Below are positions 1 through 64,000 of a DNA stretch of 64,000 nt, piece by piece. Under the pieces are notes generated by a model. It searched no databases. It was not told the origin of the DNA and saw only the letters and a program-made list of their open reading frames with translations. Within the stretch, counting starts at the first letter, position 1. Each line of letters begins with the position of its first letter. The position numbers and the translations under genes were made by a program. Source of the stretch: Thalassobaculaceae bacterium (GTDB taxonomy: Bacteria; Pseudomonadota; Alphaproteobacteria; Thalassobaculales; Thalassobaculaceae); the NCBI GenBank assembly GCA_963691835.1, contig OY829383.1:3184457-3248456 (forward strand). Reading direction: 5' to 3'.

Positions 1-581
1 CGATCGCGCCGCTCGGCCGGTTCGTCGCCGATGAGACGGTCTTTCTTTCAATCGCCGCCGGCAAAGCGATCAGCTATTTCGAAAGCCATCTCGGAGCCTC
101 GGCTCGAATCGTCCGCGCCATGCCGAACACGCCTGCCGCGGTCGGCCGCGGTATCACGGCCTATGTGCCGAACGACTCGGTGAGCGCCGATCAGCTCGAC
201 GCATGCGGCTCTCTCTTGGAAGCGATTGGCGAGGCCGTTGCCATCGACGATGAGGGCCTGATGGATGCGGTGACCGCCGTCTCAGGAAGTGGGCCGGCCT
301 ATGTTTTCCATCTGATCGAGACGATGGCCGCCGCTGGTGTAGCCGCCGGCCTGCCGGAGGACCTGTCAGCGAAGCTCGCGAGGGCAACTGTCGCGGGGGC
401 AGGCGAGTTGGCCCGGCAATCCAATGATCCGGCGGCCCAGCTCCGGATCAACGTGACCAGCCCTGGTGGCACCACGGCAGCGGCGCTCGCCGTTTTGATG
501 GCTGACCCTGGCGGCATGCAAGCGTTGCTGACAGAAGCTATACAGGCGGCGACTGACCGCTCCAGAGAGCTGGCCGGCTGA
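1..581 (+). CDS. proC: Pyrroline-5-carboxylate reductase, C-terminal part (5' end lies outside the window)
   Basis: The frame is open from the window edge (IAAGKAISYFESHLGASARIVRAMPNTPAAVGRG...). Conserved ProC motifs RAMPNTPA, SGSGPAY and TSPGGTT are present. Stop at 579-581. Confidence 0.9.
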   Translation, partial: IAPLGRFVADETVFLSIAAGKAISYFESHLGASARIVRAMPNTPAAVGRGITAYVPNDSVSADQLDACGSLLEAIGEAVAIDDEGLMDAVTAVSGSGPAYVFHLIETMAAAGVAAGLPEDLSAKLARATVAGAGELARQSNDPAAQLRINVTSPGGTTAAALAVLMADPGGMQALLTEAIQAATDRSRELAG

Positions 582-689
582 CGCCATTCGCCGCACTGCT
601 GCCCCTTTCCCTATCCGTCTTTCGGCCAGGATGTTGACGCGCCCTGCCGTCTGGGCAATGTGACATTGTGAAAAGGCGGGAGACCGGGG

Positions 690-1328
690 ATGAATGACAC
701 CGGGCAGGATGAAGGCGGCGAAGGGCAGGATGTGCGGGGTGCAATCATAGCGGCAGCCCTGGACATCGCGGCCGAGGGTGGTTGGCGCAAAGCCGATATG
801 GCGTCCATTGCGGCCGCCGCGGGCGTCGATACCGAAACGGTGAACCGCAACTTTCGGTCCAAAACCGCGATCCTGGAAGCATTGGCCAGGCGCATCGACG
901 GTGAGATCGATGAGCAGGCTGACGCTGACCTCCGCGATGCCTCCATCCCCGTTCGGGAGAGACTCTTTGAGGTTCTGATGCTGCGTTTCGACGCGCTCAG
1001 CCCCTACAAAGCAGGCATTCGCGCCTTGGTGAAGTCGCTGCCAGGAGAGCCCTGCCTCGTGCTCGCCGGTGGCCCGTCACTCGCCCGGTCGATGAAGGCG
1101 AGCATCCGGGCGGTTGGGCTCGAGACCCGGTCACTGGCTGGGATCCTGCGGGTGAAGGGCCTCGGCGCGGTATTCTTGTCCGTGCTTGTCGTTTGGATCG
1201 ACGATGAGAGCGACGACCTCGCCGCGACCATGAAGGCGCTCGACAACCGGTTGCGCCAAGTCGATGAACTCGCGCGCACACTGGGCATGGACCGGTCCAG
1301 CCCCCGGGCGGGGGAAAGCGCCGCCTAA
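690..1328 (+). CDS. TetR/AcrR-family transcriptional regulator (family-level call)
   Basis: 212-aa ORF with an N-terminal HTH-like segment (IIAAALDIAAEGGWRKADMASIAAAAGV) followed by a helical C-terminal domain, as in TetR regulators. No closer assignment is possible by eye. Confidence 0.6.
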   Translation: MNDTGQDEGGEGQDVRGAIIAAALDIAAEGGWRKADMASIAAAAGVDTETVNRNFRSKTAILEALARRIDGEIDEQADADLRDASIPVRERLFEVLMLRFDALSPYKAGIRALVKSLPGEPCLVLAGGPSLARSMKASIRAVGLETRSLAGILRVKGLGAVFLSVLVVWIDDESDDLAATMKALDNRLRQVDELARTLGMDRSSPRAGESAA

Positions 1329-1348
1329 GAACGCGGCCGTGGCGGCCT

Positions 1349-2479
1349 TCAGAAACTCAGACGCAACTGACTGACGGCGTATACCGCTTCGTTGGTCGGG
1401 GACTGATTGGTCTGATCGCGAAGTTCCGCGTAGCCAAGCGTACCGACGAATGAGACGCCCGGCCCGAGAGCGTAGGCACCCTCCAACTGGACGGTGTCGT
1501 AGTTCGCCTCTCTCGGGCCTGAGCCGCCATTCCGGGCATCCGGGTCACCATCCCGATCCGCGAGGAAACCCGACAGCGAGAGGCTCCACGGGCCCTTGGG
1601 GGCGACATAACTCACGCCGAGCATTAGGCCCGTCGAGTCTCCAATGCTCTGATCGTCTAAGGCTTCCCCGTAGGACGCGCCAGCTTCCCATCCCTTGTAG
1701 CGGAACTTGAGGCCGAGGTTGTAGGCCGTCGGATCCGCATCGTCGCTCTGATCGCCGCTCTGCATGACGCCGAGACCGGCCGAGGCGAAAAGCTCGAAAT
1801 CCCCGTATTTCCCACGAAGCTGAGCGCCGCCCGTGACACCGTTGTTCAGATCGGAGTCGTGATTGACGATCGCGTTCGAGTCCTCCTGCGAATCCGGAAC
1901 GAAGCTTCCGCCGAGCTGGATCTTCGTTCCCCCGAACCCGAAACGCGGTGTGTAGTAGGTGATCCGGTTGGCGTCGTTCACCCGTCCAGGCTCCAGGAAG
2001 GTGGAACCGAACGGTCCGCGGAAGACGCCGGTGTTGCCGCCGACCGAGTCGAAGTTCAGCCACTCGACGTTGTCGCCGCTGTTCATGCCGAAACCAAAAT
2101 TACGGGGTGCAATGTGGAGTTTGTACATCGCCGAGTTCTCGGAGCCGATATTGAGCTCACCGAACGCTCCTTTGACGATCATGTACGACTCGTCGATCGC
2201 ATCGCTTGAAGAGTTTCCTTCGAGCTGAACGTTCACGCCGAACTCGATCCCGTTGTCCAGTGTCGTCGAGCCGCGGAAGAAGATTTCCGTATCCGATTTC
2301 ACGTCAAATCCGGAGAAATCAGACCCTTCGTCTTCCTTGTTCTGATTCGTGTAGCCGAAGAACTGTTCCATGTACCCGCCGACCTTGAGCGAGAGCTTCT
2401 CGGCGGCAAACACGGGCTGCGTCCCGACGAGGGCGAATGTGGCCAGGGCCGTAGACGCAAAAAGACGGGTTCTGAGCAT
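1349..2479 (-). CDS. Outer-membrane general porin
   Basis: Signal peptide MLRTRLFASTALATFALVGTQPVFA/AE, alternating beta-strand-like G/Y/F/D/N-rich sequence, and a C-terminal ...QLRLSF aromatic terminus typical of Gram-negative beta-barrel porins. Confidence 0.75.
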   Translation of the reverse strand: MLRTRLFASTALATFALVGTQPVFAAEKLSLKVGGYMEQFFGYTNQNKEDEGSDFSGFDVKSDTEIFFRGSTTLDNGIEFGVNVQLEGNSSSDAIDESYMIVKGAFGELNIGSENSAMYKLHIAPRNFGFGMNSGDNVEWLNFDSVGGNTGVFRGPFGSTFLEPGRVNDANRITYYTPRFGFGGTKIQLGGSFVPDSQEDSNAIVNHDSDLNNGVTGGAQLRGKYGDFELFASAGLGVMQSGDQSDDADPTAYNLGLKFRYKGWEAGASYGEALDDQSIGDSTGLMLGVSYVAPKGPWSLSLSGFLADRDGDPDARNGGSGPREANYDTVQLEGAYALGPGVSFVGTLGYAELRDQTNQSPTNEAVYAVSQLRLSF

Positions 2480-2672
2480 AAGGAACTCTCTCTGGAATGG
2501 CCGGTTCAGGATGGAGGGAACGTATCGTCAGATCGCCTAAACGAGTAGTCGAAACGACCCTGCCACTCTTCCATTTTCGATGCGAGCGATTTCGGGGGCT
2601 GAGACCTCAAACAAGGCATCGTGTGACGCGAAGGCCTCAACCCATTATCGGACAGTGTCAAAAGGACGATCG

Positions 2673-3167
2673 TCAGTGCCCCAGATGAGCTTTCACGGCG
2701 GCGAGTGCTGCCCGGATCTTCCGGTCTGAGGGAGACAGCGCGAGACTCTGAGAGAAGCAGACCTCGGCCTGCGGTAGATGCCCGGCCCGTTCAAAAACAC
2801 GGCCGAGCGCGAACCAGGCGTCGATGTCCTTGGGATCGGCGTAGATCGCCCTGTTGAGAGCCGTGATCGCCTGTTCGGTCCAGCCGGACTTGGCGCAGAC
2901 GATGCCCAACTGACGCTGATAGCTGCCACAGTCCGGCTCCAGGGCAATCGCGCGACCGATCAGTTCCGCCGCTTCGGGTGTGCGGCCGTTCTCCAGTGCG
3001 AGAATGCTCTTAACGTTGAGCTGCCTCGCGGAATCCGGCCCGCCGCTGGTTACGGCGTTGTAGAGCGCCTCCAGCCTTTCCGTGCCAACCATGCCCAAGT
3101 CCGGCATCTGCCCTCTTGGGTCACGGGTTGGCGGCCGTCCTCCGCCTTCGTATCGTCCTCGTCCCAT
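2673..3167 (-). CDS. Tetratricopeptide-repeat protein
   Basis: Repeated TPR-like units (AIALEPDCGSYQRQLG, AITALNRAIYADPKDIDAWFALGRVFERAGHLPQAEVCFSQSLALSP). The exact start is uncertain. Confidence 0.5.
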   Translation of the reverse strand: MGRGRYEGGGRPPTRDPRGQMPDLGMVGTERLEALYNAVTSGGPDSARQLNVKSILALENGRTPEAAELIGRAIALEPDCGSYQRQLGIVCAKSGWTEQAITALNRAIYADPKDIDAWFALGRVFERAGHLPQAEVCFSQSLALSPSDRKIRAALAAVKAHLGH

Positions 3168-3229
3168 ACCGAAAGTGTATCCGACCCTTTCGGCGGAAGC
3201 GACGGCCCATCGCGCCGGCCGTTGCGGGA

Positions 3230-3835
3230 TCAGGCGGTACCCATGCGTTGGTGGCTTGGACTCTGTTCCACCCGTGCCATCCAGGCGCGGATGTGCGGGT
3301 AGGCTGCCAGCGAGAACCCGCCTTCGTCGGAGACGTGGGTGTAGGCGTAGAGCGCAAGATCGGCGACCGACTCGTGATCCCCGACAAACCAGGACCGGTC
3401 GGCGAGGTGCTGCTCCATCACGTCCAGTGCGGCGTATCCCTTGGGCCGAAGCGATTCCACGAACGATATGACCTCGGGCGTCTGCTCCAGATGCTGGGTC
3501 CGGAAGCGGGCTACGGCGATGTAGGGTTCGTGGCTGTATTGCTCAAAGAACAGCCACTGGTACGCCCGCGCCCGGTCGCGGGGCTCGGATGGCAGCCAGG
3601 GGGTGCCTTCCGCGAAGTGGAGGAGCAGGGCATTCGATTCCCAAAGCGAGTCACCATCCTCAAACACGACGGTGGGAATCTTGCCGTTCGGATTGATCGC
3701 GAGAAACTCAGGAGTGTGTGTCTCGCTTTTGAGGATATCCACCGTCTTGATTGTAAAGGGACTACCCGTCCGGTGGAGGATCATCCGCACCTTATAGCCG
3801 TTGCCCGATATGGGGTCGTCCCAGAGTGTCAGCAT
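3230..3835 (-). CDS. Glutathione S-transferase family protein
   Basis: 201 aa. N-terminal thioredoxin-like GST fold signature (...FLAINPNGKIPTVVFEDGDSLWESNALLLHFAEG...) and a helical C-terminal domain. Confidence 0.8.
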   Translation of the reverse strand: MLTLWDDPISGNGYKVRMILHRTGSPFTIKTVDILKSETHTPEFLAINPNGKIPTVVFEDGDSLWESNALLLHFAEGTPWLPSEPRDRARAYQWLFFEQYSHEPYIAVARFRTQHLEQTPEVISFVESLRPKGYAALDVMEQHLADRSWFVGDHESVADLALYAYTHVSDEGGFSLAAYPHIRAWMARVEQSPSHQRMGTA

Positions 3836-3974
3836 CTGGCTTCTCCTCAGCCCGTCTTCGATCGGGGGAACAGTGATCGGACGGCCGGTTCCGAATCAAA
3901 CAAGAATTCCTCATCCCCCCATTAGCGTGCTGGGCGGTCTTCGGAACCATGAGTCTTTTGGGGTAATGAGCCTG

Positions 3975-4859
3975 TCAGCTCCGGTTCAGGACACGTCCTG
4001 CAACGGCATCAAGCTTGGCGACGACCGCCGGATCGCGGGCTTCCGCGTGGGTGATCAGGGCGAATTCAAGGGCGTTGTCGCCGCCCTGTTCGTCGACCTC
4101 CGGACGTTCCGCCAAAAGCGGCGCCACGGTTGTCACCAAAGCCCGGGCGCGGTCCGCGTTCCCGGTCAGGACCTTCACCACCTGTTCCACGGTGACGCTG
4201 TCGTGGTCCGGATGCCAGCAGTCGTAATCCGTGACCATGGCGACCGTGGCGTAGGGGATTTCAGCTTCGCGGGCCAACTTGGCTTCCGGCATGTTGGTCA
4301 TGCCGATGACGTCAGCCCCCCAAGAGCGGTAGAGATTGCTCTCCGCCAAGGTCGAGAACTGCGGCCCTTCCATGCAGACATAGGTTCCGCCACGGCTGTA
4401 GCCGAAGCCCAGTGTTTGGCAGGCGTTCTCAAGCGCGTCCACAAGGCGTTCCGAGATCGGATGCGAGAAGCCGACATGGGCCACGCAACCGGTCTCGTAG
4501 AATGTTTTCTCCCGGGCGAAGGTCCGGTCGATGAACTGATCGATCAGCACGAAGTGCCCCGGCGCATACTCTTCCTTGAGAGAGCCGACGGCGCTGACGG
4601 AAATGATGTCCGTGACGCCGGCCCGCTTCATCGCGTCGATGTTTGCGCGGTAGTTGATCGTGGTCGGGCTCAACCTGTGGCCGCGCCCGTGCCGGGGCAG
4701 GAACACAAGCTCCTGCCCGTCAAGCGAGCCGAACAACAGCGCATCCGACGGTGTGCCGAACGGGCTGTCGATCGTCTCCCACCGGGTGTCCGACAGCCCA
4801 TCGATGGCGTAGACGCCACTGCCCCCGATGATGCCGATCTTCGCCGGACGCGTGCTCAT
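3975..4859 (-). CDS. mtnP: S-methyl-5'-thioadenosine phosphorylase
   Basis: 294 aa: KIGIIGGSGVY...TPFGTPSD...FLPRHGRGHRLSPTTINYRANIDAMKRAGVTDIISVSAVGSLKEE matches the MTAP/PNP-family signature. The start lies 3 nt after the petC stop. Confidence 0.85.
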   Translation of the reverse strand: MSTRPAKIGIIGGSGVYAIDGLSDTRWETIDSPFGTPSDALLFGSLDGQELVFLPRHGRGHRLSPTTINYRANIDAMKRAGVTDIISVSAVGSLKEEYAPGHFVLIDQFIDRTFAREKTFYETGCVAHVGFSHPISERLVDALENACQTLGFGYSRGGTYVCMEGPQFSTLAESNLYRSWGADVIGMTNMPEAKLAREAEIPYATVAMVTDYDCWHPDHDSVTVEQVVKVLTGNADRARALVTTVAPLLAERPEVDEQGGDNALEFALITHAEARDPAVVAKLDAVAGRVLNRS

Positions 4860-4862
4860 CGC

Positions 4863-5639
4863 TTAATGCAGGTCCGACCAGATCTTGCGCTTGGAGGCGT
4901 AGAGCAGACCCGTCAGCACCAGCAGAAACAGGATCACCGTCACACCCATCTGGCGACGCTGCTCCAAATTCGGCTCAGCGGCCCAGGTGAGGAAGGTGGT
5001 CACGTCCGCTGCATGCTGCTCCAGCGTCGCGGCTGTGCCGTCGGCATACTCCACATCGTCGCCATAGAGCGGCTGCGCCATCGCGATCTGGTGGCCGGGA
5101 TAGTAGGTGTTGTAACTCATCCCTTCACCGACTTCGGTCCCCTCTGGCACTTCGTCGTAGCCGGTCAGCAGCGCGTAGAGGTAGTCGGCACCACCGCCGC
5201 GTGCCTCAACGATCAGCGACAGATCCGGCGGCAAGGCGCCACCGTTCGCCGCCCGGGCCGCATTGGCGTTCGGGAAAGGATTGGGCCAGCGGTCCGACGG
5301 ACGGGCCGGACGGTCCTCAATCTCGCCCTCTTCATTCGGGGCTGCTGGCACATCGTATTCCGCGGCGATGGCCTTTACCTCGGCTTCACTGAAACCAAGA
5401 TCGGCGAGATTGCGGAAGTGAATGTAGTCCAGCGAATGGCAGCCGGCGCAGATCTCCTTGTAGACCTGAAAGCCGCGCTGTGCCGCCGCCCGGTCAAAGG
5501 TGCCGAACACCCCTGAAAACGACCAGTTCTGGCTTGGCACGGGGATGCTGGGGCCGGCCGCGATCGCTGCGGTCGCCGAACCCAGGAGCGAGGCCGCGAC
5601 GACGGCGGCCCCAAGAACGGTGGAAGCGATCCGCATCAC
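4863..5639 (-). CDS. petC: Cytochrome c1 (bc1 complex)
   Basis: Signal peptide, heme-binding CAGCH motif ([11 protein letters not shown]), a C-terminal transmembrane anchor, and position after petB. Confidence 0.9.
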
Positions 5640-6892
5640 GACTTCTCCCTCGGCGCGGCGGTTGCTGCTGCCATGCCACCGGCTCCACCCCCAAGGACGG
5701 AGCGGCTGATGCTCCGGGGAAGCGGGCGCGGTGTCTCGAAGATCGAGAGCAGCGGCAGGATGATCAGGAAGTGGGCGAAGTACCAGATCGTAGCGATCCG
5801 GGACAGGATGACATAGGTGCCCTCCGCCGGCTTGGCGCCGAGATAGCCCAGCAGGACGCAGTTCGCCGCAAACAGCCAGAAGAAGTAGCGGAAGATCGGA
5901 CGGAACTGTCCGCTTCTGACCGGCGAGCGGTCAAGCCAAGGCAGGATGAACAGCACGGCAATCGCGCCGAACATGGCCAGCACGCCCATCAGCTTGTCCG
6001 GAACGGCCCGGAGGATCGCGTAGAAGGGCAGGAAGTACCACTCCGGCACGATGTGGGCCGGCGTCACCAGGGGATCAGCCGGGATGTAGTTGTCCGGATG
6101 GCCCAGGAAGTTCGGGTAGAAGAACACGAACACCGAGAAGATGATCAGGAACACGCCGAGGCCGAACATGTCCTTCACCGTATAGTACGGATGGAAGGGA
6201 ATGCTGTCCTGCGGGCCGCGGGTGTCGATCCCGAGCGGGTTGTTCGAGCCGAAGCGGTGCAGCGCCACGATGTGGAACACGACGATGCCGACGATCACAA
6301 ACGGCAACAGGTAATGCAGCGCGAAGAACCGGTTCAGCGTGGCGTTGTCGACGGAGAAACCACCCCAGAGCAGTGTCACGATCTGATCGCCCACGCCCGG
6401 CACGGCCGAGAACAGGTTGGTGATGACCGTCGCACCCCAGAAGCTCATCTGACCCCAAGGCAGCACGTAGCCCATGAACGCGGTGGCCATCATCAGAAGC
6501 AGGATGACGACACCGAGAATCCAAAGGAGTTCCCGCGGCGCCTTATAGGACCCGTAGTAAAGCCCCCGGAACATGTGGATGTAGACCACGATGAAGAAGA
6601 AGCTGGCGCCGTTCATGTGGATGTAGCGGATCAGCCAGCCGTAGTTCACGTCGCGCATGATGCGCTCGACCGACGCGAAGGCGTGGTCAACGTGGGGCGT
6701 GTAGTGCATCGCCAGCGAAATGCCGGTGACGATCATGATCACTAGCGTGATGCCGGCGAGCGACCCGAAGTTCCACCAGTAGCTCAAGTTCCGAGGGGTC
6801 GGATACTCGGTCAGCTCGTGGTCCATGAAGGTGAAGATCGGCAGGCGGTGATCAATCCACCGAACCACCGGGTTCGAAAAGGACTTGGCCAT
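5636..6892 (-). CDS. petB: Cytochrome b (bc1 complex)
   Basis: 418 aa polytopic protein: ...[13 protein letters not shown]...[12 protein letters not shown]...[14 protein letters not shown] are classic cytochrome b motifs. 4-nt overlap with petC. Confidence 0.95.
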
Positions 6893-6905
6893 CTCGATGG
6901 TCTCC

Positions 6906-7436
6906 TTATCCGATCACGATCGTGGTGTCGGAGGTGAAGGTGTAGTCCGGAACGTCGAGGTTCGCGGGGGCCGGACCCTTCCGGATACGGCCGGACGTGT
7001 CGTAGTGCGAGCCGTGGCACGGGCAGAACCAGCCGCCGTACTCGCCCTTCGGATCCGTCGCCTTCTGACCAAGCGGCACGCAGCCCAGATGGGTGCAGAC
7101 CCCGACCAGCACGAGATATTGCGGGTTTGGAGCGCGATCCGCGTCGCTCTGCGGGTCCGGCAGGTCCGTCAACGGCGTGGTCTCAGCCTCGTCGATCTCA
7201 GCGCCTGTGCGATGACGGACGAAGACCGGCTTGCCGCGCCACATGACCGTGATCGACATGCCCTCTTCAATCAGGGACACATCGACCTCGGTGGTCGACA
7301 GGGCCAGCGTATCCGCGGCCGGGTTGAGCTGGTGGATGAACGGCCAAGCAACCGCCACTGCGCCAACCGCTCCCATGGTGGCGCTGGCGACATGCAGAAA
7401 GTCGCGCCGCGACTCCTCCGGATGAGTATCTGCCAT
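6906..7436 (-). CDS. petA: Ubiquinol-cytochrome c reductase Rieske iron-sulfur subunit
   Basis: Tat-like N-terminus (SRRDFL) and Rieske 2Fe-2S boxes CTHLGC and CPCHGSHY. First gene of the petABC order. Confidence 0.95.
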
Positions 7437-7722
7437 AATCAGTCGTGCCTTTCGACGTCCTTGTAGCCCCTAGACGATACGAAAATCGTCAGCACTTCGC
7501 CTTCGGGAAATTTGCGACACGTGGTCGCGCGAATTACCCTGCGATAAACCCTTGGGCCCCACCCCCGGGCTATGCTGAGGGTCGTATACTGCACGTGACC
7601 CGGATTTGCAAAAAGATCCATGGGACTTAGGACGTTCGGCGGTTATGTCGACCTGTTCCGACTGCCGGACATACCGGGATGGTGTAGAACGGGCGCCGGT
7701 CCTCTCAAGGGTTTTCCTCCTT

Positions 7723-8184
7723 ATGCGCGTCGCCCTCTATCAGCCGGATATTCCACAAAACACAGGGACGATCCTCCGGACAGCCGCCTGTTTCGGTATC
7801 GGCGTCGATATCATCGAGCCATGCGGGTTCGTCTTCTCGGAGCCCAAGATGAGGCGCGCGGGCATGGATTATCTGGACCATGTCGATCTGGTCAGGCACC
7901 GGTCGTGGGAGGCTTTTCTTCGGTCCCGTGAGGCGCTTGGGAAGGCGGGCCGATTGGTACTGCTCACCACGGGCGGGGAGGTGCCGCTCGACCGCTCGGG
8001 CCTTGGCGCAGGCGACACGCTGCTGCTCGGGCGGGAGACCGCGGGTGTTCCCGAGGCAGTACATGATTCGGCCGACCTCAGAGTGCGGATCCCCATGGCC
8101 GAGGGAATGCGCTCGCTCAACGTCGCGGTTGCTGCGTCGATGGCGCTTTGGGAAGGACAACGGTCGCTGACAATGGGCGGTTGA
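7723..8184 (+). CDS. trmL: tRNA (cytidine/uridine-2'-O-)-methyltransferase, SpoU family (TrmL-like)
   Basis: From the internal ATG at 7723: [36 protein letters not shown]...[10 protein letters not shown]...[14 protein letters not shown] aligns by eye with E. coli TrmL over its whole ~153 aa. The longer ORF from 7606 is probably an over-extension. Confidence 0.8.
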
Positions 8185-8237
8185 CGACTGAGATCAGGTG
8201 CGGTGCTCTCTCCGCAACCAGATTGACGGGGGAAATC

Positions 8238-9086
8238 ATGTATCTCAGCACGGAGGGTCAGCGCGACGCGGCGAAGACCTGGTTCGAGAGTTTACGGGAC
8301 CAGATCTGCGGGGCGTTCGAGGCGATGGAGGACGACTATGACGGACCTCTCTCCAACCGCGAGCCTGGCCGCTTCCAGCGTAAGGCTTGGGACCGGGAGG
8401 GCGGCGGCGGCGGCGTGATGTCGATCATGCACGGCCGGGTGTTCGAGAAAGTCGGCGTCAACGTTTCCACCGTTCACGGGGAGTTCTCGGAAGCGTTCCG
8501 AAAACAGATTCCTGGCGCCGACGAAGACCCGCGGTTCTTCGCGACCGGCATTTCGCTGGTTGCCCACATGCAGTCACCCCTGGTGCCCGCGGTGCACATG
8601 AATACCCGGCATATCGCGACCTCGAAATCCTGGTTCGGCGGTGGGGCCGATCTCACCCCGATGGTACCGGACGAAGCCGATACAGCCGCCTTCCACGGGG
8701 GGCTCAAGGCCGCGTGCGATGCCCACGGCGATGACTACTACGATCGCTTCAAGAAATGGTGCGACGAGTACTTTTACCTGCCCCACAGGGAGGAGCCGCG
8801 CGGCGTCGGCGGAATTTTCTACGACTACCTGGAAGACGACTTCGACAAGAACTTCGCCTTCACAAGGGATGTGGGTACCGCGTTTCTGAACACCTACCCG
8901 GCTGTCGCCCGGCGCCGGATGAACGAGACATGGACGGACGCACAGCGCGAGCACCAACTCGTTCGCCGGGGCCGGTATGTGGAGTTTAACCTGATCCACG
9001 ACCGGGGCACGCTGTTCGGACTGAAGACCGGGGGTAACGTGGAAGCGATTTTGATGAGCCTGCCGCCCGAAGTGCGGTGGCCCTAA
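8238..9086 (+). CDS. hemF: Oxygen-dependent coproporphyrinogen III oxidase
   Basis: Motifs [67 protein letters not shown] and [20 protein letters not shown] are characteristic HemF. Start taken at the ATG at 8238. Confidence 0.9.
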
Positions 9087-9099
9087 GGAGATAAGATCA

Positions 9100-9651
9100 A
9101 TGATGACCTTCCGAGCCGTGAAGCGCGGCTTCATTACCGCAACGCTTCTCTTGGCGGTCGGTTTCGCACCGCACGGGGTGCGTGCGGCGGATTTGGCCCT
9201 CCCTGCCTTTTTCGGGACTTTCCAGGGGACCGGCATTGCCGAGAGCCGTGACAATATCTACGCGCCGGAGACCGTGCGCGATCTGGACATTGTGATCGCC
9301 CCGGCCGGGGATGGCTTTACCGTCCAATGGACGACGGTCATCCGCAACCCGGGCACCGGAAAAGCGAAGCGCAAGACCCAAACCCTGACCTTCGAGCCAA
9401 CTGGTACAGGCTCCCAGTATCGCAGCCGGGAGCGGATAGACCCCTGGTCAGAGGACGGGTTGTCCTGGGCCGGTATCAAGGACCGCGTTCTGTCCGTCTA
9501 TGTCCTGAACATCTTGGAGGATGGCCGGGCTCAGGTTCAGCGCTACGCCCGGGAACTGACCTCGCTCGGGATGGAACTCCAGTACTCGCGACAGATCGAC
9601 AGCGAGGAGCTCAGGACAGTAAAGGCGCGCCTGGTGAAGGCTGCGCAGTAA
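9100..9651 (+). CDS. Hypothetical exported protein
   Basis: 183-aa ORF with a plausible signal peptide (AVKRGFITATLLLAVGFAPHGVRA/AD). No recognisable family. Confidence 0.5.
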   Translation: MMTFRAVKRGFITATLLLAVGFAPHGVRAADLALPAFFGTFQGTGIAESRDNIYAPETVRDLDIVIAPAGDGFTVQWTTVIRNPGTGKAKRKTQTLTFEPTGTGSQYRSRERIDPWSEDGLSWAGIKDRVLSVYVLNILEDGRAQVQRYARELTSLGMELQYSRQIDSEELRTVKARLVKAAQ

Positions 9652-9669
9652 AGCCTTGGCCGTGGCCGA

Positions 9670-10743
9670 TTAGGCCTCGGTCGCCATTTGACCGGCTGGA
9701 GGCGTCGGTTCTGAGGGCATCGGAACCGCGATCCCCGCGACTGGGACGGGCTCGCTCTTTCCCCGGAGGCGTAGGGGAGGCAGGGGCTCGATATCCAACC
9801 CGACTTTGTTGGCAACGTGGCCGAGTGCCGCTTCGCTGATTAGGAAGGTTTGGCCCACGTCGCGGCAGGCTTGCTCCAGCCGGGCGGTGGTGTTCAGGGT
9901 GTCGCCCAGCAGCACGATCTCTCGCTTCCGGTCTCCGATCTCGCCTGCCACAACGGGGCCGGCGTGCAGCGCGGCGCGAAACTGCGGCACGATCCCGAAT
10001 CGGTTGCTGTAGTCGTCCGCCCGGCCGACCAGTCTCGCACCAAGACGGATCACCATGTCGACGGCCAGGCGGAGGTCCGTCTGCGCGTCAAGCCGCCAGG
10101 AGATGATCACCTCGTCGCCGATGTATCGCTCAATCCGTCCGCCGGAGCGATCGAGTGCAGTGTCCACATCACCGATGAAGCGGTCCAGCAGGTCCATGAA
10201 CGCGATGGGGCCGATCCTCTCCGCAGCCGAGGTCGAGCCGACGAGATCCACAAACAGGAACGCGCGGTCCTCATTCCGGGGGCTGTGATATCGGCCCGAC
10301 AGGAAACTCATCAGCACACCGTGACCAAGCAACTGGTCGAGCGCCAGAGCCGTTGCGATCACGCTGCCGATGGCGAAGGCGAACACAACAGTCCACCAGA
10401 AATCCGGCTCGAGATGCAGCGTGGCCGCCGGCATCCCCCAAACCAGATGGTTGGCGATATAGGAGGCTATGGTGATCCAGATGGTCCAGGCCGCCACTCT
10501 TGTGCCGAAAAACGCCAGAAAGGGCAGCTTTCGGAACGCCGCGCCCGCCGGCGTGGTGACATACAGAAACTCCCAGAGAATGATCGGCCCGCCCATCACG
10601 GTGGCGCTGATCGAGGAATTGATGGCGTTGCGGAGGGTGATTTCCTGGTTCAGGGTCGCACCGAACGCAATGCTCGCCACAAAGACCAACACCATGGTCA
10701 GCAGGAATGCCTTCAGTCGGTTGAGAAGGAGATCCCGGCTCAT
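9670..10743 (-). CDS. Membrane-anchored class III adenylate/guanylate cyclase
   Basis: N-terminal ~150 aa with about 4-5 hydrophobic helices. C-terminal CYCc-like domain: AFLFVDLVGSTSAAE...RIERYIGDEVIISW...LHAGPVVAGEIGDRKREIVLLGDTLNTTARLE. Confidence 0.8.
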   Translation of the reverse strand: MSRDLLLNRLKAFLLTMVLVFVASIAFGATLNQEITLRNAINSSISATVMGGPIILWEFLYVTTPAGAAFRKLPFLAFFGTRVAAWTIWITIASYIANHLVWGMPAATLHLEPDFWWTVVFAFAIGSVIATALALDQLLGHGVLMSFLSGRYHSPRNEDRAFLFVDLVGSTSAAERIGPIAFMDLLDRFIGDVDTALDRSGGRIERYIGDEVIISWRLDAQTDLRLAVDMVIRLGARLVGRADDYSNRFGIVPQFRAALHAGPVVAGEIGDRKREIVLLGDTLNTTARLEQACRDVGQTFLISEAALGHVANKVGLDIEPLPPLRLRGKSEPVPVAGIAVPMPSEPTPPAGQMATEA

Positions 10744-10902
10744 GGTGTGCTAGTCCTCCCATCTGTGGACGGATAAGACAGTTTATCACTGCGGCTCCGT
10801 TACGTATGAACTGGCAACGCCGGATCATAGAAGCTGTGGTTCCTAACTGTCCGACGAAGCGATGGATGCTTCCACCACCGCCCGGCTCAAAGGAGATGCC
10901 TC

Positions 10903-11682
10903 ATGACGAGTTTTGAAGCGGACTTCGGACGAACGGCGGAGGACTATGCCCGGCATCGCGCCGGCTTTCCGCCCGAGCTGTTCGATCGTTTGGCTGAACT
11001 TGGTCTGGGCGGGGAGGGGCGTTCCGTTCTTGATATCGGGACGGGCACCGGCACGCTGGCGCGCGGGTTCGCGGAGCGCGGTGCGGCGGTAACGGGTCTC
11101 GACCGGTCGGCCGAGATGGTGGAGGGAGCCCGTGCCCTGGATGCGGAAGCGGGGGTGTCGGTGACCTACGCGGTCGGTACTGTGGAAGAGACCGGCCTGC
11201 CCGACGACTCATTCGATCTGGTGATTGCCGGGCAGTGCTGGCACTGGTTCGACGGCCCGGCGGCCTTTCGGGAGGCGGACAGACTGATCGCACCCGGCGG
11301 GGCGCTGGTCATCTGCCATTTCGATTGGCTTCCGCTGCCGGGCAACATGGTCGAGGCGACGGAGACGCTGATCCGAAGCCATAACGCCGAATGGCCGCTT
11401 TGGGGCGGGACAGGGTTCTATCCCCAGTGGGCAACGGGTGCCGCGGTCGCCGGTTTTCTTGACATCGAGACTTTCACCTTCGACGTCGGTCAGCCCTACA
11501 GCCATGAGGCCTGGCGCGGCCGGATCCGAGCCAGTGCCGGTGTCGGGGGCAGTCTGTCGCCGGATGAAGTGGGTGTCTTTGACGCGACGCTTGCCGGGAT
11601 ACTTGCTGATCAATTCCCGGAGGACCCGATGATCGTGCCGCACCGGGTGTTCGCGTTAATCGCGCACCCGCCAGCACATTGA
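10903..11682 (+). CDS. Class I SAM-dependent methyltransferase
   Basis: SAM-binding motif I VLDIGTGTGTLA, then AAVTGLDRSAEMV and FDLVIAGQCWHWF, as in Methyltransf_11-type enzymes. Confidence 0.75.
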   Translation: MTSFEADFGRTAEDYARHRAGFPPELFDRLAELGLGGEGRSVLDIGTGTGTLARGFAERGAAVTGLDRSAEMVEGARALDAEAGVSVTYAVGTVEETGLPDDSFDLVIAGQCWHWFDGPAAFREADRLIAPGGALVICHFDWLPLPGNMVEATETLIRSHNAEWPLWGGTGFYPQWATGAAVAGFLDIETFTFDVGQPYSHEAWRGRIRASAGVGGSLSPDEVGVFDATLAGILADQFPEDPMIVPHRVFALIAHPPAH

Positions 11683-11763
11683 CAGCCAACTGGCCGGATG
11701 GCCTAACCGCTCCGGGAACGCCACTGGAGCGCCCTTGCCGCCGATCCTATTGCCGAGTTCGCC

Positions 11764-13422
11764 GTGTCTTTTCGTGACGCCATTCTGCTGATTGTTCTGT
11801 GCCTGGCGGTTTTTCTGCCCGGAACCGCGACGATCCCCACATTGGACCGGGACGAGTCCAGGTTCGCCCAAGCCTCCAAACAGATGCTGGAGACCGGCGA
11901 CTGGATCGACATCCGGTTCCAGGATGTGCCAAGGCACAAGAAGCCAGCGGGTGCCTACTGGGCTCAGGCAGCGTCGGTAAAAACGGTGGGCGGGGACGAT
12001 CGCTCCGCCGTCTGGGCTTATCGGCTACCATCCGTCATTGCCGCGACGATCGCCGTACTGTTCACAGCAGCAACGGCGGTTCTGTTGTTTGGGCCGGGGC
12101 ATGGGCTGCTGGCCGGCGCCCTTCTTGCGACGTCGGTGCTCTTGGTCGTGGAAGCGCATCAGGCCAAGGCCGACGCCATCCTTTTGTCGACCGTCGCGGC
12201 TGCGATGTTTGCACTGGCCCGCATCCGCACGGGCTATGAGGCTGGATCCGTTCGTCCTCCCATCTGGGCCAGCACCCTTCTATGGGTGGCCGTTGGCGCC
12301 GGTGTTCTGACCAAAGGCCCGATCACGCCTTTGGTTGTGCTGAGTACGGCTGCGGCATTGAGTGTTTGGAACAGGGACGCGCGCTGGCTGCTTGGTTTGC
12401 GGCCCGTTTCCGGCGTTGCGATCGCCGCCCTGGTCGCGGCCCCCTGGTTCATCGCGATTCAGTCCCAAACCGGCGGGGACTTTTTGGAGAGTTCCGTCGG
12501 CAATGATCTGCTGCCGAAGCTGATCAGCGGACAGGAATCCCATGGGGCACCGCCGGGCTACTATCTTTTGCTGCTAACGGTCACCTTCTGGCCTGCCTCG
12601 CTGTTTGTTTGGCCTGCGCTCTTTCGCGGATGGAAAGACCGGGCCAAGCCCGCGATCCGCTTTCTCATCTGCTGGATCGTCCCGCTCTGGCTGATCTTCG
12701 AGATCGTTCCGACCAAACTTCCCCACTACGTCCTTCCGACCTATCCGGCGCTCGCAATCCTGGTTGCGGCGGCCCTTGTTCCCTTCTTGAGCGACCGCTC
12801 TGACGCATCGTATTTCGGTCGTCGTTGGGCAAAGGCTGTAGTGGTCGGCCTCTGGGGTTTGATCGGTGTGGGGCTGGCGGTCGCAGCCCCCCTAGCGCTC
12901 TTCCGTTTCGGTCCGGTCGATGGGCCAAGCTTTTTCGTCTGGGGGGGCGTCGCGGTTCTGGTTGTTCTTGTCCACCTGGCCGTCTGGGGCGCTGTCCGGA
13001 ACACGTGGCGGCTGGCGGTCTTAGGGTCTGTTGCAACCGGTGTTGCCGCGTTTGTCCTGATTCTTGGATTGGTCCTGCCCTCGCTCGAGCGGCTGACACT
13101 GGCGCCCAGACTGGCTGCAATGGCGGCTTCCCAGACATCCGGAGATGCAAGCCTTCCCATCTTCGCAACAGGATACCGGGAACCGAGCTTCGTTTTCGCG
13201 GTCGGTACGGACCTCATGCTGGCCACGCCAGATGAGATTGCTCAGTCCTTACCCGGTGGTGGCGCACTGGCCTTGGTGGAAGACCGCAACCGGGACGCAT
13301 TTCTCAAGGCACTCGAAGGCGTTGGGCGAACAGCGAAAGACGTCAGCAGCCCCGGGCCCGTCACAGGCTTGAACTACTCGAACGGCCGGGAAGTGACCAT
13401 CCGGCTATTCCTAATTGAGTAG
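11764..13422 (+). CDS. ArnT/PMT-like (GT-C fold) membrane glycosyltransferase
   Basis: 552-aa polytopic protein (GTG start). N-terminal TLDRDESRFAQASKQM...KPAGAYW resembles the first periplasmic loop motif of the ArnT / dolichyl-phosphate-mannose mannosyltransferase families. Confidence 0.65.
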   Translation: MSFRDAILLIVLCLAVFLPGTATIPTLDRDESRFAQASKQMLETGDWIDIRFQDVPRHKKPAGAYWAQAASVKTVGGDDRSAVWAYRLPSVIAATIAVLFTAATAVLLFGPGHGLLAGALLATSVLLVVEAHQAKADAILLSTVAAAMFALARIRTGYEAGSVRPPIWASTLLWVAVGAGVLTKGPITPLVVLSTAAALSVWNRDARWLLGLRPVSGVAIAALVAAPWFIAIQSQTGGDFLESSVGNDLLPKLISGQESHGAPPGYYLLLLTVTFWPASLFVWPALFRGWKDRAKPAIRFLICWIVPLWLIFEIVPTKLPHYVLPTYPALAILVAAALVPFLSDRSDASYFGRRWAKAVVVGLWGLIGVGLAVAAPLALFRFGPVDGPSFFVWGGVAVLVVLVHLAVWGAVRNTWRLAVLGSVATGVAAFVLILGLVLPSLERLTLAPRLAAMAASQTSGDASLPIFATGYREPSFVFAVGTDLMLATPDEIAQSLPGGGALALVEDRNRDAFLKALEGVGRTAKDVSSPGPVTGLNYSNGREVTIRLFLIE

Positions 13423-13517
13423 GACAATCTCTCCCAACCGTTGCTATCCGGCGCGCCATGTCCGAAACTCGCCGCGAGGCGTGGCAGCAAGACCGCGCCC
13501 CCATGAGGGAGATACAG

Positions 13518-14483
13518 ATGTTCAAGATTGCCCGCGCCGCGATCCTCGCGGCCCCTGTTGTGTTGTTCGGCGCCCATGCGCAGGCGGACACCTTCGTCCG
13601 GATGGTATCCGGACCCTCCGGCGGTTCCTGGTACCCGCTCGGCGCCAAGATCATGCAGATCTTCGAGGACGAGATTGACGGCATCGCCACGTCGAACACG
13701 TCTGGCGGCGGCATTTCCAACGTGAAGTCGGTTGCTGGCGGCGACGCGGAAATCGGCTGGTCCTACGCCCACACCGCCTACAACGGCTATATCGGCCGGG
13801 GCAAGTTCAACAAGAAGCAGAGCAACATCGCGCACTTCGCGACGCTCTACCCCGCGACGTTCCAGGTTGTCGTCCCGAAAGACAGCAAGATCCAGACGTT
13901 CGCGGACATGAAGGCGGCCAACATCAGCCCGGGCAAGACCGGCTGGACCGGAACGGCGTTCGCCGAGTCGATCATCAAGGCCTATGGCTTTGATTTTGCC
14001 GACATTAAGAAGAACGGCGGTACGGTCCACCACGTGAGCTACACCGAAAGCGTGGCGCTGATGAAGGACGGGCACATTGACGTGTTCATGGCGGCGACCG
14101 CCGTGCCCCAGTCCTCGCTGATCGAACTCAACCACAGCCCGGGCGTGCGTTTCGTCGGTCTCCCCCAGGCGAAACTGGAAGAGATCATCGCCGCGAACCC
14201 TGGCTTCATTAAGGGCAAGATCCACGCAGGTGCCTATGAGGGTGTCGACGCGGATATTCCGTCCCTCGGCATCGTGACGAACATGATCGTCAGCACGGAT
14301 CTGCCGGATGACCTCGTCTACAACATGTGCAAGTCGCTCTGGAGCAACTACGACGCCCTGGTCGCCGTGAAGAAGAACTGGGCCGGTGTGAGCCTAGAGC
14401 GGGCGCTTGAGGGTGCCGCCATCCCGGTTCATCCGGGCGCACAGCGTTGCTACGACGAACTCGGCGTGAAGAAGATCGGCTGA
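13518..14483 (+). CDS. TAXI-family TRAP transporter solute-binding protein
   Basis: Signal peptide MFKIARAAILAAPVVLFGAHAQA/D, then SGPSGGSWYPLGAKI..., typical for TAXI (TIGR02122-like) receptors. Followed by the fused permease gene. Start taken at the ATG at 13518. Confidence 0.8.
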   Translation: MFKIARAAILAAPVVLFGAHAQADTFVRMVSGPSGGSWYPLGAKIMQIFEDEIDGIATSNTSGGGISNVKSVAGGDAEIGWSYAHTAYNGYIGRGKFNKKQSNIAHFATLYPATFQVVVPKDSKIQTFADMKAANISPGKTGWTGTAFAESIIKAYGFDFADIKKNGGTVHHVSYTESVALMKDGHIDVFMAATAVPQSSLIELNHSPGVRFVGLPQAKLEEIIAANPGFIKGKIHAGAYEGVDADIPSLGIVTNMIVSTDLPDDLVYNMCKSLWSNYDALVAVKKNWAGVSLERALEGAAIPVHPGAQRCYDELGVKKIG

Positions 14484-14508
14484 TCTCGCATCGCTAAGCT
14501 GTACACAT

Positions 14509-14541
14509 GAAGGCGGGCGGGACCGTGTTCCGCCCGCCTTC
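14509..14541 (+). terminator. Strong GC hairpin between the TAXI receptor and permease genes (attenuator/terminator-like)
   Basis: gaaggcgggcgg (14509-14520) / loop gaccgtgtt / ccgcccgccttc (14530-14541): a perfect 12-bp stem 26 nt after the receptor stop, with no U-tract after it. Confidence 0.45.
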
Positions 14542-14580
14542 GGCTACCCCCATCATTGATCAAAACGAGATGGAAACGCC

Positions 14581-16602
14581 GTGAGCCAGACCGCGGATGC
14601 CGGAAAACCGTCCAATCGCCTCGACTACGGTGAAGTCCGCGAGGCGACGTTTATTGAGCAATTGCTGGCCGACCGCCGGTGGTCGATCGCGTTCAGCATC
14701 ACGCTTTTCTGTGCGGTGATCAGCGTTGCCCTGGCCCTGTTCCATCTCTACGTCGCGGCCTATGGCACACCGGAAAGCCGCTCCTTCAGGTCGGTCCATC
14801 TGACCGTGATGATGACGCTCGCGGTTCTCGTGAACCCTCTATTCCGCAAGAGCCATCGCGAGCCGATCCTGATCCCCGGCAACCCGGCGAACCCGCTCCG
14901 CGCGCTTGGTTTTGCCATCGACTTGTTCCTGGTCGGCCTGGTGATTCTGGTGCACGTCTGGACGATCTGGGACATCGAGGCTTTCCACCTCCGCTACGGA
15001 GAGAAAGAAACGCCGGACCTGATCATCGGCGGCATTCTGATCGCGCTGATCCTGGAGACCACGCGGCGTGCCGTCGGCATCGCCATGGTTTTCGTGACCG
15101 GTTTCTTCATCGTGCATGCGCTCTACGCGCACTACTTCTTCGGGTTCTTCTACGGCCCACCAACCCGGTTCGGGAAATACATCGACACCATCTTCATGAG
15201 CAGCGACGGCATATTCGGCATTCCGCTGCACGTGGCCGCGACGTACATCGTTCTGTTCATCGTCTTCGGCGGGGTGCTGATCCGCTCAGGTGCAGGACGG
15301 TTCTTCATTGATCTCGCGATCTCTCTGACCGGCCACAGAACCGGCGGCCCAGCGAAAGCGTCAACCGTGGCCAGCGGCTTTATGGGGACGGTTTCTGGGT
15401 CGGCCGTCGCCAACGTCGTGACCACGGGCTCGTTCACCATCCCGTTGATGAAGAACCTCGGCTATCGCGCGCGTTTCGCGGCTGCGGTCGAGGCCTGTGC
15501 CTCCTCCGGCGGGCAGATCACCCCGCCGATCATGGGGGCCGCCGCCTTCATCATCGCCGAGAATCTGACCACGTCTTACATCTCGGTCATCATCGCCGCG
15601 GCGATCCCGGCCTTCCTCTACTTTGCGACCGTCTACTTCATGGTGCATTTGGAGGCGGAGAAGCACGGCGTCGACAGCATCCCCGCGGAGAAGTTGCCGC
15701 GTCCGATGGAAGTCCTGGCCGAGGGCTGGCATTTGCTTCTGGCGCTGGCGGTTCTGATCGCCTTTCTCGCAGTGGGCTACACCCCGATGAAGTCGGCGTT
15801 CTGGGGCATCATCACGCTCATTGCGCTGAGCTTCATCAATGTGGGGACACGGATGAGTGCGGCCGACATCCTGGCCGCCTTCGAGTCCGGGGTTAAGGCG
15901 ACGGTCGGTGTGACGGTCGCCTGTGCCTGCGCCGGGATCATCATCGGCTCGGTCTTCGTCTCCGGCCTCGGGCTCAAGTTCACTCAGTCCGTCATCGATC
16001 TTTCGGGCGGCAATTTGCTGCTGCTGCTATCGCTGACGGCCATTGCCGCCATTCTGCTGGGCATGGGAATGACGACGACGGCGGTCTACATCACCGTCGC
16101 AGCCCTCATCGTGCCCTCGCTCGTGCAGATTGGGGTGGAGCCGATCGCGGCGCATATGTTCGCGTTCTACTTCGGGGTCGTCTCGACCATCACGCCGCCG
16201 GTGGCCCTCGCGTCCTTCGCGGCGGCGGCGATTGCGAAAACGCCGCCTATGGCGACCGCGTTTGAGTCCACCAAGGTTGGGATCGCCAAGTACATCGTTC
16301 CGTTCGCGTTCGTCTACAATCCGGCTCTGCTGTTCGAGGGCCCGATGTGGATGGTGGCCTATTCGGGGCTCATGGTGCTCTTCGGGTTGTGGGTCCTCTC
16401 GTTTGCGCTGGAAGGCTGGTTCAACGGTCGTCTGTCTGGGTTCATGAGGTTTGTTCCGCTCTTTGCGGCGGTTCTCATGCTGCTGCCGCCGCAAACCACG
16501 ATTCTTGGGGTCGACGGGCTGGTCTGGAACATCGTTGGGGCTGTGATCGGCGGAGGCTTGGTCTTTGTCCGCCGCCCGCGGCGGCTTCAGGCAGCGGAAT
16601 AG
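14581..16602 (+). CDS. TRAP transporter fused 4TM/12TM permease (TAXI type)
   Basis: 673-aa highly hydrophobic protein immediately after the TAXI receptor. Segments such as GGPAKASTVASGFMGTVSGSAVANVVTTGSFTIPLMK match the fused DctQM-like permeases of TAXI systems. Confidence 0.8.
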   Translation: MSQTADAGKPSNRLDYGEVREATFIEQLLADRRWSIAFSITLFCAVISVALALFHLYVAAYGTPESRSFRSVHLTVMMTLAVLVNPLFRKSHREPILIPGNPANPLRALGFAIDLFLVGLVILVHVWTIWDIEAFHLRYGEKETPDLIIGGILIALILETTRRAVGIAMVFVTGFFIVHALYAHYFFGFFYGPPTRFGKYIDTIFMSSDGIFGIPLHVAATYIVLFIVFGGVLIRSGAGRFFIDLAISLTGHRTGGPAKASTVASGFMGTVSGSAVANVVTTGSFTIPLMKNLGYRARFAAAVEACASSGGQITPPIMGAAAFIIAENLTTSYISVIIAAAIPAFLYFATVYFMVHLEAEKHGVDSIPAEKLPRPMEVLAEGWHLLLALAVLIAFLAVGYTPMKSAFWGIITLIALSFINVGTRMSAADILAAFESGVKATVGVTVACACAGIIIGSVFVSGLGLKFTQSVIDLSGGNLLLLLSLTAIAAILLGMGMTTTAVYITVAALIVPSLVQIGVEPIAAHMFAFYFGVVSTITPPVALASFAAAAIAKTPPMATAFESTKVGIAKYIVPFAFVYNPALLFEGPMWMVAYSGLMVLFGLWVLSFALEGWFNGRLSGFMRFVPLFAAVLMLLPPQTTILGVDGLVWNIVGAVIGGGLVFVRRPRRLQAAE

Positions 16603-16611
16603 GAGGGCGCC

Positions 16612-16839
16612 ATGGGAAACATCTTTCTCGGTAAGCCGCGCAACTGGGCGCTTTTGATCATCGCGGCCGTGCTGCTCATCGCGATGGGCGAGGTGCACTG
16701 GCACGTCTCGCGCTTCAATTGGTTCATGATCCTAACCCTTCTGATCGGTGCCGGGCTTGTTCTGGCGGTCGTTTTCGGGCATCGACCCGGTGAACGGGTC
16801 ATGCGCGAGCCTTTGCCCGATCTCGACGAAAACAACTGA
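16612..16839 (+). CDS. Small two-helix membrane protein (hypothetical)
   Basis: 75-aa ORF starting 10 nt after the permease stop, with two hydrophobic segments. No family recognised. Confidence 0.35.
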   Translation: MGNIFLGKPRNWALLIIAAVLLIAMGEVHWHVSRFNWFMILTLLIGAGLVLAVVFGHRPGERVMREPLPDLDENN

Positions 16840-16912
16840 CCGTCCGCCCGTTCGCACCGCCGTGGGCATGGTTGCCATTGCTTTCGGCTTCCGGGCGCAT
16901 GACTGTGTCGCC

Positions 16913-18763
16913 ATGACCGGGCTCCGCGTGTCAGAACGAAAAACAGGTTTGTCCGCCATTGTGTGGGCAGGACTGTCGTTCGTGGTGAGTATTGCGCTGC
17001 TTGCCGGCGGGACACCCAGCCGAGCGGCGGTCGATGCCGTGGCGTATCAGGTTGTGTTCACCGGGCTCGACGACTTTGAGGATCTTCGTCAGCTCATCGA
17101 AGACGGCTCCGGCCTGCTTGGCGGCGTGGAGAACCCACCGACATCGTTCCTGGCGCTTGATCGGCGTGCCGAAGCGGATATCAACCGGATCGACGCCACC
17201 CTCCGGTCGCAGGGGCACTACGACGGGGCGGCCCAAGCCGTGGTCCCGAGTGCGCGCATGGAGGGACAGCCCAGCGATGAGCCGGTCCTTGTCTTCGTCG
17301 ATGTGACACCGGGTCCGCTGTATCGTTTCTCCCAAGTGGGGATCCGGGCGACGGCGGGAACAGCGGCCGTCGGGCTGAAGATCGGACCCGAGCAGATCGG
17401 CTTCGCCGCTGGAGACGCGGCCCGCGCCCAGCCGATGGTCGAGGCGGGCATCACCATCGCGCGTGCCCTCCAGCAGGAGGGGTTCCCAAGGGCCAAAGTC
17501 ACCGACAAGCGGGTCGTGGTGGACCATACGGACCGCACGGTGTCCGTGACTTATGACATCAACGCCGGACCGCAGGCCCGTTTCGGGGCCGTCACCGTCA
17601 ATGGCTCCGGCGGGGTGGACCGGGGGTTCATTGTTCGCCGCCTCCCTTGGACCTTCGGCGACGTCGCCGATATCAGGAAGCTGGAAGAGGGCCGGAAAGC
17701 ACTTCTCGCGACCGGGATCTTCGAAAGCGTCAGGGTCGCGTTCGGCGAGACGATCGGCACGGACGGGCTCATCCCGATTGAGGTCGTCACCGTGGAACGT
17801 CCGCCGAGGCGGATCTCAGGGGGACTGTTCATCTCCACCGGGGACGAGGCGACCGTGAACGCGGAGTGGCAGCACCGCAATCTGCTTGGCGCGGGCGAGG
17901 CCGCGACCGTGAGCGGCCTGGTCGGCACCAAGAGCATCGTCACCTCTGCTGGTCTCACGTTCAGGGACGTGATCGTCAACGATCAGGACCTGAGATTGCT
18001 CGTTGAAGCCAAGGATACGGAGACGGACGCCTTCGAGAACAGAACGGTTCTCGTCAGCGCGGTCTTCCAACGGCCTGTGCTCGAGCGAGCGTTGGCGAAC
18101 TACGGCGTGTTCGTCGAACGCGTCATCATCGAGCAGGACAATCGGGAGTCGACGAACTCGACCCTCTTGGGTTTTCCGGTCGGCCTGAGCTTCGCCCGCA
18201 TCAAGGATCCCTTGAACCCGACCCGGGGTTACCGGATCGCCTACACAGCGACGCCCAGCTCTGATCTGGGCGAAAAGCAGGCTCACTTCTACTCCCTAAG
18301 CGCGGAACCCGTCGTCTACGTTCCGCTGAACAGGGACGAATCGCTGGTGCTGGCAAGCCGTCTCGGCGTTGGCGCCACTTTCGGGGCAAACACCGATGAT
18401 ATCCCCGCCGACCGCAGGCAGTACGCGGGTGGCAGCGCGTCGGTACGCGGATACAGCTTCCAGAGCGTCGGACCGCTCGATGACCAGAACGATCCGATCG
18501 GCGGCCGCTCGTCCATCGACGGGGCGGTGGAGTTGCGCTGGCGTTTCTTCGGAGATTTCGGCGTGGCGGGGTTTGTTGACTTCGGCCAGGTCTACGATGA
18601 CGAACTCCCAGACTTCGGGGAAAGCCTCCGGCTCGGCGCCGGTATCGGTGCGCGATATTTCTCCCCGATCGGGCCCATCCGGGCGGATCTCGCGATACCG
18701 CTGGACGCCCGGGACTCTGACGATGACTTTCAGCTTTATCTCAGCATCGGTCAGGCGTTTTAG
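16913..18763 (+). CDS. tamA: Omp85-family outer-membrane protein, TamA-like (translocation and assembly module)
   Basis: N-terminal signal/anchor (LSAIVWAGLSFVVSIALLA), POTRA-like repeats, a C-terminal surface-antigen barrel (GGSASVRGYSFQSVGP...) ending in ...SIGQAF, and position directly upstream of the TamB-like gene. Start chosen at the ATG at 16913; 16868 is also possible. Confidence 0.75.
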   Translation: MTGLRVSERKTGLSAIVWAGLSFVVSIALLAGGTPSRAAVDAVAYQVVFTGLDDFEDLRQLIEDGSGLLGGVENPPTSFLALDRRAEADINRIDATLRSQGHYDGAAQAVVPSARMEGQPSDEPVLVFVDVTPGPLYRFSQVGIRATAGTAAVGLKIGPEQIGFAAGDAARAQPMVEAGITIARALQQEGFPRAKVTDKRVVVDHTDRTVSVTYDINAGPQARFGAVTVNGSGGVDRGFIVRRLPWTFGDVADIRKLEEGRKALLATGIFESVRVAFGETIGTDGLIPIEVVTVERPPRRISGGLFISTGDEATVNAEWQHRNLLGAGEAATVSGLVGTKSIVTSAGLTFRDVIVNDQDLRLLVEAKDTETDAFENRTVLVSAVFQRPVLERALANYGVFVERVIIEQDNRESTNSTLLGFPVGLSFARIKDPLNPTRGYRIAYTATPSSDLGEKQAHFYSLSAEPVVYVPLNRDESLVLASRLGVGATFGANTDDIPADRRQYAGGSASVRGYSFQSVGPLDDQNDPIGGRSSIDGAVELRWRFFGDFGVAGFVDFGQVYDDELPDFGESLRLGAGIGARYFSPIGPIRADLAIPLDARDSDDDFQLYLSIGQAF

Positions 18764-18778
18764 GGGGCCGGGCGCGAT

Positions 18779-21700
18779 ATGGGACTCTTGCGGCGATTTC
18801 TGATCTGGGCTCTCGGGTTCGTTTTGCTGGTCCCGACGACCGTCCTGTTGCTGGTCGTCCTGGGCCTCCAAACCGAGGCGGGGCGCGGACTGCTGGCAGA
18901 GGGTGTCGCCAGAGCCTCCAGCGAGGCCGGCGCTCCCGTCCTGATCGGGCGCATCGAGGGGCGGGTGCCGTTCGATATGACGGCGAGGGATATCTCGGTC
19001 GCCGATCCGGACGGTATCTGGTTCGAGGCCGAAGCGCTCCAGGTGGTATGGGACCCCATGACCCTCCTCGCCGGACGCGCCCGTTTGGAAGCCGTGTCAC
19101 TTATCCGGGGAAAGGTTCACCGGGCGCCCCAGCCGCCGGAGGATGTTCAGCCGCCGCCACCGCCATCTCCCGTTCGGCTTCCGCCGATCCCCGCCATCGT
19201 TGACCGTCTGATCGTCGACGGCTTGGAAATCAGCGCCGACCTGGCGGGGGACCCGCTGACCATCGATGGGCGTTTCCACGCCCGTACCGCTGGCAGCCGG
19301 ATAACGGCGGACGGCTCCGTCACAGCAGCAACGGCGGACGGGCAGATCGGCTCCGCCGACCTCGAAACAGTTCTCGATGTGGCGGAGGACACGCTGTCGG
19401 TGTCTGTCGTTGCTGCGGCTGACCGGAACTCCGCAGTTCTCGAACAAATGATTCCAGTGACACTGCCTGGGGACATCCTTGTTCGATTGAAGGGCGACGG
19501 ACCCGTCGACGGATGGCGCGGCCGTCTCGACGCCTCCGCCGGTGATGGCGTTGGTTTGGCCGGTGATATTGTTCTCACCCGTCCGAGTGGCGTCGACCTG
19601 CGCATCTCACTGGACGGCGCCGCTGAGGTTCGGGGACTGCTAACGGACCCCGCCTTCCAAGAGCGTGCGGAGGTGATACCGGTTCGCGTGGTGACCTCCG
19701 TGGCTGAGAGCGGGGATGTCTCCCTCGAGGCCTTTCAGATCACCGGATACGGTGCCCAGGTCTCGGCATCCGGTCTGCTCAAGCCCGTACAACAGACCGC
19801 ATCCATGGACGCGACGCTTGAGATTTGGGACGGCGAACGCTTGCCGGTTCCGATGTCGCTGCCCAGGATCGGCGGCGGCTCGGTGACGCTCACCGCCAGA
19901 TTGGACGGAGACACTTTTGAAGCCGAGGTTAATGCGGCCTTGCGGGAGGGCTCGTTCGCCCGGCCTGAGATTGGTGTTCGCGCCCGGTCACTCGAAGCCC
20001 ATGCCGAAGTCTCTGGGGCGGTCCATGCGCTGATCGGTGACGGCCCAGAGAGCGCGGCGATCGAGGCTTCCTTATCGGTCGGCGGCATTGTTCCGTTGGA
20101 GGATACGCCAGAGCCGGTTGGCGCTGCGTTTGAAACCGTCGAACGCATTGAAGCCAGCTTGTCGGGGTCTGTTTCACGAAAAGGGCGCCTGGTGATCGTC
20201 GACCGTATCGGGGTGGATACGAACGTTGTCTCGCTCGAAGGGCAGGCGACGGCCACAGACTTTGCATGGGTCGAGCTCTCCGGTTCCGCCTCCGCGCCGG
20301 ATCTGTCTGTTCTGGAGCCAATAATCGGCCGTGCGATTGGTGGTGCGGCCGCAGTGTCGGCGGATGCGACGGTCGGCCTATCGCCCTTCGACGTCGCAGG
20401 CTTTCTGGAGGCCGAGATACAAGAACCGGCGTTGGGTGAGCCCGACATCGACCCGCTCCTTGGTCGGATCGTTACGGTCGATACGGCCATTGCCGCCGGT
20501 CCGGACGGGGCGATCGTCCTGGATGCCCTTTCCGTTGAGGCTGACTTGGCCACAGCGCGGGGACGGCTCTCTCTGACTGCCGCTGGTGCCATTGATGGAC
20601 GGTTGACGGCGAACGTACCGGATCTGAGCCCCCTGACCCGCATGGCCGGCCGCTCGGTCTCTGGCGCCGTGGAAACGTCGATTGATCTTGGCGGGTCGAT
20701 CGACGCCCCGGCTATCCAGGTGGATTGGAAGGCCCCAGGTTTGAGCATCGCCGAGGTACCGCCGTTGTCCGTCGTTGGTGGCAGTGCGGACCTACTGCTG
20801 GCGCTGGCGGAAGACCGGATCTCTGGAGATGTTTCTGCGGCGGCGCAGATCGATGGGGCGCCAGCGTCGCTTGCGGCTTCGGTCGCCATCGCGGATGCGG
20901 GAGACCGTTTGGAGATCCGGGACCTGCTGCTTGAAGGGCCGGCAACGCGGCTGACCGGTTCACTCAATGTCCGTCCGGCCGTGCAGCGGATCGACGGTGA
21001 GGTGTCAGGAGACATCGAGGATCTATCGGCCCTTGCTGCTCTTTCGCCGGGCGACACGCCCGAGATAGGAGGCTCGGCCTCGATACGGGCCGTGTTCTCG
21101 TCAACCAGCGGGCAGACCGGTGATGTTTCGGTCGTTGCCCGCGGTATTTCCGTTGGCGCGGTGTCCGTCGAGGCTGCGGAGGTCAATGGGCGTGTCGAAG
21201 ATCTGTTTGGCAGCCGCCTTGGCCGCATTGACGGAGCCATCTCTGGGATCGTGGCGGAAACCGCCCGGATCGACAGCACTGTTCTCGCCGCCCTTGTGGA
21301 TGGAGACGCTGTTTCCGCGAGCCTTCGACTTGGTGGATCTGTGGCGGTTCCGGACGGAGATCCGCTTGGCGTGACAGTCACCGGGGACGCACGCGGGACC
21401 CTTTCGGAGGCTGGGGCGGATGTGGTGCTGGAGAGGTTTGATGCAACGATCGCCGACCGGCGGCTCGGCCTCGTCTCGCCCGCGATGATTGGCGTCGCGA
21501 AAGAGGGAGGGTTCCTCAAGGGCCTTGCTATTGCGGTTGGAGAGAGCCGGATTCTGGCCGACGCGTCCCTGACGCGGGAGGATCTGTCCGGCCAAGTCAC
21601 GGTGACGGCTCTGCCGGTTGATATCGCCAGGGTCGTGGCCCCCTCCCTCGGCCTGGATGGCCGGATCGATGTCTCCGCGACTGTGGCTGGATCGCTCGCC

Positions 21701-23218
21701 GACCCCTCCATCAATGTGGATGGAACCGTGACCAATCTGTCCCCGGTCCCCCCTCTTCCAGGTGCGCCCACGGCCAGACTGTCTTTTGAAGCCTCTGTCG
21801 AAGACCACGCTGTCTCGGCCAGTCTGACCGGAGCCGCCCCGTCGGTGGGCACTCTGAGCGCTTCAATGAGCACCCGTCTCACCGTACAGGTCGACGGGCC
21901 ACCGGTACTGCTGCCTGATGCCGACCTTGCGGGCGAAGCGACGGGCCGGATTGATCTGGCCCTTATCCCCGCAATTCTGGATCTCGGAGAGGACCGGGTC
22001 GTCGGCACGCTGGATGTCGATCTGGCTTTCGCCGGGACCGTTGACGCGCCGACCGCATCCGGCTCCGTCTCCCTCTCCGACGGACGGCTGGAGAACGATG
22101 CCCTGGGCACGATTGTCGATGAAATCTCCCTTCGCCTTGTCGGAGACGGAAACCGTCTCACTCTGGAAGCCTTTTCCGCCACCGACGGCGAGGAGGGCAC
22201 GCTCTCCGGGCGCGGGTCCGTGCGGCTGGATCCGGTGGCTAACTTTCCCTTCCGCTTCGAGGTGGAGGCCGACGGCTTCACGGCGGTTCGCCGGGACGAG
22301 GCGACGGTGGCCGTCGCCATGGACACGAACCTTGAGGGTAACTCCAAGGGCGCGACGCTTGGTGGCACCGTGACGGTGGAGGAAGCCGAAATCTTCATAG
22401 CGGCACCGCCGCCCGCAGACGTGGTCCTGGTTGAGATCGAAGAGGTTGGCGTCCCTCGAAACCGCCCCCTGGATCGTCCCAAAGAACCTCCCAAGCCGTC
22501 GCCCATCCTTCTGGATATGACGATCGACATCCCGGGACGCGCCTTCGTCCGGGGACGCGGCGTGGATAGCGAGTGGCGGGGGAACCTCAAGGTTGACGGC
22601 GACGCGAACCAGCCTTTGGTCAGTGGCTCGATTGAGGTTGTGAGGGGGGAGTTCAAGGCGGTTGGACGGACCTTCACCTTCGAGGAGGGCTTGGTCGGGC
22701 TCAACGGCGACCCTGACATCGACCCATCGGTCGCCATTCAACTAACGACCGAGCTGTCGGATCTGGATGTCGACATCAAGGTGAGTGGGACTGCCAAGGC
22801 ACCGGTCATCGACGTGGTCAGCTCTCCGTCCCTGCCGGAAGATGAGACTCTCGCACGAATTCTGTTTGGTCAGTCGGTCGCGGAGCTGTCGCCGCTGCAG
22901 GCGCTGCAATTGGCGCGATCCGCGGCGATCCTGTCGGGAGAACTCGACGGCCCAGGGGCGCTGGATGGTGTGCGCGATCAGCTTGGCTTCGACACGATTG
23001 ATGTCACCGGCGGTGGACAGGGTGGTCTGGAAGCCGCTGGGTTGTCCGTGGGGAAATACATCGCCCCCGGTGTTTTCCTGCAGCTCGTCCAGGGCTTCTC
23101 CACCGGTTCAAGCAAGGCGGTCGTCGAGGTGGAGCTTACCGACTCCGTGACTGTTGAGTCCGATCTGGGGGCCGACAGTCAGGGCCGGGTTGGCGTCAAC
23201 CTCAAACTCGACTATTGA
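18779..23218 (+). CDS. tamB: Translocation and assembly module protein TamB (DUF490 family)
   Basis: 1479 aa with a single N-terminal TM helix (FLIWALGFVLLVPTTVLLLVVLGL), a long repetitive beta-rich body, and a C-terminal TamB-type region (LSVGKYIAPGVFLQLVQG...VEVELTDSVTVESDLG). Located 15 nt after tamA. Confidence 0.8.
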   Translation: MGLLRRFLIWALGFVLLVPTTVLLLVVLGLQTEAGRGLLAEGVARASSEAGAPVLIGRIEGRVPFDMTARDISVADPDGIWFEAEALQVVWDPMTLLAGRARLEAVSLIRGKVHRAPQPPEDVQPPPPPSPVRLPPIPAIVDRLIVDGLEISADLAGDPLTIDGRFHARTAGSRITADGSVTAATADGQIGSADLETVLDVAEDTLSVSVVAAADRNSAVLEQMIPVTLPGDILVRLKGDGPVDGWRGRLDASAGDGVGLAGDIVLTRPSGVDLRISLDGAAEVRGLLTDPAFQERAEVIPVRVVTSVAESGDVSLEAFQITGYGAQVSASGLLKPVQQTASMDATLEIWDGERLPVPMSLPRIGGGSVTLTARLDGDTFEAEVNAALREGSFARPEIGVRARSLEAHAEVSGAVHALIGDGPESAAIEASLSVGGIVPLEDTPEPVGAAFETVERIEASLSGSVSRKGRLVIVDRIGVDTNVVSLEGQATATDFAWVELSGSASAPDLSVLEPIIGRAIGGAAAVSADATVGLSPFDVAGFLEAEIQEPALGEPDIDPLLGRIVTVDTAIAAGPDGAIVLDALSVEADLATARGRLSLTAAGAIDGRLTANVPDLSPLTRMAGRSVSGAVETSIDLGGSIDAPAIQVDWKAPGLSIAEVPPLSVVGGSADLLLALAEDRISGDVSAAAQIDGAPASLAASVAIADAGDRLEIRDLLLEGPATRLTGSLNVRPAVQRIDGEVSGDIEDLSALAALSPGDTPEIGGSASIRAVFSSTSGQTGDVSVVARGISVGAVSVEAAEVNGRVEDLFGSRLGRIDGAISGIVAETARIDSTVLAALVDGDAVSASLRLGGSVAVPDGDPLGVTVTGDARGTLSEAGADVVLERFDATIADRRLGLVSPAMIGVAKEGGFLKGLAIAVGESRILADASLTREDLSGQVTVTALPVDIARVVAPSLGLDGRIDVSATVAGSLADPSINVDGTVTNLSPVPPLPGAPTARLSFEASVEDHAVSASLTGAAPSVGTLSASMSTRLTVQVDGPPVLLPDADLAGEATGRIDLALIPAILDLGEDRVVGTLDVDLAFAGTVDAPTASGSVSLSDGRLENDALGTIVDEISLRLVGDGNRLTLEAFSATDGEEGTLSGRGSVRLDPVANFPFRFEVEADGFTAVRRDEATVAVAMDTNLEGNSKGATLGGTVTVEEAEIFIAAPPPADVVLVEIEEVGVPRNRPLDRPKEPPKPSPILLDMTIDIPGRAFVRGRGVDSEWRGNLKVDGDANQPLVSGSIEVVRGEFKAVGRTFTFEEGLVGLNGDPDIDPSVAIQLTTELSDLDVDIKVSGTAKAPVIDVVSSPSLPEDETLARILFGQSVAELSPLQALQLARSAAILSGELDGPGALDGVRDQLGFDTIDVTGGGQGGLEAAGLSVGKYIAPGVFLQLVQGFSTGSSKAVVEVELTDSVTVESDLGADSQGRVGVNLKLDY

Positions 23219-23251
23219 GGCAGCCAGCCCGTTTCATCGTGAGGAGTTCCC

Positions 23252-23716
23252 ATGTCCGCCGATACCGGTGCCCCGAGCCCAACCGACCGCGCCTTCTATA
23301 AGGCGTTCCGCACCGACATCCTCCGGTTCGCCGACCTGGACACGGTCGGGCATGTGAACAACAACGCGATCGGCGTGTTCCTGGAGAACGGCCGGGTCAC
23401 CCTGTTCGCAGAGGCTGGGGAGGACATCTCCGCCAATGCGTCTTATGGCAAGACCTTCTCGTGGGTCGTCCGGCGGCTTGAGATCGACTTCATTCACGAG
23501 ATCCGTTTTCCGGGGACGGTCGAGATCGGAACGACCGTGACCCGCTTCGGCAATTCCTCGTGCGATGTCCATCAGGGCATCTTTGTCGATGGCCGCTGCG
23601 TGGTGACATCCAAGACAATCGCCGTTTGCTTCGATCTCGCCAACCGCACCTCGACGCCCATTCCCGACAGCGTTCGGGCTGCGTTGCGGGAGAAGGCTGG
23701 GGCCCCGGGCGCCTAG
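23252..23716 (+). CDS. Acyl-CoA thioesterase, 4HBT (hotdog) family
   Basis: 154 aa: RFADLDTVGHVNNNAIGVFLENGR... matches the YbgC/4HBT catalytic region (D-x-x-G-H-V-N-N). Confidence 0.75.
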   Translation: MSADTGAPSPTDRAFYKAFRTDILRFADLDTVGHVNNNAIGVFLENGRVTLFAEAGEDISANASYGKTFSWVVRRLEIDFIHEIRFPGTVEIGTTVTRFGNSSCDVHQGIFVDGRCVVTSKTIAVCFDLANRTSTPIPDSVRAALREKAGAPGA

Positions 23717-23802
23717 AGCAGATCGTCCGGCGCTTGGATCACTTTGTGATCAAAGCGCAGGTCGTGAATCTCCTCTAGCTAATTGTTTTAGAGGCAAATT
23801 CA

Positions 23803-23841
23803 CAGCAGCTATTGGTCCACGGTGTGATTCAATAGCTGCTG
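23803..23841. terminator. Inverted repeat in a convergent AT-rich spacer (possible bidirectional terminator)
   Basis: cagcagctatt (23803-23813) and aatagctgctg (23831-23841) form a perfect 11-bp inverted repeat with a 17-nt spacer, followed by atttgg. It lies between the stops of the thioesterase (+) and purB (-). Confidence 0.4.
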
Positions 23842-23880
23842 ATTTGGCTCTGGCCAACGGGCCAGGGCGTCTTCCGAATT

Positions 23881-25203
23881 CTACTCGGCCGCCGCTTGAG
23901 ACACCGCAGTGTCTCCAAAGACGCGGGCGAAGATCGTGTCCACATGCTTGAGGTGGTAGGCGAGATCGAACAGGTCTTCGAGCTCCGGGGCTGTCATGAA
24001 CCCTGCGATCTCTTCGTCAGCCTTCAGGTTCTCGAGGAAATCGGCACCCTCAAGCCAGACCGGCATCGCGTTGCGCTGAACGGCGGCGTAGGAGGCCTCC
24101 CGGCTCATGCCCTTTTGGGTCAAGGCGAGCAGCACGCGCTGGGAGTGGATCAGGCCGCCGAGCGCGTCGAGATTGCGTTGCAGGTTCTCCGGATAAACGA
24201 CCAGTTTCTCCACCACGCCGGCGAGGCGGTTCAGTGCGAAATCGAGGGTCACCGTCGCGTCCGGGCCAATCATGCGCTCAACCGATGAGTGGGAGATGTC
24301 CCGCTCGTGCCAAAGCGCCACATTCTCCATCGCCGGGATCACTGCCGATCGGACAATCCGGGCAAGACCGGTCAGATTCTCCGTCAACACCGGGTTGCGC
24401 TTGTGCGGCATGGCGGAGGAGCCCTTCTGACCCGCCGAGAAGTACTCCTCAGCTTCCCGAACCTCGCTCCGCTGGAGATGCCGGATCTCGGTCGCCAACC
24501 TCTCCACAGCGCTGGCGACGACGCCGAAGACGGCAAATGCCATGGCGTGCCGGTCACGCGGGATCACCTGTGTCGAGACCGGCTCAATAACCAGGCCGAG
24601 CTTCTCCGCCACATGGGCTTCCACGTGTGGGTCGATGTTGGCGAACGTGCCCACAGCACCGGAAATCTGACAGGTCGCGACTTCCCTTCGCGCGATCTCC
24701 AGCCGTTCCCGGCAGCGGGCGAATTCAGCGTAGTACCCGGCAAGCTTCAGGCCGAACGTGGTCGGCTCCGCGTGGATGCCGTGGCTGCGGCCTACGGTCG
24801 GGGTCATCTTGTGCTCGACGGCCCGGGTTTTGAGCGCGGCCAGCAAGCGGTCCATGTCGGCCAGCAGCAGATCGATCGCCTGGGTCATCTGCACCGCGAA
24901 GCACGTATCCAGCACATCCGACGACGTCATGCCTTGGTGGACGAACCGCGCCTCCTCTCCGACATGCTCGGCGAGGTTCGTTAGGAAGGCGATGACGTCG
25001 TGCTTCACCTCCCGCTCAATGGCATCGATCCGGTCGACCTCGAAGGCGCCGCGCTCCCAAACCGCTTTGGCGGCTTCCGCCGGGATGACGCCAAGCTCGG
25101 CCTGTGCGTCGCAGGCGTGGGCCTCGATCTCGAACCAGATTCGGAACTTGTTCTCCGGCTCCCAGATTTCGGTCATCTCGGGACGGGAGTAGCGCGGGAT
25201 CAT
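23881..25203 (-). CDS. purB: Adenylosuccinate lyase
   Basis: 440 aa: [20 protein letters not shown]..., signature [11 protein letters not shown], fumarate-lyase superfamily layout. Confidence 0.95.
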
Positions 25204-25385
25204 GGGCTTGGTCTCTCGGTCGGGTCTATTGGTCGCCGGCGGTGTGCCGCGGGCAACGGCTTGCAGCGAAGCCGTGCCGCCAAGGTGGCGCGTCGAAGCC
25301 GGTGCTTATATCATCCGCGCCCGCGATCGTCACGGTCGCTTACCCCTTCCGGACCGGTGGGCGGCGTTCGCACGAGGAGGCAGGA

Positions 25386-26495
25386 ATGAAGGTCAACGGA
25401 AACCCGATGCGCACGATCTGGCCGGGTGCCGATGGTATCTCGGTTGAGATCATCGACCAGACCAAGCTGCCGCATGTGTTTGAGGTCGCCCGGCTCAAAA
25501 CGCTGGCGGAGTCGGCGCACGCGATCAAAGCGATGCTTGTCCGGGGCGCGCCGCTGATCGGTGCCACCGCGGCCTTCGGCATGTGGCTGGCAATGCGGGA
25601 AGACGCTTCGGATTCGGGCCTCGCCAACGCTTACGATGTGCTTTTCGCGACCCGGCCCACGGCGGTCAATCTACGTTGGGCGCTGGATGCGGCCCGGTCG
25701 CGGTTGTCCGTTCTGCCCATCGGCGACCGGGCGGACGCCGCCTTCGCCCTGGCGGTTGAGATCGCGGATGAGGATGTGGGCATCAACCGTGCGATCGGGG
25801 AGGCCGGTCTCCCCGTCATCAAGGAGATCGCGGCCCGGAAAGGGACCGGCGAGCCCGTCAACATCCTGACTCACTGCAACGCTGGTTGGTTGGCGACGGT
25901 GGATTGGGGGACGGCGACCGCGCCGATCTACCTCGCCCACGACGCTGGTATTCCCGTCCATGTATGGGTGGATGAGACGCGGCCCCGGAACCAGGGGGCC
26001 AGTCTGACGGCGTGGGAGCTCAACAATCACGGAGTGCCGCATACAGTTATCGTCGACAACGCAGGCGGCCATTACATGCAGCATGGCTTGGTCGACATGG
26101 TCATCACCGGAACCGACCGGACCACCCGGTCAGGCGATGTCTGCAACAAGATCGGGACGTATTTGAAAGCATTGGCAGCCAAGGACAACGGGGTACCGTT
26201 CTACGTGGCACTGCCCTCGCCGACGGTCGACTGGTCAATCTCGGACGGAGTGGCGGACGTGCCGATCGAAGAGCGTTCCGGGGATGAGGTGACGAAGATC
26301 ACAGGGCGGCTTGATAGCGGCGAGGTTGCGACCGTCGTGATCACGCCTGACGGCAGCCCGGCCGGCAACCCGGCTTTCGATGTGACCCCGGCAAGGCTGG
26401 TGACGGAGCTGGTAACGGAACGTGGACGATGCCCGGCGACGGAAGTGGGCCTTTTGGGGCTGTTCCCCGAGCAGCGCGCCGCAGGAGAGGACTGA
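25386..26495 (+). CDS. mtnA: S-methyl-5-thioribose-1-phosphate isomerase
   Basis: From the ATG at 25386: ...IDQTKLPH...[14 protein letters not shown]...[10 protein letters not shown]...[17 protein letters not shown]...[13 protein letters not shown]..., the eIF-2B/MtnA family pattern. The upstream part of the 25104 ORF overlaps purB and is rejected. Confidence 0.9.
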
Positions 26496-26497
26496 CC

Positions 26498-27319
26498 ATG
26501 GCGACCGAGAAGCCCGAGAAGAAAGCGAAAAAGAAGGCCGCGCCGAAGATCGGTAAGGCCGAGCGGGCGCTTCGTCAGAAGGTGATCGATACCTGCCTTC
26601 AGATGAACGCCATGGGCATCAACCAGGGCACCTCTGGCAATGCCAGCGTCCGGATCTCCGACAAACCGGAAGACGGCTTCTTCATCACGCCCTCAGCCAT
26701 CCCCTATGCGGACATCAAGCCCGAGGATGTGGTCCCGATGCAGTTGGACGGGACCTGGGCGGGTGAGCGGAAGCCGTCCAGCGAGTGGCGGTTTCACCTG
26801 GACATCATGCGCGAACGCCAGGATTGCGGCGCGATCGTCCATACTCACGGGGCATATGTCACCACGCTTGCGTGCCTTCACAAGGAGATCCCCGCGTTTC
26901 ACTACATGATCGCGCAAGCCGGTGGTCCGACGATCCGCTGCGCGCCCTACGCGACGTTCGGCACACAAGAGCTGTCTGACCACGCGCTGAAAGCGATGGA
27001 GGGACGGCGGGCGTGCCTGCTTGCGAACCACGGCATGATCGCGATCGGCCCGAACCTGGATAAGGCGCTGGCGCTGGCACTCGAGGTGGAGACGCTGGCG
27101 CGGATGTACTGGCAGGCGCTTCAGGTCGGCAAGCCAAAGATCCTGCCGGACGATGAAATCGCCCGGGTTGGCGAGAAGTTCGGCACGATGGGGTATGGAA
27201 CCGTGGAGAAGGCAACGGACGAAGCCAAACCCGCCCCGAAGAAGCGGGTGCCGGCGGCTAAATCCACTTCCCGTCGGGCGCCTGCTCGCTCACGTCCATC
27301 TCGGACAACGCGGGGATGA
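26498..27319 (+). CDS. Class II aldolase/adducin-family protein (MtnB dehydratase-like or 5-methylthioribulose-1-P aldolase-like)
   Basis: ATG 2 nt after the mtnA stop. Core GINQGTSGNASVR...SSEWRFHLDIM...IVHTHGAY...LLANHGMIAIG is the class II aldolase fold with the His metal ligands. It has unusual Lys-rich N- and C-terminal tails. Confidence 0.75.
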   Translation: MATEKPEKKAKKKAAPKIGKAERALRQKVIDTCLQMNAMGINQGTSGNASVRISDKPEDGFFITPSAIPYADIKPEDVVPMQLDGTWAGERKPSSEWRFHLDIMRERQDCGAIVHTHGAYVTTLACLHKEIPAFHYMIAQAGGPTIRCAPYATFGTQELSDHALKAMEGRRACLLANHGMIAIGPNLDKALALALEVETLARMYWQALQVGKPKILPDDEIARVGEKFGTMGYGTVEKATDEAKPAPKKRVPAAKSTSRRAPARSRPSRTTRG

Positions 27320-27842
27320 CGGCATCTGTCGTCTCCACCACGGTGAACATCTCGAGATTGCTTTTCTGTGCGAAGTCGCTGTCGACCGTATGATGGATCA
27401 GTGTGACCAGCGGACTCCAGAACCCGTTGGTGTTCACGATCACGACCGGCTTCTTCGACAACCCGAGCTGCGTCCACGTCAGGACCTCGAACGTCTCATC
27501 CAGCGTGCCGAGCCCGCCGGGCAGAATGACGAACGCATCGGATCGTTCGTACATCATCCGTTTGCGGTCGTGCATGTTCTCGGTGACAACCAATTCGTCA
27601 ATCTCGTTGAAGCCGACCTCCCGGCTTTCCAGAAAACTCGGAATGATCCCAACGACCTTGGCGCCTGAGGTCAGAGCCGCTTCGGCGACGAGCCCCATCA
27701 GACCGACTTTGCCGCCACCGTAGACGAGGTTCATGCCCGCCTCGCCGATGCGGCGGCCCATATCCTTCGCCGCCTCGTGATAGGCTGGGTCGACCCGCAT
27801 GGAGGAGCCGCAGAAAACGCAGATGTTTTGAACTTTTGCCAT
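27258..27842 (-). CDS. LOG-family (TIGR00730-type) nucleotide 5'-monophosphate nucleosidase
   Basis: From the ATG at 27842: ICVFCGSS...LVYGGGKVGLMG...ILPGGLGTLDETFEVLTWTQLG are the diagnostic LOG motifs. The longer ORF to 28106 is rejected. Confidence 0.85.
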   Translation of the reverse strand: MAKVQNICVFCGSSMRVDPAYHEAAKDMGRRIGEAGMNLVYGGGKVGLMGLVAEAALTSGAKVVGIIPSFLESREVGFNEIDELVVTENMHDRKRMMYERSDAFVILPGGLGTLDETFEVLTWTQLGLSKKPVVIVNTNGFWSPLVTLIHHTVDSDFAQKSNLEMFTVVETTDAVIPALSEMDVSEQAPDGKWI

Positions 27843-27990
27843 GTGCCCGTGTAGGGCACCCCGGCCGCTCGGGTCAACGTGAAATGCCCGATGCAGGACC
27901 ACGATGCGGCGCTCTGCCGGAATGCCCTGGAATTGCGCCGTTTTCGCCCAAGGTCTATTGTCTCGAGAGGATCGAGGGAGGAATGCCTGG

Positions 27991-29817
27991 ATGAAACCCG
28001 TGACGCTTGGCGTGATCGGTGTGGTGATCGCCGCTGGTGCGGCCGGTACATTTCTGTACTTGGAGCAGGATACACCACCGGCCGAGGTGGCCTCCGCACC
28101 CGCCACGGCGCCCGCTCCGGCCCCGGCGCCCGCTCCGGCTCAACCCGCACCACAGGTCACGGCACCCGCGCCAGCGCCCGCCGCCACGAATGATGAGAAA
28201 CCGGCAGAGAGCACGGTTGCCATAGCACCGCCGCCCAAGCCGGAAGAGCCCGCCGAGGATACGAGCCCGAAGTTCGACATCGTGCGGGTGGAACCGGACG
28301 GGAGCACGATTATCGCCGGTCGTGCGGCGCCAAACGTCGTCATCATCCTGCGGGACGGCAACACGGAGATTGCCCGCGCCACGACCGACGATCAGGGCGA
28401 GTTCGTGCAGATCCCCGACCTTCCCCTGGACCCTGGCAACCGCGTTCTGACGCTTGAAGAGGTGACGCCGGACGGTCAGGTCCGCCCATCCACGGATTCG
28501 GTCGTGGTTGTCGTGCCGGAGCCTGGCAAGGACGTCGCGGGCAATGAGGCGACGGCCGAGACCGACCGGACCCCGCTTGCCATGGTCATTCCCAGGACGG
28601 AAGGAGCGACGGCGCCATCGGTGGTCCTGCAAGCGCCCAAGGCCCCGGAAACCCCGGGGGCACCCGCCGTTTCGGCCGCGCCCGCGCCGCCGCCCGTGCC
28701 GGACACAGCGCCAGCTCCCGCGCAGGTCGCCGCCGCCACTGAGACCCCGTCTTCGCCAGACGCACAAGAATCCGGCCAAACCGTGGATACCGCCGCTGCG
28801 GCAGCATCGACTGAGGAGACGAACAAAGCGTCTGATCCTGCGGAAAGTACGGCTGTCGCGAACACGGCGTCTGGCACTGACCGGGCTGGAAAAGTTCAGG
28901 TTCCCGGAGTGGTGATCAAGACTTTCCCCGAGACCAAGCAGGTCGAGGTTCCGAAAGCGCCGGAAACGCAGGTCACCTCCGCGCAGTCGTCTTCAACAGA
29001 ATCTGCAGCACCGGCGGATAGTGCCACAGCGGCCACTGTGGGGGCCTCGGCGGGGACCACTGCGGGGACCACTGCGGCGACCGCCCCCGCGGCGCCCGAC
29101 AAGTCCGACACGTCATCGGATGGATCGGTTGCCGAAGTGCGGAGCGCATCCGAAAGCCAGGTGGCCGCTTTACCTGCGGGAACGACGCCCACCACGTCCA
29201 CCTCTCAGGAAGAACCGGCTTCGTCAGCGCCCGCCGCGGCGGCGACGCCGGCCTCAACCGCTACTCCAACCCCAACCCCAACCCCAGCCCTTCAGGCGCC
29301 GACCGGGGCGGCTGCCACGGTTGAGACAACGGCGCCGACGGCCCCGTCGGGTGTCGCGACGGGGACGACCGAGACGCTGTCGGTCGACACGGTCGACTAT
29401 GACGACAAGGGCGAGGTGGTTTTCAGCGGCACCGCCGAACCGGAGGCCGAGGTTCAGGTCTATGTGGACAACAAGATCGCGGGCCGGACCAAGGCCGGCG
29501 ACGAGGGAAAATGGGTTCTGAAGCCTGAAGAGGCGATCGAGCCGGGCACCCACACCGTCCGGATCGACAGAATTGAGCCGACGGGAGATGTGCTCGCGCG
29601 GGTCGAGTTGCCGTTTGTGCGGGCGGAGCCGCTTCGCGACCTTCCGGCGGGGACCGTCGTCATCATTCAGCCAGGCAACAATCTCTGGCGCATCGCGACG
29701 CGTGTCTACGGCAGCGGACTTCGGTATACGGAGATCTTTCAGGCCAACCAGGAACAGATCAGAGATCCGAATCTCATCTATCCCGGTCAGGTCTTCGGTC
29801 TTCCGGATGTGAACTGA
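27991..29817 (+). CDS. LysM-domain peptidoglycan-binding protein with a long Pro/Ala/Thr-rich linker
   Basis: GGAGG-like RBS (gagggagg) just upstream of the ATG at 27991, an N-terminal TM helix (VTLGVIGVVIAAGAAG) and ~430 aa of low-complexity PAPA/TA/TP sequence. The C-terminal LysM is VVIIQPGNNLWRIATRVYGSGLRYTEIFQANQEQIRDPNLIYPGQVFGLP. Confidence 0.8.
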   Translation: MKPVTLGVIGVVIAAGAAGTFLYLEQDTPPAEVASAPATAPAPAPAPAPAQPAPQVTAPAPAPAATNDEKPAESTVAIAPPPKPEEPAEDTSPKFDIVRVEPDGSTIIAGRAAPNVVIILRDGNTEIARATTDDQGEFVQIPDLPLDPGNRVLTLEEVTPDGQVRPSTDSVVVVVPEPGKDVAGNEATAETDRTPLAMVIPRTEGATAPSVVLQAPKAPETPGAPAVSAAPAPPPVPDTAPAPAQVAAATETPSSPDAQESGQTVDTAAAAASTEETNKASDPAESTAVANTASGTDRAGKVQVPGVVIKTFPETKQVEVPKAPETQVTSAQSSSTESAAPADSATAATVGASAGTTAGTTAATAPAAPDKSDTSSDGSVAEVRSASESQVAALPAGTTPTTSTSQEEPASSAPAAAATPASTATPTPTPTPALQAPTGAAATVETTAPTAPSGVATGTTETLSVDTVDYDDKGEVVFSGTAEPEAEVQVYVDNKIAGRTKAGDEGKWVLKPEEAIEPGTHTVRIDRIEPTGDVLARVELPFVRAEPLRDLPAGTVVIIQPGNNLWRIATRVYGSGLRYTEIFQANQEQIRDPNLIYPGQVFGLPDVN

Positions 29818-29831
29818 GTTAGGTCATCAGC

Positions 29832-30527
29832 ATGGCGAGCGCGTTTGACGCGATCCAACTACGGGTCGCCAAAGAGGGATATCCGTTCATCGCGGGCTTT
29901 GCCGTAGCAACGGCCGTGCTGTGGTCCGTAGCGGAGCCGGCCGGACTTCTCGGGGTCGTTTTGACGGCATGGTGCGTCTACTTCTTCCGGGATCCAGAAC
30001 GGGTCACCCAAACACGGCCCGGCCTTGTGACATCGCCCGCCGATGGCGTGGTGCAGCTCATCGCGGAGGTGCCGCCCCCGCCCGATCTGGAAATGGGATC
30101 GGAACCGGTCATCCGGGTCAGTGTTTTCATGAACGTCTTCGACTGTCACGTGAACCGGATGCCTGTCGACGGCCGGGTGACCAAGTTGGTTTACAAGCCG
30201 GGCGCTTTCATGAATGCCGCGCTGGACAAGGCGAGTGAGGAGAACGAGCGCCAACTGGTGGCCATGCAAGACAAGGAGGGCCGCAACCTCGCGATGGTCC
30301 AGATCGCAGGCCTCGTTGCCCGCCGGATCGTCTGCAAACTGCGTGAAGGTCAGCCGGTCCTGGCCGGTGAGCGTATGGGCCTGATCCGGTTTGGCAGCCG
30401 GGTGGACGTCTATCTTCCGGTCGGCGTGTTCCCGCTGGTGGCGATCGGGCAGCGCTGCGTTGCGGGCGAGACCATTCTCGCCGACATGGTGTCCGGTGAG
30501 CCCGCACGGCAGGGGCAGGTTCGGTGA
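29832..30527 (+). CDS. psd: Phosphatidylserine decarboxylase proenzyme (short type)
   Basis: 231 aa. FFRDPER..., [15 protein letters not shown] and the self-cleavage region RFGSRVDV. Followed by pssA with a 4-nt overlap. Confidence 0.9.
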
Positions 30528-31366
30528 GCGACACCTCGAAACGCAAAGCCCCCGCGGCGACGGAACGCTTGCGCCGTAGGAGGCGCCGGGTCCGCATCAC
30601 GTCGGTCACGGCGCAGATCCCGAACATGCTGACGGTTTTGGCACTCTGCGCAGGGCTATCGTCGGTCCGCTACGCGTTGATGGAACGGTGGGAAGAGGCC
30701 GTCGTGGCCGTGGCCGTGGCCGCCGTGCTTGATGCGCTCGATGGCCGTATGGCGCGCTTGCTGAAGCAGACCAGCAAGTTCGGTGCGGAACTGGATAGCC
30801 TGTCGGACTTCGTCGCGTTCGGTGTGGCGCCTGGGTTGGTGCTGTTTCTGTGGAGTGTTTCGGAACTCGATCCGTTCGGATGGATCGCCGTCCTGATCTA
30901 CGCCACCTGCATGGCTTTGCGGCTGGCGCGGTTCAACACGGCGACCGACGATCCAGACATGCCGCCGTTCGCTTACCGGTTCTTCGTAGGCGTGCCTGCA
31001 CCCGCCGCCGCCGGAATTGCCCTTTTGCCCATACTGCTCTCCGTCACGTTCGAAGAGACCTGGAGCAAGGAACCTTTGCTGGTTGCCGGATGGCTCGTGA
31101 TCACGGCGTTATTGATGGTCAGCCGCCTGCCGACTTACTCCTTCAAGGGGACCCGCCTGCCGCAAAGTCTTGTGATGCCCCTCTTGGTGGCCACTGGCGG
31201 CGTCGCTATGGCGATGACCGTGGCGCCTTGGCAAACGCTGACGGGAATCGTCTTGGCATATGTTGCAACGATTCCGATCTCCTGCCGGAGCTATCTCCGC
31301 CTGAAGCGCTTGTCCGCGTCTTCTCCGAAGGCCGCTGAGCCCGAAGACCCGAAATCAAAGGACTGA
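30524..31366 (+). CDS. pssA: CDP-diacylglycerol--serine O-phosphatidyltransferase
   Basis: CDP-alcohol phosphatidyltransferase motif [28 protein letters not shown], a polytopic membrane protein, translationally coupled to psd. Confidence 0.85.
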
Positions 31367-31376
31367 CGGAGCGGCC

Positions 31377-31982
31377 ATGCTCGACGCGGCGATGCGGAAG
31401 ATCATTGACCCGCCGCTGGACCGGATTGGCCTTGGTGCCGCCAGGATGGGCCTGTCCCCCAACGCGGTAACCGTCATTGGCTTTTTTGTCGGCATGGCGG
31501 CCGTCCCGGCCCTAGCGTTCCAAAACTATGGATTGGCCTTGGCGTTGATCCTGGTGAATCGGTTCTGCGATGGCTTGGACGGCGCGGTCGCCCGCCATTC
31601 CCGTGTGTCCGATCTGGGCGGTTATCTGGATATCGTACTGGACTTCATATTCTACTCAGCCGTGGTTTTTGGCATGGCGCTGGGCCGGCCCGAAGATGCC
31701 GTCGCTGCCACCTTTCTGGTGTTCAGTTTCATGGGGACGGGATCGTCGTTTCTGACCTTCTCGATCATCGCAGCCAAACGTGGGGTGACCACGGAGGTGA
31801 GGGGGCGCAAGTCCTTCTACTATCTGGGTGGATTGACCGAGGGGACGGAGACCATCGGCCTGTTCGTCGCGTTCTGCCTGTTTCCCGAGTGGTTTGCCCT
31901 GATGGCATGGGTCTTCGGCGGGCTTTGTTGGTTAACCACCGCAACACGCATCGCGGAGGCCCACTCGGCCTTTCGGGACTGA
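31377..31982 (+). CDS. CDP-alcohol phosphatidyltransferase family protein (substrate unknown)
   Basis: 201 aa with motif DGLDGAVARHSRVSDLGGYLDIVLDF (D-G-x2-A-R-x8-G-x3-D-x3-D) and hydrophobic helices. Confidence 0.7.
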   Translation: MLDAAMRKIIDPPLDRIGLGAARMGLSPNAVTVIGFFVGMAAVPALAFQNYGLALALILVNRFCDGLDGAVARHSRVSDLGGYLDIVLDFIFYSAVVFGMALGRPEDAVAATFLVFSFMGTGSSFLTFSIIAAKRGVTTEVRGRKSFYYLGGLTEGTETIGLFVAFCLFPEWFALMAWVFGGLCWLTTATRIAEAHSAFRD

Positions 31983-32125
31983 TGCCGGTTCATGCGATGC
32001 GGCCGCATCCCCCGTCCTGATAGGGGCGGGACGCTTGCGGGCGTTCCCCGCTGAGGCTATACAGCCGCCGACCGTGCCGGGTCCTGCCCGGCCTGATTTA
32101 TCCTCCGTCACAAAGGACCGACGCC

Positions 32126-32542
32126 ATGGAGCGCACTTTCTCCATCATCAAGCCCGACGCCACCACACGGAACCTGACCGGCGCGATCAACAAGATGATC
32201 GAGGACTCGGGCCTCCGGATCGTCGCGCAGAAGCGGCTCATGCTGTCGCTCGCGCAAGCTCAGGCGTTCTACGCGGTCCACTCGGAGCGGCCGTTCTACG
32301 ATGAGCTGACGGAGTACATGAGCTCGGCCCCTGTTGTGGTGCAGGTTCTTGAGGGCGAGAACGCGATTGCCAAGTACCGTGAGGTCATGGGCGCCACCAA
32401 CCCCGCGGAAGCTGCCGACGGCACCATCCGAAAGGTCCATGCGCTCAGCATCGGCGAGAACTCGGTCCATGGCTCCGACGCGCCGGAGACGGCTGCCGAA
32501 GAGATCGCCTTCTTCTTCTCCGGCATCGAGATGGTGGGCTAA
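32126..32542 (+). CDS. ndk: Nucleoside-diphosphate kinase
   Basis: [12 protein letters not shown]...RPFY...GATNP...NSVHGSDA: a textbook Ndk sequence with the active-site His in NSVHGSD. Confidence 0.95.
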
Positions 32543-32570
32543 CCGCCGCCCCTCCTGCATAACGACCGAT

Positions 32571-32600
32571 AAGGGCCCCCTCGCCGGGGTCCTTTTCTTA
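32571..32600. terminator. Hairpin plus T-run after ndk (shared convergent terminator)
   Basis: aagggcccc (32571-32579) / loop ctcgcc / ggggtcctt (32586-32594) gives a 9-bp stem with one G-T pair, followed by ttctta. It sits between the ndk stop and the stop of the convergent 32598 gene. Confidence 0.5.
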
Positions 32601-33863
32601 TGCGGTCCCTTCGGCCTTGGACTTCCAATCGAGGAAGTGCGGGCGATGCTCAAAGAAGCTGTCGGCGATGCGCGTGTGCTCGGAGGCCAGGGAATAAAAA
32701 ACTGCACCCTGGAGCTGGTTCTGGGGGATGTTCTTGATGTTCCGTTCGAACACCTGCCCCATGGTCACGAAGTTCTTCTGGGATTCCGGGTCTTTGACCG
32801 GCTCTCCGTCGAGGAAGCGGATCAGATCCAGGGCCCCGTCGCGGAGTTCCTCGGGCGTGTTCTCAATGACCTCGATGCCGTTCTCCGTGAACTGATCGGT
32901 CATGGTCAACATCGGCGCGCCCAGGCGAAGGAAGTCCTGGTAGGTCATCTCCTCTCCGGTCTGACGTGACCGGAATCGCTTCAACATGAAGATATCCTCC
33001 GGTCTTGGCTCGCGGGCGAGATCTGGCACCACGTTCGCCAGCAGCATGGGTTTCCGGAAACCCCGCAGGATGGCCTCCGGTCCTGAAAGCTGCATGATGC
33101 CGACCGTGCACCGGCCGCACATATAGACGTCCATCCAGGTGCCGTGCTGCTGGAGGTGTGGGATATCCACGACTCGTTCGTGGGTACGGGTCAGTTTCGG
33201 TGACGTCTTGTCCCCGATCCGAAACACCCAGTAGCCGTTCTCCACCAGCGCATCGATGGCAAGGTGGTAGGCATTGACGTCCGCGCACCTGAAGGAATGG
33301 TGGGTCATGAAGCTGGCGTAGCCGGTGTCCCGCACGTGCAGGAGCGCGATCGGCGCGTCTTCCGGGACGCCGAGGCTCTCAAGCCAAGGCTCACCTTGCG
33401 CCTTCAGCCGCGGTGACAGCTCGAACGGGGCGATCTGCCCGCCTCGCCGGGTGAAATCGGAGAAGAACGCGTAGAGAGTCTCCGGCGACATCACCAGAAA
33501 ATCGAAGGCGTCGAACTGAAGAAGCCCGTGGTGGAGGTAGCCCAGCTTGACGATGTTCTGTTCGGTCGTTTCCAGGTGTTCGATGTTCGGGCCAACGACC
33601 TCGAACACGCTTCTGTTCGCGTAAAGATGCTCCATCGTCCCCGTGACGATCAGGATTTGGTCGTAGTTCTTCCCGAACATGGAATTGACGAACATCGTCT
33701 CGATCGCCGCGTGTCCGATCCGCACGGCTTGGGCGATGATGTAAACAAGGGTCCGCTTGTTCGGATGCAGCTTTGGCGCGATCAGGGCCGCGAGTCGTTT
33801 GATGTTCTCCGCGCTCAACATCTCTTTGAGCGCTTCGGGAGAGATCTGCTGCACACCACTCAT
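32598..33863 (-). CDS. Conserved hypothetical protein, paralog 1 (possibly a TIGR04372-like putative glycosyltransferase; unverified)
   Basis: 421-aa ORF with good codon periodicity and a strong paralog immediately upstream. The function call rests only on my recollection of a family of this size and composition. Confidence 0.6.
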   Translation of the reverse strand: MSGVQQISPEALKEMLSAENIKRLAALIAPKLHPNKRTLVYIIAQAVRIGHAAIETMFVNSMFGKNYDQILIVTGTMEHLYANRSVFEVVGPNIEHLETTEQNIVKLGYLHHGLLQFDAFDFLVMSPETLYAFFSDFTRRGGQIAPFELSPRLKAQGEPWLESLGVPEDAPIALLHVRDTGYASFMTHHSFRCADVNAYHLAIDALVENGYWVFRIGDKTSPKLTRTHERVVDIPHLQQHGTWMDVYMCGRCTVGIMQLSGPEAILRGFRKPMLLANVVPDLAREPRPEDIFMLKRFRSRQTGEEMTYQDFLRLGAPMLTMTDQFTENGIEVIENTPEELRDGALDLIRFLDGEPVKDPESQKNFVTMGQVFERNIKNIPQNQLQGAVFYSLASEHTRIADSFFEHRPHFLDWKSKAEGTA

Positions 33864-33942
33864 TCACGGCGTTCCAGTTTGGGTGATTGCTTGTCCGCCG
33901 AATGGCCCGAAGGTCTCCGCAACGACGAGGCCGAGATGTGAG

Positions 33943-35214
33943 CTATCCGGCCGGCTGATCCTCGTCCGCATCCTTCCAATCCAGGAACCCGGGCCGGTGA
34001 TCGAAGAAGCTGTCCGCCATCCGCGCGTGTTGGGAGGCGAGCGAATAGTAGACTTGCCCTTTGGCCTGCTGGTTTGGGATTGATGCCACATAGTCCTGGA
34101 ACGCCCGGCCCATGACGATGAACTTCTCTTGCATGTCCGGGTCGCGCGGTGGCTCTCCGTCCAGGCAACGCAGCATGTCGAGGGTCGCGTCCCGGAGTTC
34201 CTCGGGTGTGTTTTCGATGACTTCGATCCCCGCCTGTTCGTACTGATCCGACATGGTCAGAAGCGGGGCGCCTTTTTCAAGGTACGCCTCGTAGGTCATG
34301 TCTTCCCCGGTTTCCTTGGAAACGAAGCGCTTCATCAACCAGAGCTCTCGCGGGAACGGGTCTCGCGCAAGATCGGGTACGACATTGGCGAGCAACATCG
34401 GCTTCCGGAATCCGCGCACGATGACTTCCGGCCCGGACAACTGGACGATGCCGAAATCGCACCGGCCGCACATATAGACATCCATCCAGTTCGCGTGGCC
34501 CGCACGGTGGGGAATGTCCACGGCCTGCTCGCTCGGGTGCTCCAACGGCGGGGACGTCTTGTCGCCGATCCGGAAAACCCACCAGCCCCGCTCGATCAGC
34601 GCATCGATCGCAAGATTATAATTCTTCACGTCGGCGCATCGATAGAAGTGGTGGGTCATGAAGCTCGCGTATCCACGATCCCGGACGTGCAAGAGAGCGA
34701 TCGGCGCGTCTTTCGGAACGCCAAGTCCCTCTAGCCAGGCGTCCCCTAACGCGTTCAGACGAGGAGACAATTCAAAGGGCCGTATCTCTCCGCCTGCGCG
34801 GGTGTGAGCGGAGAACTGCGCATACAGCGTTTCCGGCGACATGATCAGCAGGTCAAACCGGTCGAACCGCATCAGTCCGTGATGGAGATAGCCGAGCATC
34901 ACGACGCTTTCCTCGCCCGTTTCCACATGGACGACGTTGGGCCCGAGGATCTCAAAAACACTTCTGTTCGCGTAGAGATGCTCCAGCGCGCCGGTGATGA
35001 TCAGAATCTGGTCGTATTTGTCCTCGAACAGGGACTTCACAATCATCGACTCCGCCGCGGAATGTCCGATCCGGACCGCTTGGGCGATGATGTAGACAAG
35101 GGTCTTCTTGTTGGTGCCGAGCTTTGGCGCAATCAGGCCGGCCAGCTTCTTCATGTTCTCGGCACTCAGCATTTGCTGAAGCGCCTCCGGCGATATCTGC
35201 TGCACACCGCTCAT
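33943..35214 (-). CDS. Conserved hypothetical protein, paralog 2 of the 32598-33863 gene
   Basis: From the ATG at 35214 the N-terminus MSGVQQISPEAL... is identical to paralog 1. 47 of the first 60 residues are identical by eye, and similarity continues to the C-terminus (...FLDWK). Confidence 0.6.
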   Translation of the reverse strand: MSGVQQISPEALQQMLSAENMKKLAGLIAPKLGTNKKTLVYIIAQAVRIGHSAAESMIVKSLFEDKYDQILIITGALEHLYANRSVFEILGPNVVHVETGEESVVMLGYLHHGLMRFDRFDLLIMSPETLYAQFSAHTRAGGEIRPFELSPRLNALGDAWLEGLGVPKDAPIALLHVRDRGYASFMTHHFYRCADVKNYNLAIDALIERGWWVFRIGDKTSPPLEHPSEQAVDIPHRAGHANWMDVYMCGRCDFGIVQLSGPEVIVRGFRKPMLLANVVPDLARDPFPRELWLMKRFVSKETGEDMTYEAYLEKGAPLLTMSDQYEQAGIEVIENTPEELRDATLDMLRCLDGEPPRDPDMQEKFIVMGRAFQDYVASIPNQQAKGQVYYSLASQHARMADSFFDHRPGFLDWKDADEDQPAG

Positions 35215-35536
35215 CGACGGATCCTCGCTTCCAGGCTGCGTAAAAGAAGTCTCCGCGCTAACTCCGACCGGTGTCAAATCGTCTGAAATTCAAGACAAAA
35301 TGCTGTTTTGGCAGAGCGCATTGTCCCCTAGGGACTCTGTGTGCCCTCCAGACAGCGCCGCGTTAAGACGACCGAATCCGCTGATGAGACGGCTAGAGCC
35401 ATAGCGCTTCGAACGGAAGCCGTGCGGAACCCGAATGATGAAAGTTGTGTTTTGGTGATACCAGTTTTGATTGGCGCCCTTATATTCAGGACAGCGGGTT
35501 TGATGTTGACCGATCTAAACGCGACAGTGGGGGACA

Positions 35537-35830
35537 ATGGCTCTGATCCTCGGGTATGAGGTGCAGGTGAAACGGGGCAGCAAATGGGAAACCATCTCGC
35601 GCTACGACCCGGATGACCGGCTGCAGGCCCAAAAGGTTTTCAAGTCTCCCGTGAACGACCCGTCCATCACCGGAATTCGATGGGTGATGGAAAAAATGTC
35701 GGATGATGGGGCATTTCGAACCCGTCCGTTGGGTTTTCGGTGGATGAATTCCGATAGCACTGAATCAAAAGGAGCCAGTGCGAAACCGGCGACAGAGAAG
35801 CACGGCTTAAAGGGCGCGAAGAGGCGTTAG
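35537..35830 (+). CDS. Small hypothetical protein
   Basis: 97-aa ORF in a lower-GC, otherwise non-coding ~0.9-kb gap. No recognisable motif and weak support. Confidence 0.3.
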   Translation: MALILGYEVQVKRGSKWETISRYDPDDRLQAQKVFKSPVNDPSITGIRWVMEKMSDDGAFRTRPLGFRWMNSDSTESKGASAKPATEKHGLKGAKRR

Positions 35831-36071
35831 AGTATGGCTCCAAGTCCCCAAGATGGCGGGCGTGCATCCTCTGCCAAGGTTCCGAATGCAGCCAACCGGA
35901 GCCGCACCGACAAACGTTAAAGTGGGCCAGATTAGACGTTCGCCGACATCGGGTGCGGTCTACCCGCATCAGATCCGGTCCGGTCGGCGGCGGCCAAGCC
36001 AGGTTCTCCTCCGATCTGATTAATCCGGGTTTCGGAAGCACCAGTCTCCGTGACCGCGGCAAGGTGAAGCT

Positions 36072-36100
36072 GAAGGGCACCGCCAAAGCGGTTACCCTTC
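36072..36100 (-). terminator. Hairpin downstream of the MCP gene
   Basis: gaagggcaccgc (36072-36083) / caaa / gcggttacccttc (36088-36100) forms an imperfect stem with one bulge, 33 nt after the MCP stop on the minus strand. No clear U-run. Confidence 0.3.
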
Positions 36101-36132
36101 ACGCTTGCTGATCTGCTTCAGGCGGTCTCGGT

Positions 36133-37284
36133 TCAGGCAACCGAACGCGCACTGTCCAAGAACTCGTCCACGATCAGCCTCAGCTTCTCCGATTGTACGG
36201 ACAGCTCGCCTGCCGCCCCATTTACTTCGGTTGCCGAGGCGCCGGTCTCCTGCGCGCCTCTGGTGACTTCGGCGATGTTGGATGTCACTTCCGCTGTTCC
36301 GTCCGAGGCTTGTTCGATGTTGCGGGCGATTTCCTGAGTGGCGGCGGATTGCTCCTCCACCGCCGCGGAAACCGCGGAGTTCGCATCGTTGATCGTCTGG
36401 ACCTGATTGGCGATGTCCCGGATGCTTGAGACGGTGGACTCCGTTGCATCTCGAATGCTGTCGACGTAGCCGCTGATCTCGCCCGTTGCTTCGCTGGTTT
36501 GGTTCGCCAGTGCTTTCACCTCGTTGGCGACCACCGCAAACCCCTTACCCGCCTCTCCTGCTCGGGCGGCTTCAATGGTCGCATTCAGGGCGAGGAGGTT
36601 TGTCTGCTCGGAGATGTCCCGGATGATGGCCAGAGCGCTGACGATATTCCTGGTCGCACTCTCCAGGAGTCCGATGCGCTCGACCACATCCGTAGCCCGA
36701 TCGGCCGCTTCGTTGGCAATGCGCGATGCATTGGTGACCTGCCCGCTTATCTTGGTGATGGACGAGGACAGCTCTTCTGAGGCCGAAGCAACCGTCTGCA
36801 CGTTCACTGCAGCTTGCTCAGCGGCGGCAGCAACAGAGGCGGACCGGACGCTGGTGTCGTTGGCGATCCCTTGCATCGTCTCGGAAAACGACGTGAGTTC
36901 CGTGGCCGCTGAGGCGACCGTATCGACGACCGTTGCGACAGTGGACTCAAAGCCCGCTGTGACGGCCTGAAAGGCCTTCACTTTGTGTTCCATCGCCTCC
37001 AGAGCGCCATTTACGGTCCGGGATGCGGACAGAAAGTCACCCTGCATGCTCGTTTCAATGATCTTGCGGTAATAGTTGTTTTCGCTCACCGAAGCCATGC
37101 ACGCCGAAGACTCACGTACATAGGCGTCACACCGGTCGACCAAGTCATTGATCGCGTGAAGCAGTTCCGCCACGTCGTCGCTGCCCGAGATCTCTGTCAA
37201 TCGCGCATCGAAGTTTCCGGCTGCCATTTCCCGAACGATTGGCAGTGCAGACTTGATCCGGGCATTTCCATTCAGTCCGAACAT
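36133..37284 (-). CDS. Soluble methyl-accepting chemotaxis protein (signalling domain, no transmembrane segments)
   Basis: 383 aa with a highly conserved MCP hairpin tip: [40 protein letters not shown]. No hydrophobic helices. A HAMP-like stretch lies near the N-terminus. Confidence 0.9.
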
Positions 37285-37287
37285 GTC

Positions 37288-37821
37288 TCACACTCCCAGA
37301 TTGAACATAAGTTCGTTGAATTCCTTGCCTTCGCCCTGGAGAAGGTCCGCGACAATCCGTTCTCCGGCCGCCAAACCGTCCTTTGGCGACGACGCAGCCT
37401 TCTCTGCCTTCAGCAGCCGGTCGTAGAGGGGGATGATATGGTTCTCCAGAACGTCTCGCCTGGGGGCTCTCCGGTTGCTGTGATAGCCGAGGATGTTGCC
37501 GTCCACGTCCCGGCTCGGGGTGACATGCGCAAGAACCCAGTAATGGTCTCCGTTCTTCGCCCGGTTGTTCACATAGGCAAAGATCTCACGGCCGGACTGA
37601 ATGGTATCCCAAAGCAGCTTGAAGACCGTGCGCGGCATCTCGGGGTGCCGAATGATGTTGTGCTGTTTGCCAATGCACTCATGCGGCTCGTAGCCGGCAA
37701 ACTTGAAGAACGTTCGGTTTCCGTAGCGGATTTTCCCGTCCGGATCGGTCTTGGTGACGATGATCTCGGCTGGATCCATCATTTGTTCGTGACGGGTCAG
37801 GCTTTGGTTGGCTCCGTACAT
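37288..37821 (-). CDS. Stand-alone Aer-type PAS (probable FAD-binding) sensor domain protein
   Basis: 177 aa: IVTKTDPDGKIRYGNRTFFKFAGYEPHECIGKQHNIIRHPEMPRTVFKLLWDTIQSGREIFAYVNNRAKNGDHYWVLAHVTPS matches the N-terminal PAS of Aer aerotaxis receptors almost motif for motif. Its stop is 3 nt before the MCP start. Confidence 0.85.
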   Translation of the reverse strand: MYGANQSLTRHEQMMDPAEIIVTKTDPDGKIRYGNRTFFKFAGYEPHECIGKQHNIIRHPEMPRTVFKLLWDTIQSGREIFAYVNNRAKNGDHYWVLAHVTPSRDVDGNILGYHSNRRAPRRDVLENHIIPLYDRLLKAEKAASSPKDGLAAGERIVADLLQGEGKEFNELMFNLGV

Positions 37822-38132
37822 GCGCGTTACCCCTCCAACTTAGTGCCCTGGCGCATCGGCCAGCCAAAAGACGTTGATGGGATTGTTGCTTATAAAAACA
37901 GTCTGCTCAGTGATCTATGTCAATTTGTGAAGTAGAATCGTCCGACGGGCTGGAAAAGAGAGATTTCTGTTCCGTTTTTACAGGAATAATTCTGAGAGAG
38001 TTCGGTTAATTTTTTGTTTACCATACCGTCATGGCGGATCTTTAAGCGCCATGATGTCTGATTTTACTTAAGGGAATTCGATATGATTGGAATTTTAGGC
38101 AAATTTATATTGTTAACAGGACAGCCACACGT

Positions 38133-38471
38133 ATGAGCGATATCAAGAAGAAGCAAACCTCGGAGGGCGATTTCGTCTTCTTCGAGGGCGACCCGGCATT
38201 CGAGGCATTCATCATCAATTCTGGCCGGGTGGAGATCTTCAAGGGCACGAGAGGCAACAAGCGCGTTGTGGAGGTAATGTCGGACGGTCAGCTTTTCGGC
38301 GAGATGGGGATCATCAGCGACTCCCCCAGAAGTGTGAGCGCGCGCTGCCTGACGGCCTGCAACCTCACCGTCATCGACCGGGAGCTCCTGCTACGGAAAG
38401 TCCGGCAGTCCGATCCCTTCATTCGTTTCCTGGTCGAGTTCCTGATCGAACGGATCAAGAAGCTGTCTTAA
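38133..38471 (+). CDS. Stand-alone cyclic-nucleotide-binding domain protein
   Basis: 112 aa: GDFVFFEGDPAFEAFIINSGRVEIFK...GQLFGEMGIISDSPRSVSARCLT is a CAP/cNMP-binding beta-roll with the FGE...R-S-A phosphate-binding cassette. No DNA-binding domain follows. Confidence 0.8.
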   Translation: MSDIKKKQTSEGDFVFFEGDPAFEAFIINSGRVEIFKGTRGNKRVVEVMSDGQLFGEMGIISDSPRSVSARCLTACNLTVIDRELLLRKVRQSDPFIRFLVEFLIERIKKLS

Positions 38472-38615
38472 CAGTGCCACCCCCCTGGTCGCGGCCAAGG
38501 CCGCACCAATCGTCCGAGTTCCGTTGCTCTCCTCCGATGGCAGATGACAGGCCCGGTGTTTCGGTGCTGCCGAAACCTGTCATAGGCTCTTTCGGAAAAG
38601 CGAAGGGAGGGACCA

Positions 38616-40223
38616 ATGCAGCAGCGGCCCAACGTCATCCTCATTCTCGTCGATGATATGGGGTTCTCGGATCTCGGCGTGACCGGGTCGGAGATCCGGA
38701 CCCCGTCCCTGGACGGTCTTGCTGCCGATGGGGTGCTGCTGACCGCGATGTACAATTGCGCCCGGTGCTGCCCGACACGGGCCTCGCTGCTGACGGGACT
38801 CTATCCGCACAGCGCCGGTGTGGGGCACATGGGCGCGGATCTGGGGACCCCCGCTTATCAGGGCTTTTTGCGGAACGACAGTGCGACGATCGCGGAGGTT
38901 CTGCGTGCGGACGGCTATCGAACGCTCATGGCCGGAAAATGGCACGTGGCCGGGGATTTCATGGCGCGGGAAGTGGATTCCTGGCGGGTCGGCGATGTGG
39001 ATCATCCCACACCCCGCCAGCGGGGATTTGACCGGTTCTATGGCATCGTTGATGGCGTCACCAACTTCTTCTCCCCGCACTTCATGCTGGAGGACGACAG
39101 CCGCGTTGAGGTGTTCCCGGACGATTTCTATTTCACGGACGCGATTACCGATAAGGCCATCTCGATGATGGAGGCGTCCGTTGCCGATGAAACGCCATTC
39201 TTCCTCTATCTGGCCCATGCGGCGCCGCACTGGCCGCTCCATGCCCTGCCGGAGGATATCGCCAGATATGACGGCATCTATGACAAAGGCTGGGATGCGG
39301 TCCGCACCGCACGGCATGAGGCGCTGAATGGTCGGCACATCCTGGCCCGGAACTGGGATATATCGCCGCGCGATGACGCGGTCATGCCCTGGTCTGAGAT
39401 CGCTCTGACGGACTGGGAGGCCAGCAAGATGGCCGCCTATGCGGCGATGGTCGACAGGATGGACCAGTCGATCGGACGCGTTGTCTCCACACTGAAGCGG
39501 CTTGGACAACTCGATGACACACTGATCCTGTTCCTGTCCGACAATGGCGGATGTGCGGAGTTCATGGCCGAGGACGGTTGGGCCAAGTTTTTCCCGGACC
39601 GCACCCATGACGGCCGCCAGATCACGATGGGCAACATTCCGAACCTCCGGCCGGGGAGTGCGGTCACTTATCAGAGCTATGACAAGCCGTGGGCGAATGT
39701 CTCGAACAGCCCATTCCGTCTGTTTAAACACTATGTGCACGAAGGCGGGATCTCCACGCCGATGATCGCGCATTGGCCCAAGCGGATCGCACCGCAGCGC
39801 TCAGCGCATGCGCCATGCCACGTCGTCGACGTCCTGCCAACGATCCTGGAAGCGACGGGCAGCCCCTATGTGTCGGAACTGGGAGGACATCCGATACAGC
39901 CGTTGCAAGGGGAGAGCTTTCTTCCGCTCCTGACGGATGGAGACTGGGAACGCTCCGGTCCGATCTTCTTCGAGCATGAGGGCAACTGCGCCATCCGCGA
40001 CGGAGCCTTCAAACTTGTCCGCAAACACGGAGGGCCTTGGGAGCTCTACGACATGGATGCGGACCGGACCGAGCTCAATGACCTTGCGGGCAAGAACGCG
40101 CCGTTAGAGCAGGACCTGCTAGGCCAGTACGAGTCCTGGTCCGTCCGGACAGGGGTGATGGATTGGGACGTCGCGCTACCAAAGCTCTTGGAGGCTTGGA
40201 AAATCGGCTCGGCGGAAGGGTGA
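38616..40223 (+). CDS. Arylsulfatase (formylglycine-dependent sulfatase family)
   Basis: RPNVILILVDDMGFSDLG...CCPTRASLLTG (C-x-P-x-R formylglycine motif)...GKWH...LSDNGG. Confidence 0.9.
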   Translation: MQQRPNVILILVDDMGFSDLGVTGSEIRTPSLDGLAADGVLLTAMYNCARCCPTRASLLTGLYPHSAGVGHMGADLGTPAYQGFLRNDSATIAEVLRADGYRTLMAGKWHVAGDFMAREVDSWRVGDVDHPTPRQRGFDRFYGIVDGVTNFFSPHFMLEDDSRVEVFPDDFYFTDAITDKAISMMEASVADETPFFLYLAHAAPHWPLHALPEDIARYDGIYDKGWDAVRTARHEALNGRHILARNWDISPRDDAVMPWSEIALTDWEASKMAAYAAMVDRMDQSIGRVVSTLKRLGQLDDTLILFLSDNGGCAEFMAEDGWAKFFPDRTHDGRQITMGNIPNLRPGSAVTYQSYDKPWANVSNSPFRLFKHYVHEGGISTPMIAHWPKRIAPQRSAHAPCHVVDVLPTILEATGSPYVSELGGHPIQPLQGESFLPLLTDGDWERSGPIFFEHEGNCAIRDGAFKLVRKHGGPWELYDMDADRTELNDLAGKNAPLEQDLLGQYESWSVRTGVMDWDVALPKLLEAWKIGSAEG

Positions 40224-40316
40224 TATCTGTGGACGCTGCGTCCGGCCGAAAGAAAGCGGCCCGAACGACGCGCTCCCCCTTTGACAACCGCGCACGCGGG
40301 CCCATCTGTCCAGCCC

Positions 40317-41402
40317 ATGGACTCACTCACGCAAGCAGTGTTGGGATCGGTCATCGGCGTTGCGGTGGCCGGATCCCGTGTTGGCCCGCGGAAGGCAGCG
40401 GTCATGGGCGCGGTTCTCGGCACGGTTCCGGACCTCGACGTGATCTATCCTTACGGCGATCCGGTGTCCGACTTCGTCCTGCACCGTGGTGCTACCCATT
40501 CGCTGGTCGTCCATGCGGTGGTCACGCCGCTTTTCGCCGAACCGTTGGTTCGACTGTTTCAGGGGTTGAGGGATCATCGTGTCCTGACCTACGGAATGGT
40601 CTTCATAATACTCGCGACCCACGCGCTTTTGGACGCGATGACCGTCTATGGCACGAAGCTCTTGTGGCCACTGACGGACTATCCGTTCGGCTTGGGGTCG
40701 ATGTTCATTATCGATCCTCTCTACACGCTGCCGCTGCTGGCCATCGTGCTTTGGGCGTTCGCCCGGTCACAGATGACCTCCCGGCTGAAACGGTGGACCG
40801 CCACCGCACTGGTGGTCTCAACGGCCTATCTCGGCTGGTCCGCGGTCGGACAATCCATCGCAGAGGCGCGGGCCGCCGATGCCTTGGCCGCCAGAGGCAT
40901 TGAGCCTGAGCGAACAATCGCCGGTCCCATGCCGTTCAACACGACACTTTGGCGGGTGATCGCGATCGACGGCGACCGGTATATGAACGTCTATGTTCCA
41001 TTGTTGGCCGATGCGGCGGCGGACAAGGTGTACGCGCACCCCAGGGGTACGGACCTTCCATTCTGCCTGGATGCCGTACCGATGGCCAAGACCGTCGACA
41101 CGTTTTCCAAGGGTTTTGTTCGGTTCAAGCGGGAGGGCGATGCGCTTCTTATAGGTGACCTCCGTATGGGCGTGACGCCGAGCTTCGTTTTCGACTTCAT
41201 TGTCGCGCGCTGGGACGGCGCCGCGTTCGTGCCCGTTCCACCCGAGCAGATCCGCTCTGATCGCACGGGCGAGGGAGATATCGACTGGCTCCTCGCGGGG
41301 ATGGTTGGTGACCCCGGCGTCCGCTTGGTCGAAGCGTCGGCGCTGCTGGAAGAGGGTGGCGTGCGGCTGGCATCCGCGCCGCGAGGCGGTCCAACCTGTT
41401 GA
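40317..41402 (+). CDS. Membrane-bound metal-dependent hydrolase (YdjM/DUF457-like) with a C-terminal extension
   Basis: MDSLTQAVLGSVIGVAV...GTVPDLDVIYP...HRGATHSLV is the typical N-terminal pattern of this family. Start at the ATG at 40317. Confidence 0.65.
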   Translation: MDSLTQAVLGSVIGVAVAGSRVGPRKAAVMGAVLGTVPDLDVIYPYGDPVSDFVLHRGATHSLVVHAVVTPLFAEPLVRLFQGLRDHRVLTYGMVFIILATHALLDAMTVYGTKLLWPLTDYPFGLGSMFIIDPLYTLPLLAIVLWAFARSQMTSRLKRWTATALVVSTAYLGWSAVGQSIAEARAADALAARGIEPERTIAGPMPFNTTLWRVIAIDGDRYMNVYVPLLADAAADKVYAHPRGTDLPFCLDAVPMAKTVDTFSKGFVRFKREGDALLIGDLRMGVTPSFVFDFIVARWDGAAFVPVPPEQIRSDRTGEGDIDWLLAGMVGDPGVRLVEASALLEEGGVRLASAPRGGPTC

Positions 41403-41488
41403 ATCGATATTCAGATCCGGCTTGCCTGACCGGGCTTTTCTGATGATCCTCTTCCGCGGATGAGGACAACAGTGAAACGGGGCAGGGC

Positions 41489-41956
41489 ATGGTGATCGGC
41501 GCCGCGACGGCAGTATTGCGTGTCTTCAAACTGCTTCTGCCCGCGCTTTTTCCGTCCTGGCGCTTCTTTGACGTCATCGCGCCCTCACCCAGGATCAAGA
41601 TCGCCTTTGTAGAGAAACCCGAGGATCAGGGAGACCTCTGGCGACCAGTGCGTCCCCCGCCGGCACGGCTGTCGTCATCGAATCTGGTGTCCCGCTTCTT
41701 CTGGAACCCCCACTGGAACGAGACGCTCTTCATGGCGAGCTGCGCGGAGCGGCTGATTCAGAACCCGACGGAGCACAGCAGCCGTGAGATTGAGAGCCGC
41801 ATCCGCGCGGATCTGGCCGCCGAGGTGCCCGAAGAAGAGCGTCGCCCGTTCTTCCGCTTCCGGCTTGTTTTCGTGAGCCGTTTCGAGGGTGAGATCCGGC
41901 GGGATGTGACATTCCTGTCCCCCGCCTTTCCGTCGGGCAACCCGGCCCAGCCATGA
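41489..41956 (+). CDS. Hypothetical protein, translationally coupled to the downstream membrane protein
   Basis: 155-aa ORF whose stop overlaps the next start in ATGA (41953-41956). No family recognised. Confidence 0.45.
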   Translation: MVIGAATAVLRVFKLLLPALFPSWRFFDVIAPSPRIKIAFVEKPEDQGDLWRPVRPPPARLSSSNLVSRFFWNPHWNETLFMASCAERLIQNPTEHSSREIESRIRADLAAEVPEEERRPFFRFRLVFVSRFEGEIRRDVTFLSPAFPSGNPAQP

Positions 41957-42645
41957 GCCTGGAGGATGCGATACGGTGGACGGAAGTCCTGCTCGCCGTC
42001 GCTCTCATCCAACAAAGCCTCGAGCACATCTTCGGCGGGCTCCGCGACGAACGTGCCTACTATCTTCCCCGCCTCGCGCTGAGCCTTCTGCTGCTGGCGG
42101 GATGGGAGACCCAATGGGTGTCGGTTGGCTTGTTTGTGAGCGCACTGTTCATCTTGCACCGCTTCCAAGGCCCCTATAACGGCGGCAGTGACCTTATGAG
42201 CCTCTTGGTCATCACCTGCCTGTGCCTTGTGCACCTGATGCCGACCCCGCAGTGGCAGGAGTATGTTCTGGCGTATCTGGCGTTGCAGCTCATCTTCTCG
42301 TACTTCAAATCGGGCTGGTCAAAGGTCATCCACAAGGACTGGCGGACCGGCCGTGCGCTGCTGGATGTGTTCGCCTTCTCCACCTATCCGGTGAGCGAGG
42401 ATACCCGCGCCTGGCTGGAGCGGTCGTTCCTCCTCTTCCTGATGGCCTGGGCGGTCGTTCTGTTCGAGCTGCTGTTCCCGCTGGTCATGATTTCCCAGAC
42501 CCTTCTGTTCGCCGGGCTGGCCGTCGCTTTCGCCTTCCACGTGGCCAACTATGCGCTCTTCGGGTTCAACCGGTTTGTCTGGATATGGGTCGCGGCGTAT
42601 CCGTCACTCATCTGGCTGCAGTCCCGGCTTGATGGGGTTTGGTGA
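41953..42645 (+). CDS. HTTM-like polytopic membrane protein (tentative)
   Basis: 230 aa with about 5-6 helices. Composition and segments such as HRFQGPYNGGSDLMSLLV and IFSYFKSGWSKV resemble the HTTM (vitamin-K carboxylase-related) domain. Assignment is by eye only. Confidence 0.4.
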   Translation: MSLEDAIRWTEVLLAVALIQQSLEHIFGGLRDERAYYLPRLALSLLLLAGWETQWVSVGLFVSALFILHRFQGPYNGGSDLMSLLVITCLCLVHLMPTPQWQEYVLAYLALQLIFSYFKSGWSKVIHKDWRTGRALLDVFAFSTYPVSEDTRAWLERSFLLFLMAWAVVLFELLFPLVMISQTLLFAGLAVAFAFHVANYALFGFNRFVWIWVAAYPSLIWLQSRLDGVW

Positions 42646-42729
42646 GCCGATGGGACGCCCCCCATTGTCATTTGCTCTCCCAGATCCGATTTCCATTGTC
42701 ATGGGAGAAAACAATCGACAGGCAGCGAG

Positions 42730-44049
42730 ATGACCGACGGGCAGAAGCGCGCCGACACCGAAGAGCTGTTCTACGCCGCCGAGCAGGCGGGTTTGAAGAT
42801 CGCCATCAAGGGCCGTTTGGCGACGTTGCTCGTTGTCGGCTCCTTTATGGCCATTTCCCGGGGGCAGGACAGGGCGCTCGATTTCATTCTGGCCACGCTC
42901 CTGTTCATGGCGCTGGGTGTCGCCCATCACTTCATCATTGGCTCCAGTTACGACCGGCGATGGGTGAAGTATGTCTTTATCGGCATCGATATCGCGCTTC
43001 TGTCGGCGGCGGTCGCTCTGCTGCCCGCGACACCAGAGGTGGAGGTGCCGCAGAATCTGATCTTCCGGTTCAACGTGTTTCCCTTCTATTTCCTGTTTCT
43101 TGCGGTGGCCGCTTTCAGTTTCTCGCCGGGTTTGGTTTTGTGGGCGGGGACGGCCGGTGCTTTCGGATGGATGTCGGCCTATGCCTGGATCCGATCGGGC
43201 ATGGAGCAGGCCATCGGATGGACGGACATACCCAAAGGGGCGACGACCCAGCAGTTCCTCGAGATCGTGCTTAGCCCCAACTTTTCGCCCATGGGCAGCC
43301 GTATCCAGGAAGCCGGGATCTATTTCGTGGTGGCCATCCTGATCGCAATCGTGATGCACAGGGCCCGCCAGACCGTCCGCCGGCAGTTGGAGGCGGAGCG
43401 CGGGATTGCCGCGATCTCGCAGATGTTTGGCCGTTTCGTTCCATCCGCCGTCGCGGACTCTATGATCCAGGACGAGGGCGTTCTCGACCCAGTCGAACGG
43501 AATGCCACGGTGCTGTTCACCGATGTCGCGGGCTTCACGAGCTTGACGGAGTCCAAAGGGCCGCACGCCATCGTCGACACCTGCAACGCCTTCTTCGATG
43601 CCGCATCCGAAATTATCGGCCGTCATAACGGCGTCGTCACCCAGTTCCAGGGAGATGCCGTGCTGGCGACATTCAATGTTCCGCTGGAAGATCCGGATCA
43701 TGCGCGAAACGCCCTACAGGCCGCGACGGAACTCCTGGAGCTTGTCGACACACAGACGTTTGGGGGCGAGAAACTGGGAATCCGGATCGGACTCAGCTCT
43801 GGCAGGCTCGTGGCCGGCAATATCGGCGGCGGCGGCCGTCAGAGCTATACGGTCTACGGCGACCCGGTGAACCTTGCCGCCCGGCTGGAGGCGATGAACA
43901 AGGAACATGGAACGTCTCTCCTGCTGTCCCAGTCGACGGCGGAGTTGGTCCAGGGCGCGGACCTGCGGAAGATCGGCGAAACCGACGTCAGAGGTCTGAG
44001 CGAGCCGATCGGCGTCTACTCCGTGACGGGATCCGCTCATTTGGCCTGA
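42730..44049 (+). CDS. Membrane-anchored class III adenylate/guanylate cyclase
   Basis: N-terminal ~200 aa with multiple TM helices. C-terminal catalytic domain: ATVLFTDVAGFTSLTE...GVVTQFQGDAVLATFN...IRIGLSSGRLVAGNIGGGGRQSYTVYGDPVNLAARLE. Confidence 0.85.
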   Translation: MTDGQKRADTEELFYAAEQAGLKIAIKGRLATLLVVGSFMAISRGQDRALDFILATLLFMALGVAHHFIIGSSYDRRWVKYVFIGIDIALLSAAVALLPATPEVEVPQNLIFRFNVFPFYFLFLAVAAFSFSPGLVLWAGTAGAFGWMSAYAWIRSGMEQAIGWTDIPKGATTQQFLEIVLSPNFSPMGSRIQEAGIYFVVAILIAIVMHRARQTVRRQLEAERGIAAISQMFGRFVPSAVADSMIQDEGVLDPVERNATVLFTDVAGFTSLTESKGPHAIVDTCNAFFDAASEIIGRHNGVVTQFQGDAVLATFNVPLEDPDHARNALQAATELLELVDTQTFGGEKLGIRIGLSSGRLVAGNIGGGGRQSYTVYGDPVNLAARLEAMNKEHGTSLLLSQSTAELVQGADLRKIGETDVRGLSEPIGVYSVTGSAHLA

Positions 44050-44066
44050 AAGCTATAAGACTAAGC

Positions 44067-44762
44067 TTAGGTTACAAATCGGTTCGCGTCGGGCATATGG
44101 CTGGGCAGCGCGCGCTGCAGCACCCGTGCCGCGGCGATGACGTAGTCGGCATCGGGCGTGGGATAACGTAAGTCAGAGGCCAAGTATGCCGCGATGCCCG
44201 GGTGAGAGACGACCGCCTCATACATGGACTTCAGGCGAGGGGTGTTCTCCAGAATCTCGGGGCGCCACTCCAGATAGAGGCTGATCGCCTCGGACAGCAC
44301 AATGTCGGCGAAGGTCATGCTATCGGCCGCGCAAAAGCCGGAGTTCTGCTCCTCGAGGCGTGCTTCGAAGCGGTGACCGAACTTGGCGAACCGTGCTTCC
44401 AGATCGGCGATGGCGATCTCAAGGCTGGGCTTGAACGGCACCTGGATGGCCGTTTCCGCGAAGTCGGCGGCCACGCCCGCGATCAGGTCGCACCACATGG
44501 CATCCGTATCGTTGGCACCATAGAAGCCGCCCCGCCGCGCCAGGTACCGGATCATGGCCGAGGATTGACTGAGATTGAGCCCGTCGATCTCCAGCAGCGG
44601 CATCTGGTCGAACGGCAGTTTTCCCGTGGCCCGGAGCGCGCTCATCGCCTCCGGGGTGTCGATCGGCATGTTGATGAACGCGATACCCGACGCGGCGAGC
44701 ATCCATCGGGTCGTTTCCGCGCGGCCTCGACCGCGAAAGTAGGTCAGTCTGGCGACCGTCAC
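44067..44762 (-). CDS. Glutathione S-transferase family protein
   Basis: 231 aa. N-terminal RGRAETTRWMLAASGIAF...GKLPFDQMPLLEIDGLNLSQSSAMIRYLA is the GST thioredoxin-like domain pattern. Confidence 0.75.
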   Translation of the reverse strand: MTVARLTYFRGRGRAETTRWMLAASGIAFINMPIDTPEAMSALRATGKLPFDQMPLLEIDGLNLSQSSAMIRYLARRGGFYGANDTDAMWCDLIAGVAADFAETAIQVPFKPSLEIAIADLEARFAKFGHRFEARLEEQNSGFCAADSMTFADIVLSEAISLYLEWRPEILENTPRLKSMYEAVVSHPGIAAYLASDLRYPTPDADYVIAAARVLQRALPSHMPDANRFVT

Positions 44763-44804
44763 GGCACCCTCCCGAGAAACAAGGTTTTGGAGATGAGCCG
44801 GCGC

Positions 44805-45332
44805 CTAGCGGATGAACTGCTTCACATAGTCGGCACCAAGGCCGACCGCTTCGAAATGCGCGCGGCACAAATCGATCTTCGTGAACACATCCTCGTAGCC
44901 GAGATGATTGCCGTCCGGGTCGACGTAGTACATCACGCCGTTCACCTGGAAGAAGGTGATCATTTCCTCAACGTCATCGGGCACGACCAGCGTATGGGTT
45001 TCCCCCGGCGGCTCGAACACGTAGGAGCCTTCCGTCGCTTCCCAGTCATGCTCCAGATAGTGCCACCGTCCCTTCAGCACGAGACCGTGCACGGCGTTCG
45101 GATGCCGGTGACGGGAGAGCACGCCTGATTTGGTCACCCGCAGCAGGTTCATCCAATACCCTTGGGAGACGTTCAGACACAGGGGGCGGAAGTAGACGTT
45201 CTCCGCCTGCCGAACCCAGAGCCGGTCATCCTGCGGGATGGCATGCGGCACCACGATTTCAGGAAGCGCGTCCGCCGGCATCGGATGTTGGTAGGGAACC
45301 ATGGGCGTCTCGTCTTTCTGGACCAGCGGCAT
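44805..45332 (-). CDS. Cupin-fold protein, 2,4'-dihydroxyacetophenone dioxygenase-like
   Basis: From the ATG at 45332, preceded by aggagga. Cupin metal motif SRHRHPNAVHGLVLKGRWHYLEHDW...GSYVFEPPGETHTL. The family name is from memory and not verified. Confidence 0.55.
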   Translation of the reverse strand: MPLVQKDETPMVPYQHPMPADALPEIVVPHAIPQDDRLWVRQAENVYFRPLCLNVSQGYWMNLLRVTKSGVLSRHRHPNAVHGLVLKGRWHYLEHDWEATEGSYVFEPPGETHTLVVPDDVEEMITFFQVNGVMYYVDPDGNHLGYEDVFTKIDLCRAHFEAVGLGADYVKQFIR

Positions 45333-45475
45333 GGCTTTCCTCCTTGTCGATTTCCAGTTTGACCACAATGTGGATAAGTGTTTATATTATGGACAAACTA
45401 AAGTGTCATGAGTTGTGCGTCAAGCGTGGACCGCTTGGCCCTGCCGTTCGCACACTCTCAGGGATAGGTGAGGTC
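45333..45475. promoter_or_regulatory. Divergent AT-rich control region between the cupin gene and the IclR regulator
   Basis: 143-bp spacer containing the AT-rich tract gtggataagtgtttatattatggacaaactaaagtgtcatgag in an otherwise ~65% GC genome. The divergent arrangement is typical for IclR operators. No site was defined. Confidence 0.4.
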
Positions 45476-46243
45476 ATGAGTGTTCCGAAGGTGCAGGGCG
45501 CACAGAGTTTCGGACGGGCGGTCAGTGTGCTCACCCTCATCGCGGATGCGCCGGCACCGCCGACGATGGCCGATCTTGCCAAGCGCAGCGATCTTACCCG
45601 CCCGACGCTCTACCGGATCATCGCGTCGTTGGAGGCAGAGGATCTGATCTCTCAGACACCGGACCACCGGTTCGTGACCGGCCCGCGTTTGATCACATTG
45701 GCACACCGAGCCCTGATGCAATCCGATGTCCGCCGGATCGCGAGAGGGGAACTTGAGACTCTTCGGGACGATACGGACGAAACGGTCCATCTAGCGGTCC
45801 GCAGTCAGTCGGAGATGGTCTACATCGATAAGATCGAAACGACGCAGGCCGTTCGAATGACTTCCGAAATCGGCTCCCGCGTGGCAATGCACTCGAGTTC
45901 CGTGGGCCGCGCGTATCTTGCAGGTCTTCCGGAGGCACAAAGCACAGCCCTCCTCAACCAACTCAAACTTCACAAAGTGACGGAACGAACCCAGACGGAC
46001 AAAGCCCGGCTTTTGGAGATGATCGCCGCCGCACGGACGCGTGGTTACAGCCACGAGGCAGAGGAGAATGAAGCGGGCGTAGTCTGTTTCGGCGCTCCCA
46101 TCCTTGGCCCGGGCGGTGCGCCGGTGGCAGCGGTCAGCGTCTCCGTACCCGTGTACAGGCTCTCCGCGGAGTCAAAGACGTACTGGGGTCCGTTGATCAC
46201 CTGTTGCCGAGAGATATCGAGGCAATCCGGATACATCGACTGA
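45476..46243 (+). CDS. IclR-family transcriptional regulator
   Basis: N-terminal wHTH (SFGRAVSVLTLIADAPAPPTMADLAKRSDLTRPTLYRIIASLEAEDLI) and a C-terminal IclR effector domain (...HSSSVGRAYLA...GVVCFGAPI...). Start at the ATG at 45476. Confidence 0.85.
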   Translation: MSVPKVQGAQSFGRAVSVLTLIADAPAPPTMADLAKRSDLTRPTLYRIIASLEAEDLISQTPDHRFVTGPRLITLAHRALMQSDVRRIARGELETLRDDTDETVHLAVRSQSEMVYIDKIETTQAVRMTSEIGSRVAMHSSSVGRAYLAGLPEAQSTALLNQLKLHKVTERTQTDKARLLEMIAAARTRGYSHEAEENEAGVVCFGAPILGPGGAPVAAVSVSVPVYRLSAESKTYWGPLITCCREISRQSGYID

Positions 46244-46280
46244 TCCAGGGCCATTCCTGATCTTGATCCGCCGTCGTTGG

Positions 46281-47099
46281 TTAGCCCGCCCGCCGCCAGA
46301 CAACGGGCCAAAGTTCGCTGTCGAGCGGACCGTCCGCTGGAATGTCGGGAAGAGGCGGCATGTGTTGAACGCCGTCGTGCGGATAGAAACGGGCGTCGTC
46401 ACCTGTCCATCTGGAGACATAGGCCCGCCGTCGCCGGTCGGCACGGGAATTCCCTGGTGCGTAGTGCACCAGCAATCCATGGTGAACCGTGCAGTCGCCC
46501 GGCTCTAACTCAAAGGACACGATGTCGTGTTTATCCCGCTCCGCTTCGATATCGGGGACGGGAGACAGGTCCTCACTGAAGGAGACGGTGCCGCTGAACG
46601 AGGCTGGCTTCAGCCGCTTGCCCCAGCGGTGAGAGCCTTTGACGTACTCGACAGCGCCGCTTTCCCGGGTAACCGGGTCCAGCGCGAGCCAGAGTGTGCA
46701 GACATCATCGCCCAGGACCGGCCAGTAGGGCATGTCATGGTGCCAAGGGGTCTCCACGTCCGTCCCCGGCTCTTTGATAAGCCATTGATCAAAGTAGATG
46801 TTGTTCTTCGACGCCCTCATCAACTGGCCAACGATCCTGGAGGCGCCCGAGTTGAAGACGAAATCCCGGCACAGCTCGTTGCGCCGCCAGACAAACGTGT
46901 CAAAGAAGAACCGGCCAGGTTTGTCCTTCAGTTCAGCGATCTCAAGCACAAGATCCGTGGGTTCGGCCGCCATGCTTTCTTCCGCCGCATCCCGCAGACG
47001 CTCAACCTGGCCCTCGTCGAACAACCCTCTCAGGCAGACGATCCCATCTTCCTGAAAAGTCCGGATCTCATCTTCGGTGATGTCTCTCGTTACCAGCAT
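46281..47099 (-). CDS. Phytanoyl-CoA dioxygenase (PhyH) family Fe(II)/2-oxoglutarate oxygenase, copy B
   Basis: WHHDMPYWP (H-x-D facial triad), CTLWLALDPVTRESGAVEYVKGSHRW and TVHHGLLVHYAPGNSRADRRRRAY. The ATG at 47099 overlaps the upstream stop (TAATG). Confidence 0.8.
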   Translation of the reverse strand: MLVTRDITEDEIRTFQEDGIVCLRGLFDEGQVERLRDAAEESMAAEPTDLVLEIAELKDKPGRFFFDTFVWRRNELCRDFVFNSGASRIVGQLMRASKNNIYFDQWLIKEPGTDVETPWHHDMPYWPVLGDDVCTLWLALDPVTRESGAVEYVKGSHRWGKRLKPASFSGTVSFSEDLSPVPDIEAERDKHDIVSFELEPGDCTVHHGLLVHYAPGNSRADRRRRAYVSRWTGDDARFYPHDGVQHMPPLPDIPADGPLDSELWPVVWRRAG

Positions 47100-47914
47100 T
47101 AGGCCCGCTCCCAGACACGCGGCCAAAGGGTGCTGTCCAAGGGCGCCCCGGCGGCAATGTCCGGATCCCGCAGCATGCGCTGGATGTCTGGACGGGGGTC
47201 GTAGACCACATCATCGCCGGCCCAACGGGTGACATACGCCCGCCGCCGCCGATCCTTGCGCTTGTTGCCACCGGCCGCATGGACCAGAAGGCCGTGGTGC
47301 AATGTACAGTCGCCAGGCTGATAGTCGTAACGGATGAACTCGAACTCGTCCCGCCGGGCGTCGATATCCGGCACTTCCGGTTCGTCCGTGACGTATGTCG
47401 AATGCCCGCCGAAGGCGATCGGCTTAAAGCGCTGCCCCCATTTGTGGGAGCCTTTGACAAACTCCATCGAACCGCTGTCCTCAGTCACCTCGTCAAGCGC
47501 CAGCCAAAGCGTTGCAACCTGATCCCCCTTGATGGGCCAATAGGTGAGGTCGTGATGCCAAACTGTCGGCTCCTCGGTCAGAGGCTCTTTGACCAGCAGT
47601 TGGTCGAACACGATGTTCATCTTCGCCGAACGGATGACGTTGGCTGCGATTTTCGCGGCTGGCGAGTTGTACACGAAGTCTTTGAAGATCTCGTCCCGGT
47701 GCCAGATGAAGGTCTCGGTAAAGAATTCACCAGGGTCCTTGTCACCGGACAGGTCATGGGAGAGCTCGCCGGGGTTCTCCTTGATGTGGTCGACCCGTTT
47801 TCGGAGAGTCTCGACCAACTCCGGGCTAAAGAAGCCCGGCAAGTGAACCACGCCGTCCTCCTCATATGTCCGGCGTTCTTCCTCGGTTATCTCTCGGATC
47901 GGGTGAACTGACAC
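47099..47914 (-). CDS. Phytanoyl-CoA dioxygenase (PhyH) family Fe(II)/2-oxoglutarate oxygenase, copy A
   Basis: Paralog of the downstream gene (WHHDLTYWP, ATLWLALDEVTEDSGSMEFVKGSHKW, TLHHGLLVHAAGGNKRKDRRRRAY). Probable GTG start at 47914, preceded by gaggtgagg. The 350-aa ORF to 48151 is probably an over-extension. Confidence 0.75.
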   Translation of the reverse strand: MSVHPIREITEEERRTYEEDGVVHLPGFFSPELVETLRKRVDHIKENPGELSHDLSGDKDPGEFFTETFIWHRDEIFKDFVYNSPAAKIAANVIRSAKMNIVFDQLLVKEPLTEEPTVWHHDLTYWPIKGDQVATLWLALDEVTEDSGSMEFVKGSHKWGQRFKPIAFGGHSTYVTDEPEVPDIDARRDEFEFIRYDYQPGDCTLHHGLLVHAAGGNKRKDRRRRAYVTRWAGDDVVYDPRPDIQRMLRDPDIAAGAPLDSTLWPRVWERA

Positions 47915-48045
47915 AGTCCTCACCTCGCAGAAATCAGGTTCGTGTTTGTGGAATCTCTCGAGCGTCAGTAGACCAAAAAGCACAAACCTGGTCGAGGTTC
48001 GACTCTTCTGCGATCTAGCAACGGCGTCTTTCCGCTGAGGCCTCG

Positions 48046-48735
48046 TCAAGCCAATGCTGCGTCCAACGCCGTCTGGCAGTGGATAAGGGTCGTGTCGAAG
48101 ACCGGGACCGGCACATTGCCCTGGTTCAGGAGCATGCCGACTTCGGTACAACCGAGGATGAGGCTGTCCGCCCCCGCATCGACCAGCCGCTGCGCGATCG
48201 CGACGTAAACGGCCTCACTTTCCTTGCTTGTTATGTCCTTACACAGCTCTTCATAGATGATCCGGTGCGTCTGGGAGCGGTCGTCGGCATCCGGCAGCAC
48301 CGGGGTGAGTCCGGCCGCGACCAGTCTGTCGGTGTAGAACGACTGTTCCATCGTGAAAGCGGTCGCCATCAGACCGGGCGCGGTCAAACCCTTCACCGTA
48401 ATGGCTTGAGCGGTCGCGTCGGCCAGATGGATCATGGGGATGGACACCCCGTCCATCATGGCGTCGGCCAGTTTGTGCATGGTGTTGGTGGCGAGGATCA
48501 GAAGCTCCGCCCCACCGCGCTCCAGCGCCTTGGCCTCGGCATTCAGAACGGCGCCCGCCGCATCCCACTTGCCGCTGACCTGAAGTTCCTCGATGTGCGC
48601 AAAGTCCAGTGACCGGATGAGCAGCTCAGGGGAGTGGAGCCCGCCCAGTCGTTGCCGGGTCAGATCGCACAGCTCCCGGTAATAGATCTGCGTGGACGCC
48701 GCCGACATGCCGCCAAGAATGCCAATTGTTTTCAT
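48046..48735 (-). CDS. Aspartate/glutamate racemase family protein
   Basis: MKTIGILGGMSAASTQIYYRELC...LILATNTMH...LILGCTEVGML: the two conserved Cys/Thr active-site boxes of Asp/Glu racemases. Start at the ATG at 48735. Confidence 0.8.
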   Translation of the reverse strand: MKTIGILGGMSAASTQIYYRELCDLTRQRLGGLHSPELLIRSLDFAHIEELQVSGKWDAAGAVLNAEAKALERGGAELLILATNTMHKLADAMMDGVSIPMIHLADATAQAITVKGLTAPGLMATAFTMEQSFYTDRLVAAGLTPVLPDADDRSQTHRIIYEELCKDITSKESEAVYVAIAQRLVDAGADSLILGCTEVGMLLNQGNVPVPVFDTTLIHCQTALDAALA

Positions 48736-48977
48736 TGCGACTGGTTGCTCCGAGATGTTGGTTGACCCGATGGCCGCGATCCTTTCGAACCGGCGCCGGA
48801 TTGACAAGGCCGACTGCTTTCCTGCCTGGCGGCTGCAAAGTTACAATATACTCAGAAATTGAGTGGATAGCTGCCAGGCTTTGCTGGTTGCTTGTTGGTC
48901 AGAACTACTATTAGTATCGGCTTTACAAAGACTTATGTCGAGTGGGGACTCTCGATCACTCTGGGCTCTAGGGGATT

Positions 48978-50780
48978 ATGCCGCTCGGTCGAAACTACCC
49001 TCAAGTGGGACTTATCGCAGTTACCGTGGCGGTCTTGGCCGGGATCGCCTTCACATATTTTTCGGAACGTCAGCTTCTGCGGGACCGGGAAATCAAGTCC
49101 CTGCAGATCCAGGCCGTAGAATTGACGGATGCCTTCAGGCGGTCTCTCAGGGTCACGACCGCGAACATGACAAGCGTTGCCGCCTACTTCGAGGCAAGCG
49201 ACAGCGTAGCGGAGCCCGAGTTCCATACCTTCATCGACGCATCCGGCTTCTTCTCCGAGGGTCGGCATATCCGGGCAATCGCGATCATGCCTGTTCTAAG
49301 GAATCAGGACATTGCGAGCTTCAACGAAGCGATGGCGGCGCGCACATCCGTTCGGCTGGGCCTTGGATATCCGGAGTGGTCGGGTGTGGCAGATACCGAA
49401 GCCCCGCTGACGATCCCGGCAACCTATGTGGAGTCCCCGGCTGGGCGTTCTGGCGTTGTGGGGTTCAACCTTGCACAGAGCCAGGAGCGTATGGAGGCCG
49501 CCCGGTCCGCCCGGGAAACAGGATCGATCGTAATGACAAGGCCGGTTGCCCTGTCGCAAGACGATGTCGCATCAAGCCAAAGCGTGCTTCTTGTGGCCTA
49601 TACCCCTCATGGCCGCCTGGGCTTGCGGGCCAATCTGACAGAGCGAGCCAGGCCCACGTTCATCGGTGTGGGCTACACCCCGGGCTTCCACATCGCCGAT
49701 ACTTTCAAGGACAATCCATCGGACCTGTCCGTCATGGTCGAAGACGTGACGGACGAGGGGACGTCGATCCCGATTTTTGATGGTGTCGAGCTTGAGGAAA
49801 CAACGGCTGTTGCGTCCTCGAAGATTACATTTGCAGGGCGTGATTGGCGACTGAACTTCTTCGCGCCGTCAGAGCGGTTGATGGCGACACCGGACTGGCT
49901 TCATCTGTTTCTGGTGATCAGCATCACGCTGACATTCGCGGTGGCCTTCAGCGCGCTCCGTCTCATCAACAGCGAGGCGACATTGGCCAGCCGCGTCCGC
50001 GAACGAACGGCCCAACTGGCGGATCAGAACGTCAGGCTTCAGAACGCGCAGACGGTCACGCAGGAGGCGTTGGTCAAGGCGCAGCAGGTCAACAAGATGA
50101 AGTCCGAGTTCCTTGCAACAATGTCCCATGAATTCAGAACGCCACTCAACGCGATCATCGGTTTCACCGACTTTCTGATCAATTACCGAAGCGACGCAAA
50201 CCGGGAGAAGACCGGCGAATACCTTCAGGACATCAAAACCAGTGGATATCACATGTTGGAGCTGGTCAACGAGATACTCGATGCCGCATCGCTTGAAGTG
50301 GGAAAGAGGGAGCTATCACTGGAAGAATTTGACATTTCTTCTGAGCTTCAGGAGGCCATGAACTCTCTCAGGAGCCTCAGCAATCAGAAGAAGATCACTT
50401 TGATCATGAAGAAACCGGAAACCGCGGTGGATGTGAGACTCGATAGAACCGCGATACGGCAGATCTTCCTCAACCTCCTGTCCAACGCGATCAAGTTCTC
50501 TCCTCAGTCTTCCGTGGTCGAGGCTAACATCCATGCCGAGCCGGGGCAGGTGCAGATTGAGTTTCTCGACAACGGCCCGGGAATCCCGTCAAACGCTCTG
50601 GAAAAGATCACTCTGCCGTTCACCCGGGCGGAAAACGATCCGATGCTGACGAAGGAAGGGACCGGTCTCGGTCTGTCCGTCGTCAAGGGCCTTGTGGACC
50701 TCCACGGTGGTGAGCTGACGATTCAAAACCGAGACGGTGGCGGCGCCCTTGTCCGTGTGACCCTTCCGAGTACTCTGTAA
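48978..50780 (+). CDS. Sensor histidine kinase with a periplasmic CHASE-like domain
   Basis: TM helix, a ~270-aa extracytoplasmic region, a second TM helix and a coiled coil. HisKA box SEFLATMSHEFRTPLNAIIGF and HATPase_c (NLLSNAIKF...DNGPGIP...GTGLGLSVVKGLVDLHGG). No receiver domain. Confidence 0.85.
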   Translation: MPLGRNYPQVGLIAVTVAVLAGIAFTYFSERQLLRDREIKSLQIQAVELTDAFRRSLRVTTANMTSVAAYFEASDSVAEPEFHTFIDASGFFSEGRHIRAIAIMPVLRNQDIASFNEAMAARTSVRLGLGYPEWSGVADTEAPLTIPATYVESPAGRSGVVGFNLAQSQERMEAARSARETGSIVMTRPVALSQDDVASSQSVLLVAYTPHGRLGLRANLTERARPTFIGVGYTPGFHIADTFKDNPSDLSVMVEDVTDEGTSIPIFDGVELEETTAVASSKITFAGRDWRLNFFAPSERLMATPDWLHLFLVISITLTFAVAFSALRLINSEATLASRVRERTAQLADQNVRLQNAQTVTQEALVKAQQVNKMKSEFLATMSHEFRTPLNAIIGFTDFLINYRSDANREKTGEYLQDIKTSGYHMLELVNEILDAASLEVGKRELSLEEFDISSELQEAMNSLRSLSNQKKITLIMKKPETAVDVRLDRTAIRQIFLNLLSNAIKFSPQSSVVEANIHAEPGQVQIEFLDNGPGIPSNALEKITLPFTRAENDPMLTKEGTGLGLSVVKGLVDLHGGELTIQNRDGGGALVRVTLPSTL

Positions 50781-50890
50781 GCGCTGGCCGATTGGGTCTC
50801 AAAGACCGGCAGAAACGCTGAACGAACGGCTCGGGTAGAGGGGCGGCTCCGGTACGACCAGGGCAAAGACCAGCGGCGATCCCAATCAGA

Positions 50891-51565
50891 CTACGACCCC
50901 ACCGCCGCGGCCATGATGGACTCGACGTGAACCGCCGCACAGTCGAGAACCGGGAACGCTGAGTCCTCTTCGCTATAGACCAAGGCCAGGTCCGTCCCAC
51001 CCAGTATGACCGCCTCTACACCGCTTTCCTTGATCAGTTGTTCACAAGCGGCATCAAACACGGCGCGTTGATCGTCGGTCACCGATCCGGCTGCCGCCAT
51101 CGTGACATAGGCGTCGTGAACATGATCCAGCATATCGCCTTGCGGCGGGATCACCTCGGCGGTGCGGACGCCGCCATAGAATCGGGTTTCCATGACGGTT
51201 CGGGTGCCCAGAACGCCGATCCGTTTCAGCTTTCGGGCTTCGATCGCGGCGCCAACCTCCAGCAGCATGTCGATCACGGGCAGCGGCGACGACTGCTTGA
51301 ACGCGTCGATGCAGAAGTGTCCGGCGATTGACGTAACCGCGACACAGCCGGCACCCGAGGAAACCAGGCGTTCGGTCAACCTGTTGTAAATGGCGACCTG
51401 GGCGTCGACACGGCCGTGCGCAAGATTGCCCAGCAGTGTGGGCGTATCCGCATGAACGATGGTCATGTCCAGATCTTCAGCCCTCGCGGCGAAGGCTTGG
51501 ATCAGACGCCGGTAGTAGTAGTCGGTCGCCGCGGGCCCAATACCACCGATGAGGCCGATCTGCAT
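50891..51565 (-). CDS. Aspartate/glutamate racemase family protein (second, divergent copy)
   Basis: MQIGLIGGIGPAATDYYYRRL...VAVTSIAGH...VILGGTDLAL. Start at the ATG at 51565. Confidence 0.7.
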   Translation of the reverse strand: MQIGLIGGIGPAATDYYYRRLIQAFAARAEDLDMTIVHADTPTLLGNLAHGRVDAQVAIYNRLTERLVSSGAGCVAVTSIAGHFCIDAFKQSSPLPVIDMLLEVGAAIEARKLKRIGVLGTRTVMETRFYGGVRTAEVIPPQGDMLDHVHDAYVTMAAAGSVTDDQRAVFDAACEQLIKESGVEAVILGGTDLALVYSEEDSAFPVLDCAAVHVESIMAAAVGS

Positions 51566-51694
51566 GCTGAGTTCCTTCCGGGATTTGAGCCTGAAGCGTG
51601 ATCGCGCCAACTGTCATCCGCGGGCATGGAGAACGCAAGAGAGCCCGCGTCGTGTCGCCCGAACCGCCGCACGGATGACTGTAGTAGTAAAGGC

Positions 51695-51718
51695 AAGTAA
51701 TTGGTCGGGGAGAGAGGA
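51695..51718. repeat. Distal att-type direct repeat (copy of the tRNA-Pro 3' end)
   Basis: aagtaattggtcggggagagagga. 19 nt (51700-51718) are identical to 61500-61518, and 23 of 24 nt match when extended to 51695/61495. Confidence 0.85.
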
Positions 51719-51826
51719 GCCGATAGGCCTTCATAAAACACAAGCGAAATCAGTATATTGCGCGTGAAGCAGTCAGTGTGTGTAGCACGCTGGTGTAGCA
51801 CCATCAATAGTCAGAACAAGCGACTT

Positions 51827-54049
51827 CTATACCTGAACTGGGATTTCGAGTGTAGGCCGGAGCGGCTCAAGCTGGGTTGCATATGCCCGAACAATTTGAT
51901 CGTATAGGCCCGTTACACCGCGGGCCTTCACGCTTACAATTAGAGCGTATGGCAGCGTTGCATCTGGAGCGAAATTGCGTCCCTCCAGCCGAGCATTGTA
52001 ATGCAGATCAAATACTGGATTTCTTAGAGACCGGCCCCGCATCCTTTTGGTAGCATGGAGGCAGTTTTCCCATTTCCAAGCATCACGTCGCAACTCGTCT
52101 TCAGTCGCTCCAGATTGAGCCGATCCAAAAAACGATGTCGTATTCGGGTGAAGTTGGTCGTCCCTTGAGAATTTTTCATCATGTGGACGGAATGCGATCT
52201 CAAGCCCTGATTGAGTATAGTTTCCGGGATGATGGGGGTCGGTTTGTGATTTGTAGCAAACAGTAGCCTTAATATTCACCATGCTACTAATTTGTGCCGG
52301 AGGCATGGGCACCTTTACTCTGACGTATTGGGCAGGCGATATTTCACCTTGATAAACTACTCGATACTCGTCATCAGCACACAGAACAATATCGTTTAAG
52401 TCTTGTGCGCAACGCCCCCAGCCGACCTCATGTAGGTCAAGGTCACTGGTCTCTGCCATATGAACAAGAAGCGCACGAATTGCCAGGTGTCCCAAGTCAG
52501 CGCCGAAATGCGCTCTAACACCAGTGCCCATTCTCAACACGCTGGGGGTAGCGAATGATGTGCCAGCTGTTGTGGTTAGCGTGGGGCTAGTTTCTGGGCC
52601 TAGAACAATGAATGGGCGTGCGAGGGAACCCCCAAAACCTACAAGATCGGGCTTTACTAGACCCGGGCTGCGTCCCGGTCCCACAGAGCTGTATGAGGCG
52701 CGCACCCAATTCGCATCGGTGGTATCGCACGCTCCGATCGCAAGAGCGTTTACGCAATCTGAGGGTACTTGAACCCTGTTCAGCCCAGTAGCTGCGTCAC
52801 TTTCACCGTCATTCCCAACCGCAATCATCGCAAGTGTATGGCTGCGCGATAGTCGATCATCCAGTACAGCAGTCCAAGCGTGGACGTCGTCATCCTCTAT
52901 GGGTAGGTACGGCCCGATGCTGAGATTGATAAAGTCATACTCGTGCTCTGAGAGCACGCCTTCTATCCGTTCAAGAACTTCATACAGTTCATGAACATTC
53001 TGACCCGGGTCTTCGTCGACGACCCTGTAGTGGTCTATCGCTGCGAAGGGTCGGGGAAAGGGGTTCTGAGGGTCTAGATGCCCAAAAAGTGCGGCGGATG
53101 TGACCGCTACGCCGTGTTCGAGAAGTGCAGGGCTCGCTGGCGACATACCCTCAATCTCATATGGCGTCACCCATTGAGTAATGGGATGTTCGTCGGGTAT
53201 TCCACCGTCAAAAATCGCGACGCGGGTTTGATCTGATATGGGAGGTTCATCGGGAAGCGTCGGACTTGTCGTTGGAATGGCTACCGTCCGAACAGTTGGG
53301 CGGAGCACTCGCAAATCTGGCATTCTCCTCAAGGCGCGAACTGACGAGAATGTAGCAATTTCTTCAGCTTGCTCTGAAGGCCCATCTATTTCAATGAAAC
53401 ACAAGCCTCTCGCATAGAACCGTCGCCCGAAGTCTCGACTTATCCCGCGAGCTTCGAGAAACCGGCCAAATGCGTCTAGCAGTTCGATCTCGCCCTCAAT
53501 TCCATTAGCATGGAGAACGACCTCCATCGCTAGTGTGCCCTCGTCTGGCAGGCCTCCTTTGATCTTTGCACGTGGATTAGGAGCCGAGATTTCCTCGATA
53601 GAAACGAGTTCCTCGGCGCTCCGTCGGGTCGATGACCAGTTTGGGAGGCTCTCACTCCATCGACGAAATGCGCTGCGAGACCCGCGCGCAAACAGTTCGG
53701 TGCTTACTGCCTCAGAAGGCACACGATCCCGTGAGCGCTTCTGGGGCGTCACTTTACGTGGACGACTGCCGACAACATCCATCCCAACATCGCGAAGCAG
53801 TTCCATTGGAAAGTATGACTTCGCGATGTATTCGGGGTTTAGGGTCAAAGAAAGGATTGCTTTATCATGGGGGCAGGCATCGTCTGGCAGTTGGTCCAAA
53901 GAGCCAACGGCGGTGGTTAGCATTGGTGTTAGCCGAGTTCGGGCCTCGCCAAATGTATAAGGAGCCAGCTTGGGCCCGCCTCCAGAACGAACTGTTACCG
54001 GTTCCGTAAGTCGTTCGCCTCTGCCAAGAAGGAAGTTCTGTTTCGCCAT
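51827..54049 (-). CDS. S8 (subtilisin-family) serine peptidase with large N- and C-terminal extra domains; IetS-like candidate
   Basis: 740 aa. Catalytic-triad motifs occur in subtilase order: RVAIFDGGI (Asp), LEHGVAVTSAALFG (His), IAVGNDGE (oxyanion Asn) and TAGTSFATPSV (Ser). No signal peptide. Starts 7 nt after the AAA+ ATPase stop. Confidence 0.8.
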   Translation of the reverse strand: MAKQNFLLGRGERLTEPVTVRSGGGPKLAPYTFGEARTRLTPMLTTAVGSLDQLPDDACPHDKAILSLTLNPEYIAKSYFPMELLRDVGMDVVGSRPRKVTPQKRSRDRVPSEAVSTELFARGSRSAFRRWSESLPNWSSTRRSAEELVSIEEISAPNPRAKIKGGLPDEGTLAMEVVLHANGIEGEIELLDAFGRFLEARGISRDFGRRFYARGLCFIEIDGPSEQAEEIATFSSVRALRRMPDLRVLRPTVRTVAIPTTSPTLPDEPPISDQTRVAIFDGGIPDEHPITQWVTPYEIEGMSPASPALLEHGVAVTSAALFGHLDPQNPFPRPFAAIDHYRVVDEDPGQNVHELYEVLERIEGVLSEHEYDFINLSIGPYLPIEDDDVHAWTAVLDDRLSRSHTLAMIAVGNDGESDAATGLNRVQVPSDCVNALAIGACDTTDANWVRASYSSVGPGRSPGLVKPDLVGFGGSLARPFIVLGPETSPTLTTTAGTSFATPSVLRMGTGVRAHFGADLGHLAIRALLVHMAETSDLDLHEVGWGRCAQDLNDIVLCADDEYRVVYQGEISPAQYVRVKVPMPPAQISSMVNIKATVCYKSQTDPHHPGNYTQSGLEIAFRPHDEKFSRDDQLHPNTTSFFGSAQSGATEDELRRDAWKWENCLHATKRMRGRSLRNPVFDLHYNARLEGRNFAPDATLPYALIVSVKARGVTGLYDQIVRAYATQLEPLRPTLEIPVQV

Positions 54050-54056
54050 CGATAAG

Positions 54057-55160
54057 TCAGCTTTCGGCAGGGTGAGCCTTGACGTGCTCCCTTATTGTGT
54101 CGCGAGCAACGCCAGTAAGCTCATGCGCTCTGCGCTGTGATGTGAGACCGGACTGAACAAGCTGGACTGCCATTCTAATGCGATCTGATTTTGAAAGTGA
54201 TTCTCCTGATAGTAGCGAAGATAGATGGTCGTTTAAACCCTTCCCATTCAGCGCAGCAGAACGGCGGGCCCTATTTAATGTCCGCTCCACGTCGCTAAAT
54301 GACAGCCCACCGAAGGCGACGGACAAAACGTCCGACCAATCGTCTGCGTTTTTGGTAAATGGATCGAGCTGCGACTTGATGAAAATCTGTGCTGCTTCCT
54401 GAGAAGGAAGATTGAACTCTACCAACTCCTCAAATCGCCTCCAAATTGCCGGATCAAGAAGTTCAGCATGATTAGTTGCGGCTATAAGAATGCCACTTGA
54501 GGGCCAGTCATCTAGTTGCTGAAGTAAAACCGTTACGAGGCGCTTGAGTTCTCCTATTTCTCCGCCGTCATCACGGCGTTTTGCTATCGCATCCAGTTCA
54601 TCTAGAAGCAAAATCCCGTCAATAGATTTTGCGTAATCAAGTACGTGACGAAGATTTGAGCCGGTTCGTCCCAGATAACTGCTCATTACTGCGGAAAGAT
54701 CGAGTATCAGTAAGGGGCGCTCAAGTTCACGGGCCAACCACCGGGCAGCCATAGTTTTGCCAACACCCGGGGGGCCAGTGAACAGAACTGTCCGAGTTGG
54801 CTCCAAGCCAACATCTGAAAGCGCCTTTGTGCTAGCGCGTTCTTCCATCAGACGCTCAAGTACTCCGCGTACCTTCTCGTCAAAAACAGGTTCGTGGGGT
54901 AGCTCAGGTGTTTCTTCAATACGTATCAGTTGAAAGCGCGTATCGGTGTCCACTGGTACGGGCAGCTCGGTGTTTCGACGCAAAGGTGATGAACGGGTTG
55001 GACGCTTCCTCAATAGCTCAACTAGAGCCGTGGATAGAGCCGCGCTCTCCGTGCGCTTTGCGACACGATGCAAAAAGGTCTGAACGTCCTGAGGCCGTCC
55101 GGATAGTGCTATCCTAGCCAGATGGACGAAATTATCTTCAATATCAGATTTATCGGCCAT
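54057..55160 (-). CDS. AAA+ ATPase (classic-clade AAA domain); IetA-like candidate
   Basis: 367 aa. Walker A FTGPPGVGKT, Walker B ILLLDELD, sensor-1 IAATNHAELLD and Arg finger AIWRRFE. The ~130-aa N-terminal domain is unknown. The C-terminal tail RAHELTGVARDTIREHV looks HTH-like. Confidence 0.85.
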   Translation of the reverse strand: MADKSDIEDNFVHLARIALSGRPQDVQTFLHRVAKRTESAALSTALVELLRKRPTRSSPLRRNTELPVPVDTDTRFQLIRIEETPELPHEPVFDEKVRGVLERLMEERASTKALSDVGLEPTRTVLFTGPPGVGKTMAARWLARELERPLLILDLSAVMSSYLGRTGSNLRHVLDYAKSIDGILLLDELDAIAKRRDDGGEIGELKRLVTVLLQQLDDWPSSGILIAATNHAELLDPAIWRRFEELVEFNLPSQEAAQIFIKSQLDPFTKNADDWSDVLSVAFGGLSFSDVERTLNRARRSAALNGKGLNDHLSSLLSGESLSKSDRIRMAVQLVQSGLTSQRRAHELTGVARDTIREHVKAHPAES

Positions 55161-55306
55161 GTTAGGCTTCGCATCCCCTTTAACGAGGGAATCATTGAAT
55201 CATGGTGTGGAAGAAAATTCAATAAGAAGATGGAAAAATCGTCCATTGGCTACGGGTGGTAGCCATTGATAGTGCCTGCTCGGGCTGTCGCTCTCGCCCG
55301 GTGACG

Positions 55307-55324
55307 TGTGCAACTCGTTGCACA
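55307..55324. promoter_or_regulatory. Perfect 8+8 palindrome between the orphan gene and the ATPase gene
   Basis: tgtgcaac-tc-gttgcaca lies 3 nt beyond the stop of the 476-aa ORF, inside the 167-bp spacer upstream of the ATPase gene. A second inverted repeat, tggctac-gggtg-gtagcca, is at 55247-55265. Confidence 0.35.
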
Positions 55325-55327
55325 AAA

Positions 55328-56758
55328 TCACCGGAACTGGCGGCGATCGACCCCCTCAAGGGCGGCGGTTAATGCTGATCCATAGGGTTCAGCAAGAATG
55401 TATCGAGGTTCTCTTGTGCGCTGGTCAGGTCGGGTGAGAACCAAAATACCATCACACAAGAGCTGGATGATCATTTGATCGATCCGATCGTCGCCGGTCG
55501 GAGAAATTCCCCCATTCATCAACAAGAGAAGCAGAACTCGTTCAACGGCGAATGGGTTGCCTGTTCCTGCGCGGGCGACTGCAGCAATCGCTGAACTGTA
55601 GAGATGTAATGGGTTGTCGAGGCGGAGGCTTACGTCTGGAAGCGCCGACAGCAGTCGTTCGAGACGCTCTCGTGCGTCATTGCGAAGGAAATCGAGCATA
55701 GTGACCAATCCGTCGAAAGAAGTGGCAAACCGGTTCTGGGTCGCCCTACTGCCAAATATTTGGCGGACATTCCTCAAATACCGAACTTCGAACCTCAATC
55801 GGTCATATTCCTTGGCGTATACAGCTATTTCGACGTACCGGTTGTTTGTGGTTGCGATGACGGAGATTGCATTCCTCAACTGACGCCAACGGCCACGCCC
55901 GGGCTCACGATAAGGGCGGGCCGGTGGCAAGTCGTAGTCGGTAGCTAACGTGTCCTTGGATACAGCGAACAAAGCTGGGCGTAGGTGATGGACAAACGAA
56001 ATCGCATCAGGGACACGATACTCCCAAAAAACTTCACATCTGCGCATGATCCAGTTGGACCACGGCAGGTCGACTAAAGCATCAAAGTCGCCAAGCTCAG
56101 CGGCTGAACGAATGCGTTGATCGAATGGCTCAGCCAATATGCTTGGCGGGAGACCGTCTTCGCTGCTTACCGTTTCAAGCAGCTCGGAAAACCCGTTGAG
56201 AAGATTGGACAATGCGTTGACGCTAGCAGGGAAGAATGGGCGTAGGGTTCGCCATTGCTCCAGTGGAAGAAAGTTATCGGAGCCATCCAATGATAACGCA
56301 GAAAGCCGCTCTGTGATTTCCGGATGCCTAAGCAGAGTGCTTACGGCTGTAGCCTCTTCGTAAACTGTGTCATTTGGGGCGTGAGCGAGAAGCCTTGTGA
56401 GGCTCACAACGAGGTCAACCGAAGTGCGAGCGCGCTCAATCGAAACAGTTTGTCGGGCAGTGTGACGCTCTACAGAAAGGTCAACTGCCCCGGATGTGCT
56501 TAGCTTGAACGAAGCAACAGCGTCACTGTTCGTTTTAACGGATATCCGCTGCGCATTGTAGCGAGGTATCTGAAAAGGTCCGGTGCCTGCGAGAAGTTCA
56601 AGAAAACCTCGCCTTGAGGACGGAGACGAAAAGGCAATGCGCCCACTGTTGAATTGAAGGTCGATACGGTCGAATTGGGCTTCGTCTAAAGAGGGCGTTA
56701 TACCAGCTTGAAAGGGAGTGATATTCGGTCTGGGTCTATAACGGACGCGTCTTGCCAT
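55328..56758 (-). CDS. Hypothetical 476-aa protein (island cargo, no recognised family)
   Basis: Long uninterrupted ORF co-oriented with the ATPase/protease genes and of the same low-GC composition. The only motif-level hint is RYVEIAVYAKEYDRLRFEVRY, reminiscent of the Y-x-K...R-x-E pattern of Rep_trans-type initiators/relaxases. This is a weak hint. Confidence 0.65.
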   Translation of the reverse strand: MARRVRYRPRPNITPFQAGITPSLDEAQFDRIDLQFNSGRIAFSSPSSRRGFLELLAGTGPFQIPRYNAQRISVKTNSDAVASFKLSTSGAVDLSVERHTARQTVSIERARTSVDLVVSLTRLLAHAPNDTVYEEATAVSTLLRHPEITERLSALSLDGSDNFLPLEQWRTLRPFFPASVNALSNLLNGFSELLETVSSEDGLPPSILAEPFDQRIRSAAELGDFDALVDLPWSNWIMRRCEVFWEYRVPDAISFVHHLRPALFAVSKDTLATDYDLPPARPYREPGRGRWRQLRNAISVIATTNNRYVEIAVYAKEYDRLRFEVRYLRNVRQIFGSRATQNRFATSFDGLVTMLDFLRNDARERLERLLSALPDVSLRLDNPLHLYSSAIAAVARAGTGNPFAVERVLLLLLMNGGISPTGDDRIDQMIIQLLCDGILVLTRPDQRTREPRYILAEPYGSALTAALEGVDRRQFR

Positions 56759-56817
56759 TCATCCTCTCGGTTCTGCGCCTATACCCCTTGGTATCCCTCT
56801 GTAGAGTGGACGTTACC

Positions 56818-57453
56818 CTAGTGCAATCCCAGCCGAGTGACCAACCTTCTAACGGTCGTGCGCTGCCAAGTCTTGCCGGTGCTGGTTTGCACGCTGAGTT
56901 CATTTAGCGCCTGCGCTAGTGCCTCGTAGCGTGTTGCGCCATGCTGCGCGACGAGGCGCTCTAAGATGGGGGCCATCTCGCGAGCGAACGCATCCGCCGC
57001 TGCACGGTTCTCCCTCGCGCGGTCGATGCCGGTAACGCCCAAGGCCACGCCCCTTGCCTTCGCTGCCGCCAATGCTGATTTCGTTCGCGCGCTGATCAGC
57101 TCTCGCTCGTGCTCGGCGAAGGCCGCGAGCATGTGCACCATGAGCCGATTGGCATGGGGGTTATCGGTCGCTACGAAATCTACGCCGCTTTCCATTAGGC
57201 CGCTGACGAAGTGGACGTTGCGGGCGAGACGGTCGAGTTTCGCGATGACCAGTGTCGCTTTCCGGCGGCGGCACATCGAGATTGCCGCACTGAGTTCTGG
57301 GCGATCCTTACGCTTGCCGCTCTCGACCTCGGTGAAGGTCTCGATCAGGTCGCCACGGTCCACTGATACGAAACGCTCCACGGCTTCCCGCTGCGCTTCC
57401 AACCCAAGACCGGACTGGCCTTGTCGATCCGTGCTGACGCGGAAGTAGGCCAC
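56818..57453 (-). CDS. Serine recombinase (resolvase/invertase family)
   Basis: VAYFRVSTDRQGQSGLGLEAQREAV (catalytic Ser box)...LVIAKLDRLARNV...ISARTKSALAAAKARG. The start is uncertain: GTG at 57453 or TTG at 57495. The ATG at 57663 would overlap the neighbouring gene by ~100 nt. Confidence 0.8.
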   Translation of the reverse strand: MAYFRVSTDRQGQSGLGLEAQREAVERFVSVDRGDLIETFTEVESGKRKDRPELSAAISMCRRRKATLVIAKLDRLARNVHFVSGLMESGVDFVATDNPHANRLMVHMLAAFAEHERELISARTKSALAAAKARGVALGVTGIDRARENRAAADAFAREMAPILERLVAQHGATRYEALAQALNELSVQTSTGKTWQRTTVRRLVTRLGLH

Positions 57454-57559
57454 GAACCGCTTGCTGGGTAGCGTCTCTTTGCCCTCCGGTGACAAGTGGA
57501 GGACCGTTCTTTTGTCACCAGATGTCCCGTTTTCCGCTAGGGGACCGATTTTCCTGTCC

Positions 57560-58231
57560 TCAAACACGGGTGGTTGCCTGCACTTCAGTGCACCGGGGTG
57601 CACACGCGATAGCTTTGTTACTGAAGACCGGGAAACCCGTATAGCGATCCGAGTGATCCCCATACGCGTCCAGCCAGCCGTCCCGAACGAGCCACCGTTT
57701 GGGACGCTGGTAGGTGAAGACCTCGCGTATTGGCCGCTCGTGCCATCCCACGTTGAACGTCCCCGGCGAGGTGAAGAAGGTTAGGCGGTGGTAGGGCAGA
57801 TGATCGTGTACCCACCAAGCCATCTGGTTCGATGTCTCTGCCCACGGGCCATGATCGGCCAGCCACGGAACGGCGATACAGGCCGCAGCGCCCCGGTAGC
57901 CCTGCTCGTCCAGCAAGTCCCACACGTGATAGGCCGCGTTCTTCGCGTTGCTAGCGCACTTGAGCCGCCGCTGCGCGCCGAACGCGTTGAGTGCGAGAGA
58001 GCGGTAGCCGGATCGGACGATGATCGGCCCGAACGCTTCTGCGATCGGCTCTAGGATCGCTTCGCACAACTGTTGCCCGTTCTCGATGGCGAGGTCTGGG
58101 TCTACTGGGACGTTCGGCAGGCGATAGAACGCCGCAATCTCTGAATGCAGGAACTGCCGCATCTGGAAGTGCTTGGACAGACGCACCCGCCCCAAACGCT
58201 CCAGATCGGAAAACCCCCCTATGTAGTGCAT
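57560..58231 (-). CDS. Peptidase M15 (Peptidase_M15_3 / D-Ala-D-Ala carboxypeptidase-fold)-like protein, no signal peptide
   Basis: LSKHFQMRQFLHSE...LCEAILEPIAEAFGPIIVRSGYRSLALNA follows the N-terminal consensus of M15_3 peptidases as I recall it. The downstream H/D metal-ligand spacing (AAYHVWDLLD) looks atypical. Confidence 0.45.
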   Translation of the reverse strand: MHYIGGFSDLERLGRVRLSKHFQMRQFLHSEIAAFYRLPNVPVDPDLAIENGQQLCEAILEPIAEAFGPIIVRSGYRSLALNAFGAQRRLKCASNAKNAAYHVWDLLDEQGYRGAAACIAVPWLADHGPWAETSNQMAWWVHDHLPYHRLTFFTSPGTFNVGWHERPIREVFTYQRPKRWLVRDGWLDAYGDHSDRYTGFPVFSNKAIACAPRCTEVQATTRV

Positions 58232-58315
58232 TGGTTACTCCCTCAATACCCCATATGGTACCAAGGGAGCGATCTTCTGTCAAGAAAAATACAATTAAAT
58301 CAATAAGTTATTCGG

Positions 58316-59029
58316 TCACTCCAGCTTGCTCAACGCTGCCGGGATGTCGATACTTGGTCCTGCGTAGGCCGCGACGGGCAGTTTGTTGGCCCCCGCTGTC
58401 AGGTGGGGCATTCCCTTGATGTGCGTCATCGCCGTGCCGTTCACAGGCGCAATCAGCAAATCGACATTCAACGCCCGGCCCACCGCGTACAGCCCCATGA
58501 GATCGCGTGCACCGACGCCCATGGCCTGACAACCGACAAGACGAGCACCCTCCACTGTCTCCCATCCGCAGCGAATTGCATTGAACCTGCCGCGATCGAA
58601 CAGCGGATAGTTGGTGCTGTTGAGGCGGAACGCATAGTAACTCTCCAATGCGCCCTTTGCGGTCTTCGCATCGGCGCTCGTTGCCGCCGCCACCGCCGAG
58701 CCGCTAATCGCAGGTCCACCTGTGTGCATCGCGTTGCACTTGATTTTCCATCTGTTCTCAATGGCGTGTGCGAGGAGAGCATAGAACGAGACGCCAGTCT
58801 GCTCCTCCAACGGTTTGTTGAGCTTGCGGACTTCCGCCTCGGCCCATTCATCGGCCTTCGCGATGTCCGTGAACCGCCTCTGGCTCTCGCGCGTGATCTC
58901 CAGCGACTGACGCTCGTACTCGCAGTACGCGGGGAGCGCCGCTTCCGTGACTTCCGCTGCAACGGACACATTCGCCACGCCAGCAACAACCGCGAAAGCA
59001 ACCATCGCGCCCACAAGCCTTCTCGTCAT
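58316..59029 (-). CDS. Hypothetical secreted protein
   Basis: 237 aa with signal peptide MTRRLVGAMVAFAVVAGVANVSVA/AE, four Cys residues, and no recognised domain. Confidence 0.55.
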   Translation of the reverse strand: MTRRLVGAMVAFAVVAGVANVSVAAEVTEAALPAYCEYERQSLEITRESQRRFTDIAKADEWAEAEVRKLNKPLEEQTGVSFYALLAHAIENRWKIKCNAMHTGGPAISGSAVAAATSADAKTAKGALESYYAFRLNSTNYPLFDRGRFNAIRCGWETVEGARLVGCQAMGVGARDLMGLYAVGRALNVDLLIAPVNGTAMTHIKGMPHLTAGANKLPVAAYAGPSIDIPAALSKLE

Positions 59030-59155
59030 TACTGTCTCCCACCTGAGGTGTTGGTTCGAGTTGAAGGCTATACTCCCATCTTAGCCTCGGAATTTCAATC
59101 CAAAGTCGTAGAAATGTCTCGTGTCAGAAGTCATCACCAATAGGGATGCTTCGGC

Positions 59156-59506
59156 ATGGAACTTCGGGTACTCGTCGGACAAAGGACCAGGTCTTTGCGC
59201 CGCGCTGCGGGACAAACGCAGCGGGACCTTGCGGACGCGCTTGGGCGTCAGGAGGAAACGATCAGCGCGATTGAGCGGGGATTGAACCTGCCCAGCGAGG
59301 ATACGTTGATCGGGCTCAGCCGGGTGCTTGACGTTCCGGTGCACGCCTTCTTCGAGGTCGGCGACATCTCGGCCAAGGATCGTGAGAGGGAAGCGATGAT
59401 TGCCGAGGTGCTTGCCCTGTGTCGGCAACTCCCCAAACGGGATTTGGAAATCGCCCTTCGTCAGGTCGAAGCGTTCTCACCCAAGCCGCCGTCAGAGGCT
59501 CTCTGA
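59156..59506 (+). CDS. XRE-family helix-turn-helix transcriptional regulator
   Basis: GQRTRSLRRAAGQTQRDLADALGRQEETISAIERGLNLPSEDTLIGLSRVL is a canonical HTH_3 (Cro/C1) domain. It is the only plus-strand gene on the island. Confidence 0.8.
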   Translation: MELRVLVGQRTRSLRRAAGQTQRDLADALGRQEETISAIERGLNLPSEDTLIGLSRVLDVPVHAFFEVGDISAKDREREAMIAEVLALCRQLPKRDLEIALRQVEAFSPKPPSEAL

Positions 59507-59552
59507 GAGCCCTGCAGCACGTGCCCCCCATGGTCCCCTCTCCAATCGTGAT

Positions 59553-61358
59553 CTAGGGCTCTCTGCGTGCCTCGGAGGCGCTCGGGTATAGGTGCGAGAG
59601 GTCGAGGTCGGGGTACTCGATCAGCGCCACCAGCTTTGCCAGTTCATCAATCGGGTAGTCGCCACCGTACCGGCTAGCCATACCCTTGCCGTCGCTCCAC
59701 CCGAATACGTCGTCGATCTTTTCGTCCGCGCGATGGCCTGCCTCTCGAAATAGATCGGCGCGGCGGAGTGCCTGTCGGGCCGTGTGCCGGAAGGAGTGGA
59801 AGTCCACGTTGTTTCCATCAACGCCGACAGCCTTGCGGAAGGTCCGGTACAGCTTGGAGAACCGGTAGCTTGGTTTCCTGCCTTCGATCAGCATCTCCGG
59901 GAAAAGGGCGCCATTGCCGGAACGTCGGCACTGTCCAACGAACTCAAGGAAACCCAGTTTCACCAACTCGGGGTGAACCGGAACGTCCCGGATTGCGTTC
60001 CGCGTCTTCACGGACATCCATTCCTCGTCGTTGCAGATCGACAGGTATGGGGTGCCCGCGTCAGTTGCTCGCACGTCTTGTGCTCGAAGCTGACAAAGTT
60101 CGCCAGCACGGGCTCCCGTGAAAAGCCCGAGAAGGGGTAGCCAGAACCGGCCTCGTTTTGGTCGGTTGGGACCGGGCCTGTTGAACCCATACTCGTCGTT
60201 GCGGCATCCGGTGTAGAGCGGTGAATTGAATAACGCGCGGAGGTCTTCGATCTCGTAGGCGGTCCGATGCTTCCGCTTGCCATCCTTGGAGCGAGTGGGT
60301 TCGATCAACTCGAAAGGGTCGCTGGTCATCAGCTCGTGACGACGGCACCAGCGAACGAACCTTCTTAACTCCCGTTCGTAGTCGGCCCTGACCCTTTCCG
60401 AGATAGGTAGCTGACCGTCCTGTTCAGCAGCGGTTACCGCTTCGGCAAGTGATAGCTCCGGATACTTCTTGCGGCGGTTCGTTGGAAGTCTGGCGGTCGA
60501 GCGTAGGAAGGCCTCGACATCCCGAGCCTTCATTTCATCGACTTGGAAGGTGTCGCCGAAATGGCTGCGGATCACCTCGTGCCATCTGGAGACCTTCGAT
60601 GCCTGCTCATGGTCGCTGGACGAGCGTGATGCTGCCGTTTCTTGTGCGAACCGTTCGAGCGCGTCCTTGATGTTGGTGCCGGAACCTCGTCGCACGGTTC
60701 CGGATTTTCGCTCTGTCTCAAACGGATCGTCATTTCCAAACAGATGATCCCGGATCGCCTGATCCTCGCCGGTCTCCAGCGTCTGGAGATGCCGACGCTC
60801 CAGCTCCATCATCGCTTGGCGCAGAAGCTCGGTCAGATGGTCATGTTCTGGATCGCCGACATTGCCCGCATACCCATGCTCGGTAAGTAGCGCGTTTGCT
60901 ATGTCTTGAGTTGCGGCGAGTGTTCCGCCGTCGTCGGGATCGGCAAGTTGGGCCAACATAGAACGAGCATCGTCGATGGCCTCATCGAGATGTTCGGGTG
61001 TTCCCGCCCAGCGGTCTGCCAGCTCCTGCCGATACCACCGCCGCGCAAGTTCGGTCGCAGCCGAGCGGGTCAGAGGATTTAGTTCCCCGCTCTGCAATGC
61101 CTCACGGCGTGTACGCCTTAGGCGTTCTTGACGGGTCGGCGCACGTTGACGAACACGCACGCCGGGATGGTCCAACTCGAACTGCTTGCGTTCGAACTCG
61201 TCGCGCCATCTGGCAGACACTTCGTACCAAGCGCGCTCGGCCTCGGCTCGATCCTCAGTGCCGAGTGATACCCATATCTGCGACTTGCCGTAGAGGTCCC
61301 GCAGGCCACGGGGGACAGTGGCACGGTAGTACCACATCCGTGACCGCTTCCGGGTCAT
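59553..61358 (-). CDS. Tyrosine-type site-specific integrase
   Basis: C-terminal catalytic domain with GARAGELCQLR (Arg), HSFRHTARQ (H-x-x-R) and MASRYGGDY (Tyr). The long N-terminal arm-binding region WYYRATVPRGLRDLYGK is typical of alphaproteobacterial island integrases. It sits adjacent to the tRNA. The start may be 61358, 61337 or GTG at 61409. Confidence 0.85.
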   Translation of the reverse strand: MTRKRSRMWYYRATVPRGLRDLYGKSQIWVSLGTEDRAEAERAWYEVSARWRDEFERKQFELDHPGVRVRQRAPTRQERLRRTRREALQSGELNPLTRSAATELARRWYRQELADRWAGTPEHLDEAIDDARSMLAQLADPDDGGTLAATQDIANALLTEHGYAGNVGDPEHDHLTELLRQAMMELERRHLQTLETGEDQAIRDHLFGNDDPFETERKSGTVRRGSGTNIKDALERFAQETAASRSSSDHEQASKVSRWHEVIRSHFGDTFQVDEMKARDVEAFLRSTARLPTNRRKKYPELSLAEAVTAAEQDGQLPISERVRADYERELRRFVRWCRRHELMTSDPFELIEPTRSKDGKRKHRTAYEIEDLRALFNSPLYTGCRNDEYGFNRPGPNRPKRGRFWLPLLGLFTGARAGELCQLRAQDVRATDAGTPYLSICNDEEWMSVKTRNAIRDVPVHPELVKLGFLEFVGQCRRSGNGALFPEMLIEGRKPSYRFSKLYRTFRKAVGVDGNNVDFHSFRHTARQALRRADLFREAGHRADEKIDDVFGWSDGKGMASRYGGDYPIDELAKLVALIEYPDLDLSHLYPSASEARREP

Positions 61359-61494
61359 CAGTCCGGGGAATTTCGCCACGTCTTCCACGCCTCTGGTGTA
61401 GCACAGCACCAGAACACGCGCAGTCTGTAAGTGGCTGATATCGCTTGCTACCTGTCGAACCCTAAGGTTTCTGCGATGTTCACGAGGTAGCTAG

Positions 61495-61518
61495 AAGTGA
61501 TTGGTCGGGGAGAGAGGA
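61495..61518. repeat. Proximal att-type direct repeat (overlaps the 3' end of tRNA-Pro)
   Basis: aagtgattggtcggggagagagga. 61500-61518 is identical to 51700-51718 and covers the last 17 nt of the tRNA including CCA. Confidence 0.85.
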
Positions 61519-61578
61519 TTCGAACCTCCGGCCCCTGCCTCCCGAAGACAGTGCTCTACCAGGCTGAGCTACTCCCCG
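61502..61578 (-). tRNA. tRNA-Pro (anticodon CGG)
   Basis: Minus-strand sequence CGGGGAGTAGCTCAGCCTGGTAGAGCACTGTCTTCGGGAGGCAGGGGCCGGAGGTTCGAATCCTCTCTCCCCGACCA folds by hand into a cloverleaf. It has a 7-bp acceptor stem, D arm GCTC/GAGC, anticodon stem CTGTC/GGCAG with loop TTCGGGA, T loop TTCGAAT and an encoded CCA. Confidence 0.9.
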
Positions 61579-61653
61579 ACCAGGGATCGAAGGGCCTTTA
61601 GCGGCCTTCGAGGACGGGCGCGGCGGACCGGGCCCGTTCGGGATGAGGGCCGG

Positions 61654-62670
61654 TCAATACGCCCTTTCCACGCAGAAATCAACCACCTCGGTCAGGGCCT
61701 GTTTGGGGGCGCCGTCGGGGAACAATCCGAGCGCGTCGCGCGCGATCGAGGCGTAGTGGCGAGCCCTGGAGAGCGTGTCCTCGAGCGTGCCGTGCTTGGT
61801 CATCAGCGCCTGGGCGTGGGCGAGGTCGTCGTCGGTCTGCTCCAGCGTCTCCAGGGTGCGTTTCCAGAACGCGCGTTCCGTATCGTCGCCGCGGCGGACG
61901 GCCAGGATGACCGGGAGTGTGATCTTGCCTTCCTTGAAGTCGTCGCCGACGGTTTTGCCCAGTTCCGCCTGCCGCGCGGAGTAGTCCAGCAGGTCGTCGA
62001 CGAGCTGGAAGGCGATGCCGAGGTTGAGGCCGAAGCTCTCGAGCGCCTGCTCTTCGGGCTTCGGCCGGTCGGCGACCACGGCGCCGATGCGTGCGGCCGC
62101 GGCGAAGAGCTGGGCGGTCTTGCAGCGGATGACCTCCAGATACTGCTCCTCCCCCGTGGCGGTGTCGTTCGTGGTGACGAGTTGCTGGACCTCGCCCTCC
62201 GCGATGATGGCCGAGGCCTCCGACAGGATCGCCAGCACCTCGAGTGAGCCGTCCGCGACCATGAGCTGGAAGGCCCGGCTGAACAGGAAGTCGCCGACCA
62301 GGACGCTTGCCTGGTTGCCCCAGACCGCGTTCGCCGATTCCTGTCCGCGGCGCAGATCGCTCTCATCGACCACATCGTCATGAAGGAGCGTGGCCGTGTG
62401 GATGAACTCGACGCAGGCCGCGAGCTTGGTGTGCCGGTCGCCGTCGTAGCCGACCATCGCCGCCGCGCCGAGCGTGAGCATGGGGCGAAGACGTTTGCCG
62501 CCCGCCGCGATCAAGTGTCCGGCCAGTTGCGGGATCAGGGCAACCGGGCTCTGCATGTGCTCCATGATCGTCTCGTTGACGCGGACGAGATCGTCCCGGG
62601 TCAGATCGAGAAGCGGATCAATGGAGGGGCGACGCCGGGCGCCGTCACCGAGATTGACCACAACGCCCAA
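61654..62670 (-). CDS. ispB: Octaprenyl/polyprenyl diphosphate synthase
   Basis: 338 aa. First and second Asp-rich motifs LLHDDVVDESDLRRG and FQLVDDLLDY. N-terminal region typical of long-chain trans-prenyltransferases. Confidence 0.85.
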   Translation of the reverse strand: MGVVVNLGDGARRRPSIDPLLDLTRDDLVRVNETIMEHMQSPVALIPQLAGHLIAAGGKRLRPMLTLGAAAMVGYDGDRHTKLAACVEFIHTATLLHDDVVDESDLRRGQESANAVWGNQASVLVGDFLFSRAFQLMVADGSLEVLAILSEASAIIAEGEVQQLVTTNDTATGEEQYLEVIRCKTAQLFAAAARIGAVVADRPKPEEQALESFGLNLGIAFQLVDDLLDYSARQAELGKTVGDDFKEGKITLPVILAVRRGDDTERAFWKRTLETLEQTDDDLAHAQALMTKHGTLEDTLSRARHYASIARDALGLFPDGAPKQALTEVVDFCVERAY

Positions 62671-62811
62671 AGAACTCTCCGATTTCTTGACGTCTTATCA
62701 TTACGCCGAGAGCATAGATCCGGCCACTCTCTGGTCAAGAGGCACGCTGTCGCGGACTTGGGAAGCCATACCTGTCAGGAATATCCCTCCAGCCATAGGA
62801 ACCGAGCACAC

Positions 62812-63024
62812 ATGGAAGAGCTTCTGCGCACCAACGATCCCGTTCGGCTGTCGTTCCTGACGGCCCTTCTCCGGGATGCGGGTATCGAGCCGGTCGTGCT
62901 GGACAGCCATATGAGCATTCTGGAGGGGAGTGCGAGCGCCATCCCAAGCCGTCTTGTCGTGCAGGAGGAGGATGCCGGGGCCGCCCGTCGTATCCTGGCC
63001 GACGCCGGAGAGCCGGTCGATTGA
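62812..63024 (+). CDS. Small DUF2007-like protein (putative signal-transduction fold)
   Basis: 70 aa: MEELLRTNDPVRLSFLTALLRDAGIEPVVLDSHMSILEGS...AARRILADAG matches the pattern of DUF2007 proteins. It lies 3 nt upstream of the methyltransferase gene. Confidence 0.55.
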   Translation: MEELLRTNDPVRLSFLTALLRDAGIEPVVLDSHMSILEGSASAIPSRLVVQEEDAGAARRILADAGEPVD

Positions 63025-63027
63025 GCC

Positions 63028-63771
63028 GTGGGCGACCTGGAGACAACGCGGGACACCATCCTCGACGGCAAAGTGACTTTGCACCAGCCGAAAGAAGGCT
63101 ACCGGGTGGCGGTGGATCCAATTCTGCTGGCCGCCACGGTGCCACCGGAGGCGTCGGGCATGTTGGTCGACCTCGGGGCGGGCAGCGGCGCGGTCTCCTT
63201 GTCCGTCGCCTACCGTTGTCCCGGGTTGAGGGTTGTCGGGGTAGAGATTGACCCGGCCACGGCCGGTCTGGCGGCCCGGAATACGGACGAGAACGGGATG
63301 TCGGACAGGGTCCGGATACTCGTTGCCGATATCCGCGAAACAGTGGGCCATCTGGGATTGGGCTCAGCCGATCTCGTTATAGCGAACCCGCCCTACCTGC
63401 CTGCCGCCCGGTCCGACCCGTCTCCTAATCCAGGCCGTAAGCGGTCGGACGTCGAGTCGACGGCAACGCTCACCGACTGGATCAACGCGGCTGCGGCCGT
63501 GCTCCGGCCGAAAGGGCGGATGACGCTGGTTCATCGGGCCGACCGGCTTGAGGAGATCGTCTCCGCGCTTGCTGACCGGTTCGGTGAGGTGACGGTGCAC
63601 CCCCTTTGGCCGAAAGCCGGCCGCGACGCCAAACGGGTGCTTGTCTCCGCCCGCCTTGGGGTCCGCTCGCCCTCGCGGATGACTGCCGGAACGGTCCTCC
63701 ATGAGCCTGACGGCACCTATTCGACAGTGATGAAGGGCATCCTGGGCGGTGATCACCTGCCCTTGTTCTAG
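63028..63771 (+). CDS. N6-adenine-specific methyltransferase, tRNA1(Val) m6A37 (YfiC/TrmN6)-like
   Basis: SAM motif LVDLGAGSGAVSL and catalytic tetrapeptide in LVIANPPYLP. GTG start at 63028. Confidence 0.7.
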   Translation: MGDLETTRDTILDGKVTLHQPKEGYRVAVDPILLAATVPPEASGMLVDLGAGSGAVSLSVAYRCPGLRVVGVEIDPATAGLAARNTDENGMSDRVRILVADIRETVGHLGLGSADLVIANPPYLPAARSDPSPNPGRKRSDVESTATLTDWINAAAAVLRPKGRMTLVHRADRLEEIVSALADRFGEVTVHPLWPKAGRDAKRVLVSARLGVRSPSRMTAGTVLHEPDGTYSTVMKGILGGDHLPLF

Positions 63772-63866
63772 GGCCGCAGCCGAAACGAAGGAGGCGCGGC
63801 CCGATGTCACCGCCTGCCGTGACAGCCCGGGCTGGACATGGCGGCGGCGGCACGGCAAGGATGCGC

Positions 63867-64000
63867 CATGGGTCTTCTCAGCGCACTCAATCCGTTCTCC
63901 CGCAAACCGCCGTTGGTTGCGGTCGTCCAACTGACCGGCGTGATCGGCATGATCGGTGGCTTCGGCCGGTCGATCACGATGGAAAAGACGGCTCCGCTTC
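63867..64000 (+). CDS. S49-family (SppA/SohB-like) peptidase, N-terminal fragment (runs off the window)
   Basis: The ATG at 63867 opens MGLLSALNPFSRKPPLVAVVQLTGVIGMIGGFGRSITMEKTAPL with no stop before the window end. The VAVVxLxGVIG pattern is typical of S49 peptidase N-termini. Only 44 codons are visible. Confidence 0.45.

Follow-up and report, generated by a model that had tools for sequence, protein, structure and literature searches.

The window (the whole 64-kb stretch of DNA that was analyzed) contains a block of 9,800 bp that lies between two copies of a direct repeat and adjoins an intact tRNA-Pro(CGG) gene. As the initial annotation had described, this block is flanked by an Asp/Glu racemase gene on one side and by a polyprenyl synthase (IspB) gene on the other. 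Eight proteins are encoded in it; their genes and the other features of the locus are listed in Table 1.

Table 1. Features of the island and its flanks (positions in the window)
Feature	Position	Strand	Evidence and remarks
Asp/Glu racemase, flank	50891-51565
Distal core repeat (tRNA-distal att site)	51700-51718	.	Copy of the final 17 nt of tRNA-Pro + 2 nt; L081 homology ends at 51701
Distal arm (P'-like), ~95 nt	51719-51812	-	(G)TGCTACAC(C)AG as two direct copies, 51781-51801; AGCGAAATCAG, 51743-51753
IetS-like S8 (subtilase) peptidase, 740 aa, cargo	51827-54049	-	Pfam Peptidase_S8 5e-19; PADLOC IetS 2e-41 (2.3e-41), full length; NCBIfam IteS 6e-32
IetA-like AAA+ ATPase, 367 aa, cargo	54057-55160	-	Pfam AAA 6.5e-31; PADLOC IetA 3.5e-79; NCBIfam IteA 4e-67
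orf476, uncharacterized family, first gene of the cargo slot	55328-56758	-	Pfam, PADLOC and PHROGs: no matches
Small serine recombinase (resolvase/invertase type), ~249 aa, final gene of the backbone, abuts the cargo	56818-57567	-	Pfam Resolvase 7e-31; PHROG DNA invertase 2e-35
orf223, conserved backbone protein	57560-58231	-	SGYRS motif; 48-82% identity over seven islands
orf237, variable backbone protein	58316-59029	-	Signal-peptide-like N-terminus; no family matches
XRE-type HTH regulator, convergent with the integrase	59156-59506	+	Pfam HTH_31 2e-11, HTH_3 5e-10; in every family member
Tyrosine integrase with N-terminal DUF6538, 608-618 aa by start choice	59553-61388	-	Pfam DUF6538 3e-15, Phage_integrase 1e-6; PHROG integrase 2e-24
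Proximal arm (P-like)	61389-61499	-	TGTGCTACACCAG, 61393-61405; AGCGATATCAGC, 61434-61445, inverted relative to the distal copy
Proximal core repeat	61500-61518	.	Overlaps the 3' end of tRNA-Pro
tRNA-Pro(CGG), intact, CCA encoded, probable integration target	61502-61578	-	ARAGORN; Rfam tRNA 62 bits
Polyprenyl synthase/IspB, flank	61654-62670

The repeat, ATTGGTCGGGGAGAGAGGA, is a perfect match of 19 bp on the plus strand with just two copies in the window, and none of 100 dinucleotide shuffles produced a match, with up to two mismatches tolerated. Immediately outside the two copies lie AAGTA and AAGTG, which extends the match to 23 of 24 nt; over 29 nt, the identity is 90%. Both the perfect repeat and its 23/24 extension had been noted initially and were reproduced here. 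The repeat is composed of the final 17 nt of the tRNA-Pro(CGG) gene plus 2 nt. The earlier assignment of the right copy to the 3' terminus of a minus-strand tRNA-Pro(CGG) agrees with both ARAGORN and Rfam, and the final 17 nt of this tRNA, CCA included, fall inside the right copy. Neither a tRNA nor a pseudo-tRNA was called at the left copy, where the duplicated portion of the tRNA is confined to those 17 nt; the left repeat is thus not part of a second tRNA or pseudogene. With regard to tandem or older islands, no extra degenerate copies of the tRNA end were found across the 64-kb window. The tRNA is also the only non-coding RNA identified by Rfam in the window, and promoter and terminator scans performed no better than on shuffled sequence.

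A composition check, as proposed in the initial annotation, revealed that the block is not uniform. The cargo has a GC content of 0.526, lower than that of the backbone (0.60) and of the flanks (0.62-0.66), and a GC3 of 0.45-0.52 versus 0.74-0.87. The host-like GC content of the backbone implies either long residence or circulation among hosts with similar GC.

The integrase gene had been placed about 140 nt inside the right repeat; it starts 90-140 nt inside, depending on the choice of start codon. The ORF covers 59553-61409 at maximum, and the probable start is a GTG codon at 61388 or 61379. Residues R424, K458, H528, R531, W561 and Y571, which make up the complete R-K-H-R-W-Y catalytic set, are invariant across 12 homologs. 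The integrase P0121 is 99.8% identical to that of the island, and the integrase P0129 is a paralog with 51% identity. On the outer side of the integrase gene, sequence blocks of the proximal arm are conserved in six islands, with 71-91% identity between the integrases, and the distal-arm blocks are kept in a further context, in which they lie beside unrelated cargo (L092). Only two exact copies of the 12-mer GTGCTACACCAG are present in the window, one near each end of the island. The TGCTACACCAG repeats present in each arm are probably arm-type integrase sites.

Among the remaining backbone proteins, orf237 is variable, with counterparts in the other islands that share 41-89% identity and range from 237 to 400 aa. 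The conserved protein orf223 possibly adopts an M15/LAS-type zinc peptidase fold. Peptidase_M15_3 was matched at an E-value of 0.1-0.17 only and a PHROG endolysin, over its N-terminal part, at 7e-11, the orf223 profile gave chance-level matches only against PDB sequences, and a single-sequence structure model (pLDDT 34) was unusable. Backbone homology among six islands stops within the last codons of the serine recombinase gene, and no conserved motif pointing to a recombinase site was detected at the junction between this gene and the cargo. No excisionase, relaxase, coupling protein, type IV secretion, replication or packaging gene was recognized in the eight island proteins using Pfam, NCBIfam and PHROGs, in contrast to the L083 locus, which has a relaxase and a T4CP.

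The cargo is a low-GC segment of 5 kb with three genes, orf476 and those of an IetA-like ATPase and an IetS-like S8 protease. The latter two lie on the same strand with a spacing of 7 nt. They resemble the IetAS (IteAS) system in the adjacency of an AAA+ ATPase and an S8 protease, in full-length matches to the PADLOC models, and in their motifs: the IetA-like translation contains a Walker A (GPPGVGKT) and a Walker B (LLLDELD) motif, and the Asp, His and Ser motifs can be read in the IetS-like translation. The NCBIfam scores are far under the equivalog cut-offs (226.9 versus 510 bits for IteA and 110.7 versus 900 bits for IteS); therefore, the pair is a distant relative of the tested system and is referred to here as IetAS-like. 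The same IetA-IetS pair was also found in an ICE-like element with a relaxase and a T4CP and in a prophage/GTA-like region of Rhodobacter capsulatus.

A difference from IetAS is the presence of orf476 upstream, which is 98% co-conserved with the pair in two islands and absent beside IetAS elsewhere. We rejected orf476 as an obligatory third component of the system, as IetAS pairs 73-77% identical occur on other elements without it. Nor is orf476 the SNF2 helicase found in the published ietHAS variant (PMC13069673). The orf476 family comprises 179 representative clusters at E ≤ 1e-3.

Comparison with other genomes revealed a second copy of the island, likewise located at tRNA-Pro(CGG), in a Thalassobaculaceae MAG (L065/L081). 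The IspB proteins of the two hosts are 72% identical; at the DNA level, the integrase genes are 87% and the cargo 96-99% identical. Homology between L081 and the window ends at position 51701, exactly at the outer repeat, beyond which the MAG has a chemotaxis receptor gene and not a racemase gene; an 18-nt repeat is present at both ends of this copy. In addition, the same five-gene backbone was found beside the 3' end of tRNA-Pro with different cargo in four other islands, namely L090 (Type I R-M and HEC-07), L091 (Vsr, a C5 methyltransferase and a restriction-enzyme-like protein), L092 (a Type II methyltransferase, PDC-S57 and SieB) and L094 (a reverse transcriptase and Type IIG R-M). Both repeats are present in L092, 10.9 kb apart. 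Thus, at least five cargo variants occur on one backbone. A more distant island, L180, has an integrase that is 29% identical and a different tRNA. In both L091 and L180, the corresponding slot contains an orf476 homolog. The initial view that everything between the repeats is accessory is better expressed as a conserved mobility backbone with swappable defense cargo.

The linkage between ispB and tRNA-Pro(CGG) is kept in 37 of the 55 relatives scanned. An integrase of the island's family was present in two of 38 relatives with this linkage and absent from the other 36, and the block is thus far from being carried by all relatives. Ten sampled neighbors included ordinary genes and one IS481-type transposase. 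A strictly syntenic empty site (racemase-tRNA-ispB) was not found among the relatives examined, for want of a sufficiently close relative of the racemase flank. When metagenomes were scanned with the racemase, the best match had 71% identity, with neither tRNA-Pro nor ispB adjoining; a genome scan with IspB gave a best match of 80% identity (Nisaea), and at none of these loci was the racemase present within 10 kb. No record matched the exact sequence of the racemase or of IetA.

Taken together, the block is very probably a 9.8-kb integrative genomic island with its own tyrosine integrase, located in the 3' end of tRNA-Pro(CGG) and carrying IetAS-like cargo. The integrase-mediated insertion suggested in the initial annotation is supported locally by the intact tRNA, the duplication of its end at the far boundary, the complete integrase gene nearby and the deviating composition of the cargo, and comparatively by the distant genome with the same island at the same tRNA, the end of homology at the repeat and the different distal flank. 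In the proposed mechanism, the integrase would recombine the att site of the element with the terminal ~17-19 nt of the tRNA-Pro(CGG) gene in the chromosome; the 3' end of the tRNA would be rebuilt from the copy brought by the element, and the original end would remain as the distal repeat. If the island can still be excised, the predicted circular junction is P' arm-ATTGGTCGGGGAGAGAGGA-P arm, and the predicted repaired attB is GGCAAGTAATTGGTCGGGGAGAGAGGATTCGAACC. The layout proposed for the whole family would run from core repeat and P arm through integrase, XRE regulator, variable secreted protein, orf223 and serine recombinase to the cargo slot, P' arm and second core repeat. The slot would hold different anti-phage systems in different members, here orf476 and the IetAS-like pair, and cargo may be exchanged via recombination in the conserved flanks (the 3' end of the resolvase gene and the P' arm). 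The island would also move between cells; no transfer genes were recognized in it.

IetAS has been described as an anti-phage pair of a protease toxin and an ATPase antitoxin with unknown mechanism (PMC13069673). By analogy, a protease-toxin/ATPase-antitoxin role is the most likely one for the IetAS-like pair, which would shield the host population from phage and may also stabilize the island. [quoted passage not shown] We regard this reading as rather unlikely: the slot of the sister islands carries restriction-modification, reverse transcriptase, PDC-S57 and SieB genes, and the filling of these slots by defense systems points to selection for defense cargo. The addiction and defense roles of the pair are not mutually exclusive.

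A further reading refines the transfer step of the explanation given above and does not replace it. The island might be an integrative mobilizable element in which orf476 is a highly diverged tyrosine nuclease of the Rep_trans type, either a rolling-circle initiator or a MOB_T-like relaxase, that would nick the excised island for replication or for transfer via the conjugation pore of a helper. The AF2 model of orf476 (pLDDT 83, pTM 0.83) consists of two beta-sheet lobes and a C-terminal winged helix. In Foldseek searches with this model, the Rep_trans initiator 4cij (probability 0.54-0.60) and an inovirus "REP" protein (E 7e-4) appeared among TBP-like folds, whereas no PDB fold was matched at E ≤ 1e-3 and TM-scores were 0.2-0.33. 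Residues Y314, K316, R322 and E324 as well as D161, N162, E242 and E246 are invariant; judged from the sequence, the Tyr and several conserved acidic residues may resemble the Rep_trans/MOB_T active site as described in PMC6499999. Although hhalign sets VYAK...RFEVRY of orf476 against the active-site segment RIYNK...WRVEIE of RepC, the probability of this alignment is 0.17% (E 0.35), and none of 51 members of the orf476 family matched Pfam Rep_trans (PF02486). As a Rep_trans protein, orf476 has weak support at the level of fold and none at the level of sequence. Its position is constant, since orf476-family genes directly follow the island resolvase in every available context, including the island with the 29%-identical integrase; however, orf476 is absent from L090, L092 and L094 and therefore cannot provide the general transfer function of the family. 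Moreover, tblastn detected no homologs among 72,556 plasmids and 50,697 phages. The known Rep_trans/MOB_T integrative mobilizable elements (PMC6499999, PMC7563843) are likewise small integrase-bearing islands without a conjugation pore, and orf476 combines an invariant Tyr and acidic residues with a weak resemblance to the Rep_trans fold; they differ in that they come from Firmicutes, and orf476 has no significant Rep_trans match and is missing in half of the family. On balance, we consider the mobilizable-element reading unlikely.

More speculative, and quite unlikely in our judgment, is a broader proposal in which the orf223/serine recombinase pair, often with an orf476-type gene after it, would be the hallmark of a hitherto undescribed family of minimal mobile defense carriers in marine Alphaproteobacteria. 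In such a family, the tyrosine integrase and with it the tRNA target would be exchangeable, as L180 would illustrate, the slot after the recombinase would be loaded with defense genes, possibly by the serine recombinase itself, and orf476 would represent a new branch of Rep_trans-related tyrosine nucleases that replicates or mobilizes the excised circle.

The perfect repeats and the intact integrase ORF with all catalytic residues kept are difficult to reconcile with a fixed remnant, that is, an island inserted by the integrase long ago that has lost excision and transfer and whose apparent spread reflects homologous recombination of its flanks. Neither a directionality factor nor transfer genes were recognized, and the GC and GC3 of the backbone are host-like, as would be expected of such a remnant; against this stand the 96-99% identity of the cargo in two hosts whose IspB proteins are only 72% identical and whose distal flanks differ, and the five or more cargo variants on one backbone, which make a fixed remnant very unlikely. 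Finally, it is highly improbable that the island is the remnant of a prophage or a PICI- or P4-like phage satellite packaged by a helper phage: temperate phages and satellites also have an integrase and XRE module beside a tRNA, and orf223 has its weak endolysin-like N-terminal match, but capsid, terminase, portal, primase/replicase and packaging-redirection genes are all absent according to Pfam and PHROGs, the integrase profile retrieved only five distant matches (24-37% identity) from 2.9 million viral contigs, and orf476 is unmatched in phage records.

Islands with a tyrosine integrase beside a tRNA gene and a direct repeat of the tRNA 3' end form a classic, tRNA-targeted class. The present island shares with them the intact tRNA with a 17-19-nt copy of its 3' end, the adjacent integrase, cargo of atypical GC and variable presence. 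P4- and lambda-type integrases are smaller than the island integrase, which has ~610 aa and an N-terminal DUF6538, a domain of which no mention was found in the literature searched. Defense cargo is known to accumulate in hotspots such as those of P2/P4 satellites, hotspot 5 of the SXT ICE and Vibrio phage-defense elements. Genomic islands of Pseudomonas have likewise been described to carry modular defense hotspots (PMC12629846). The island resembles these elements in having a conserved mobility backbone and one slot in which unrelated defense systems are swapped between close relatives. It differs in that its backbone is distinct, very small and without phage, satellite or conjugation genes.

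The island is an element of a well-known type, to which its family adds a tidy fixed backbone with a swappable cargo slot, and the current understanding of genomic islands is unchanged by this finding. It offers a clean and well-delimited case of anti-phage systems moving between distantly related marine bacteria, with one small backbone, one tRNA target and a different defense load per host. For functional work, suitable targets are the IetAS-like pair, which is well diverged from the tested systems, and the orf476 family, which is abundant, confidently modeled and fixed in its genomic position. With the att core, the candidate arm sites and the limits of the cargo defined, assays of excision, integration and cargo swapping can be designed. 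The limits of the slot, unlike those of the hotspot elements, are the stop codon of the resolvase gene and the ~95-nt P' arm.

An exact search of the window found the 19-mer ATTGGTCGGGGAGAGAGGA in just two copies, with a start-to-start spacing of 9,800 bp. No near-match occurred in 100 dinucleotide-preserving shuffles, and no additional degenerate copies of the repeat were detected within the window. The extended copies read AAGTAATTGGTCGGGGAGAGAGGAGCCGA and AAGTGATTGGTCGGGGAGAGAGGATTCGA, so the 23/24 match given by the initial annotation for the extended repeat is correct. ARAGORN called a single tRNA in the whole window, the tRNA-Pro(CGG) that had been folded onto the minus strand, and Rfam supports it (62 bits). 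The right repeat comprises the last 17 nt of this tRNA, including the encoded CCA, and two downstream bases. At the left copy, the resemblance to the tRNA ends after the same 17 nt and no tRNA was called; a second tRNA or pseudogene at this position was therefore rejected.

The insertion was then considered against related genomes. IspB relatives (one genome per species) were at most 80% identical and belonged to Nisaea and other Thalassobaculaceae/Rhodospirillales. Linkage of ispB and tRNA-Pro(CGG) was found in 37 of the 55 loci scanned with ARAGORN, and L068, a locus outside that scan, brought the linked loci to 38. A profile search of all collected loci with the integrase alignment detected this integrase family in just two ispB loci, L065 and L068 (2/38 of the linked loci), and hence the block is not common to all relatives at this site. 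L065 is a Thalassobaculaceae MAG (IspB 72% identical) with the same island directly after tRNA-Pro, and the whole element is visible in L081, a Logan contig 100% identical to L065. DNA identity between L081 and the window is ~87% in the integrase, 74-92% in orf223 and the resolvase, and 96-99% across orf476-IetA-IetS, while the regulator and orf237 region could not be aligned. The alignment stops at position 51701 of the window, where the repeat has its outer edge. The L081 repeat, TCCTCTCTCCCCGACCAA (18 nt), is present at both ends, and the gene beyond its distal copy encodes a chemotaxis receptor, the racemase being absent there. Two hosts differing by 28% in a housekeeping protein thus carry near-identical cargo; the tRNA and the repeat-defined limits coincide while the neighbours differ, and this argues strongly for horizontal acquisition through site-specific integration. 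The observation is real, the reading as integrase-mediated insertion at tRNA-Pro is right, and the island is a further example of a well-known type of element.

In L068 (6968-7964), also a Thalassobaculaceae MAG, a 38%-identical DUF6538 integrase directly follows its own ispB-linked tRNA-Pro(CGG), and the contig terminates inside the integrase gene. Ten post-tRNA genes sampled in other relatives were ordinary metabolic or transport genes, together with four ORFs without a family hit and one IS481-type transposase.

Features of the island and its surroundings, listed from the tRNA leftwards
Feature	Position	Strand	Remarks
tRNA-Pro(CGG)	61502-61578	-	
Right repeat copy	61500-61518		
Inverted-pair site, proximal arm	61434-61445	-	AGCGATATCAGC
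Arm block	61393-61405		TGTGCTACACCAG; just upstream of integrase start
Tyrosine integrase	59553-61388	-	DUF6538 + Phage_integrase domains
Inverted repeat	59492-59576		30 nt, imperfect, 77% complementary
XRE-type HTH regulator	59156-59506	+	convergent with integrase
orf237	58316-59029	-	signal-peptide-like N-terminus; no family
orf223	57560-58231	-	SGYRS motif; Peptidase_M15_3 similarity only sub-threshold
Small serine recombinase	56818-57567	-	Resolvase 7e-31
5-kb cargo	51813-56817		
orf476	55328-56758	-	no family
IetA-like AAA+ ATPase	54057-55160	-	PADLOC IetA 3.5e-79
IetS-like S8 protease	51827-54049	-	PADLOC IetS 2.3e-41
Paired arm blocks	51781-51800		TGCTACACCAG.GTGCTACA; same orientation as TGTGCTACACCAG
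Inverted-pair site, distal arm	51743-51753	+	AGCGAAATCAG
Left repeat copy	51700-51718		
600-aa ORF	48978-50780		outside island, just left of racemase

The tyrosine integrase noticed inside the island has a complete recombinase active site: when 12 integrase homologues were aligned, R424, K458, H528, R531, W561 and Y571 did not vary. The gap between the HTH and integrase genes is spanned by an inverted repeat that looks like a bidirectional terminator common to the two. Asp/Glu racemase and the polyprenyl synthase IspB were both recovered as flanking genes. Windowed GC and codon composition divide the island into two parts, with GC 0.526 and GC3 0.45-0.52 in the cargo versus 0.60 and 0.67-0.75 in the backbone; the flanks have GC 0.62-0.66 (lowest 5-kb window on the left, 0.573) and GC3 of 0.74 (racemase) and 0.87 (ispB). 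GC also falls to 0.53-0.57 at 49700-50600, in the 3' half of the 600-aa ORF, whose C-terminal ~250 aa match signalling-protein genes of several relatives (23-35% identity).

Conserved blocks are present in both arms: one copy near the integrase start corresponds to two in the distal arm, and a further pair is inverted between the arms. The exact 12-mer GTGCTACACCAG is confined, within the 64 kb, to the inverted-pair sites. These blocks are putative arm-type sites, bound by the integrase and perhaps by an accessory protein too.

Besides these defined att arms, features of moderate interest are a clearly modular family, a divergent IetAS-like system and an uncharacterised protein family at a fixed slot. 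Integrase homologues (71-88% identity) were found on contigs L090, L091, L092/L093 and L094, each of which begins in a tRNA-Pro 3' end and shares the order integrase, XRE (opposite strand), variable secreted protein, orf223 and resolvase. The content after the resolvase differs: a 307-aa protein, a Type I restriction enzyme and HEC-07 in L090; an orf476 homologue, Vsr, a C5 methyltransferase and a restriction-enzyme-like HATPase protein in L091; a 309-aa protein, a Type II methyltransferase, PDC-S57 and SieB in L092; and a reverse transcriptase and a Type IIG restriction-modification enzyme in L094. The first slot genes of L090 (5236-6159) and L092 (5802-6731), on the opposite strand, encode proteins 60% identical to each other and without a family hit; both islands lack orf476, and the slot beside the resolvase may be filled by these proteins instead. 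In L092, the distal repeat lies 10.9 kb from the proximal one, and the last ~100 nt align with those of the window despite unrelated adjoining cargo. In every comparison, backbone homology runs out within the final codons of the resolvase gene, a junction at which no conserved site was seen. From its position, the serine recombinase could function in exchanging cargo or resolving multimers; alternatively, it could simply be the last conserved gene available for homologous recombination.

A further locus, L180:1-6702, has the same order of HTH, orf223, resolvase and orf476, with an integrase only 29% identical to that of the window island (orf223 52%, resolvase 69%) and adjoining the 3' end of another tRNA (...GGTTCGAGTCCCTCCCTCGCTACCA), which suggests that the integrase and target module is exchangeable on this backbone. 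A copy of the island integrase (P0121, 99.8% identical) and a 51%-identical paralogue (P0129) are recorded from contigs of equal length (5,466,303 bp), and a second island of this family may be present in the source genome.

All Logan contigs of the family (L081 and L090-L094) start inside the tRNA T-arm. The distance from the first base to the 17 tRNA-derived nt of the repeat is 11-23 nt (11-13 nt in four of the five distinct starts); L090 and L094 start 12 nt before a 19-nt repeat, one 31-mer in total. These starts look like a branch of the assembly graph where the tRNA ends, with several sequences after the same tRNA in the sample, rather than a sign of excision.

Among the island genes, none was recognised as encoding a directionality factor, relaxase or coupling protein, or as serving replication or packaging. 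The integrase family is almost absent from viral contigs, and its relatives on plasmids and chromids are distant (≤30% identity). The window and L081 copies of orf476 share 98% identity, and the gene has homologues in L180 (39%) and, full-length and at the same position, in L091 (25%, E 3e-24). An exhaustive HMMER search collected 179 representative clusters (E≤1e-3), none of them annotated, and 51 members gave no Pfam match. The AlphaFold2 model is confident (pLDDT 83.4, pTM 0.83) and combines two lobes of beta-sheet with a helical region and, at the C-terminus, a winged helix. In Foldseek, no PDB structure matched at E≤1e-3; partial matches were MarR-type winged helices and the Rep_trans rolling-circle initiator 4cij (probability 0.54-0.60), and those among viral models were TBP-like proteins and an inovirus 'REP' protein. 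A Tyr-x-Lys ... Arg-x-Glu-x-Arg hairpin is invariant in the family, acidic residues are conserved, and hhalign places the hairpin on the pT181 RepC active site (RIYNK...WRVEIE) without statistical support (Prob 0.17%). A Rep_trans-like nuclease for replication or mobilisation is an unlikely identity for this protein, and since three family members lack the gene, it is not a general transfer function of the island family.

The IetA and IetS matches span the full length of the PADLOC models, and the translations contain the Walker A, Walker B and Asp/His/Ser motifs. Scores fall far below the NCBIfam equivalog cut-offs (IetA, 227 versus 510 bits; IetS, 111 versus 900 bits), and the pair is therefore named IetAS-like. 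IetAS was originally reported as a toxin-antitoxin pair that stabilises plasmids, the protease being the toxin and the ATPase the antitoxin; it confers phage protection through an unknown mechanism, and one variant has gained an additional helicase (PMC13069673). Given these roles, the pair most likely functions here in population-level phage defence and may also stabilise the island. Homologous pairs (73-77% identity) are found both on an ICE-like element with relaxase and coupling protein and in a prophage/GTA-like region of Rhodobacter capsulatus; orf476 is absent beside both. The latter pair (L087:8348-15728, CP198956.1; 75% identical) lies beside a ParE-like gene and adjoins tail/GTA-like genes (GTA_TIM, Phage-tail_3, Peptidase_M15_3), and a prophage or GTA-related region seems to carry it there.

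Follow-up and report, generated by a model that had tools for sequence, protein, structure and literature searches.

The window, a 64,000-nt stretch of contig OY829383.1 from a Thalassobaculaceae bacterium, probably carries a two-gene IetAS module, in which an ATPase antitoxin (IetA) and an S8 protease toxin (IetS) form island cargo and work by the mechanism proposed below. Judged by its sequence, the locus belongs to the known IetAS family of ATPase and protease defence and toxin-antitoxin systems and is unremarkable within it. IetA is predicted to serve as antitoxin and autorepressor and IetS as toxin and effector.

Locus and genomic context

The ORF list places ietA directly upstream of a co-oriented ietS on the minus strand, with a gap of 7 nt (54050..54056) between them (Table 1). 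The first-pass annotation had described the same two reading frames with the same coordinates and spacing, leaving the strand unstated, and every motif it quoted for the two proteins is found in the ORF translations. The pair lies at one end of an integrative island, 9.8 kb long, whose integration site is tRNA-Pro. The island-end repeat, located 104 nt past the ietS stop codon, forms a 29-nt direct repeat with the 3' end of the tRNA (61495-61523; 26/29 identical). Together with the tyrosine integrase and the serine recombinase, the tRNA gene and this repeat bear out the earlier description of a tRNA-borne island with recombinases. Its placement of the genes in the lowest-GC part also holds, as the GC fraction of 0.51-0.55 at 52-57 kb is the window minimum and most of the rest is at 0.60-0.66.

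The IetAS pair is the terminal cargo of the island, and the backbone is separate from the system. The gene order Int-XRE-x-p223-SerRec-p476 is syntenic in a distant element (L083) at 27-60% identity. Relatives of the pair occur in hypervariable surroundings, with 524 of the 589 flank-gene families found at one locus only. The survey of homologue neighbours proposed in the first-pass annotation finds mobile contexts (plasmids, islands and temperate phages) and not housekeeping ones.

A polyubiquitin-like/E1–JAB cassette adjoins 37 of 81 relatives and is absent at this locus. This adjacency is the second of two points that merit attention, the other being the pairing of a candidate operator with the HTH tail of IetA described below.

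Table 1. Features of the island, the ietAS operon and the adjoining genes (window positions; residue numbers refer to the proteins)
Feature	Position	Strand	Basis or remark
tRNA-Pro(cgg)	61502-61578	minus	integration site; with repeat copy spans 61495..61578
Island backbone	55328..61409	minus (XRE gene plus)	Pfam and PHROG matches
Tyrosine integrase	59553-61409	minus	Pfam/PHROG
XRE HTH protein	59156-59506	plus	Pfam/PHROG
237-aa protein	58316-59029	minus	island backbone
223-aa protein	57560-58231	minus	island backbone
Serine recombinase	56818-57663	minus	Pfam/PHROG
476-aa near-orphan	55328-56758	minus	island backbone
Predicted IetA operator, TGGACGA-N23-TCTTCCA	55208..55245	minus	left arm 55245..55239, right arm 55214..55208
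Putative ietAS promoter	55194..55222	minus	-35 TTGAAT 55222..55217, -10 TTCAAT 55199..55194
ietA RBS, AAAGGGGA	55181..55174	minus	read from sequence
ietA, 367-aa classic-clade AAA+ ATPase	54057..55160	minus	ORF list
IetA domains			three-helix bundle 2-52; linker 54-76; AAA+ core 79-250; lid 254-317; HTH 324-362
Walker A GPPGVGKT, residues 129-136	54753..54776	minus	invariant in 49 sequences
Pore-loop-1 SSYLG, residues 160-164	54669..54683	minus	S160, S161, Y162, L163, G164 invariant
IetA C-terminal tri-helical HTH, residues 324-362	54075..54191	minus	AF2/DSSP, HTH_psq
ietS, 740-aa cytoplasmic S8 subtilase	51827..54049	minus	ORF list
IetS N-terminal region, residues 1-250	53300..54049	minus	DSSP on AF2 model, Foldseek
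IetS S8 catalytic core, residues 272-545	52415..53236	minus	subtilisin alignment, invariant catalytic residues
IetS C-terminal beta-sandwich, residues 555-740	51830..52387	minus	DSSP on AF2 model
Island end, tRNA-Pro 3'-end repeat copy (attachment-site remnant)	51695..51723	no strand	repeat family D3
Asp/Glu racemase	50891-51610		housekeeping, just outside island
CHASE histidine kinase	48978-50780		housekeeping, just outside island

Assignment to the IetAS family

IetA matches the PADLOC profile PDLC02196 (E=3.5e-79, residues 25-362 on profile positions 21-370 of 374) and IetS matches PDLC02197 (E=2.3e-41, residues 22-722 on positions 24-730 of 749); three more PADLOC IetA profiles and six more IetS profiles also match the respective proteins. 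Among NCBIfam models the pair matches IteA and IteS best, with alignments over nearly the full length. The scores of 226.9 bits for IetA against IteA_antiphage (NF042959) and 110.7 bits for IetS against IteS_antiphage (NF042956) are below the equivalog cut-offs of 510 and 900, which indicates membership of the same family outside its narrow orthologous group. Full-length PHROG matches are found for IetA (2.4e-99) and IetS (phrog_3964, 2.4e-152), and Pfam assigns AAA to IetA (E=6.5e-31) and Peptidase_S8 to residues 281-545 of IetS. Gene order is also kept: 81 of 82 related loci, and 12/12 distant plasmid and phage loci, have ietA directly 5' of ietS. The coding regions of relatives usually overlap or nearly adjoin, most commonly with a 4-nt overlap, and the PfAC08 record carries the annotation IetAS for its pair. 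The near-full-length profile matches and the conserved order identify the locus as an IetAS family member. The IetAS-like assignment proposed in the first-pass annotation is therefore upheld by the PADLOC and NCBIfam matches and by the mobile contexts of relatives, and the search with Gao_Iet HMMs that it recommended matches both proteins near full length.

The same annotation credited the family to the 2020 screen, but ietAS was first described on pTiC58 as a plasmid-stabilising toxin-antitoxin pair (Yamamoto 2009, as related in PMC8562856 and PMC13069673). This origin is consistent with the idea of an ATPase that restrains a toxic protease. Work on IetAS homologues shows a toxic protease whose effect the ATPase neutralises; protection needs protease activity, and an ietA mutant could not be constructed (PMC13069673; PMC8562856). 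IetAS systems of E. coli and B. cereus protect from phage upon expression (PMC13069673; bioRxiv 10.1101/2022.08.27.505566). Protection by a homologue proceeds through abortive infection, and a single phage protein, SPbeta YosG, is able to trigger it (bioRxiv 10.1101/2022.08.27.505566).

The ATPase and its DNA-binding tail

Conservation of the IetA motifs was assessed across 81 homologues. Walker A and Walker B (LLLDELD, 183-189), sensor-1 (AATN, 227-230) and R241/R242 of the RRFE motif (241-244) are invariant (49 sequences), and the linker between the N-terminal bundle and the AAA+ core is disordered yet nearly invariant. The AF2 model of IetA (pLDDT 81) has its best Foldseek matches in FtsH, p97 (D2), PAN, Vps4 and AFG3L2, and the closest PDB sequences are Cdc48 and p97 D2. 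Y162 aligns to the pore-loop tryptophan of Cdc48 D2 (6chs, SMWFGESE versus SSYLGRTG). As modelled, IetA resembles substrate-threading unfoldases such as Cdc48 D2 and FtsH, with a conserved pore-loop tyrosine.

The tail TGVARDTIREHV (residues 349-360), described earlier as HTH-like, is confirmed as such by the fold, by a family match and by covariation with a palindrome at the promoter. DSSP on the model gives three helices (324-336, 342-349 and 353-362), with the recognition helix starting at A352-R353-D354, and the isolated tail scores 23.4 bits against Pfam HTH_psq, for which the gathering score is 20.4. The predicted operator 5' of ietA is a bipartite palindrome, with one arm mismatch in the window's own copy. 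Among the 81 relatives, the element GGAxyA-N23/24-Ty'x'TCC is perfect in 50 (0.2% of shuffles) and at least 9/10 in 71 (about 8% of shuffles), and both its spacing and its position, about 81 nt 5' of ietA, are fixed. The operator arms covary with each other and with the recognition helix types ARE, ARD and SRD, a covariation confounded by shared ancestry. The palindrome is present only with a TGV[AS]R[DE]TIR tail, one actinobacterial plasmid included; the GGAnnA palindrome was not found at pTiC58, where the 328-aa IetA lacks the C-terminal HTH tail, nor at eight loci with other tails.

The putative promoter hexamers are a reading of the sequence, and the consensus promoter scan made no call at them. 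Their 17-nt spacer encloses the right operator arm, and TTGAA(T/A) stands directly 5' of this arm in many relatives. A palindrome that overlaps the putative promoter, covaries with the recognition helix and is missing where the tail is missing or different supports autorepression of ietAS by IetA. The locus has two features of type II toxin-antitoxin modules with an autoregulating antitoxin, a predicted DNA-binding domain on the predicted antitoxin and a candidate operator over the putative operon promoter.

The protease and its flanking regions

The catalytic set of IetS was reported as intact, and its four residues D281, H312, N413 and S498 are indeed invariant in 48 homologues, the serine lying within GTSFATP (496-502). 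The absence of a signal peptide is likewise consistent with a reading of the N-terminus MAKQNFLLGRGERLTEPV, which has no hydrophobic stretch. The AF2 model (pLDDT 81, pTM 0.83) was used to describe the regions on either side of the core. Toward the N-terminus, a conserved motif (N5, L7, G9, G11, E12 and R13) and a helix (33-52) precede two tandem beta-alpha-beta-beta-alpha-beta modules, assigned by DSSP to residues 63-155 and 172-248. The predicted C-terminal domain, with its seven beta strands in residues 561-708, contains the invariant blocks DPHHPGNYT and RRDAWKWENC.

A Pfam search of the N-terminal region finds no family even at E=10. Foldseek places propeptide-bearing subtilases on top, with 400-690 aligned columns, led by ProN-Tk-SP (3afg, 1e-20, 585 columns) and including KP-43, PCSK9 (681 columns) and unprocessed pro-subtilisin E. 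Tk-SP, KP-43 and PCSK9 have a beta domain C-terminal to the catalytic core. At the level of fold, the N-terminal modules of IetS appear propeptide-like. The first-pass annotation had regarded both flanks as extra regions with no recognisable motif. The lack of a sequence motif stands, but the regions are not unexplained extras, as they fall within the IetS profile and show conservation throughout the subfamily, even at 29% identity between members from different phyla and from phages. In the model they look like the standard flanks of the subfamily, namely tandem propeptide-like modules and a beta-sandwich.

Proposed mechanism and alternatives

In the proposed mechanism, IetA would assemble into a ring and act as an unfoldase of the Cdc48/FtsH kind, with the pore-loop aromatic supplied by Y162, and would spend ATP on holding IetS inactive; sequestration or transcriptional repression would be other means of restraint. 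IetS would resemble a pro-subtilase before processing, in that two propeptide-like modules precede the catalytic core and the beta-sandwich, and such a build suggests that its activity is probably gated by these modules. Like a type II antitoxin, IetA would bind the bipartite palindrome over the promoter through its C-terminal HTH and repress the operon. A phage protein that blocks or diverts IetA, or loss of the island and with it the supply of IetA, would free IetS, which may then degrade cellular or phage proteins and stop growth. Either the infection would be aborted or the island would be stabilised.

The pair might instead be mainly an addiction module, killing cells from which the island is lost and so stabilising it, with little or no phage defence in this host. 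This reading is unlikely on balance, though it deserves some weight, since the founding ietAS is a plasmid-stabilising pair (PMC13069673; PMC8562856) and relatives on conjugative plasmids adjoin replication and transfer genes; the pAMI8 pair is next to a T4SS coupling protein, and the pair of a Kitasatospora plasmid is next to RepL. The position of the pair at the extreme end of a small integrative island and the layout of predicted autorepressor and operator, typical of type II toxin-antitoxin modules, point the same way. However, homologues protect from phage via abortive infection (bioRxiv 10.1101/2022.08.27.505566), other relatives occupy moron positions of temperate phages, and some have defence-island-like neighbours, including a UvrD and AAA pair, a GIY-YIG nuclease, caspase-family proteins and CapP-like regulators. 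The two roles are also not mutually exclusive.

The sporadic mobile distribution, low GC content and hypervariable flanks are a poor fit to a housekeeping role, which makes it improbable that the pair works as a constitutive ATP-dependent protease for quality control or for processing of island or host proteins, with no switchable toxin. Such a machine would suit the tight coupling of the two genes, the conserved pore loop of IetA and its structural kinship with ATPases that feed proteases (FtsH, PAN and AFG3L2), but subtilases are open-cleft monomers and not chambered peptidases. Moreover, the genetics of homologues shows an ATPase that protects against the protease and is not needed for its toxicity (PMC13069673; PMC8562856). 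Very improbable is a three-gene system with the 476-aa protein as sensor or regulator, conceived by analogy with ietHAS. The 476-aa gene is co-oriented 167 nt upstream, a near-identical island (L003) carries it at 98% and ietAS at 99% identity, and a three-gene IetAS variant is on record (PMC13069673). Yet 80 of the 81 other IetAS loci lack this gene, and its sole distant relative (39% identity), from another element, likewise stands behind the recombinase and 223-aa genes. The gene's stop codon is followed by two hairpins, and ietA has its own conserved candidate operator and putative promoter. Co-occurrence (1/81 IetAS loci) largely rules out the 476-aa gene as a system component; its product matches no Pfam, PADLOC, PHROG or NCBIfam family.

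Comparison with known systems

The IetAS module favoured here shares with the described Gao_Iet systems (PADLOC, DefenseFinder, NCBIfam IteA/IteS) an ATPase gene 5' of a cytoplasmic S8 protease of about 740-780 aa, near-full-length profile matches, intact catalytic residues and a mobile-element context. It differs in belonging to a divergent subfamily below the NCBIfam cut-offs, with PDLC02196 and PDLC02197 as best sub-profiles. Experimentally validated IetAS systems are distant in sequence from this clade.

The pTiC58 pair of Agrobacterium (NC_003065, 97873-101373) is alike in gene order, tight spacing and location on an alphaproteobacterial mobile element. Its IetA and IetS match IetA/IetS profiles, and shared PADLOC profiles link the two pairs. 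The two IetA proteins are 34% identical across the AAA+ core (residues 46-284, E=2e-46), and of the two pairs only the one in the window has the tail and palindrome. The 836-aa pTiC58 IetS has a different N-terminal region, with PDLC02198 as best sub-profile, and is 26% identical to the window IetS over only 206 residues (E=3e-8).

Mycoplasma TA132/133 and ietHAS also combine an ATPase antitoxin and an S8 protease toxin in an operon, and in these systems an active ATPase is indispensable as long as the protease is present (PMC13069673; PMC8562856). Unlike the window pair, ietHAS requires an additional SNF2 helicase, and no SNF2/DrmD-like helicase gene is found in the island; TA132/133 is a chromosomal pair in a minimal genome. 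Both comparisons are of organisation and described behaviour.

The predicted IetS aligns beyond the core to the propeptide and beta domain of Tk-SP (3afg), pro-subtilisin E (3whi), PCSK9 (5vlp) and KP-43 (1wmd), matching the beta-alpha-beta-beta-alpha-beta topology of propeptides at a sequence identity of 11-18%. In contrast to these subtilases, IetS is cytoplasmic and has two tandem propeptide-like modules, a conserved N-terminal motif and an AAA+ partner. IetA shares with Cdc48/p97 D2, FtsH, PAN and Vps4 an AAA+ core with a pore-loop aromatic and an arginine-finger pair in an RRF context, and its N-terminal helical bundle on a flexible linker recalls the MIT domain and linker of Vps4. Unlike these classic-clade unfoldases, IetA combines one AAA+ module with a C-terminal HTH and, by analogy with the genetics of its homologues, would function as an antitoxin.

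Gene pair and family assignment

Two open reading frames, 7 nt apart, encode the AAA+ ATPase IetA and the S8 subtilase IetS (see the table), as the first-pass annotation had described; both lie on the minus strand, and every motif it quoted is found in the translations (GPPGVGKT, LLLDELD, AATN, RRFE, GTSFATP and TGVARDTIREHV). Its view of IetS as cytoplasmic agrees with an N-terminus that carries no hydrophobic signal-like segment, and its IetAS-like assignment is borne out by near full-length profile matches for both proteins. With PADLOC, IetA matches PDLC02196 (E=3.5e-79; residues 25-362 against profile positions 21-370 of 374) and IetS matches PDLC02197 (E=2.3e-41; residues 22-722 against positions 24-730 of 749). 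The PHROGs matches are full length (phrog_3757, 2.4e-99, for IetA; phrog_3964, 2.4e-152, for IetS). The top NCBIfam matches are IteA at 227 bits (cut-off 510) and IteS at 111 bits (cut-off 900), and because these scores fall below the equivalog cut-offs, the pair belongs to a divergent subfamily. The family had been attributed to a 2020 defence screen; it was already known before then as a toxin-antitoxin pair.

At E<=1e-5, 2673 relatives of IetS were scored, of which the top 120 are all about 740 aa long with at least 60% identity; the closest, 99% identical, comes from a Thalassobaculaceae MAG. Among 82 fetched loci, 81 have ietA directly 5' of ietS, the sole exception being a truncated contig, and the two genes most often overlap by 4 nt. 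The same order is kept in 12 more distant plasmid or phage loci, and one Pf phage record already carries an IetAS annotation for the pair. The locus in the window is an ordinary IetAS system, carried by an island of a marine alphaproteobacterium.

Coordinates of features in the window, its encoded proteins and the compared loci
Feature	Position	Strand	Remarks
Island	51695-61523		
tRNA-Pro(cgg)	61502-61578	-	
Direct repeat of tRNA-Pro 3' end	51695-51723		26/29 identical
ietS	51827-54049	-	740 aa
ietA	54057-55160	-	367 aa
Putative ietA promoter elements	55194-55222		
Predicted operator	55245-55239, 55214-55208	-	TGGACGA, TCTTCCA; one arm mismatch
Inverted repeat 2	55246-55264	-	TGGCTAC-N5-GTAGCCA
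Inverted repeat 1	55308-55323	-	GTGCAAC-GA-GTTGCAC; directly 3' of 476-aa gene stop codon
476-aa gene	55328-56758	-	
Serine recombinase ORF	56818-57663	-	as mechanically called
223-aa ORF	57560-58231	-	
237-aa gene	58316-59029	-	
IetA three-helix bundle	N-terminal		model
IetA linker	residues 54-76 (54933-55001)	-	model
IetA tri-helical unit	residues 324-362		model; C-terminal
IetS helix	residues 33-52		AlphaFold2 model
IetS tandem β-α-β-β-α-β modules (two)	residues 63-155, 172-248		AlphaFold2 model
IetS S8 core	residues 272-545		AlphaFold2 model
IetS β-sandwich	strands within residues 561-708		AlphaFold2 model
Closest relative island (L003)	1791-12220		near-identical cargo end
Caspase-family gene cluster (L087, L088)	1-1265		divergent from ietA
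Ubiquitin-like cassette (L043)	6265-9990		example
Ubiquitin-like cassette (L002)	10571-15210		example

Island and mobile context

The tRNA-Pro(cgg) gene and a direct repeat of its 3' end delimit an island of 9.8 kb, in keeping with the tRNA-borne element proposed from the first reading, and ietAS occupies the lowest-GC kilobases of the window (0.51-0.55 versus about 0.60-0.66 across most of the remainder), as had also been claimed. The island carries, in order, a tyrosine integrase, an XRE regulator, two unknown proteins, a serine recombinase, the 476-aa gene, ietA and ietS, and housekeeping genes lie directly outside it. A housekeeping setting for the relatives, which the first-pass annotation had named as an objection to its reading, is not what the comparison found: their flanks are hypervariable, with 524 of 589 flank-gene families confined to one locus, and the pairs sit on conjugative plasmids, in moron slots of prophages or in defence-island-like clusters, which favours a mobile, accessory role. 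Two of the relatives, on A. tumefaciens pAt and Komagataeibacter plasmids (L087, L088), have a divergent caspase-family gene cluster just 5' of ietA, so that a second protease adjoins the IetAS pair.

The island is a mosaic when compared with its closest relative, L003. Identity is 98-99% for ietS, ietA and the 476-aa gene, about 80% for the serine recombinase and the 223-aa gene, 90% for the integrase, 42% for the 237-aa gene and 36% for the XRE gene, a pattern which suggests that the cargo end may have been exchanged recently between related islands.

The 476-aa gene was considered as a third IetAS component and rejected, being found with IetAS in just one of 81 other loci, the near-identical L003 island. 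Its product has only three relatives among 5.8 billion proteins and matches no Pfam, NCBIfam, PADLOC or PHROG family. The relative in locus L083 (39% identity) follows serine recombinase and 223-aa genes in synteny with the window island, and because it travels with these two genes there, the 476-aa protein probably serves the backbone of the mobile element. The 223-aa gene is conserved beside the recombinase in both L003 and L083; its product has no Pfam family and weakly matches the endolysin-annotated phrog_894 (E=6.8e-11) over residues 16-83 only. As mechanically called, the recombinase and 223-aa ORFs overlap by 104 nt. Since neither the recombinase homologues nor the Resolvase domain reach further towards the N-terminus than about residues 62-71, the true recombinase start probably lies further downstream and the overlap is probably an ORF-calling artefact.

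Protein architecture

The closest PDB sequence matches of IetA are Cdc48 and p97 D2, and its closest fold matches are FtsH, p97, PAN, Vps4 and AFG3L2, in each of which substrate is threaded through the pore. The segment SSYLG (S160-G164) is invariant among homologues, and Y162 aligns to the pore-loop tryptophan of Cdc48 D2. The IetA model (pLDDT 81) places a three-helix bundle before the linker and a tri-helical unit at the C-terminus. The linker is predicted to be disordered (pLDDT <50), yet is almost invariant (PTRSSPLRR...PVDTDTRF), as would be expected if it were a short docking or pseudo-substrate motif; it is possibly a contact with IetS.

The N- and C-terminal regions of the protease, which had been regarded as unexplained additions, prove to be standard for the subfamily and are covered by the IetS profile. 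Alignments from tblastn cover 96-100% of the IetS query down to 29% identity (Actinomycetota, Bacillota and phages), and many positions are invariant in each region. In the AlphaFold2 model of IetS (pLDDT 81, pTM 0.83), the S8 core is preceded by a helix and two tandem modules and followed by a β-sandwich. The top Foldseek PDB matches are subtilases with a retained propeptide and a C-terminal β domain, including ProN-Tk-SP (1e-20, 585 columns), KP-43, PCSK9 (681 columns) and unprocessed pro-subtilisin E. Searched against Pfam in isolation, the N- and C-terminal regions gave no meaningful match at E values up to 10. At the level of fold, with no sequence family behind it, the model points to a pro-subtilase-like build with a duplicated propeptide-like module. 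A PDB sequence search for a solved IetAS structure returned subtilisins and generic AAA+ proteins only.

Predicted autoregulation

The HTH-like tail that had been noticed on the ATPase is upheld by a score of 23.4 bits for the isolated tail against Pfam HTH_psq (gathering score 20.4). Relatives share a palindrome 5' of ietA of the form (T)GGA-x-y-A - N23/24 - T-y′-x′-TCC(A), at a median of 81 nt from the start codon. Perfect copies occur at 50 of 81 loci, against 0.2% of shuffles, and scores of 9/10 or better at 71 of 81, against about 8% of shuffles. A -35-like hexamer, TTGAA(T/A), directly precedes the right arm, so this arm lies between -35 and -10. The arms vary together, and their type follows the start of the IetA recognition helix, with shared ancestry inflating the covariation. 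In the scan, GGAAGA/TCTTCC arms occur at 27 loci, GGACGA/TCGTCC at 16 and GGACTA/TAGTCC at seven; in the grouping, the corresponding helix starts are ARE (19/28, with 0/42 in all other classes), ARD (15/19) and SRD (10/11).

On the Kitasatospora, A. tumefaciens pAt and Komagataeibacter plasmids, where IetA has the TGV[AS]R[DE]TIR tail, the palindrome is present too. The GGAnnA form is absent 5' of the pTiC58 ietA, whose product has no tail, and from eight loci with other IetA HTH domains (L089-L096). Two of these, on a Xanthomonas plasmid and in Pf phage PfAC08 (L091 and L095), have in common an (A/S)TVSR helix and the palindrome TGTTGCA-N8-TGCAACA, and operator specificity seems to have diversified by IetA subfamily. 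A consensus promoter scan, whose counts equal shuffle expectation, did not call the ietA promoter; the putative promoter was picked out visually, on the basis of elements conserved between loci. From these sequence patterns, IetA may repress its own promoter through the HTH and the predicted operator. The pairing of the HTH tail with this putative operator is new here.

The stretch that separates the 476-aa gene from the predicted operator contains two inverted repeats, each with perfect 7-bp arms. The first resembles the TGTTGCA/TGCAACA half-sites 5' of ietA in Xanthomonas and Pf phage, and RNA folding of the 476-aa gene/ietA intergenic region gives a z-score of -3.45. The two repeats may be terminators or sites for another regulator.

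Proposed mechanism and implications

In IetAS homologues the ATPase acts as antitoxin to a toxic protease; no ietA mutant of a homologue could be made, and protection needs protease activity (PMC13069673, PMC8562856). A B. cereus system acts by abortive infection, with SPβ YosG as the trigger (bioRxiv 10.1101/2022.08.27.505566). Combining this literature with the anatomy of the pair in the window, we infer that a ring of IetA, using ATP, would hold the pro-subtilase-like IetS inactive, with gating by the propeptide-like modules, and that the IetA HTH would bind DNA and repress the ietAS operon. Interference with IetA by a phage protein, or loss of the element, would then free IetS and stop growth.

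[quoted passage not shown] The operator-HTH pair predicts autorepression of ietAS and would provide a ready reporter for the moment at which the system fires. The two propeptide-like modules of IetS suggest where the ATPase may act. The third lead is the recurrent link of IetAS to a polyubiquitin-like conjugation cassette; were this link functional, it would tie a Cdc48-like ATPase of bacteria to both a protease and ubiquitin-like tagging.

Comparison with known systems

This cassette, a polyubiquitin-like/inactive-E2/E1-JAB gene set, directly adjoins the IetAS pair in 37 of 81 relative loci (L002, L019 and loci within L027-L078) and is absent from the window. It comprises a ThiF/E1-JAB fusion (28 loci), a Multi_ubiq protein (19 loci), a small 110-aa protein and a divergent pair of XRE and ImmA/IrrE M78 genes (18 and 22 loci), with a DUF6791-ThiF protein as an alternative form in eight loci. 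At least three arrangements occur beside IetAS, and in 13 loci ThiF-JAB is co-directional with ietA, 131-193 nt 5' of it. The gene set corresponds to 'polyUbl' operon class 6e of Iyer et al. 2006, which is uncharacterised, and also to the cassette of pSYSX (PMC4963859). As a catalogued defence system it was rejected, as it is not in PADLOC and shows only weak similarity of E1 to CBASS E1-E2 and of M78 to CapP. The literature search found no link of ietAS to ubiquitin-like systems, including the polyUbl cassette. Because of the adjacency in 37 of 81 relatives, IetAS could be read as carrying out the degradation step in a bacterial ubiquitin-Cdc48-protease-like pathway, with the pair in the window as a stand-alone version that needs no tagging. 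That all of this holds jointly, with IetA also an HTH autorepressor and a Cdc48-like unfoldase gating a zymogen-like subtilase with two propeptide-like modules, is in our judgement quite improbable.

The founding pair of pTiC58 was placed at NC_003065 97873-101373. Its IetA, of 328 aa, is 34% identical to the window IetA over the AAA+ core (E=2e-46) and, unlike it, ends without a C-terminal tail. Its IetS, of 836 aa, is 26% identical to the window IetS over just 206 residues and has a different best PADLOC sub-profile. The pair in the window is thus an IetAS family member whose subfamily differs from that of the founding pair.

What the first reader, a model, noticed from the sequence alone, without database searches (positions are those of the whole stretch)
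55328..56758. 476-aa orphan protein directly upstream of, and compositionally matched to, the ATPase-protease pair
This is a long clean ORF on the same strand, 167 nt upstream of the ATPase gene and 59 nt downstream of the serine recombinase. It has the same low GC as the two downstream genes. I recognise no domain. The only hint is the segment RYVEIAVYAKEYDRLRFEVRYLRN, which resembles the Y-x-K...R-x-E core I associate with Rep_trans-type rolling-circle initiators and MOB_T relaxases. It could be a third component (sensor or specificity factor) of the ATPase/protease system, which would make it a three-gene variant. Alternatively it could be the replication or mobilisation function of the island. 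Either would be informative.
Basis: inference. Interest (0 to 1): 0.65.

Follow-up and report, generated by a model that had tools for sequence, protein, structure and literature searches.

The report
Hidden rolling-circle nickase of a defence island
The "orphan" 476-aa gene is not a third part of the neighbouring IetAS anti-phage system; it is most likely the mobile island's own DNA-nicking replication/transfer initiator, from a previously undescribed bacterial family related to plasmid Rep_trans proteins only by 3-D fold and active-site residues.

Summary
The ORF is real: minus strand 55328-56758, 476 aa, under purifying selection, with the stated gaps and low GC. It lies in a 9.8-kb island inserted at tRNA-Pro and bounded by 19-bp direct repeats. 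Its downstream neighbours are the known two-gene defence system IetA/IetS.

It is not an orphan. An exhaustive HMMER search found 329 distant relatives, none matching any Pfam model. In about 46 independent loci the recurring neighbours are a small serine recombinase and a DUF6538 tyrosine integrase. The downstream cargo differs every time (Type III/II R-M, DRT3, PARIS, Uzume, PD-Lambda-4 and others). IetAS follows only in a near-identical copy of this same island.

A confident AlphaFold model (pLDDT 86) has as its four best PDB matches Rep_trans rolling-circle initiators, followed by a MarR-like winged helix. The family's invariant residues (D30, E242, Y314-x-K316, R322-x-E324) are colinear with the Rep_trans metal ligands and catalytic tyrosine. 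Sequence-profile tests are negative.

A palindrome, TGCAAY-NN-RTTGCA, is about 8-fold enriched in these loci and sits 4 nt after this gene's stop codon.

Verdict: a new bacterial branch of TBP-fold rolling-circle endonucleases, belonging to the island backbone.

The parts
55328..56758 (-). ORF476: full coding sequence of the TBP-fold (Rep_trans-like) putative tyrosine nicking endonuclease with a C-terminal winged helix
   Evidence: ORF list; 329 relatives; AF2 model pLDDT 85.8, pTM 0.84; Foldseek top 4 PDB hits are Rep_trans initiators 4cwe/4cwc/4cij, probability 0.95-0.98
55634..56758 (-). Catalytic domain, about aa 1-375. Two beta-sheet modules (strands 28-119 and 227-327) are separated by a ~105-aa helical insertion carrying the family-specific LDGxDN motif (aa 157-162). 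It contains D30, E242/E246, Y314, K316, R322 and E324.
   Evidence: Secondary structure of the model; column conservation in 111 sequences; TBP-like and Inoviridae Rep hits in BFVD
55817..55819 (-). Codon of Tyr314, the proposed catalytic nucleophile (motif III, Y-A-K)
   Evidence: Y314 and K316 invariant in 111/111. Non-significant hhalign alignments still pair Y314 with RepC Y191. Y191 is the catalytic Tyr of RepDE (PMC13107129).
55349..55621 (-). C-terminal MarR-like winged helix-turn-helix (about aa 380-470), presumed sequence-specific DNA-binding domain
   Evidence: H-H-H-E-E pattern in the model, pLDDT 87-97; many MarR-family PDB hits, probability 0.9-0.99 over ~100 residues
55308..55323 (.). 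Perfect 16-bp palindrome GTGCAAC-TC-GTTGCAC, 4 nt after the ORF476 stop codon; candidate binding site / origin element
   Evidence: The family-wide 14-mer TGCAAYNNRTTGCA gives 30 sites observed vs 3.8 expected. The site is conserved in L003.
57588..57603 (.). Second copy of the palindrome, a symmetric variant GTGCACC-GG-GGTGCAC, at the 3' end of ORF223 and upstream of the recombinase catalytic-domain coding region
   Evidence: Preserved in L003 (9156) although the surrounding 200 nt are only 66% identical.
58724..58739 (.). Third copy, GTGCATC-GC-GTTGCAC (1 mismatch), inside ORF237
   Evidence: (D15). Not conserved in L003, so the weakest of the three.
55247..55265 (-). Hairpin TGGCTAC-CACCC-GTAGCCA, about 62 nt after the stop codon in the ORF476-ietA spacer; possible terminator or nick-site hairpin (unassigned)
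   Evidence: The stem is conserved in L003, with a change in the loop.
56818..57663 (-). Small serine recombinase (resolvase). The true start is probably internal, since the Pfam match begins at residue 71. It is the most frequent neighbour of the family.
   Evidence: PF00239 7.1e-31. A homologue lies within ~130 nt upstream in L001, L004, L006, L007, L011, L019, L021, L052 and L054, and just downstream in L010, L012 and L080.
59553..61409 (-). DUF6538-type tyrosine integrase of the island
   Evidence: PF20172 2.8e-15 and PF00589. Homologues occur in L001, L007, L009, L010, L011, L023, L026, L075, L080 and the P0007 contig.
61500..61518 (.). attL: 19-bp direct repeat ATTGGTCGGGGAGAGAGGA overlapping the 3' end of tRNA-Pro(CGG) (61502-61578, minus strand)
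   Evidence: D1/D3
51700..51718 (.). attR: second copy of the 19-bp repeat, the distal island border
   Evidence: Homology with the L003 island ends here.
51827..55160 (-). Cargo: IetA (54057-55160) and IetS (51827-54049), a complete known two-gene defence system. Not functionally tied to ORF476 by co-occurrence.
   Evidence: PADLOC IetA 3.5e-79, IetS 2.3e-41; Pfam AAA and Peptidase_S8

Best explanation
ORF476 is a backbone gene of a ~9.8-kb integrative island (tRNA-Pro, 51700-61518). The IetAS genes are merely this island's cargo.

The protein is a previously undescribed, sequence-divergent bacterial member of the TBP-fold rolling-circle endonuclease superfamily, whose known branches are bacterial Rep_trans/PF02486 and archaeal Rep-Arvir/DUF7845.

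Proposed mechanism (inferred, not shown):
1. The DUF6538 integrase excises the island as a circle.
2. A dimer of ORF476 binds TGCAAY-NN-RTTGCA palindromes through its C-terminal MarR-like winged helix. The best copy lies 4 nt after its own stop codon.
3. The N-terminal domain nicks one strand nearby. A divalent metal is held by D30, E242 (with E246) and E324. Tyr314, assisted by Lys316, becomes covalently linked to the 5' phosphate.
4. The free 3'-OH primes rolling-circle synthesis by host enzymes.
5. This either maintains or amplifies the excised island, or produces the strand that a helper element transfers.
6. The adjacent small serine recombinase would resolve multimers.

Shown here: island borders; family membership and neighbour statistics; predicted fold; residue invariance; palindrome enrichment.
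Inferred: metal binding, nicking, covalent adduct, which protein binds the palindrome, and replication versus transfer.
For: (1) Context. In 46 non-redundant family loci the recurrent neighbours are a resolvase (11 of 93 upstream ORFs, plus downstream cases) and Phage_integrase/DUF6538 (8 and 5). Downstream ORFs are heterogeneous defence genes: Type III R-M, EcoRI MTase, PD-Lambda-4, PDC-S39, Drt3a, UzuA, AriA, DUF7380, KAP NTPase.

(2) Fold. The AF2 model built with 100 homologues has pLDDT 85.8 and pTM 0.84. The four best of 350,542 PDB chains are the only crystallised Rep_trans initiators, 4cwe, 4cwc and 4cij (E 1.2e-3 to 1.4e-2, probability 0.95-0.98). MarR-type wHTH hits follow for the C-terminus. 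BFVD gives giant-virus TBPs and an Inoviridae Rep. This is the same hit spectrum reported for the experimentally validated Rep-Arvir (PMC13107129). It also fits the TBP-like topology of Rep_trans: two 5-strand modules (PMC4797284).

(3) Active site. The invariant or near-invariant columns are D30 (102/103), E242 (110/111), E246 (E/D 110/111), Y314, K316, R322 and E324 (all 111/111). They occur in the same order and on the same predicted elements as RepC/RepDE D46 (beta1, 'SFDAM'), R140-x-D142-x3-D146 (beta6), Y191-x-K193 and R212-x-E214. In RelSt3 the equivalent D, D, E, Y and K are each required for nicking (PMC6499999).

(4) Cis element. The palindrome occurs 3 times in the island against 0.037 expected. 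Family-wide there are 30 sites against 3.8 expected, and 9 lie within 160 nt of the gene ends. Site 2 is preserved in L003 inside a 66%-identical stretch. Rep-Arvir likewise has its origin hairpin just downstream of rep.

(5) Purifying selection on ORF476.
Against: - Foldseek E-values are marginal and global TM-scores low (0.33-0.36 on the target).
- The model is a prediction, and I could not measure whether D30, E242, E324 and Y314 are close together in space.
- The window protein and its nearest full-length relative carry Ser instead of the otherwise near-invariant Asn119 of the 'NPTR' motif.
- No family member was found on an annotated plasmid or phage, which is unexpected for a bona fide replicon initiator.
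- The palindrome is absent from some loci (L009, L010, L011). Some copies lie inside resolvase coding sequence. The binding protein could instead be the recombinase or the Xre-type HTH.
- No conserved nick-site motif was found beside the palindromes.
Confidence: 0.62

Rival explanations
1. ORF476 is a mobilisation relaxase (functionally MOB_T-like) rather than a vegetative replication initiator. It nicks an oriT on the excised island so that a co-resident conjugative element, or another helper, transfers it; any replication is secondary.
For: The active-site and fold evidence is the same as for the main explanation. Rep_trans-fold enzymes are known to serve as relaxases of ICEs and IMEs (PMC6499999; PMC7563843). 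Integrase plus relaxase plus oriT is the minimal IME layout. The absence of the family from plasmids and phages fits an integrative mobilisable element better than a replicon.
Against: No coupling protein, T4SS or other conjugation gene appears among 173 neighbouring ORFs. MOB_T relaxases have an N-terminal HTH, whereas here the DNA-binding domain is C-terminal, as in pT181-type Reps and Rep-Arvir. MOB_T is described for Firmicutes and Actinobacteria, not for alphaproteobacteria.
Confidence: 0.2
2. ORF476 is a third component (sensor or specificity factor) of the IetAS defence system.
For: It is on the same strand and 167 nt upstream of ietA. Its GC3 is similarly low. The ORF476-IetA-IetS block is 95-99% identical between the window and L003, while the rest of the island is 57-94% identical. 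So the three genes share recent history in this lineage.
Against: IetA/IetS are found next to a family member only in L003, which is the same island, out of about 46 loci. About 20 of those loci have at least 1.5 kb of downstream sequence. PADLOC models IetAS as a two-gene system, and both genes here are full-length matches. ORF476 has no PADLOC hit. In other loci the family gene's GC3 follows the integrase/recombinase.
Confidence: 0.03
3. ORF476 is itself a stand-alone defence or regulatory protein: a wHTH DNA sensor fused to a nuclease-like domain. It sits in defence islands by guilt by association and has no role in island replication or transfer.
For: It is always embedded among defence genes. 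The wHTH is clear. No sequence-level homology to any Rep was found.
Against: It is the constant element while the defence genes vary. It is linked to the integrase and recombinase rather than to any particular effector. The invariant Tyr-x-Lys plus three acidic residues on a TBP-like sheet is the signature of a covalent transesterase, not of a hydrolytic effector nuclease. A cognate palindrome is conserved on the element itself.
Confidence: 0.1
4. ORF476 acts as a rolling-circle transposase-like enzyme (by analogy with IS91/ISCR) that captures or exchanges the adjacent cargo. This would explain why the variable defence genes lie next to it.
For: The cargo hotspot is immediately adjacent to the gene. 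The rep-like gene plus cargo form a compositionally and phylogenetically distinct block in this island. A palindrome sits at the gene/cargo junction.
Against: No terminal repeat or second end sequence bounds the cargo. Cargo also occurs upstream of the gene in some loci (L012, L081, L006). In most loci the gene's composition matches the backbone, not the cargo. No precedent exists for Rep_trans-fold transposases.
Confidence: 0.05

Closest known systems
Rep_trans (PF02486) rolling-circle initiators: pT181 RepC, pC221 RepD, pSTK1 Rep (PDB 4CWC, 4CWE, 4CIJ)
   Same: They are the best and only consistent full-length structural matches. They share a two-module TBP-like beta-sheet. The putative active-site residues are colinear: D on beta1, R-x-[DE]-x3-[DE] on beta6, Y-x-K, and R-x-E. 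An 'NPxK/R' motif follows beta5. Both have a separate C-terminal DNA-binding domain that would recognise a palindrome near the nick site.
   Different: No detectable sequence similarity. There is a ~105-aa helical insertion with an invariant LDGxDN motif between the two sheet modules. The Y-to-E spacing is 10 residues instead of 23. The DNA-binding domain is a true MarR-like wHTH. The family is found only in chromosomal integrative islands of (mainly) alphaproteobacterial and environmental genomes, never on annotated plasmids or phages.
Rep-Arvir (DUF7845, PF25227) of archaeal viruses and plasmids, e.g. RepSNJ2 (Wang et al. 2026, PMC13107129)
   Same: The architecture is the same: an N-terminal TBP-fold catalytic domain followed by a MarR-like wHTH. 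The relationship to Rep_trans is likewise visible only by structure. The Foldseek hit spectrum is the same (giant-virus TBPs, Inoviridae Reps). Both are encoded on integrase-bearing integrative elements. In both, the candidate origin or hairpin lies just downstream of the gene (vs 49, 52, 53, 92).
   Different: No member hits PF25227. Rep-Arvir is reported as exclusive to archaea. Motif III here is the canonical Y-x-K rather than KHYYM. There is no extra C-terminal alpha/beta domain. No experimental evidence exists here.
MOB_T relaxases (RelSt3, NicK, Orf20 of ICESt3/ICEBs1/Tn916)
   Same: Rep_trans-fold tyrosine transesterases carried by integrative elements. Mutagenesis showed that D/D/E metal ligands plus Y and K are essential, and the equivalent residues are invariant here.
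   Different: MOB_T has an N-terminal HTH and a recognisable PF02486 domain, occurs in Gram-positive bacteria, and is linked to T4SS/T4CP genes. None of these applies here.
IetAS (Gao et al. 2020 defence system; PADLOC IetA/IetS)
   Same: Physically adjacent, on the same strand, with similar GC.
   Different: IetAS is a complete two-gene system without ORF476. ORF476 relatives sit next to many other systems and never next to IetAS outside this island.

Membership tests
Rep_trans (Pfam PF02486) | Significant match to the PF02486 profile (sequence-level membership) | tested here: not met
Rep_trans (Pfam PF02486) | Crescent, TBP-like beta-sheet built of two 5-strand modules (Carr et al. 2016) | tested here: met
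   The AF2 model (pLDDT 85.8) has two strand modules, 28-119 and 227-327. The top 4 PDB hits are 4cwe, 4cwc and 4cij, probability 0.95-0.98. TBP and Inoviridae Rep hits appear in BFVD. Caveats: this is a predicted structure, E-values are marginal (1e-3 to 1e-2), and TM is 0.33-0.36.
Rep_trans (Pfam PF02486) | Catalytic tyrosine in motif III (Y-x-K; RepD Y188 / RepC Y191 / RelSt3 Y252, K254) | tested here: met
   Y314 and K316 are invariant in 111/111. They lie on the penultimate strand of the second module. Low-confidence hhalign alignments still pair them with RepC Y191/K193.
Rep_trans (Pfam PF02486) | Three acidic metal ligands in motifs N', I and IV (RepDE D46, D142, E214) | tested here: inconclusive
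   Colinear, near-invariant D30 (beta1), E242 (beta6) and E324 (R-x-E) exist.
Rep_trans (Pfam PF02486) | Metal-dependent site-specific nicking with a covalent 5'-phosphotyrosyl adduct | not testable with these tools
   Requires biochemistry.
Rep-Arvir (DUF7845, PF25227) | Match to PF25227; archaeal distribution | tested here: not met
   No Pfam hit in 100 members. Hosts are bacterial: Thalassobaculaceae, Thalassobaculum and Rhodospirillales MAGs.
Rep-Arvir (DUF7845, PF25227) | Architecture: TBP-fold catalytic domain followed by a MarR-like wHTH; origin element downstream of the gene | tested here: met
   Searches compared with PMC13107129. This shows resemblance in how it works, not family membership.
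MOB_T relaxases | N-terminal HTH plus PF02486 domain; linkage to conjugation genes (T4CP/T4SS) | tested here: not met
   The wHTH is C-terminal. No PF02486 hit. No conjugation genes among 173 neighbouring ORFs.
HUH rolling-circle Rep/relaxases | Conserved His-hydrophobic-His metal-binding motif | tested here: not met
   No conserved histidine among the invariant or near-invariant columns. No HUH-family Pfam hit.
IetAS defence system (as a third subunit) | Consistent co-occurrence of homologues with IetA/IetS pairs | tested here: not met
   IetA/IetS homologues were detected only in L003, the same island, among 50 family-bearing loci. The downstream cargo census shows no IetA/IetS.

The most novel reading that the evidence does not exclude
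ORF476 defines a third, bacterial branch of TBP-fold rolling-circle endonucleases. It would also be the hallmark gene of an unrecognised class of small tRNA-integrating 'hitcher' elements: DUF6538 integrase + small serine recombinase + this Rep + a TGCAAY-NN-RTTGCA site. These elements would replicate by rolling circle after excision and serve as exchangeable carriers of anti-phage systems in environmental alphaproteobacteria. The Rep-plus-cargo block would be swapped between related islands, with the Rep possibly contributing directly to cargo turnover.
Probability: 0.3. Interest if true: 0.8.

Novelty: new variant of a known kind. Interest (0 to 1): 0.6.

Why it matters
Many genomic islands that carry defence systems have no known means of replication or transfer. 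If this family is a rolling-circle nickase, three things follow.

1. It gives a marker gene for a whole class of defence-carrying integrative elements. At least 329 clusters at 50% identity exist, all currently annotated as 'hypothetical protein' and matching no Pfam model.

2. It extends the TBP-fold endonuclease superfamily. A divergent, archaea-only branch was added to that superfamily only in 2026. A bacterial counterpart with the same domain architecture bears on the deep evolutionary link between bacterial and archaeal replicons.

3. It warns against adding conserved neighbours to defence systems by adjacency alone. Here the neighbour belongs to the vehicle, not to the cargo.

Tried and rejected
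- Direct profile searches of ORF476 (Pfam, PADLOC, PHROGs, NCBIfam, PDB sequences) found nothing useful. The only hit, ThiI at 17.6 bits against a cutoff of 264, was dismissed as noise.
- AF2 with only 3 sequences gave an unusable model, pLDDT 37.
- The search for homologous proteins with the 100-sequence alignment was throttled by its candidate cap and returned only 4 proteins.
I replaced it with a hand-made degenerate DNA pattern for the YAK...RxRFEVR motif.
- Sequence-level proof of Rep_trans homology failed throughout: hmmsearch of the family HMM vs RepC; hhalign vs RepC alone, vs 120 close RepC relatives, and vs these plus four 23-35%-identical Rep_trans proteins. I therefore do not claim PF02486 membership.
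- tblastn of three family members against 72,556 plasmids, and of ORF476 against 50,697 phage records, found no match.
- The genome collection held only one further genome with a relative detectable by the pattern method.
- I first mapped Rep_trans motif I (D142) onto LDGxDN (aa 157-162). The model places that motif in a helical insertion, whereas R240-x-E242-x3-E246 lies on the beta6-equivalent strand, so I rejected the first mapping.
- I looked for a conserved nick-site-like flank beside the palindromes and found none.
- The simple promoter/terminator scan of 55000-57800 gave nothing above shuffled expectation.
- I considered the palindromes as a resolvase res site. This seems unlikely, because the copies are kilobases apart rather than clustered upstream of the recombinase gene. 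It is not excluded.
Full report
OBSERVATION

The ORF is present exactly as described, except that it lies on the minus strand: 55328..56758, ATG start, 476 aa. A GAGAGGA ribosome-binding-like sequence precedes the ATG. The gap to the downstream ATPase gene (54057..55160) is 167 nt, and the gap to the upstream serine-recombinase ORF (56818..57663) is 59 nt.

Composition was checked gene by gene:
- ORF476: GC3 0.52
- IetA: 0.45
- IetS: 0.48
- Recombinase, ORF223, ORF237, HTH and integrase: 0.67-0.75, like the host flanks.

ORF476 has no hit in Pfam, PADLOC, PHROGs, NCBIfam or PDB sequences.

SETTING

The ATPase/protease pair is the known two-gene defence system IetAS: PADLOC IetA 3.5e-79, IetS 2.3e-41, both near full length.

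The surrounding genes on the minus strand are a DUF6538 + Phage_integrase tyrosine integrase (59553..61409), two small ORFs (237 and 223 aa) and a resolvase-type serine recombinase. An Xre-type HTH gene lies on the plus strand. A tRNA-Pro(CGG) gene lies at 61502..61578.

A 19-bp direct repeat, ATTGGTCGGGGAGAGAGGA, overlaps the tRNA 3' end (61500-61518) and recurs at 51700-51718. This delimits a 9.8-kb island. Homology with the same island in a Thalassobaculaceae MAG (L003) stops at that repeat.

NOT AN ORPHAN

The word-indexed search found only the protein itself, a 73%-identical fragment and a 39%-identical protein. A profile of these three, run exhaustively against 1.84 billion cluster representatives, found 329 proteins at E<=1e-3 and 122 at E<=1e-10. 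Most are 420-510 aa.

None of 100 aligned members hits any Pfam family, and the profile hits no PDB sequence. Source annotations, where present, say 'hypothetical protein'.

WHO ARE ITS PARTNERS?

I collected contexts in two ways: by exact-protein look-ups, and by scanning metagenome contigs with a degenerate DNA pattern for the core motif. Of the 62 pattern hits, about 38 were confirmed as family members by HMM.

Homologues of the window's own island proteins were then sought in all loci:
- IetA/IetS occur only in L003, the same island.
- A resolvase homologue lies within ~130 nt upstream in L001, L004, L006, L007, L011, L019, L021, L052 and L054. It lies just downstream in L010, L012 and L080, and further away in several others.
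- DUF6538-type integrases occur in L001, L007, L009, L010 (twice), L011, L023, L026, L075, L080 and the P0007 contig.

A Pfam census of 93 upstream ORFs is headed by Resolvase (11), Phage_integrase (8) and DUF6538 (5).

The 80 downstream ORFs share no dominant family. They include Type III R-M (2 loci), EcoRI methylase, PD-Lambda-4, PDC-S39, Drt3a, UzuA, AriA, PDC-M45, DUF7380, DUF4238 and AAA_15. Other loci carry a HEPN-like protein, a MORC-like ATPase, a KAP NTPase, ABC-3C components and SIR2.

So ORF476 relatives are the constant element, and the defence systems beside them are interchangeable cargo.

WHAT IS THE PROTEIN?

With 100 homologues as the alignment, AlphaFold2 gave a confident model: pLDDT 85.8, pTM 0.84. 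Its parts are:
- five long strands (28-119);
- a ~105-residue helical region;
- a second strand module (227-327);
- a long helix;
- a C-terminal helix-helix-helix-strand-strand unit (383-455).

Foldseek against 350,542 PDB chains ranked 4cwe_A, 4cwc_A, 4cij_D and 4cij_B first (E 1.2e-3 to 1.4e-2, probability 0.95-0.98). These are the three crystal structures of Rep_trans rolling-circle initiators. The following hits are MarR-type winged helices aligned to about 100 residues. In the viral library the hits are TATA-binding-protein-like proteins of giant viruses and an Inoviridae Rep.

Two papers explain this pattern. Carr et al. (PMC4797284) describe the Rep_trans fold as a crescent sheet of two 5-strand modules, with TBP topology as its only structural neighbour. 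Wang et al. [quoted passage not shown] They validated that family by mutagenesis.

ACTIVE SITE

The hallmarks of the fold are three acidic metal ligands and a catalytic Tyr in a Y-x-K motif. In RepDE these are D46, D142, E214 and Y191. In RelSt3 they are D72, D177, E280, Y252 and K254, each shown to be needed for nicking.

I reconstructed pT181 RepC across the plasmid origin. Its residues lie in SFD46AM, R140-L-D142-LAF-D146, RIY191NK193 and R212-V-E214.

In the ORF476 family (111 sequences) the most conserved columns are D30 (102/103), N162, Y314, K316, R322 and E324 (all 111/111), E242 (110/111) and E246 (E/D 110/111).

| Rep_trans element | RepC | ORF476 | Location in the model |
|---|---|---|---|
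| Motif N' | SFD46AM | QFD30RI | first strand |
| After strand 5 | N117-P-N-K120 | family consensus N119-P-T-R122 | after the fifth strand |
| Motif I | R140-L-D142-LAF-D146 | R240-C-E242-VFW-E246 | first strand of module 2 |
| Motif III | I-Y191-N-K193 | V-Y314-A-K316 | penultimate strand |
| Motif IV | R212-V-E214 | R322-F-E324 | last strand |

The residues that define the Rep_trans active site are therefore the ones this family never changes, in the same order and on the expected structural elements.

LIMITS OF THAT INFERENCE

- Foldseek E-values are marginal and global TM-scores low (0.33-0.36). This is plausibly due to the helical insertion and the extra domain.
- I could not inspect coordinates to confirm that the residues cluster in space.
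- The window protein and its closest full-length relative have Ser in place of the near-invariant Asn119.

For these reasons I treat the protein as 'works like / same superfamily as Rep_trans', not as a PF02486 member.

A CIS ELEMENT

Four nucleotides after the stop codon lies a perfect palindrome, GTGCAAC-TC-GTTGCAC (55308-55323). Two further copies lie in the island: 58724 (1 mismatch) and 57588 (a symmetric 2-mismatch variant). No others at <=2 mismatches occur in the 64-kb window. Simulated islands give 0.037 copies on average, and 0 of 300 reach three.

The idea generalises. In 46 non-redundant family loci (308 kb), TGCAAY-NN-RTTGCA at <=1 mismatch occurs 30 times (16 perfect) against 3.8 expected (maximum 8 in 30 simulations). 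Seven loci have a copy within 160 nt downstream of the family gene and two have one within 100 nt upstream. Several elements carry 2-4 copies.

Site 2 is preserved in L003 although its surroundings are only 66% identical.

Caveats:
- Some loci lack the motif.
- About five copies lie inside resolvase coding sequence, where they encode A-A-T-G-C-T.
- No conserved flank that could be a nick site was found.
- Nothing shows which protein binds.

The most economical reading is a binding site for the dimeric wHTH of the family protein. This is analogous to the ICRIII palindrome recognised by the pT181 Rep DNA-binding domain and to the origin hairpin downstream of repSNJ2.

THE COMPOSITIONAL CLUE

The low GC shared by ORF476 and IetAS is real, but it is not a family property. 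In L007, L009, L010, L023, L052 and L055 the family gene's GC3 equals that of the integrase/recombinase, while the cargo is often lower.

Identity between the window and L003 varies along the island:
- integrase: 82-91%
- HTH/ORF237 region: below 60%, with indels
- ORF223: 66-82%
- recombinase: 91-94%
- ORF476-IetA-IetS: 95-99%

The island is therefore a mosaic, and in this lineage the rep-like gene and its cargo were probably acquired together from a lower-GC relative.

MECHANISM AND ALTERNATIVES

Best-supported model (confidence about 0.6). After integrase-mediated excision, ORF476 binds its palindromes and nicks one strand using Tyr314 and a metal held by D30, E242 and E324. This initiates rolling-circle synthesis of the island circle. 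The neighbouring recombinase resolves multimers.

Whether the outcome is maintenance or amplification, as shown for ICEBs1 NicK (my recollection of that literature, not checked here), or transfer via a helper, cannot be decided. The relaxase variant gets about 0.2. For it: the family is absent from plasmids and phages. Against it: no conjugation genes nearby, and the domain order is that of a Rep rather than MOB_T.

A stand-alone defence or regulator role (about 0.1), a rolling-circle transposase-like role in cargo capture (about 0.05) and the IetAS-subunit idea (about 0.03) are less likely, for the reasons given under the rival explanations.

NOVELTY

- No paper in the searchable library mentions DUF6538.
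- Searches on Rep_trans with islands and defence returned nothing relevant.
- Recent literature treats TBP-fold rolling-circle endonucleases as bacterial Rep_trans plus archaea-specific Rep-Arvir.

This family is bacterial, matches neither Pfam model, has the Rep-Arvir-like architecture with canonical Y-x-K chemistry, carries a unique insertion with an invariant LDGxDN motif, and marks a distinct class of defence-carrying integrative islands. I rate it a new variant of a known kind, with interest 0.6.

Noticed in passing
window 51700-61518 vs L003 4250-15160: The island is a mosaic. Identity to the Thalassobaculaceae MAG copy is 82-91% for the integrase, below 60% with indels for the HTH/ORF237 region, 66-82% for ORF223, 91-94% for the recombinase, and 95-99% for ORF476-IetA-IetS. 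A GC3 step (0.67-0.75 down to 0.45-0.52) falls exactly between the recombinase and ORF476. This suggests module exchange between related islands.
   Followed up: partly
window 57560-58231 (-), ORF223: A 223-aa ORF with no Pfam hit but a PHROG 'endolysin' N-terminal match (phrog_894, 6.8e-11). It contains an SGYRS...H..D-like stretch reminiscent of M15 peptidases (my reading, untested). Homologues sit in the same position upstream of the recombinase in L001, L003 and L006. Its 3' end overlaps the long recombinase ORF and contains palindrome site 2.
   Followed up: partly
window 58316-59029 (-), ORF237: A 237-aa ORF with a signal-peptide-like N-terminus (MTRRLVGAMVAFAVVAGVANVSVAAE). Weak homologues occur in L003 and L007. 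A VasI-domain protein occupies the equivalent position in L009. Its function in the island is unknown.
   Followed up: no
window 56818-57663 (-): The recombinase ORF as listed (281 aa) is probably over-extended at its 5' end. The Resolvase domain starts at residue 71 and orthologues are 190-245 aa, so the true start is likely internal, which would leave palindrome site 2 upstream of the gene.
   Followed up: no
window 59553-61409 (-) and L010 4741-6516, 13966-15699: DUF6538-type tyrosine integrases (570-620 aa) are the regular integrase of these islands. L010 carries two of them 9 kb apart, suggesting tandem islands at one site. No paper in the searchable library mentions DUF6538.
   Followed up: partly
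L003 15058-21428 vs window 45000-51700: Beyond the distal att repeat the two genomes are unrelated, although the tRNA-side flank (polyprenyl synthase) is conserved at 77%. Either a second element lies in tandem in one genome, or the region is rearranged.
   Followed up: no
L026 5211, L070 1200 (also probably L052 3173, L055 2525, L001 4861): Copies of TGCAACGGGTTGCA lie inside resolvase coding sequence, where they encode A-A-T-G-C-T. It is unclear whether this is coincidence, a coding constraint that inflates the motif count, or a functional site embedded in the gene.
   Followed up: partly
window 54057-55160 (-), IetA residues 326-365: The IetA homologue has a weak C-terminal HTH_psq match (E 0.0016, below the Pfam cutoff), hinting at a DNA-binding tail on the ATPase.
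   Followed up: no
window 59492-59576: A 30-nt imperfect inverted repeat (77% complementary, 25-nt spacer) lies between the convergent 3' ends of the HTH gene and the integrase gene. It is probably a bidirectional terminator.
   Followed up: no
ORF476 residues 119-122 (window ~56393-56404): The window protein and its 39%-identical relative P0003 have S-L-T-R and S-F-A-R where 109 of 111 family members have N-P-(T/S)-R. This corresponds to RepC N117-P-N-K120. The consequence for activity is unknown.
   Followed up: partly
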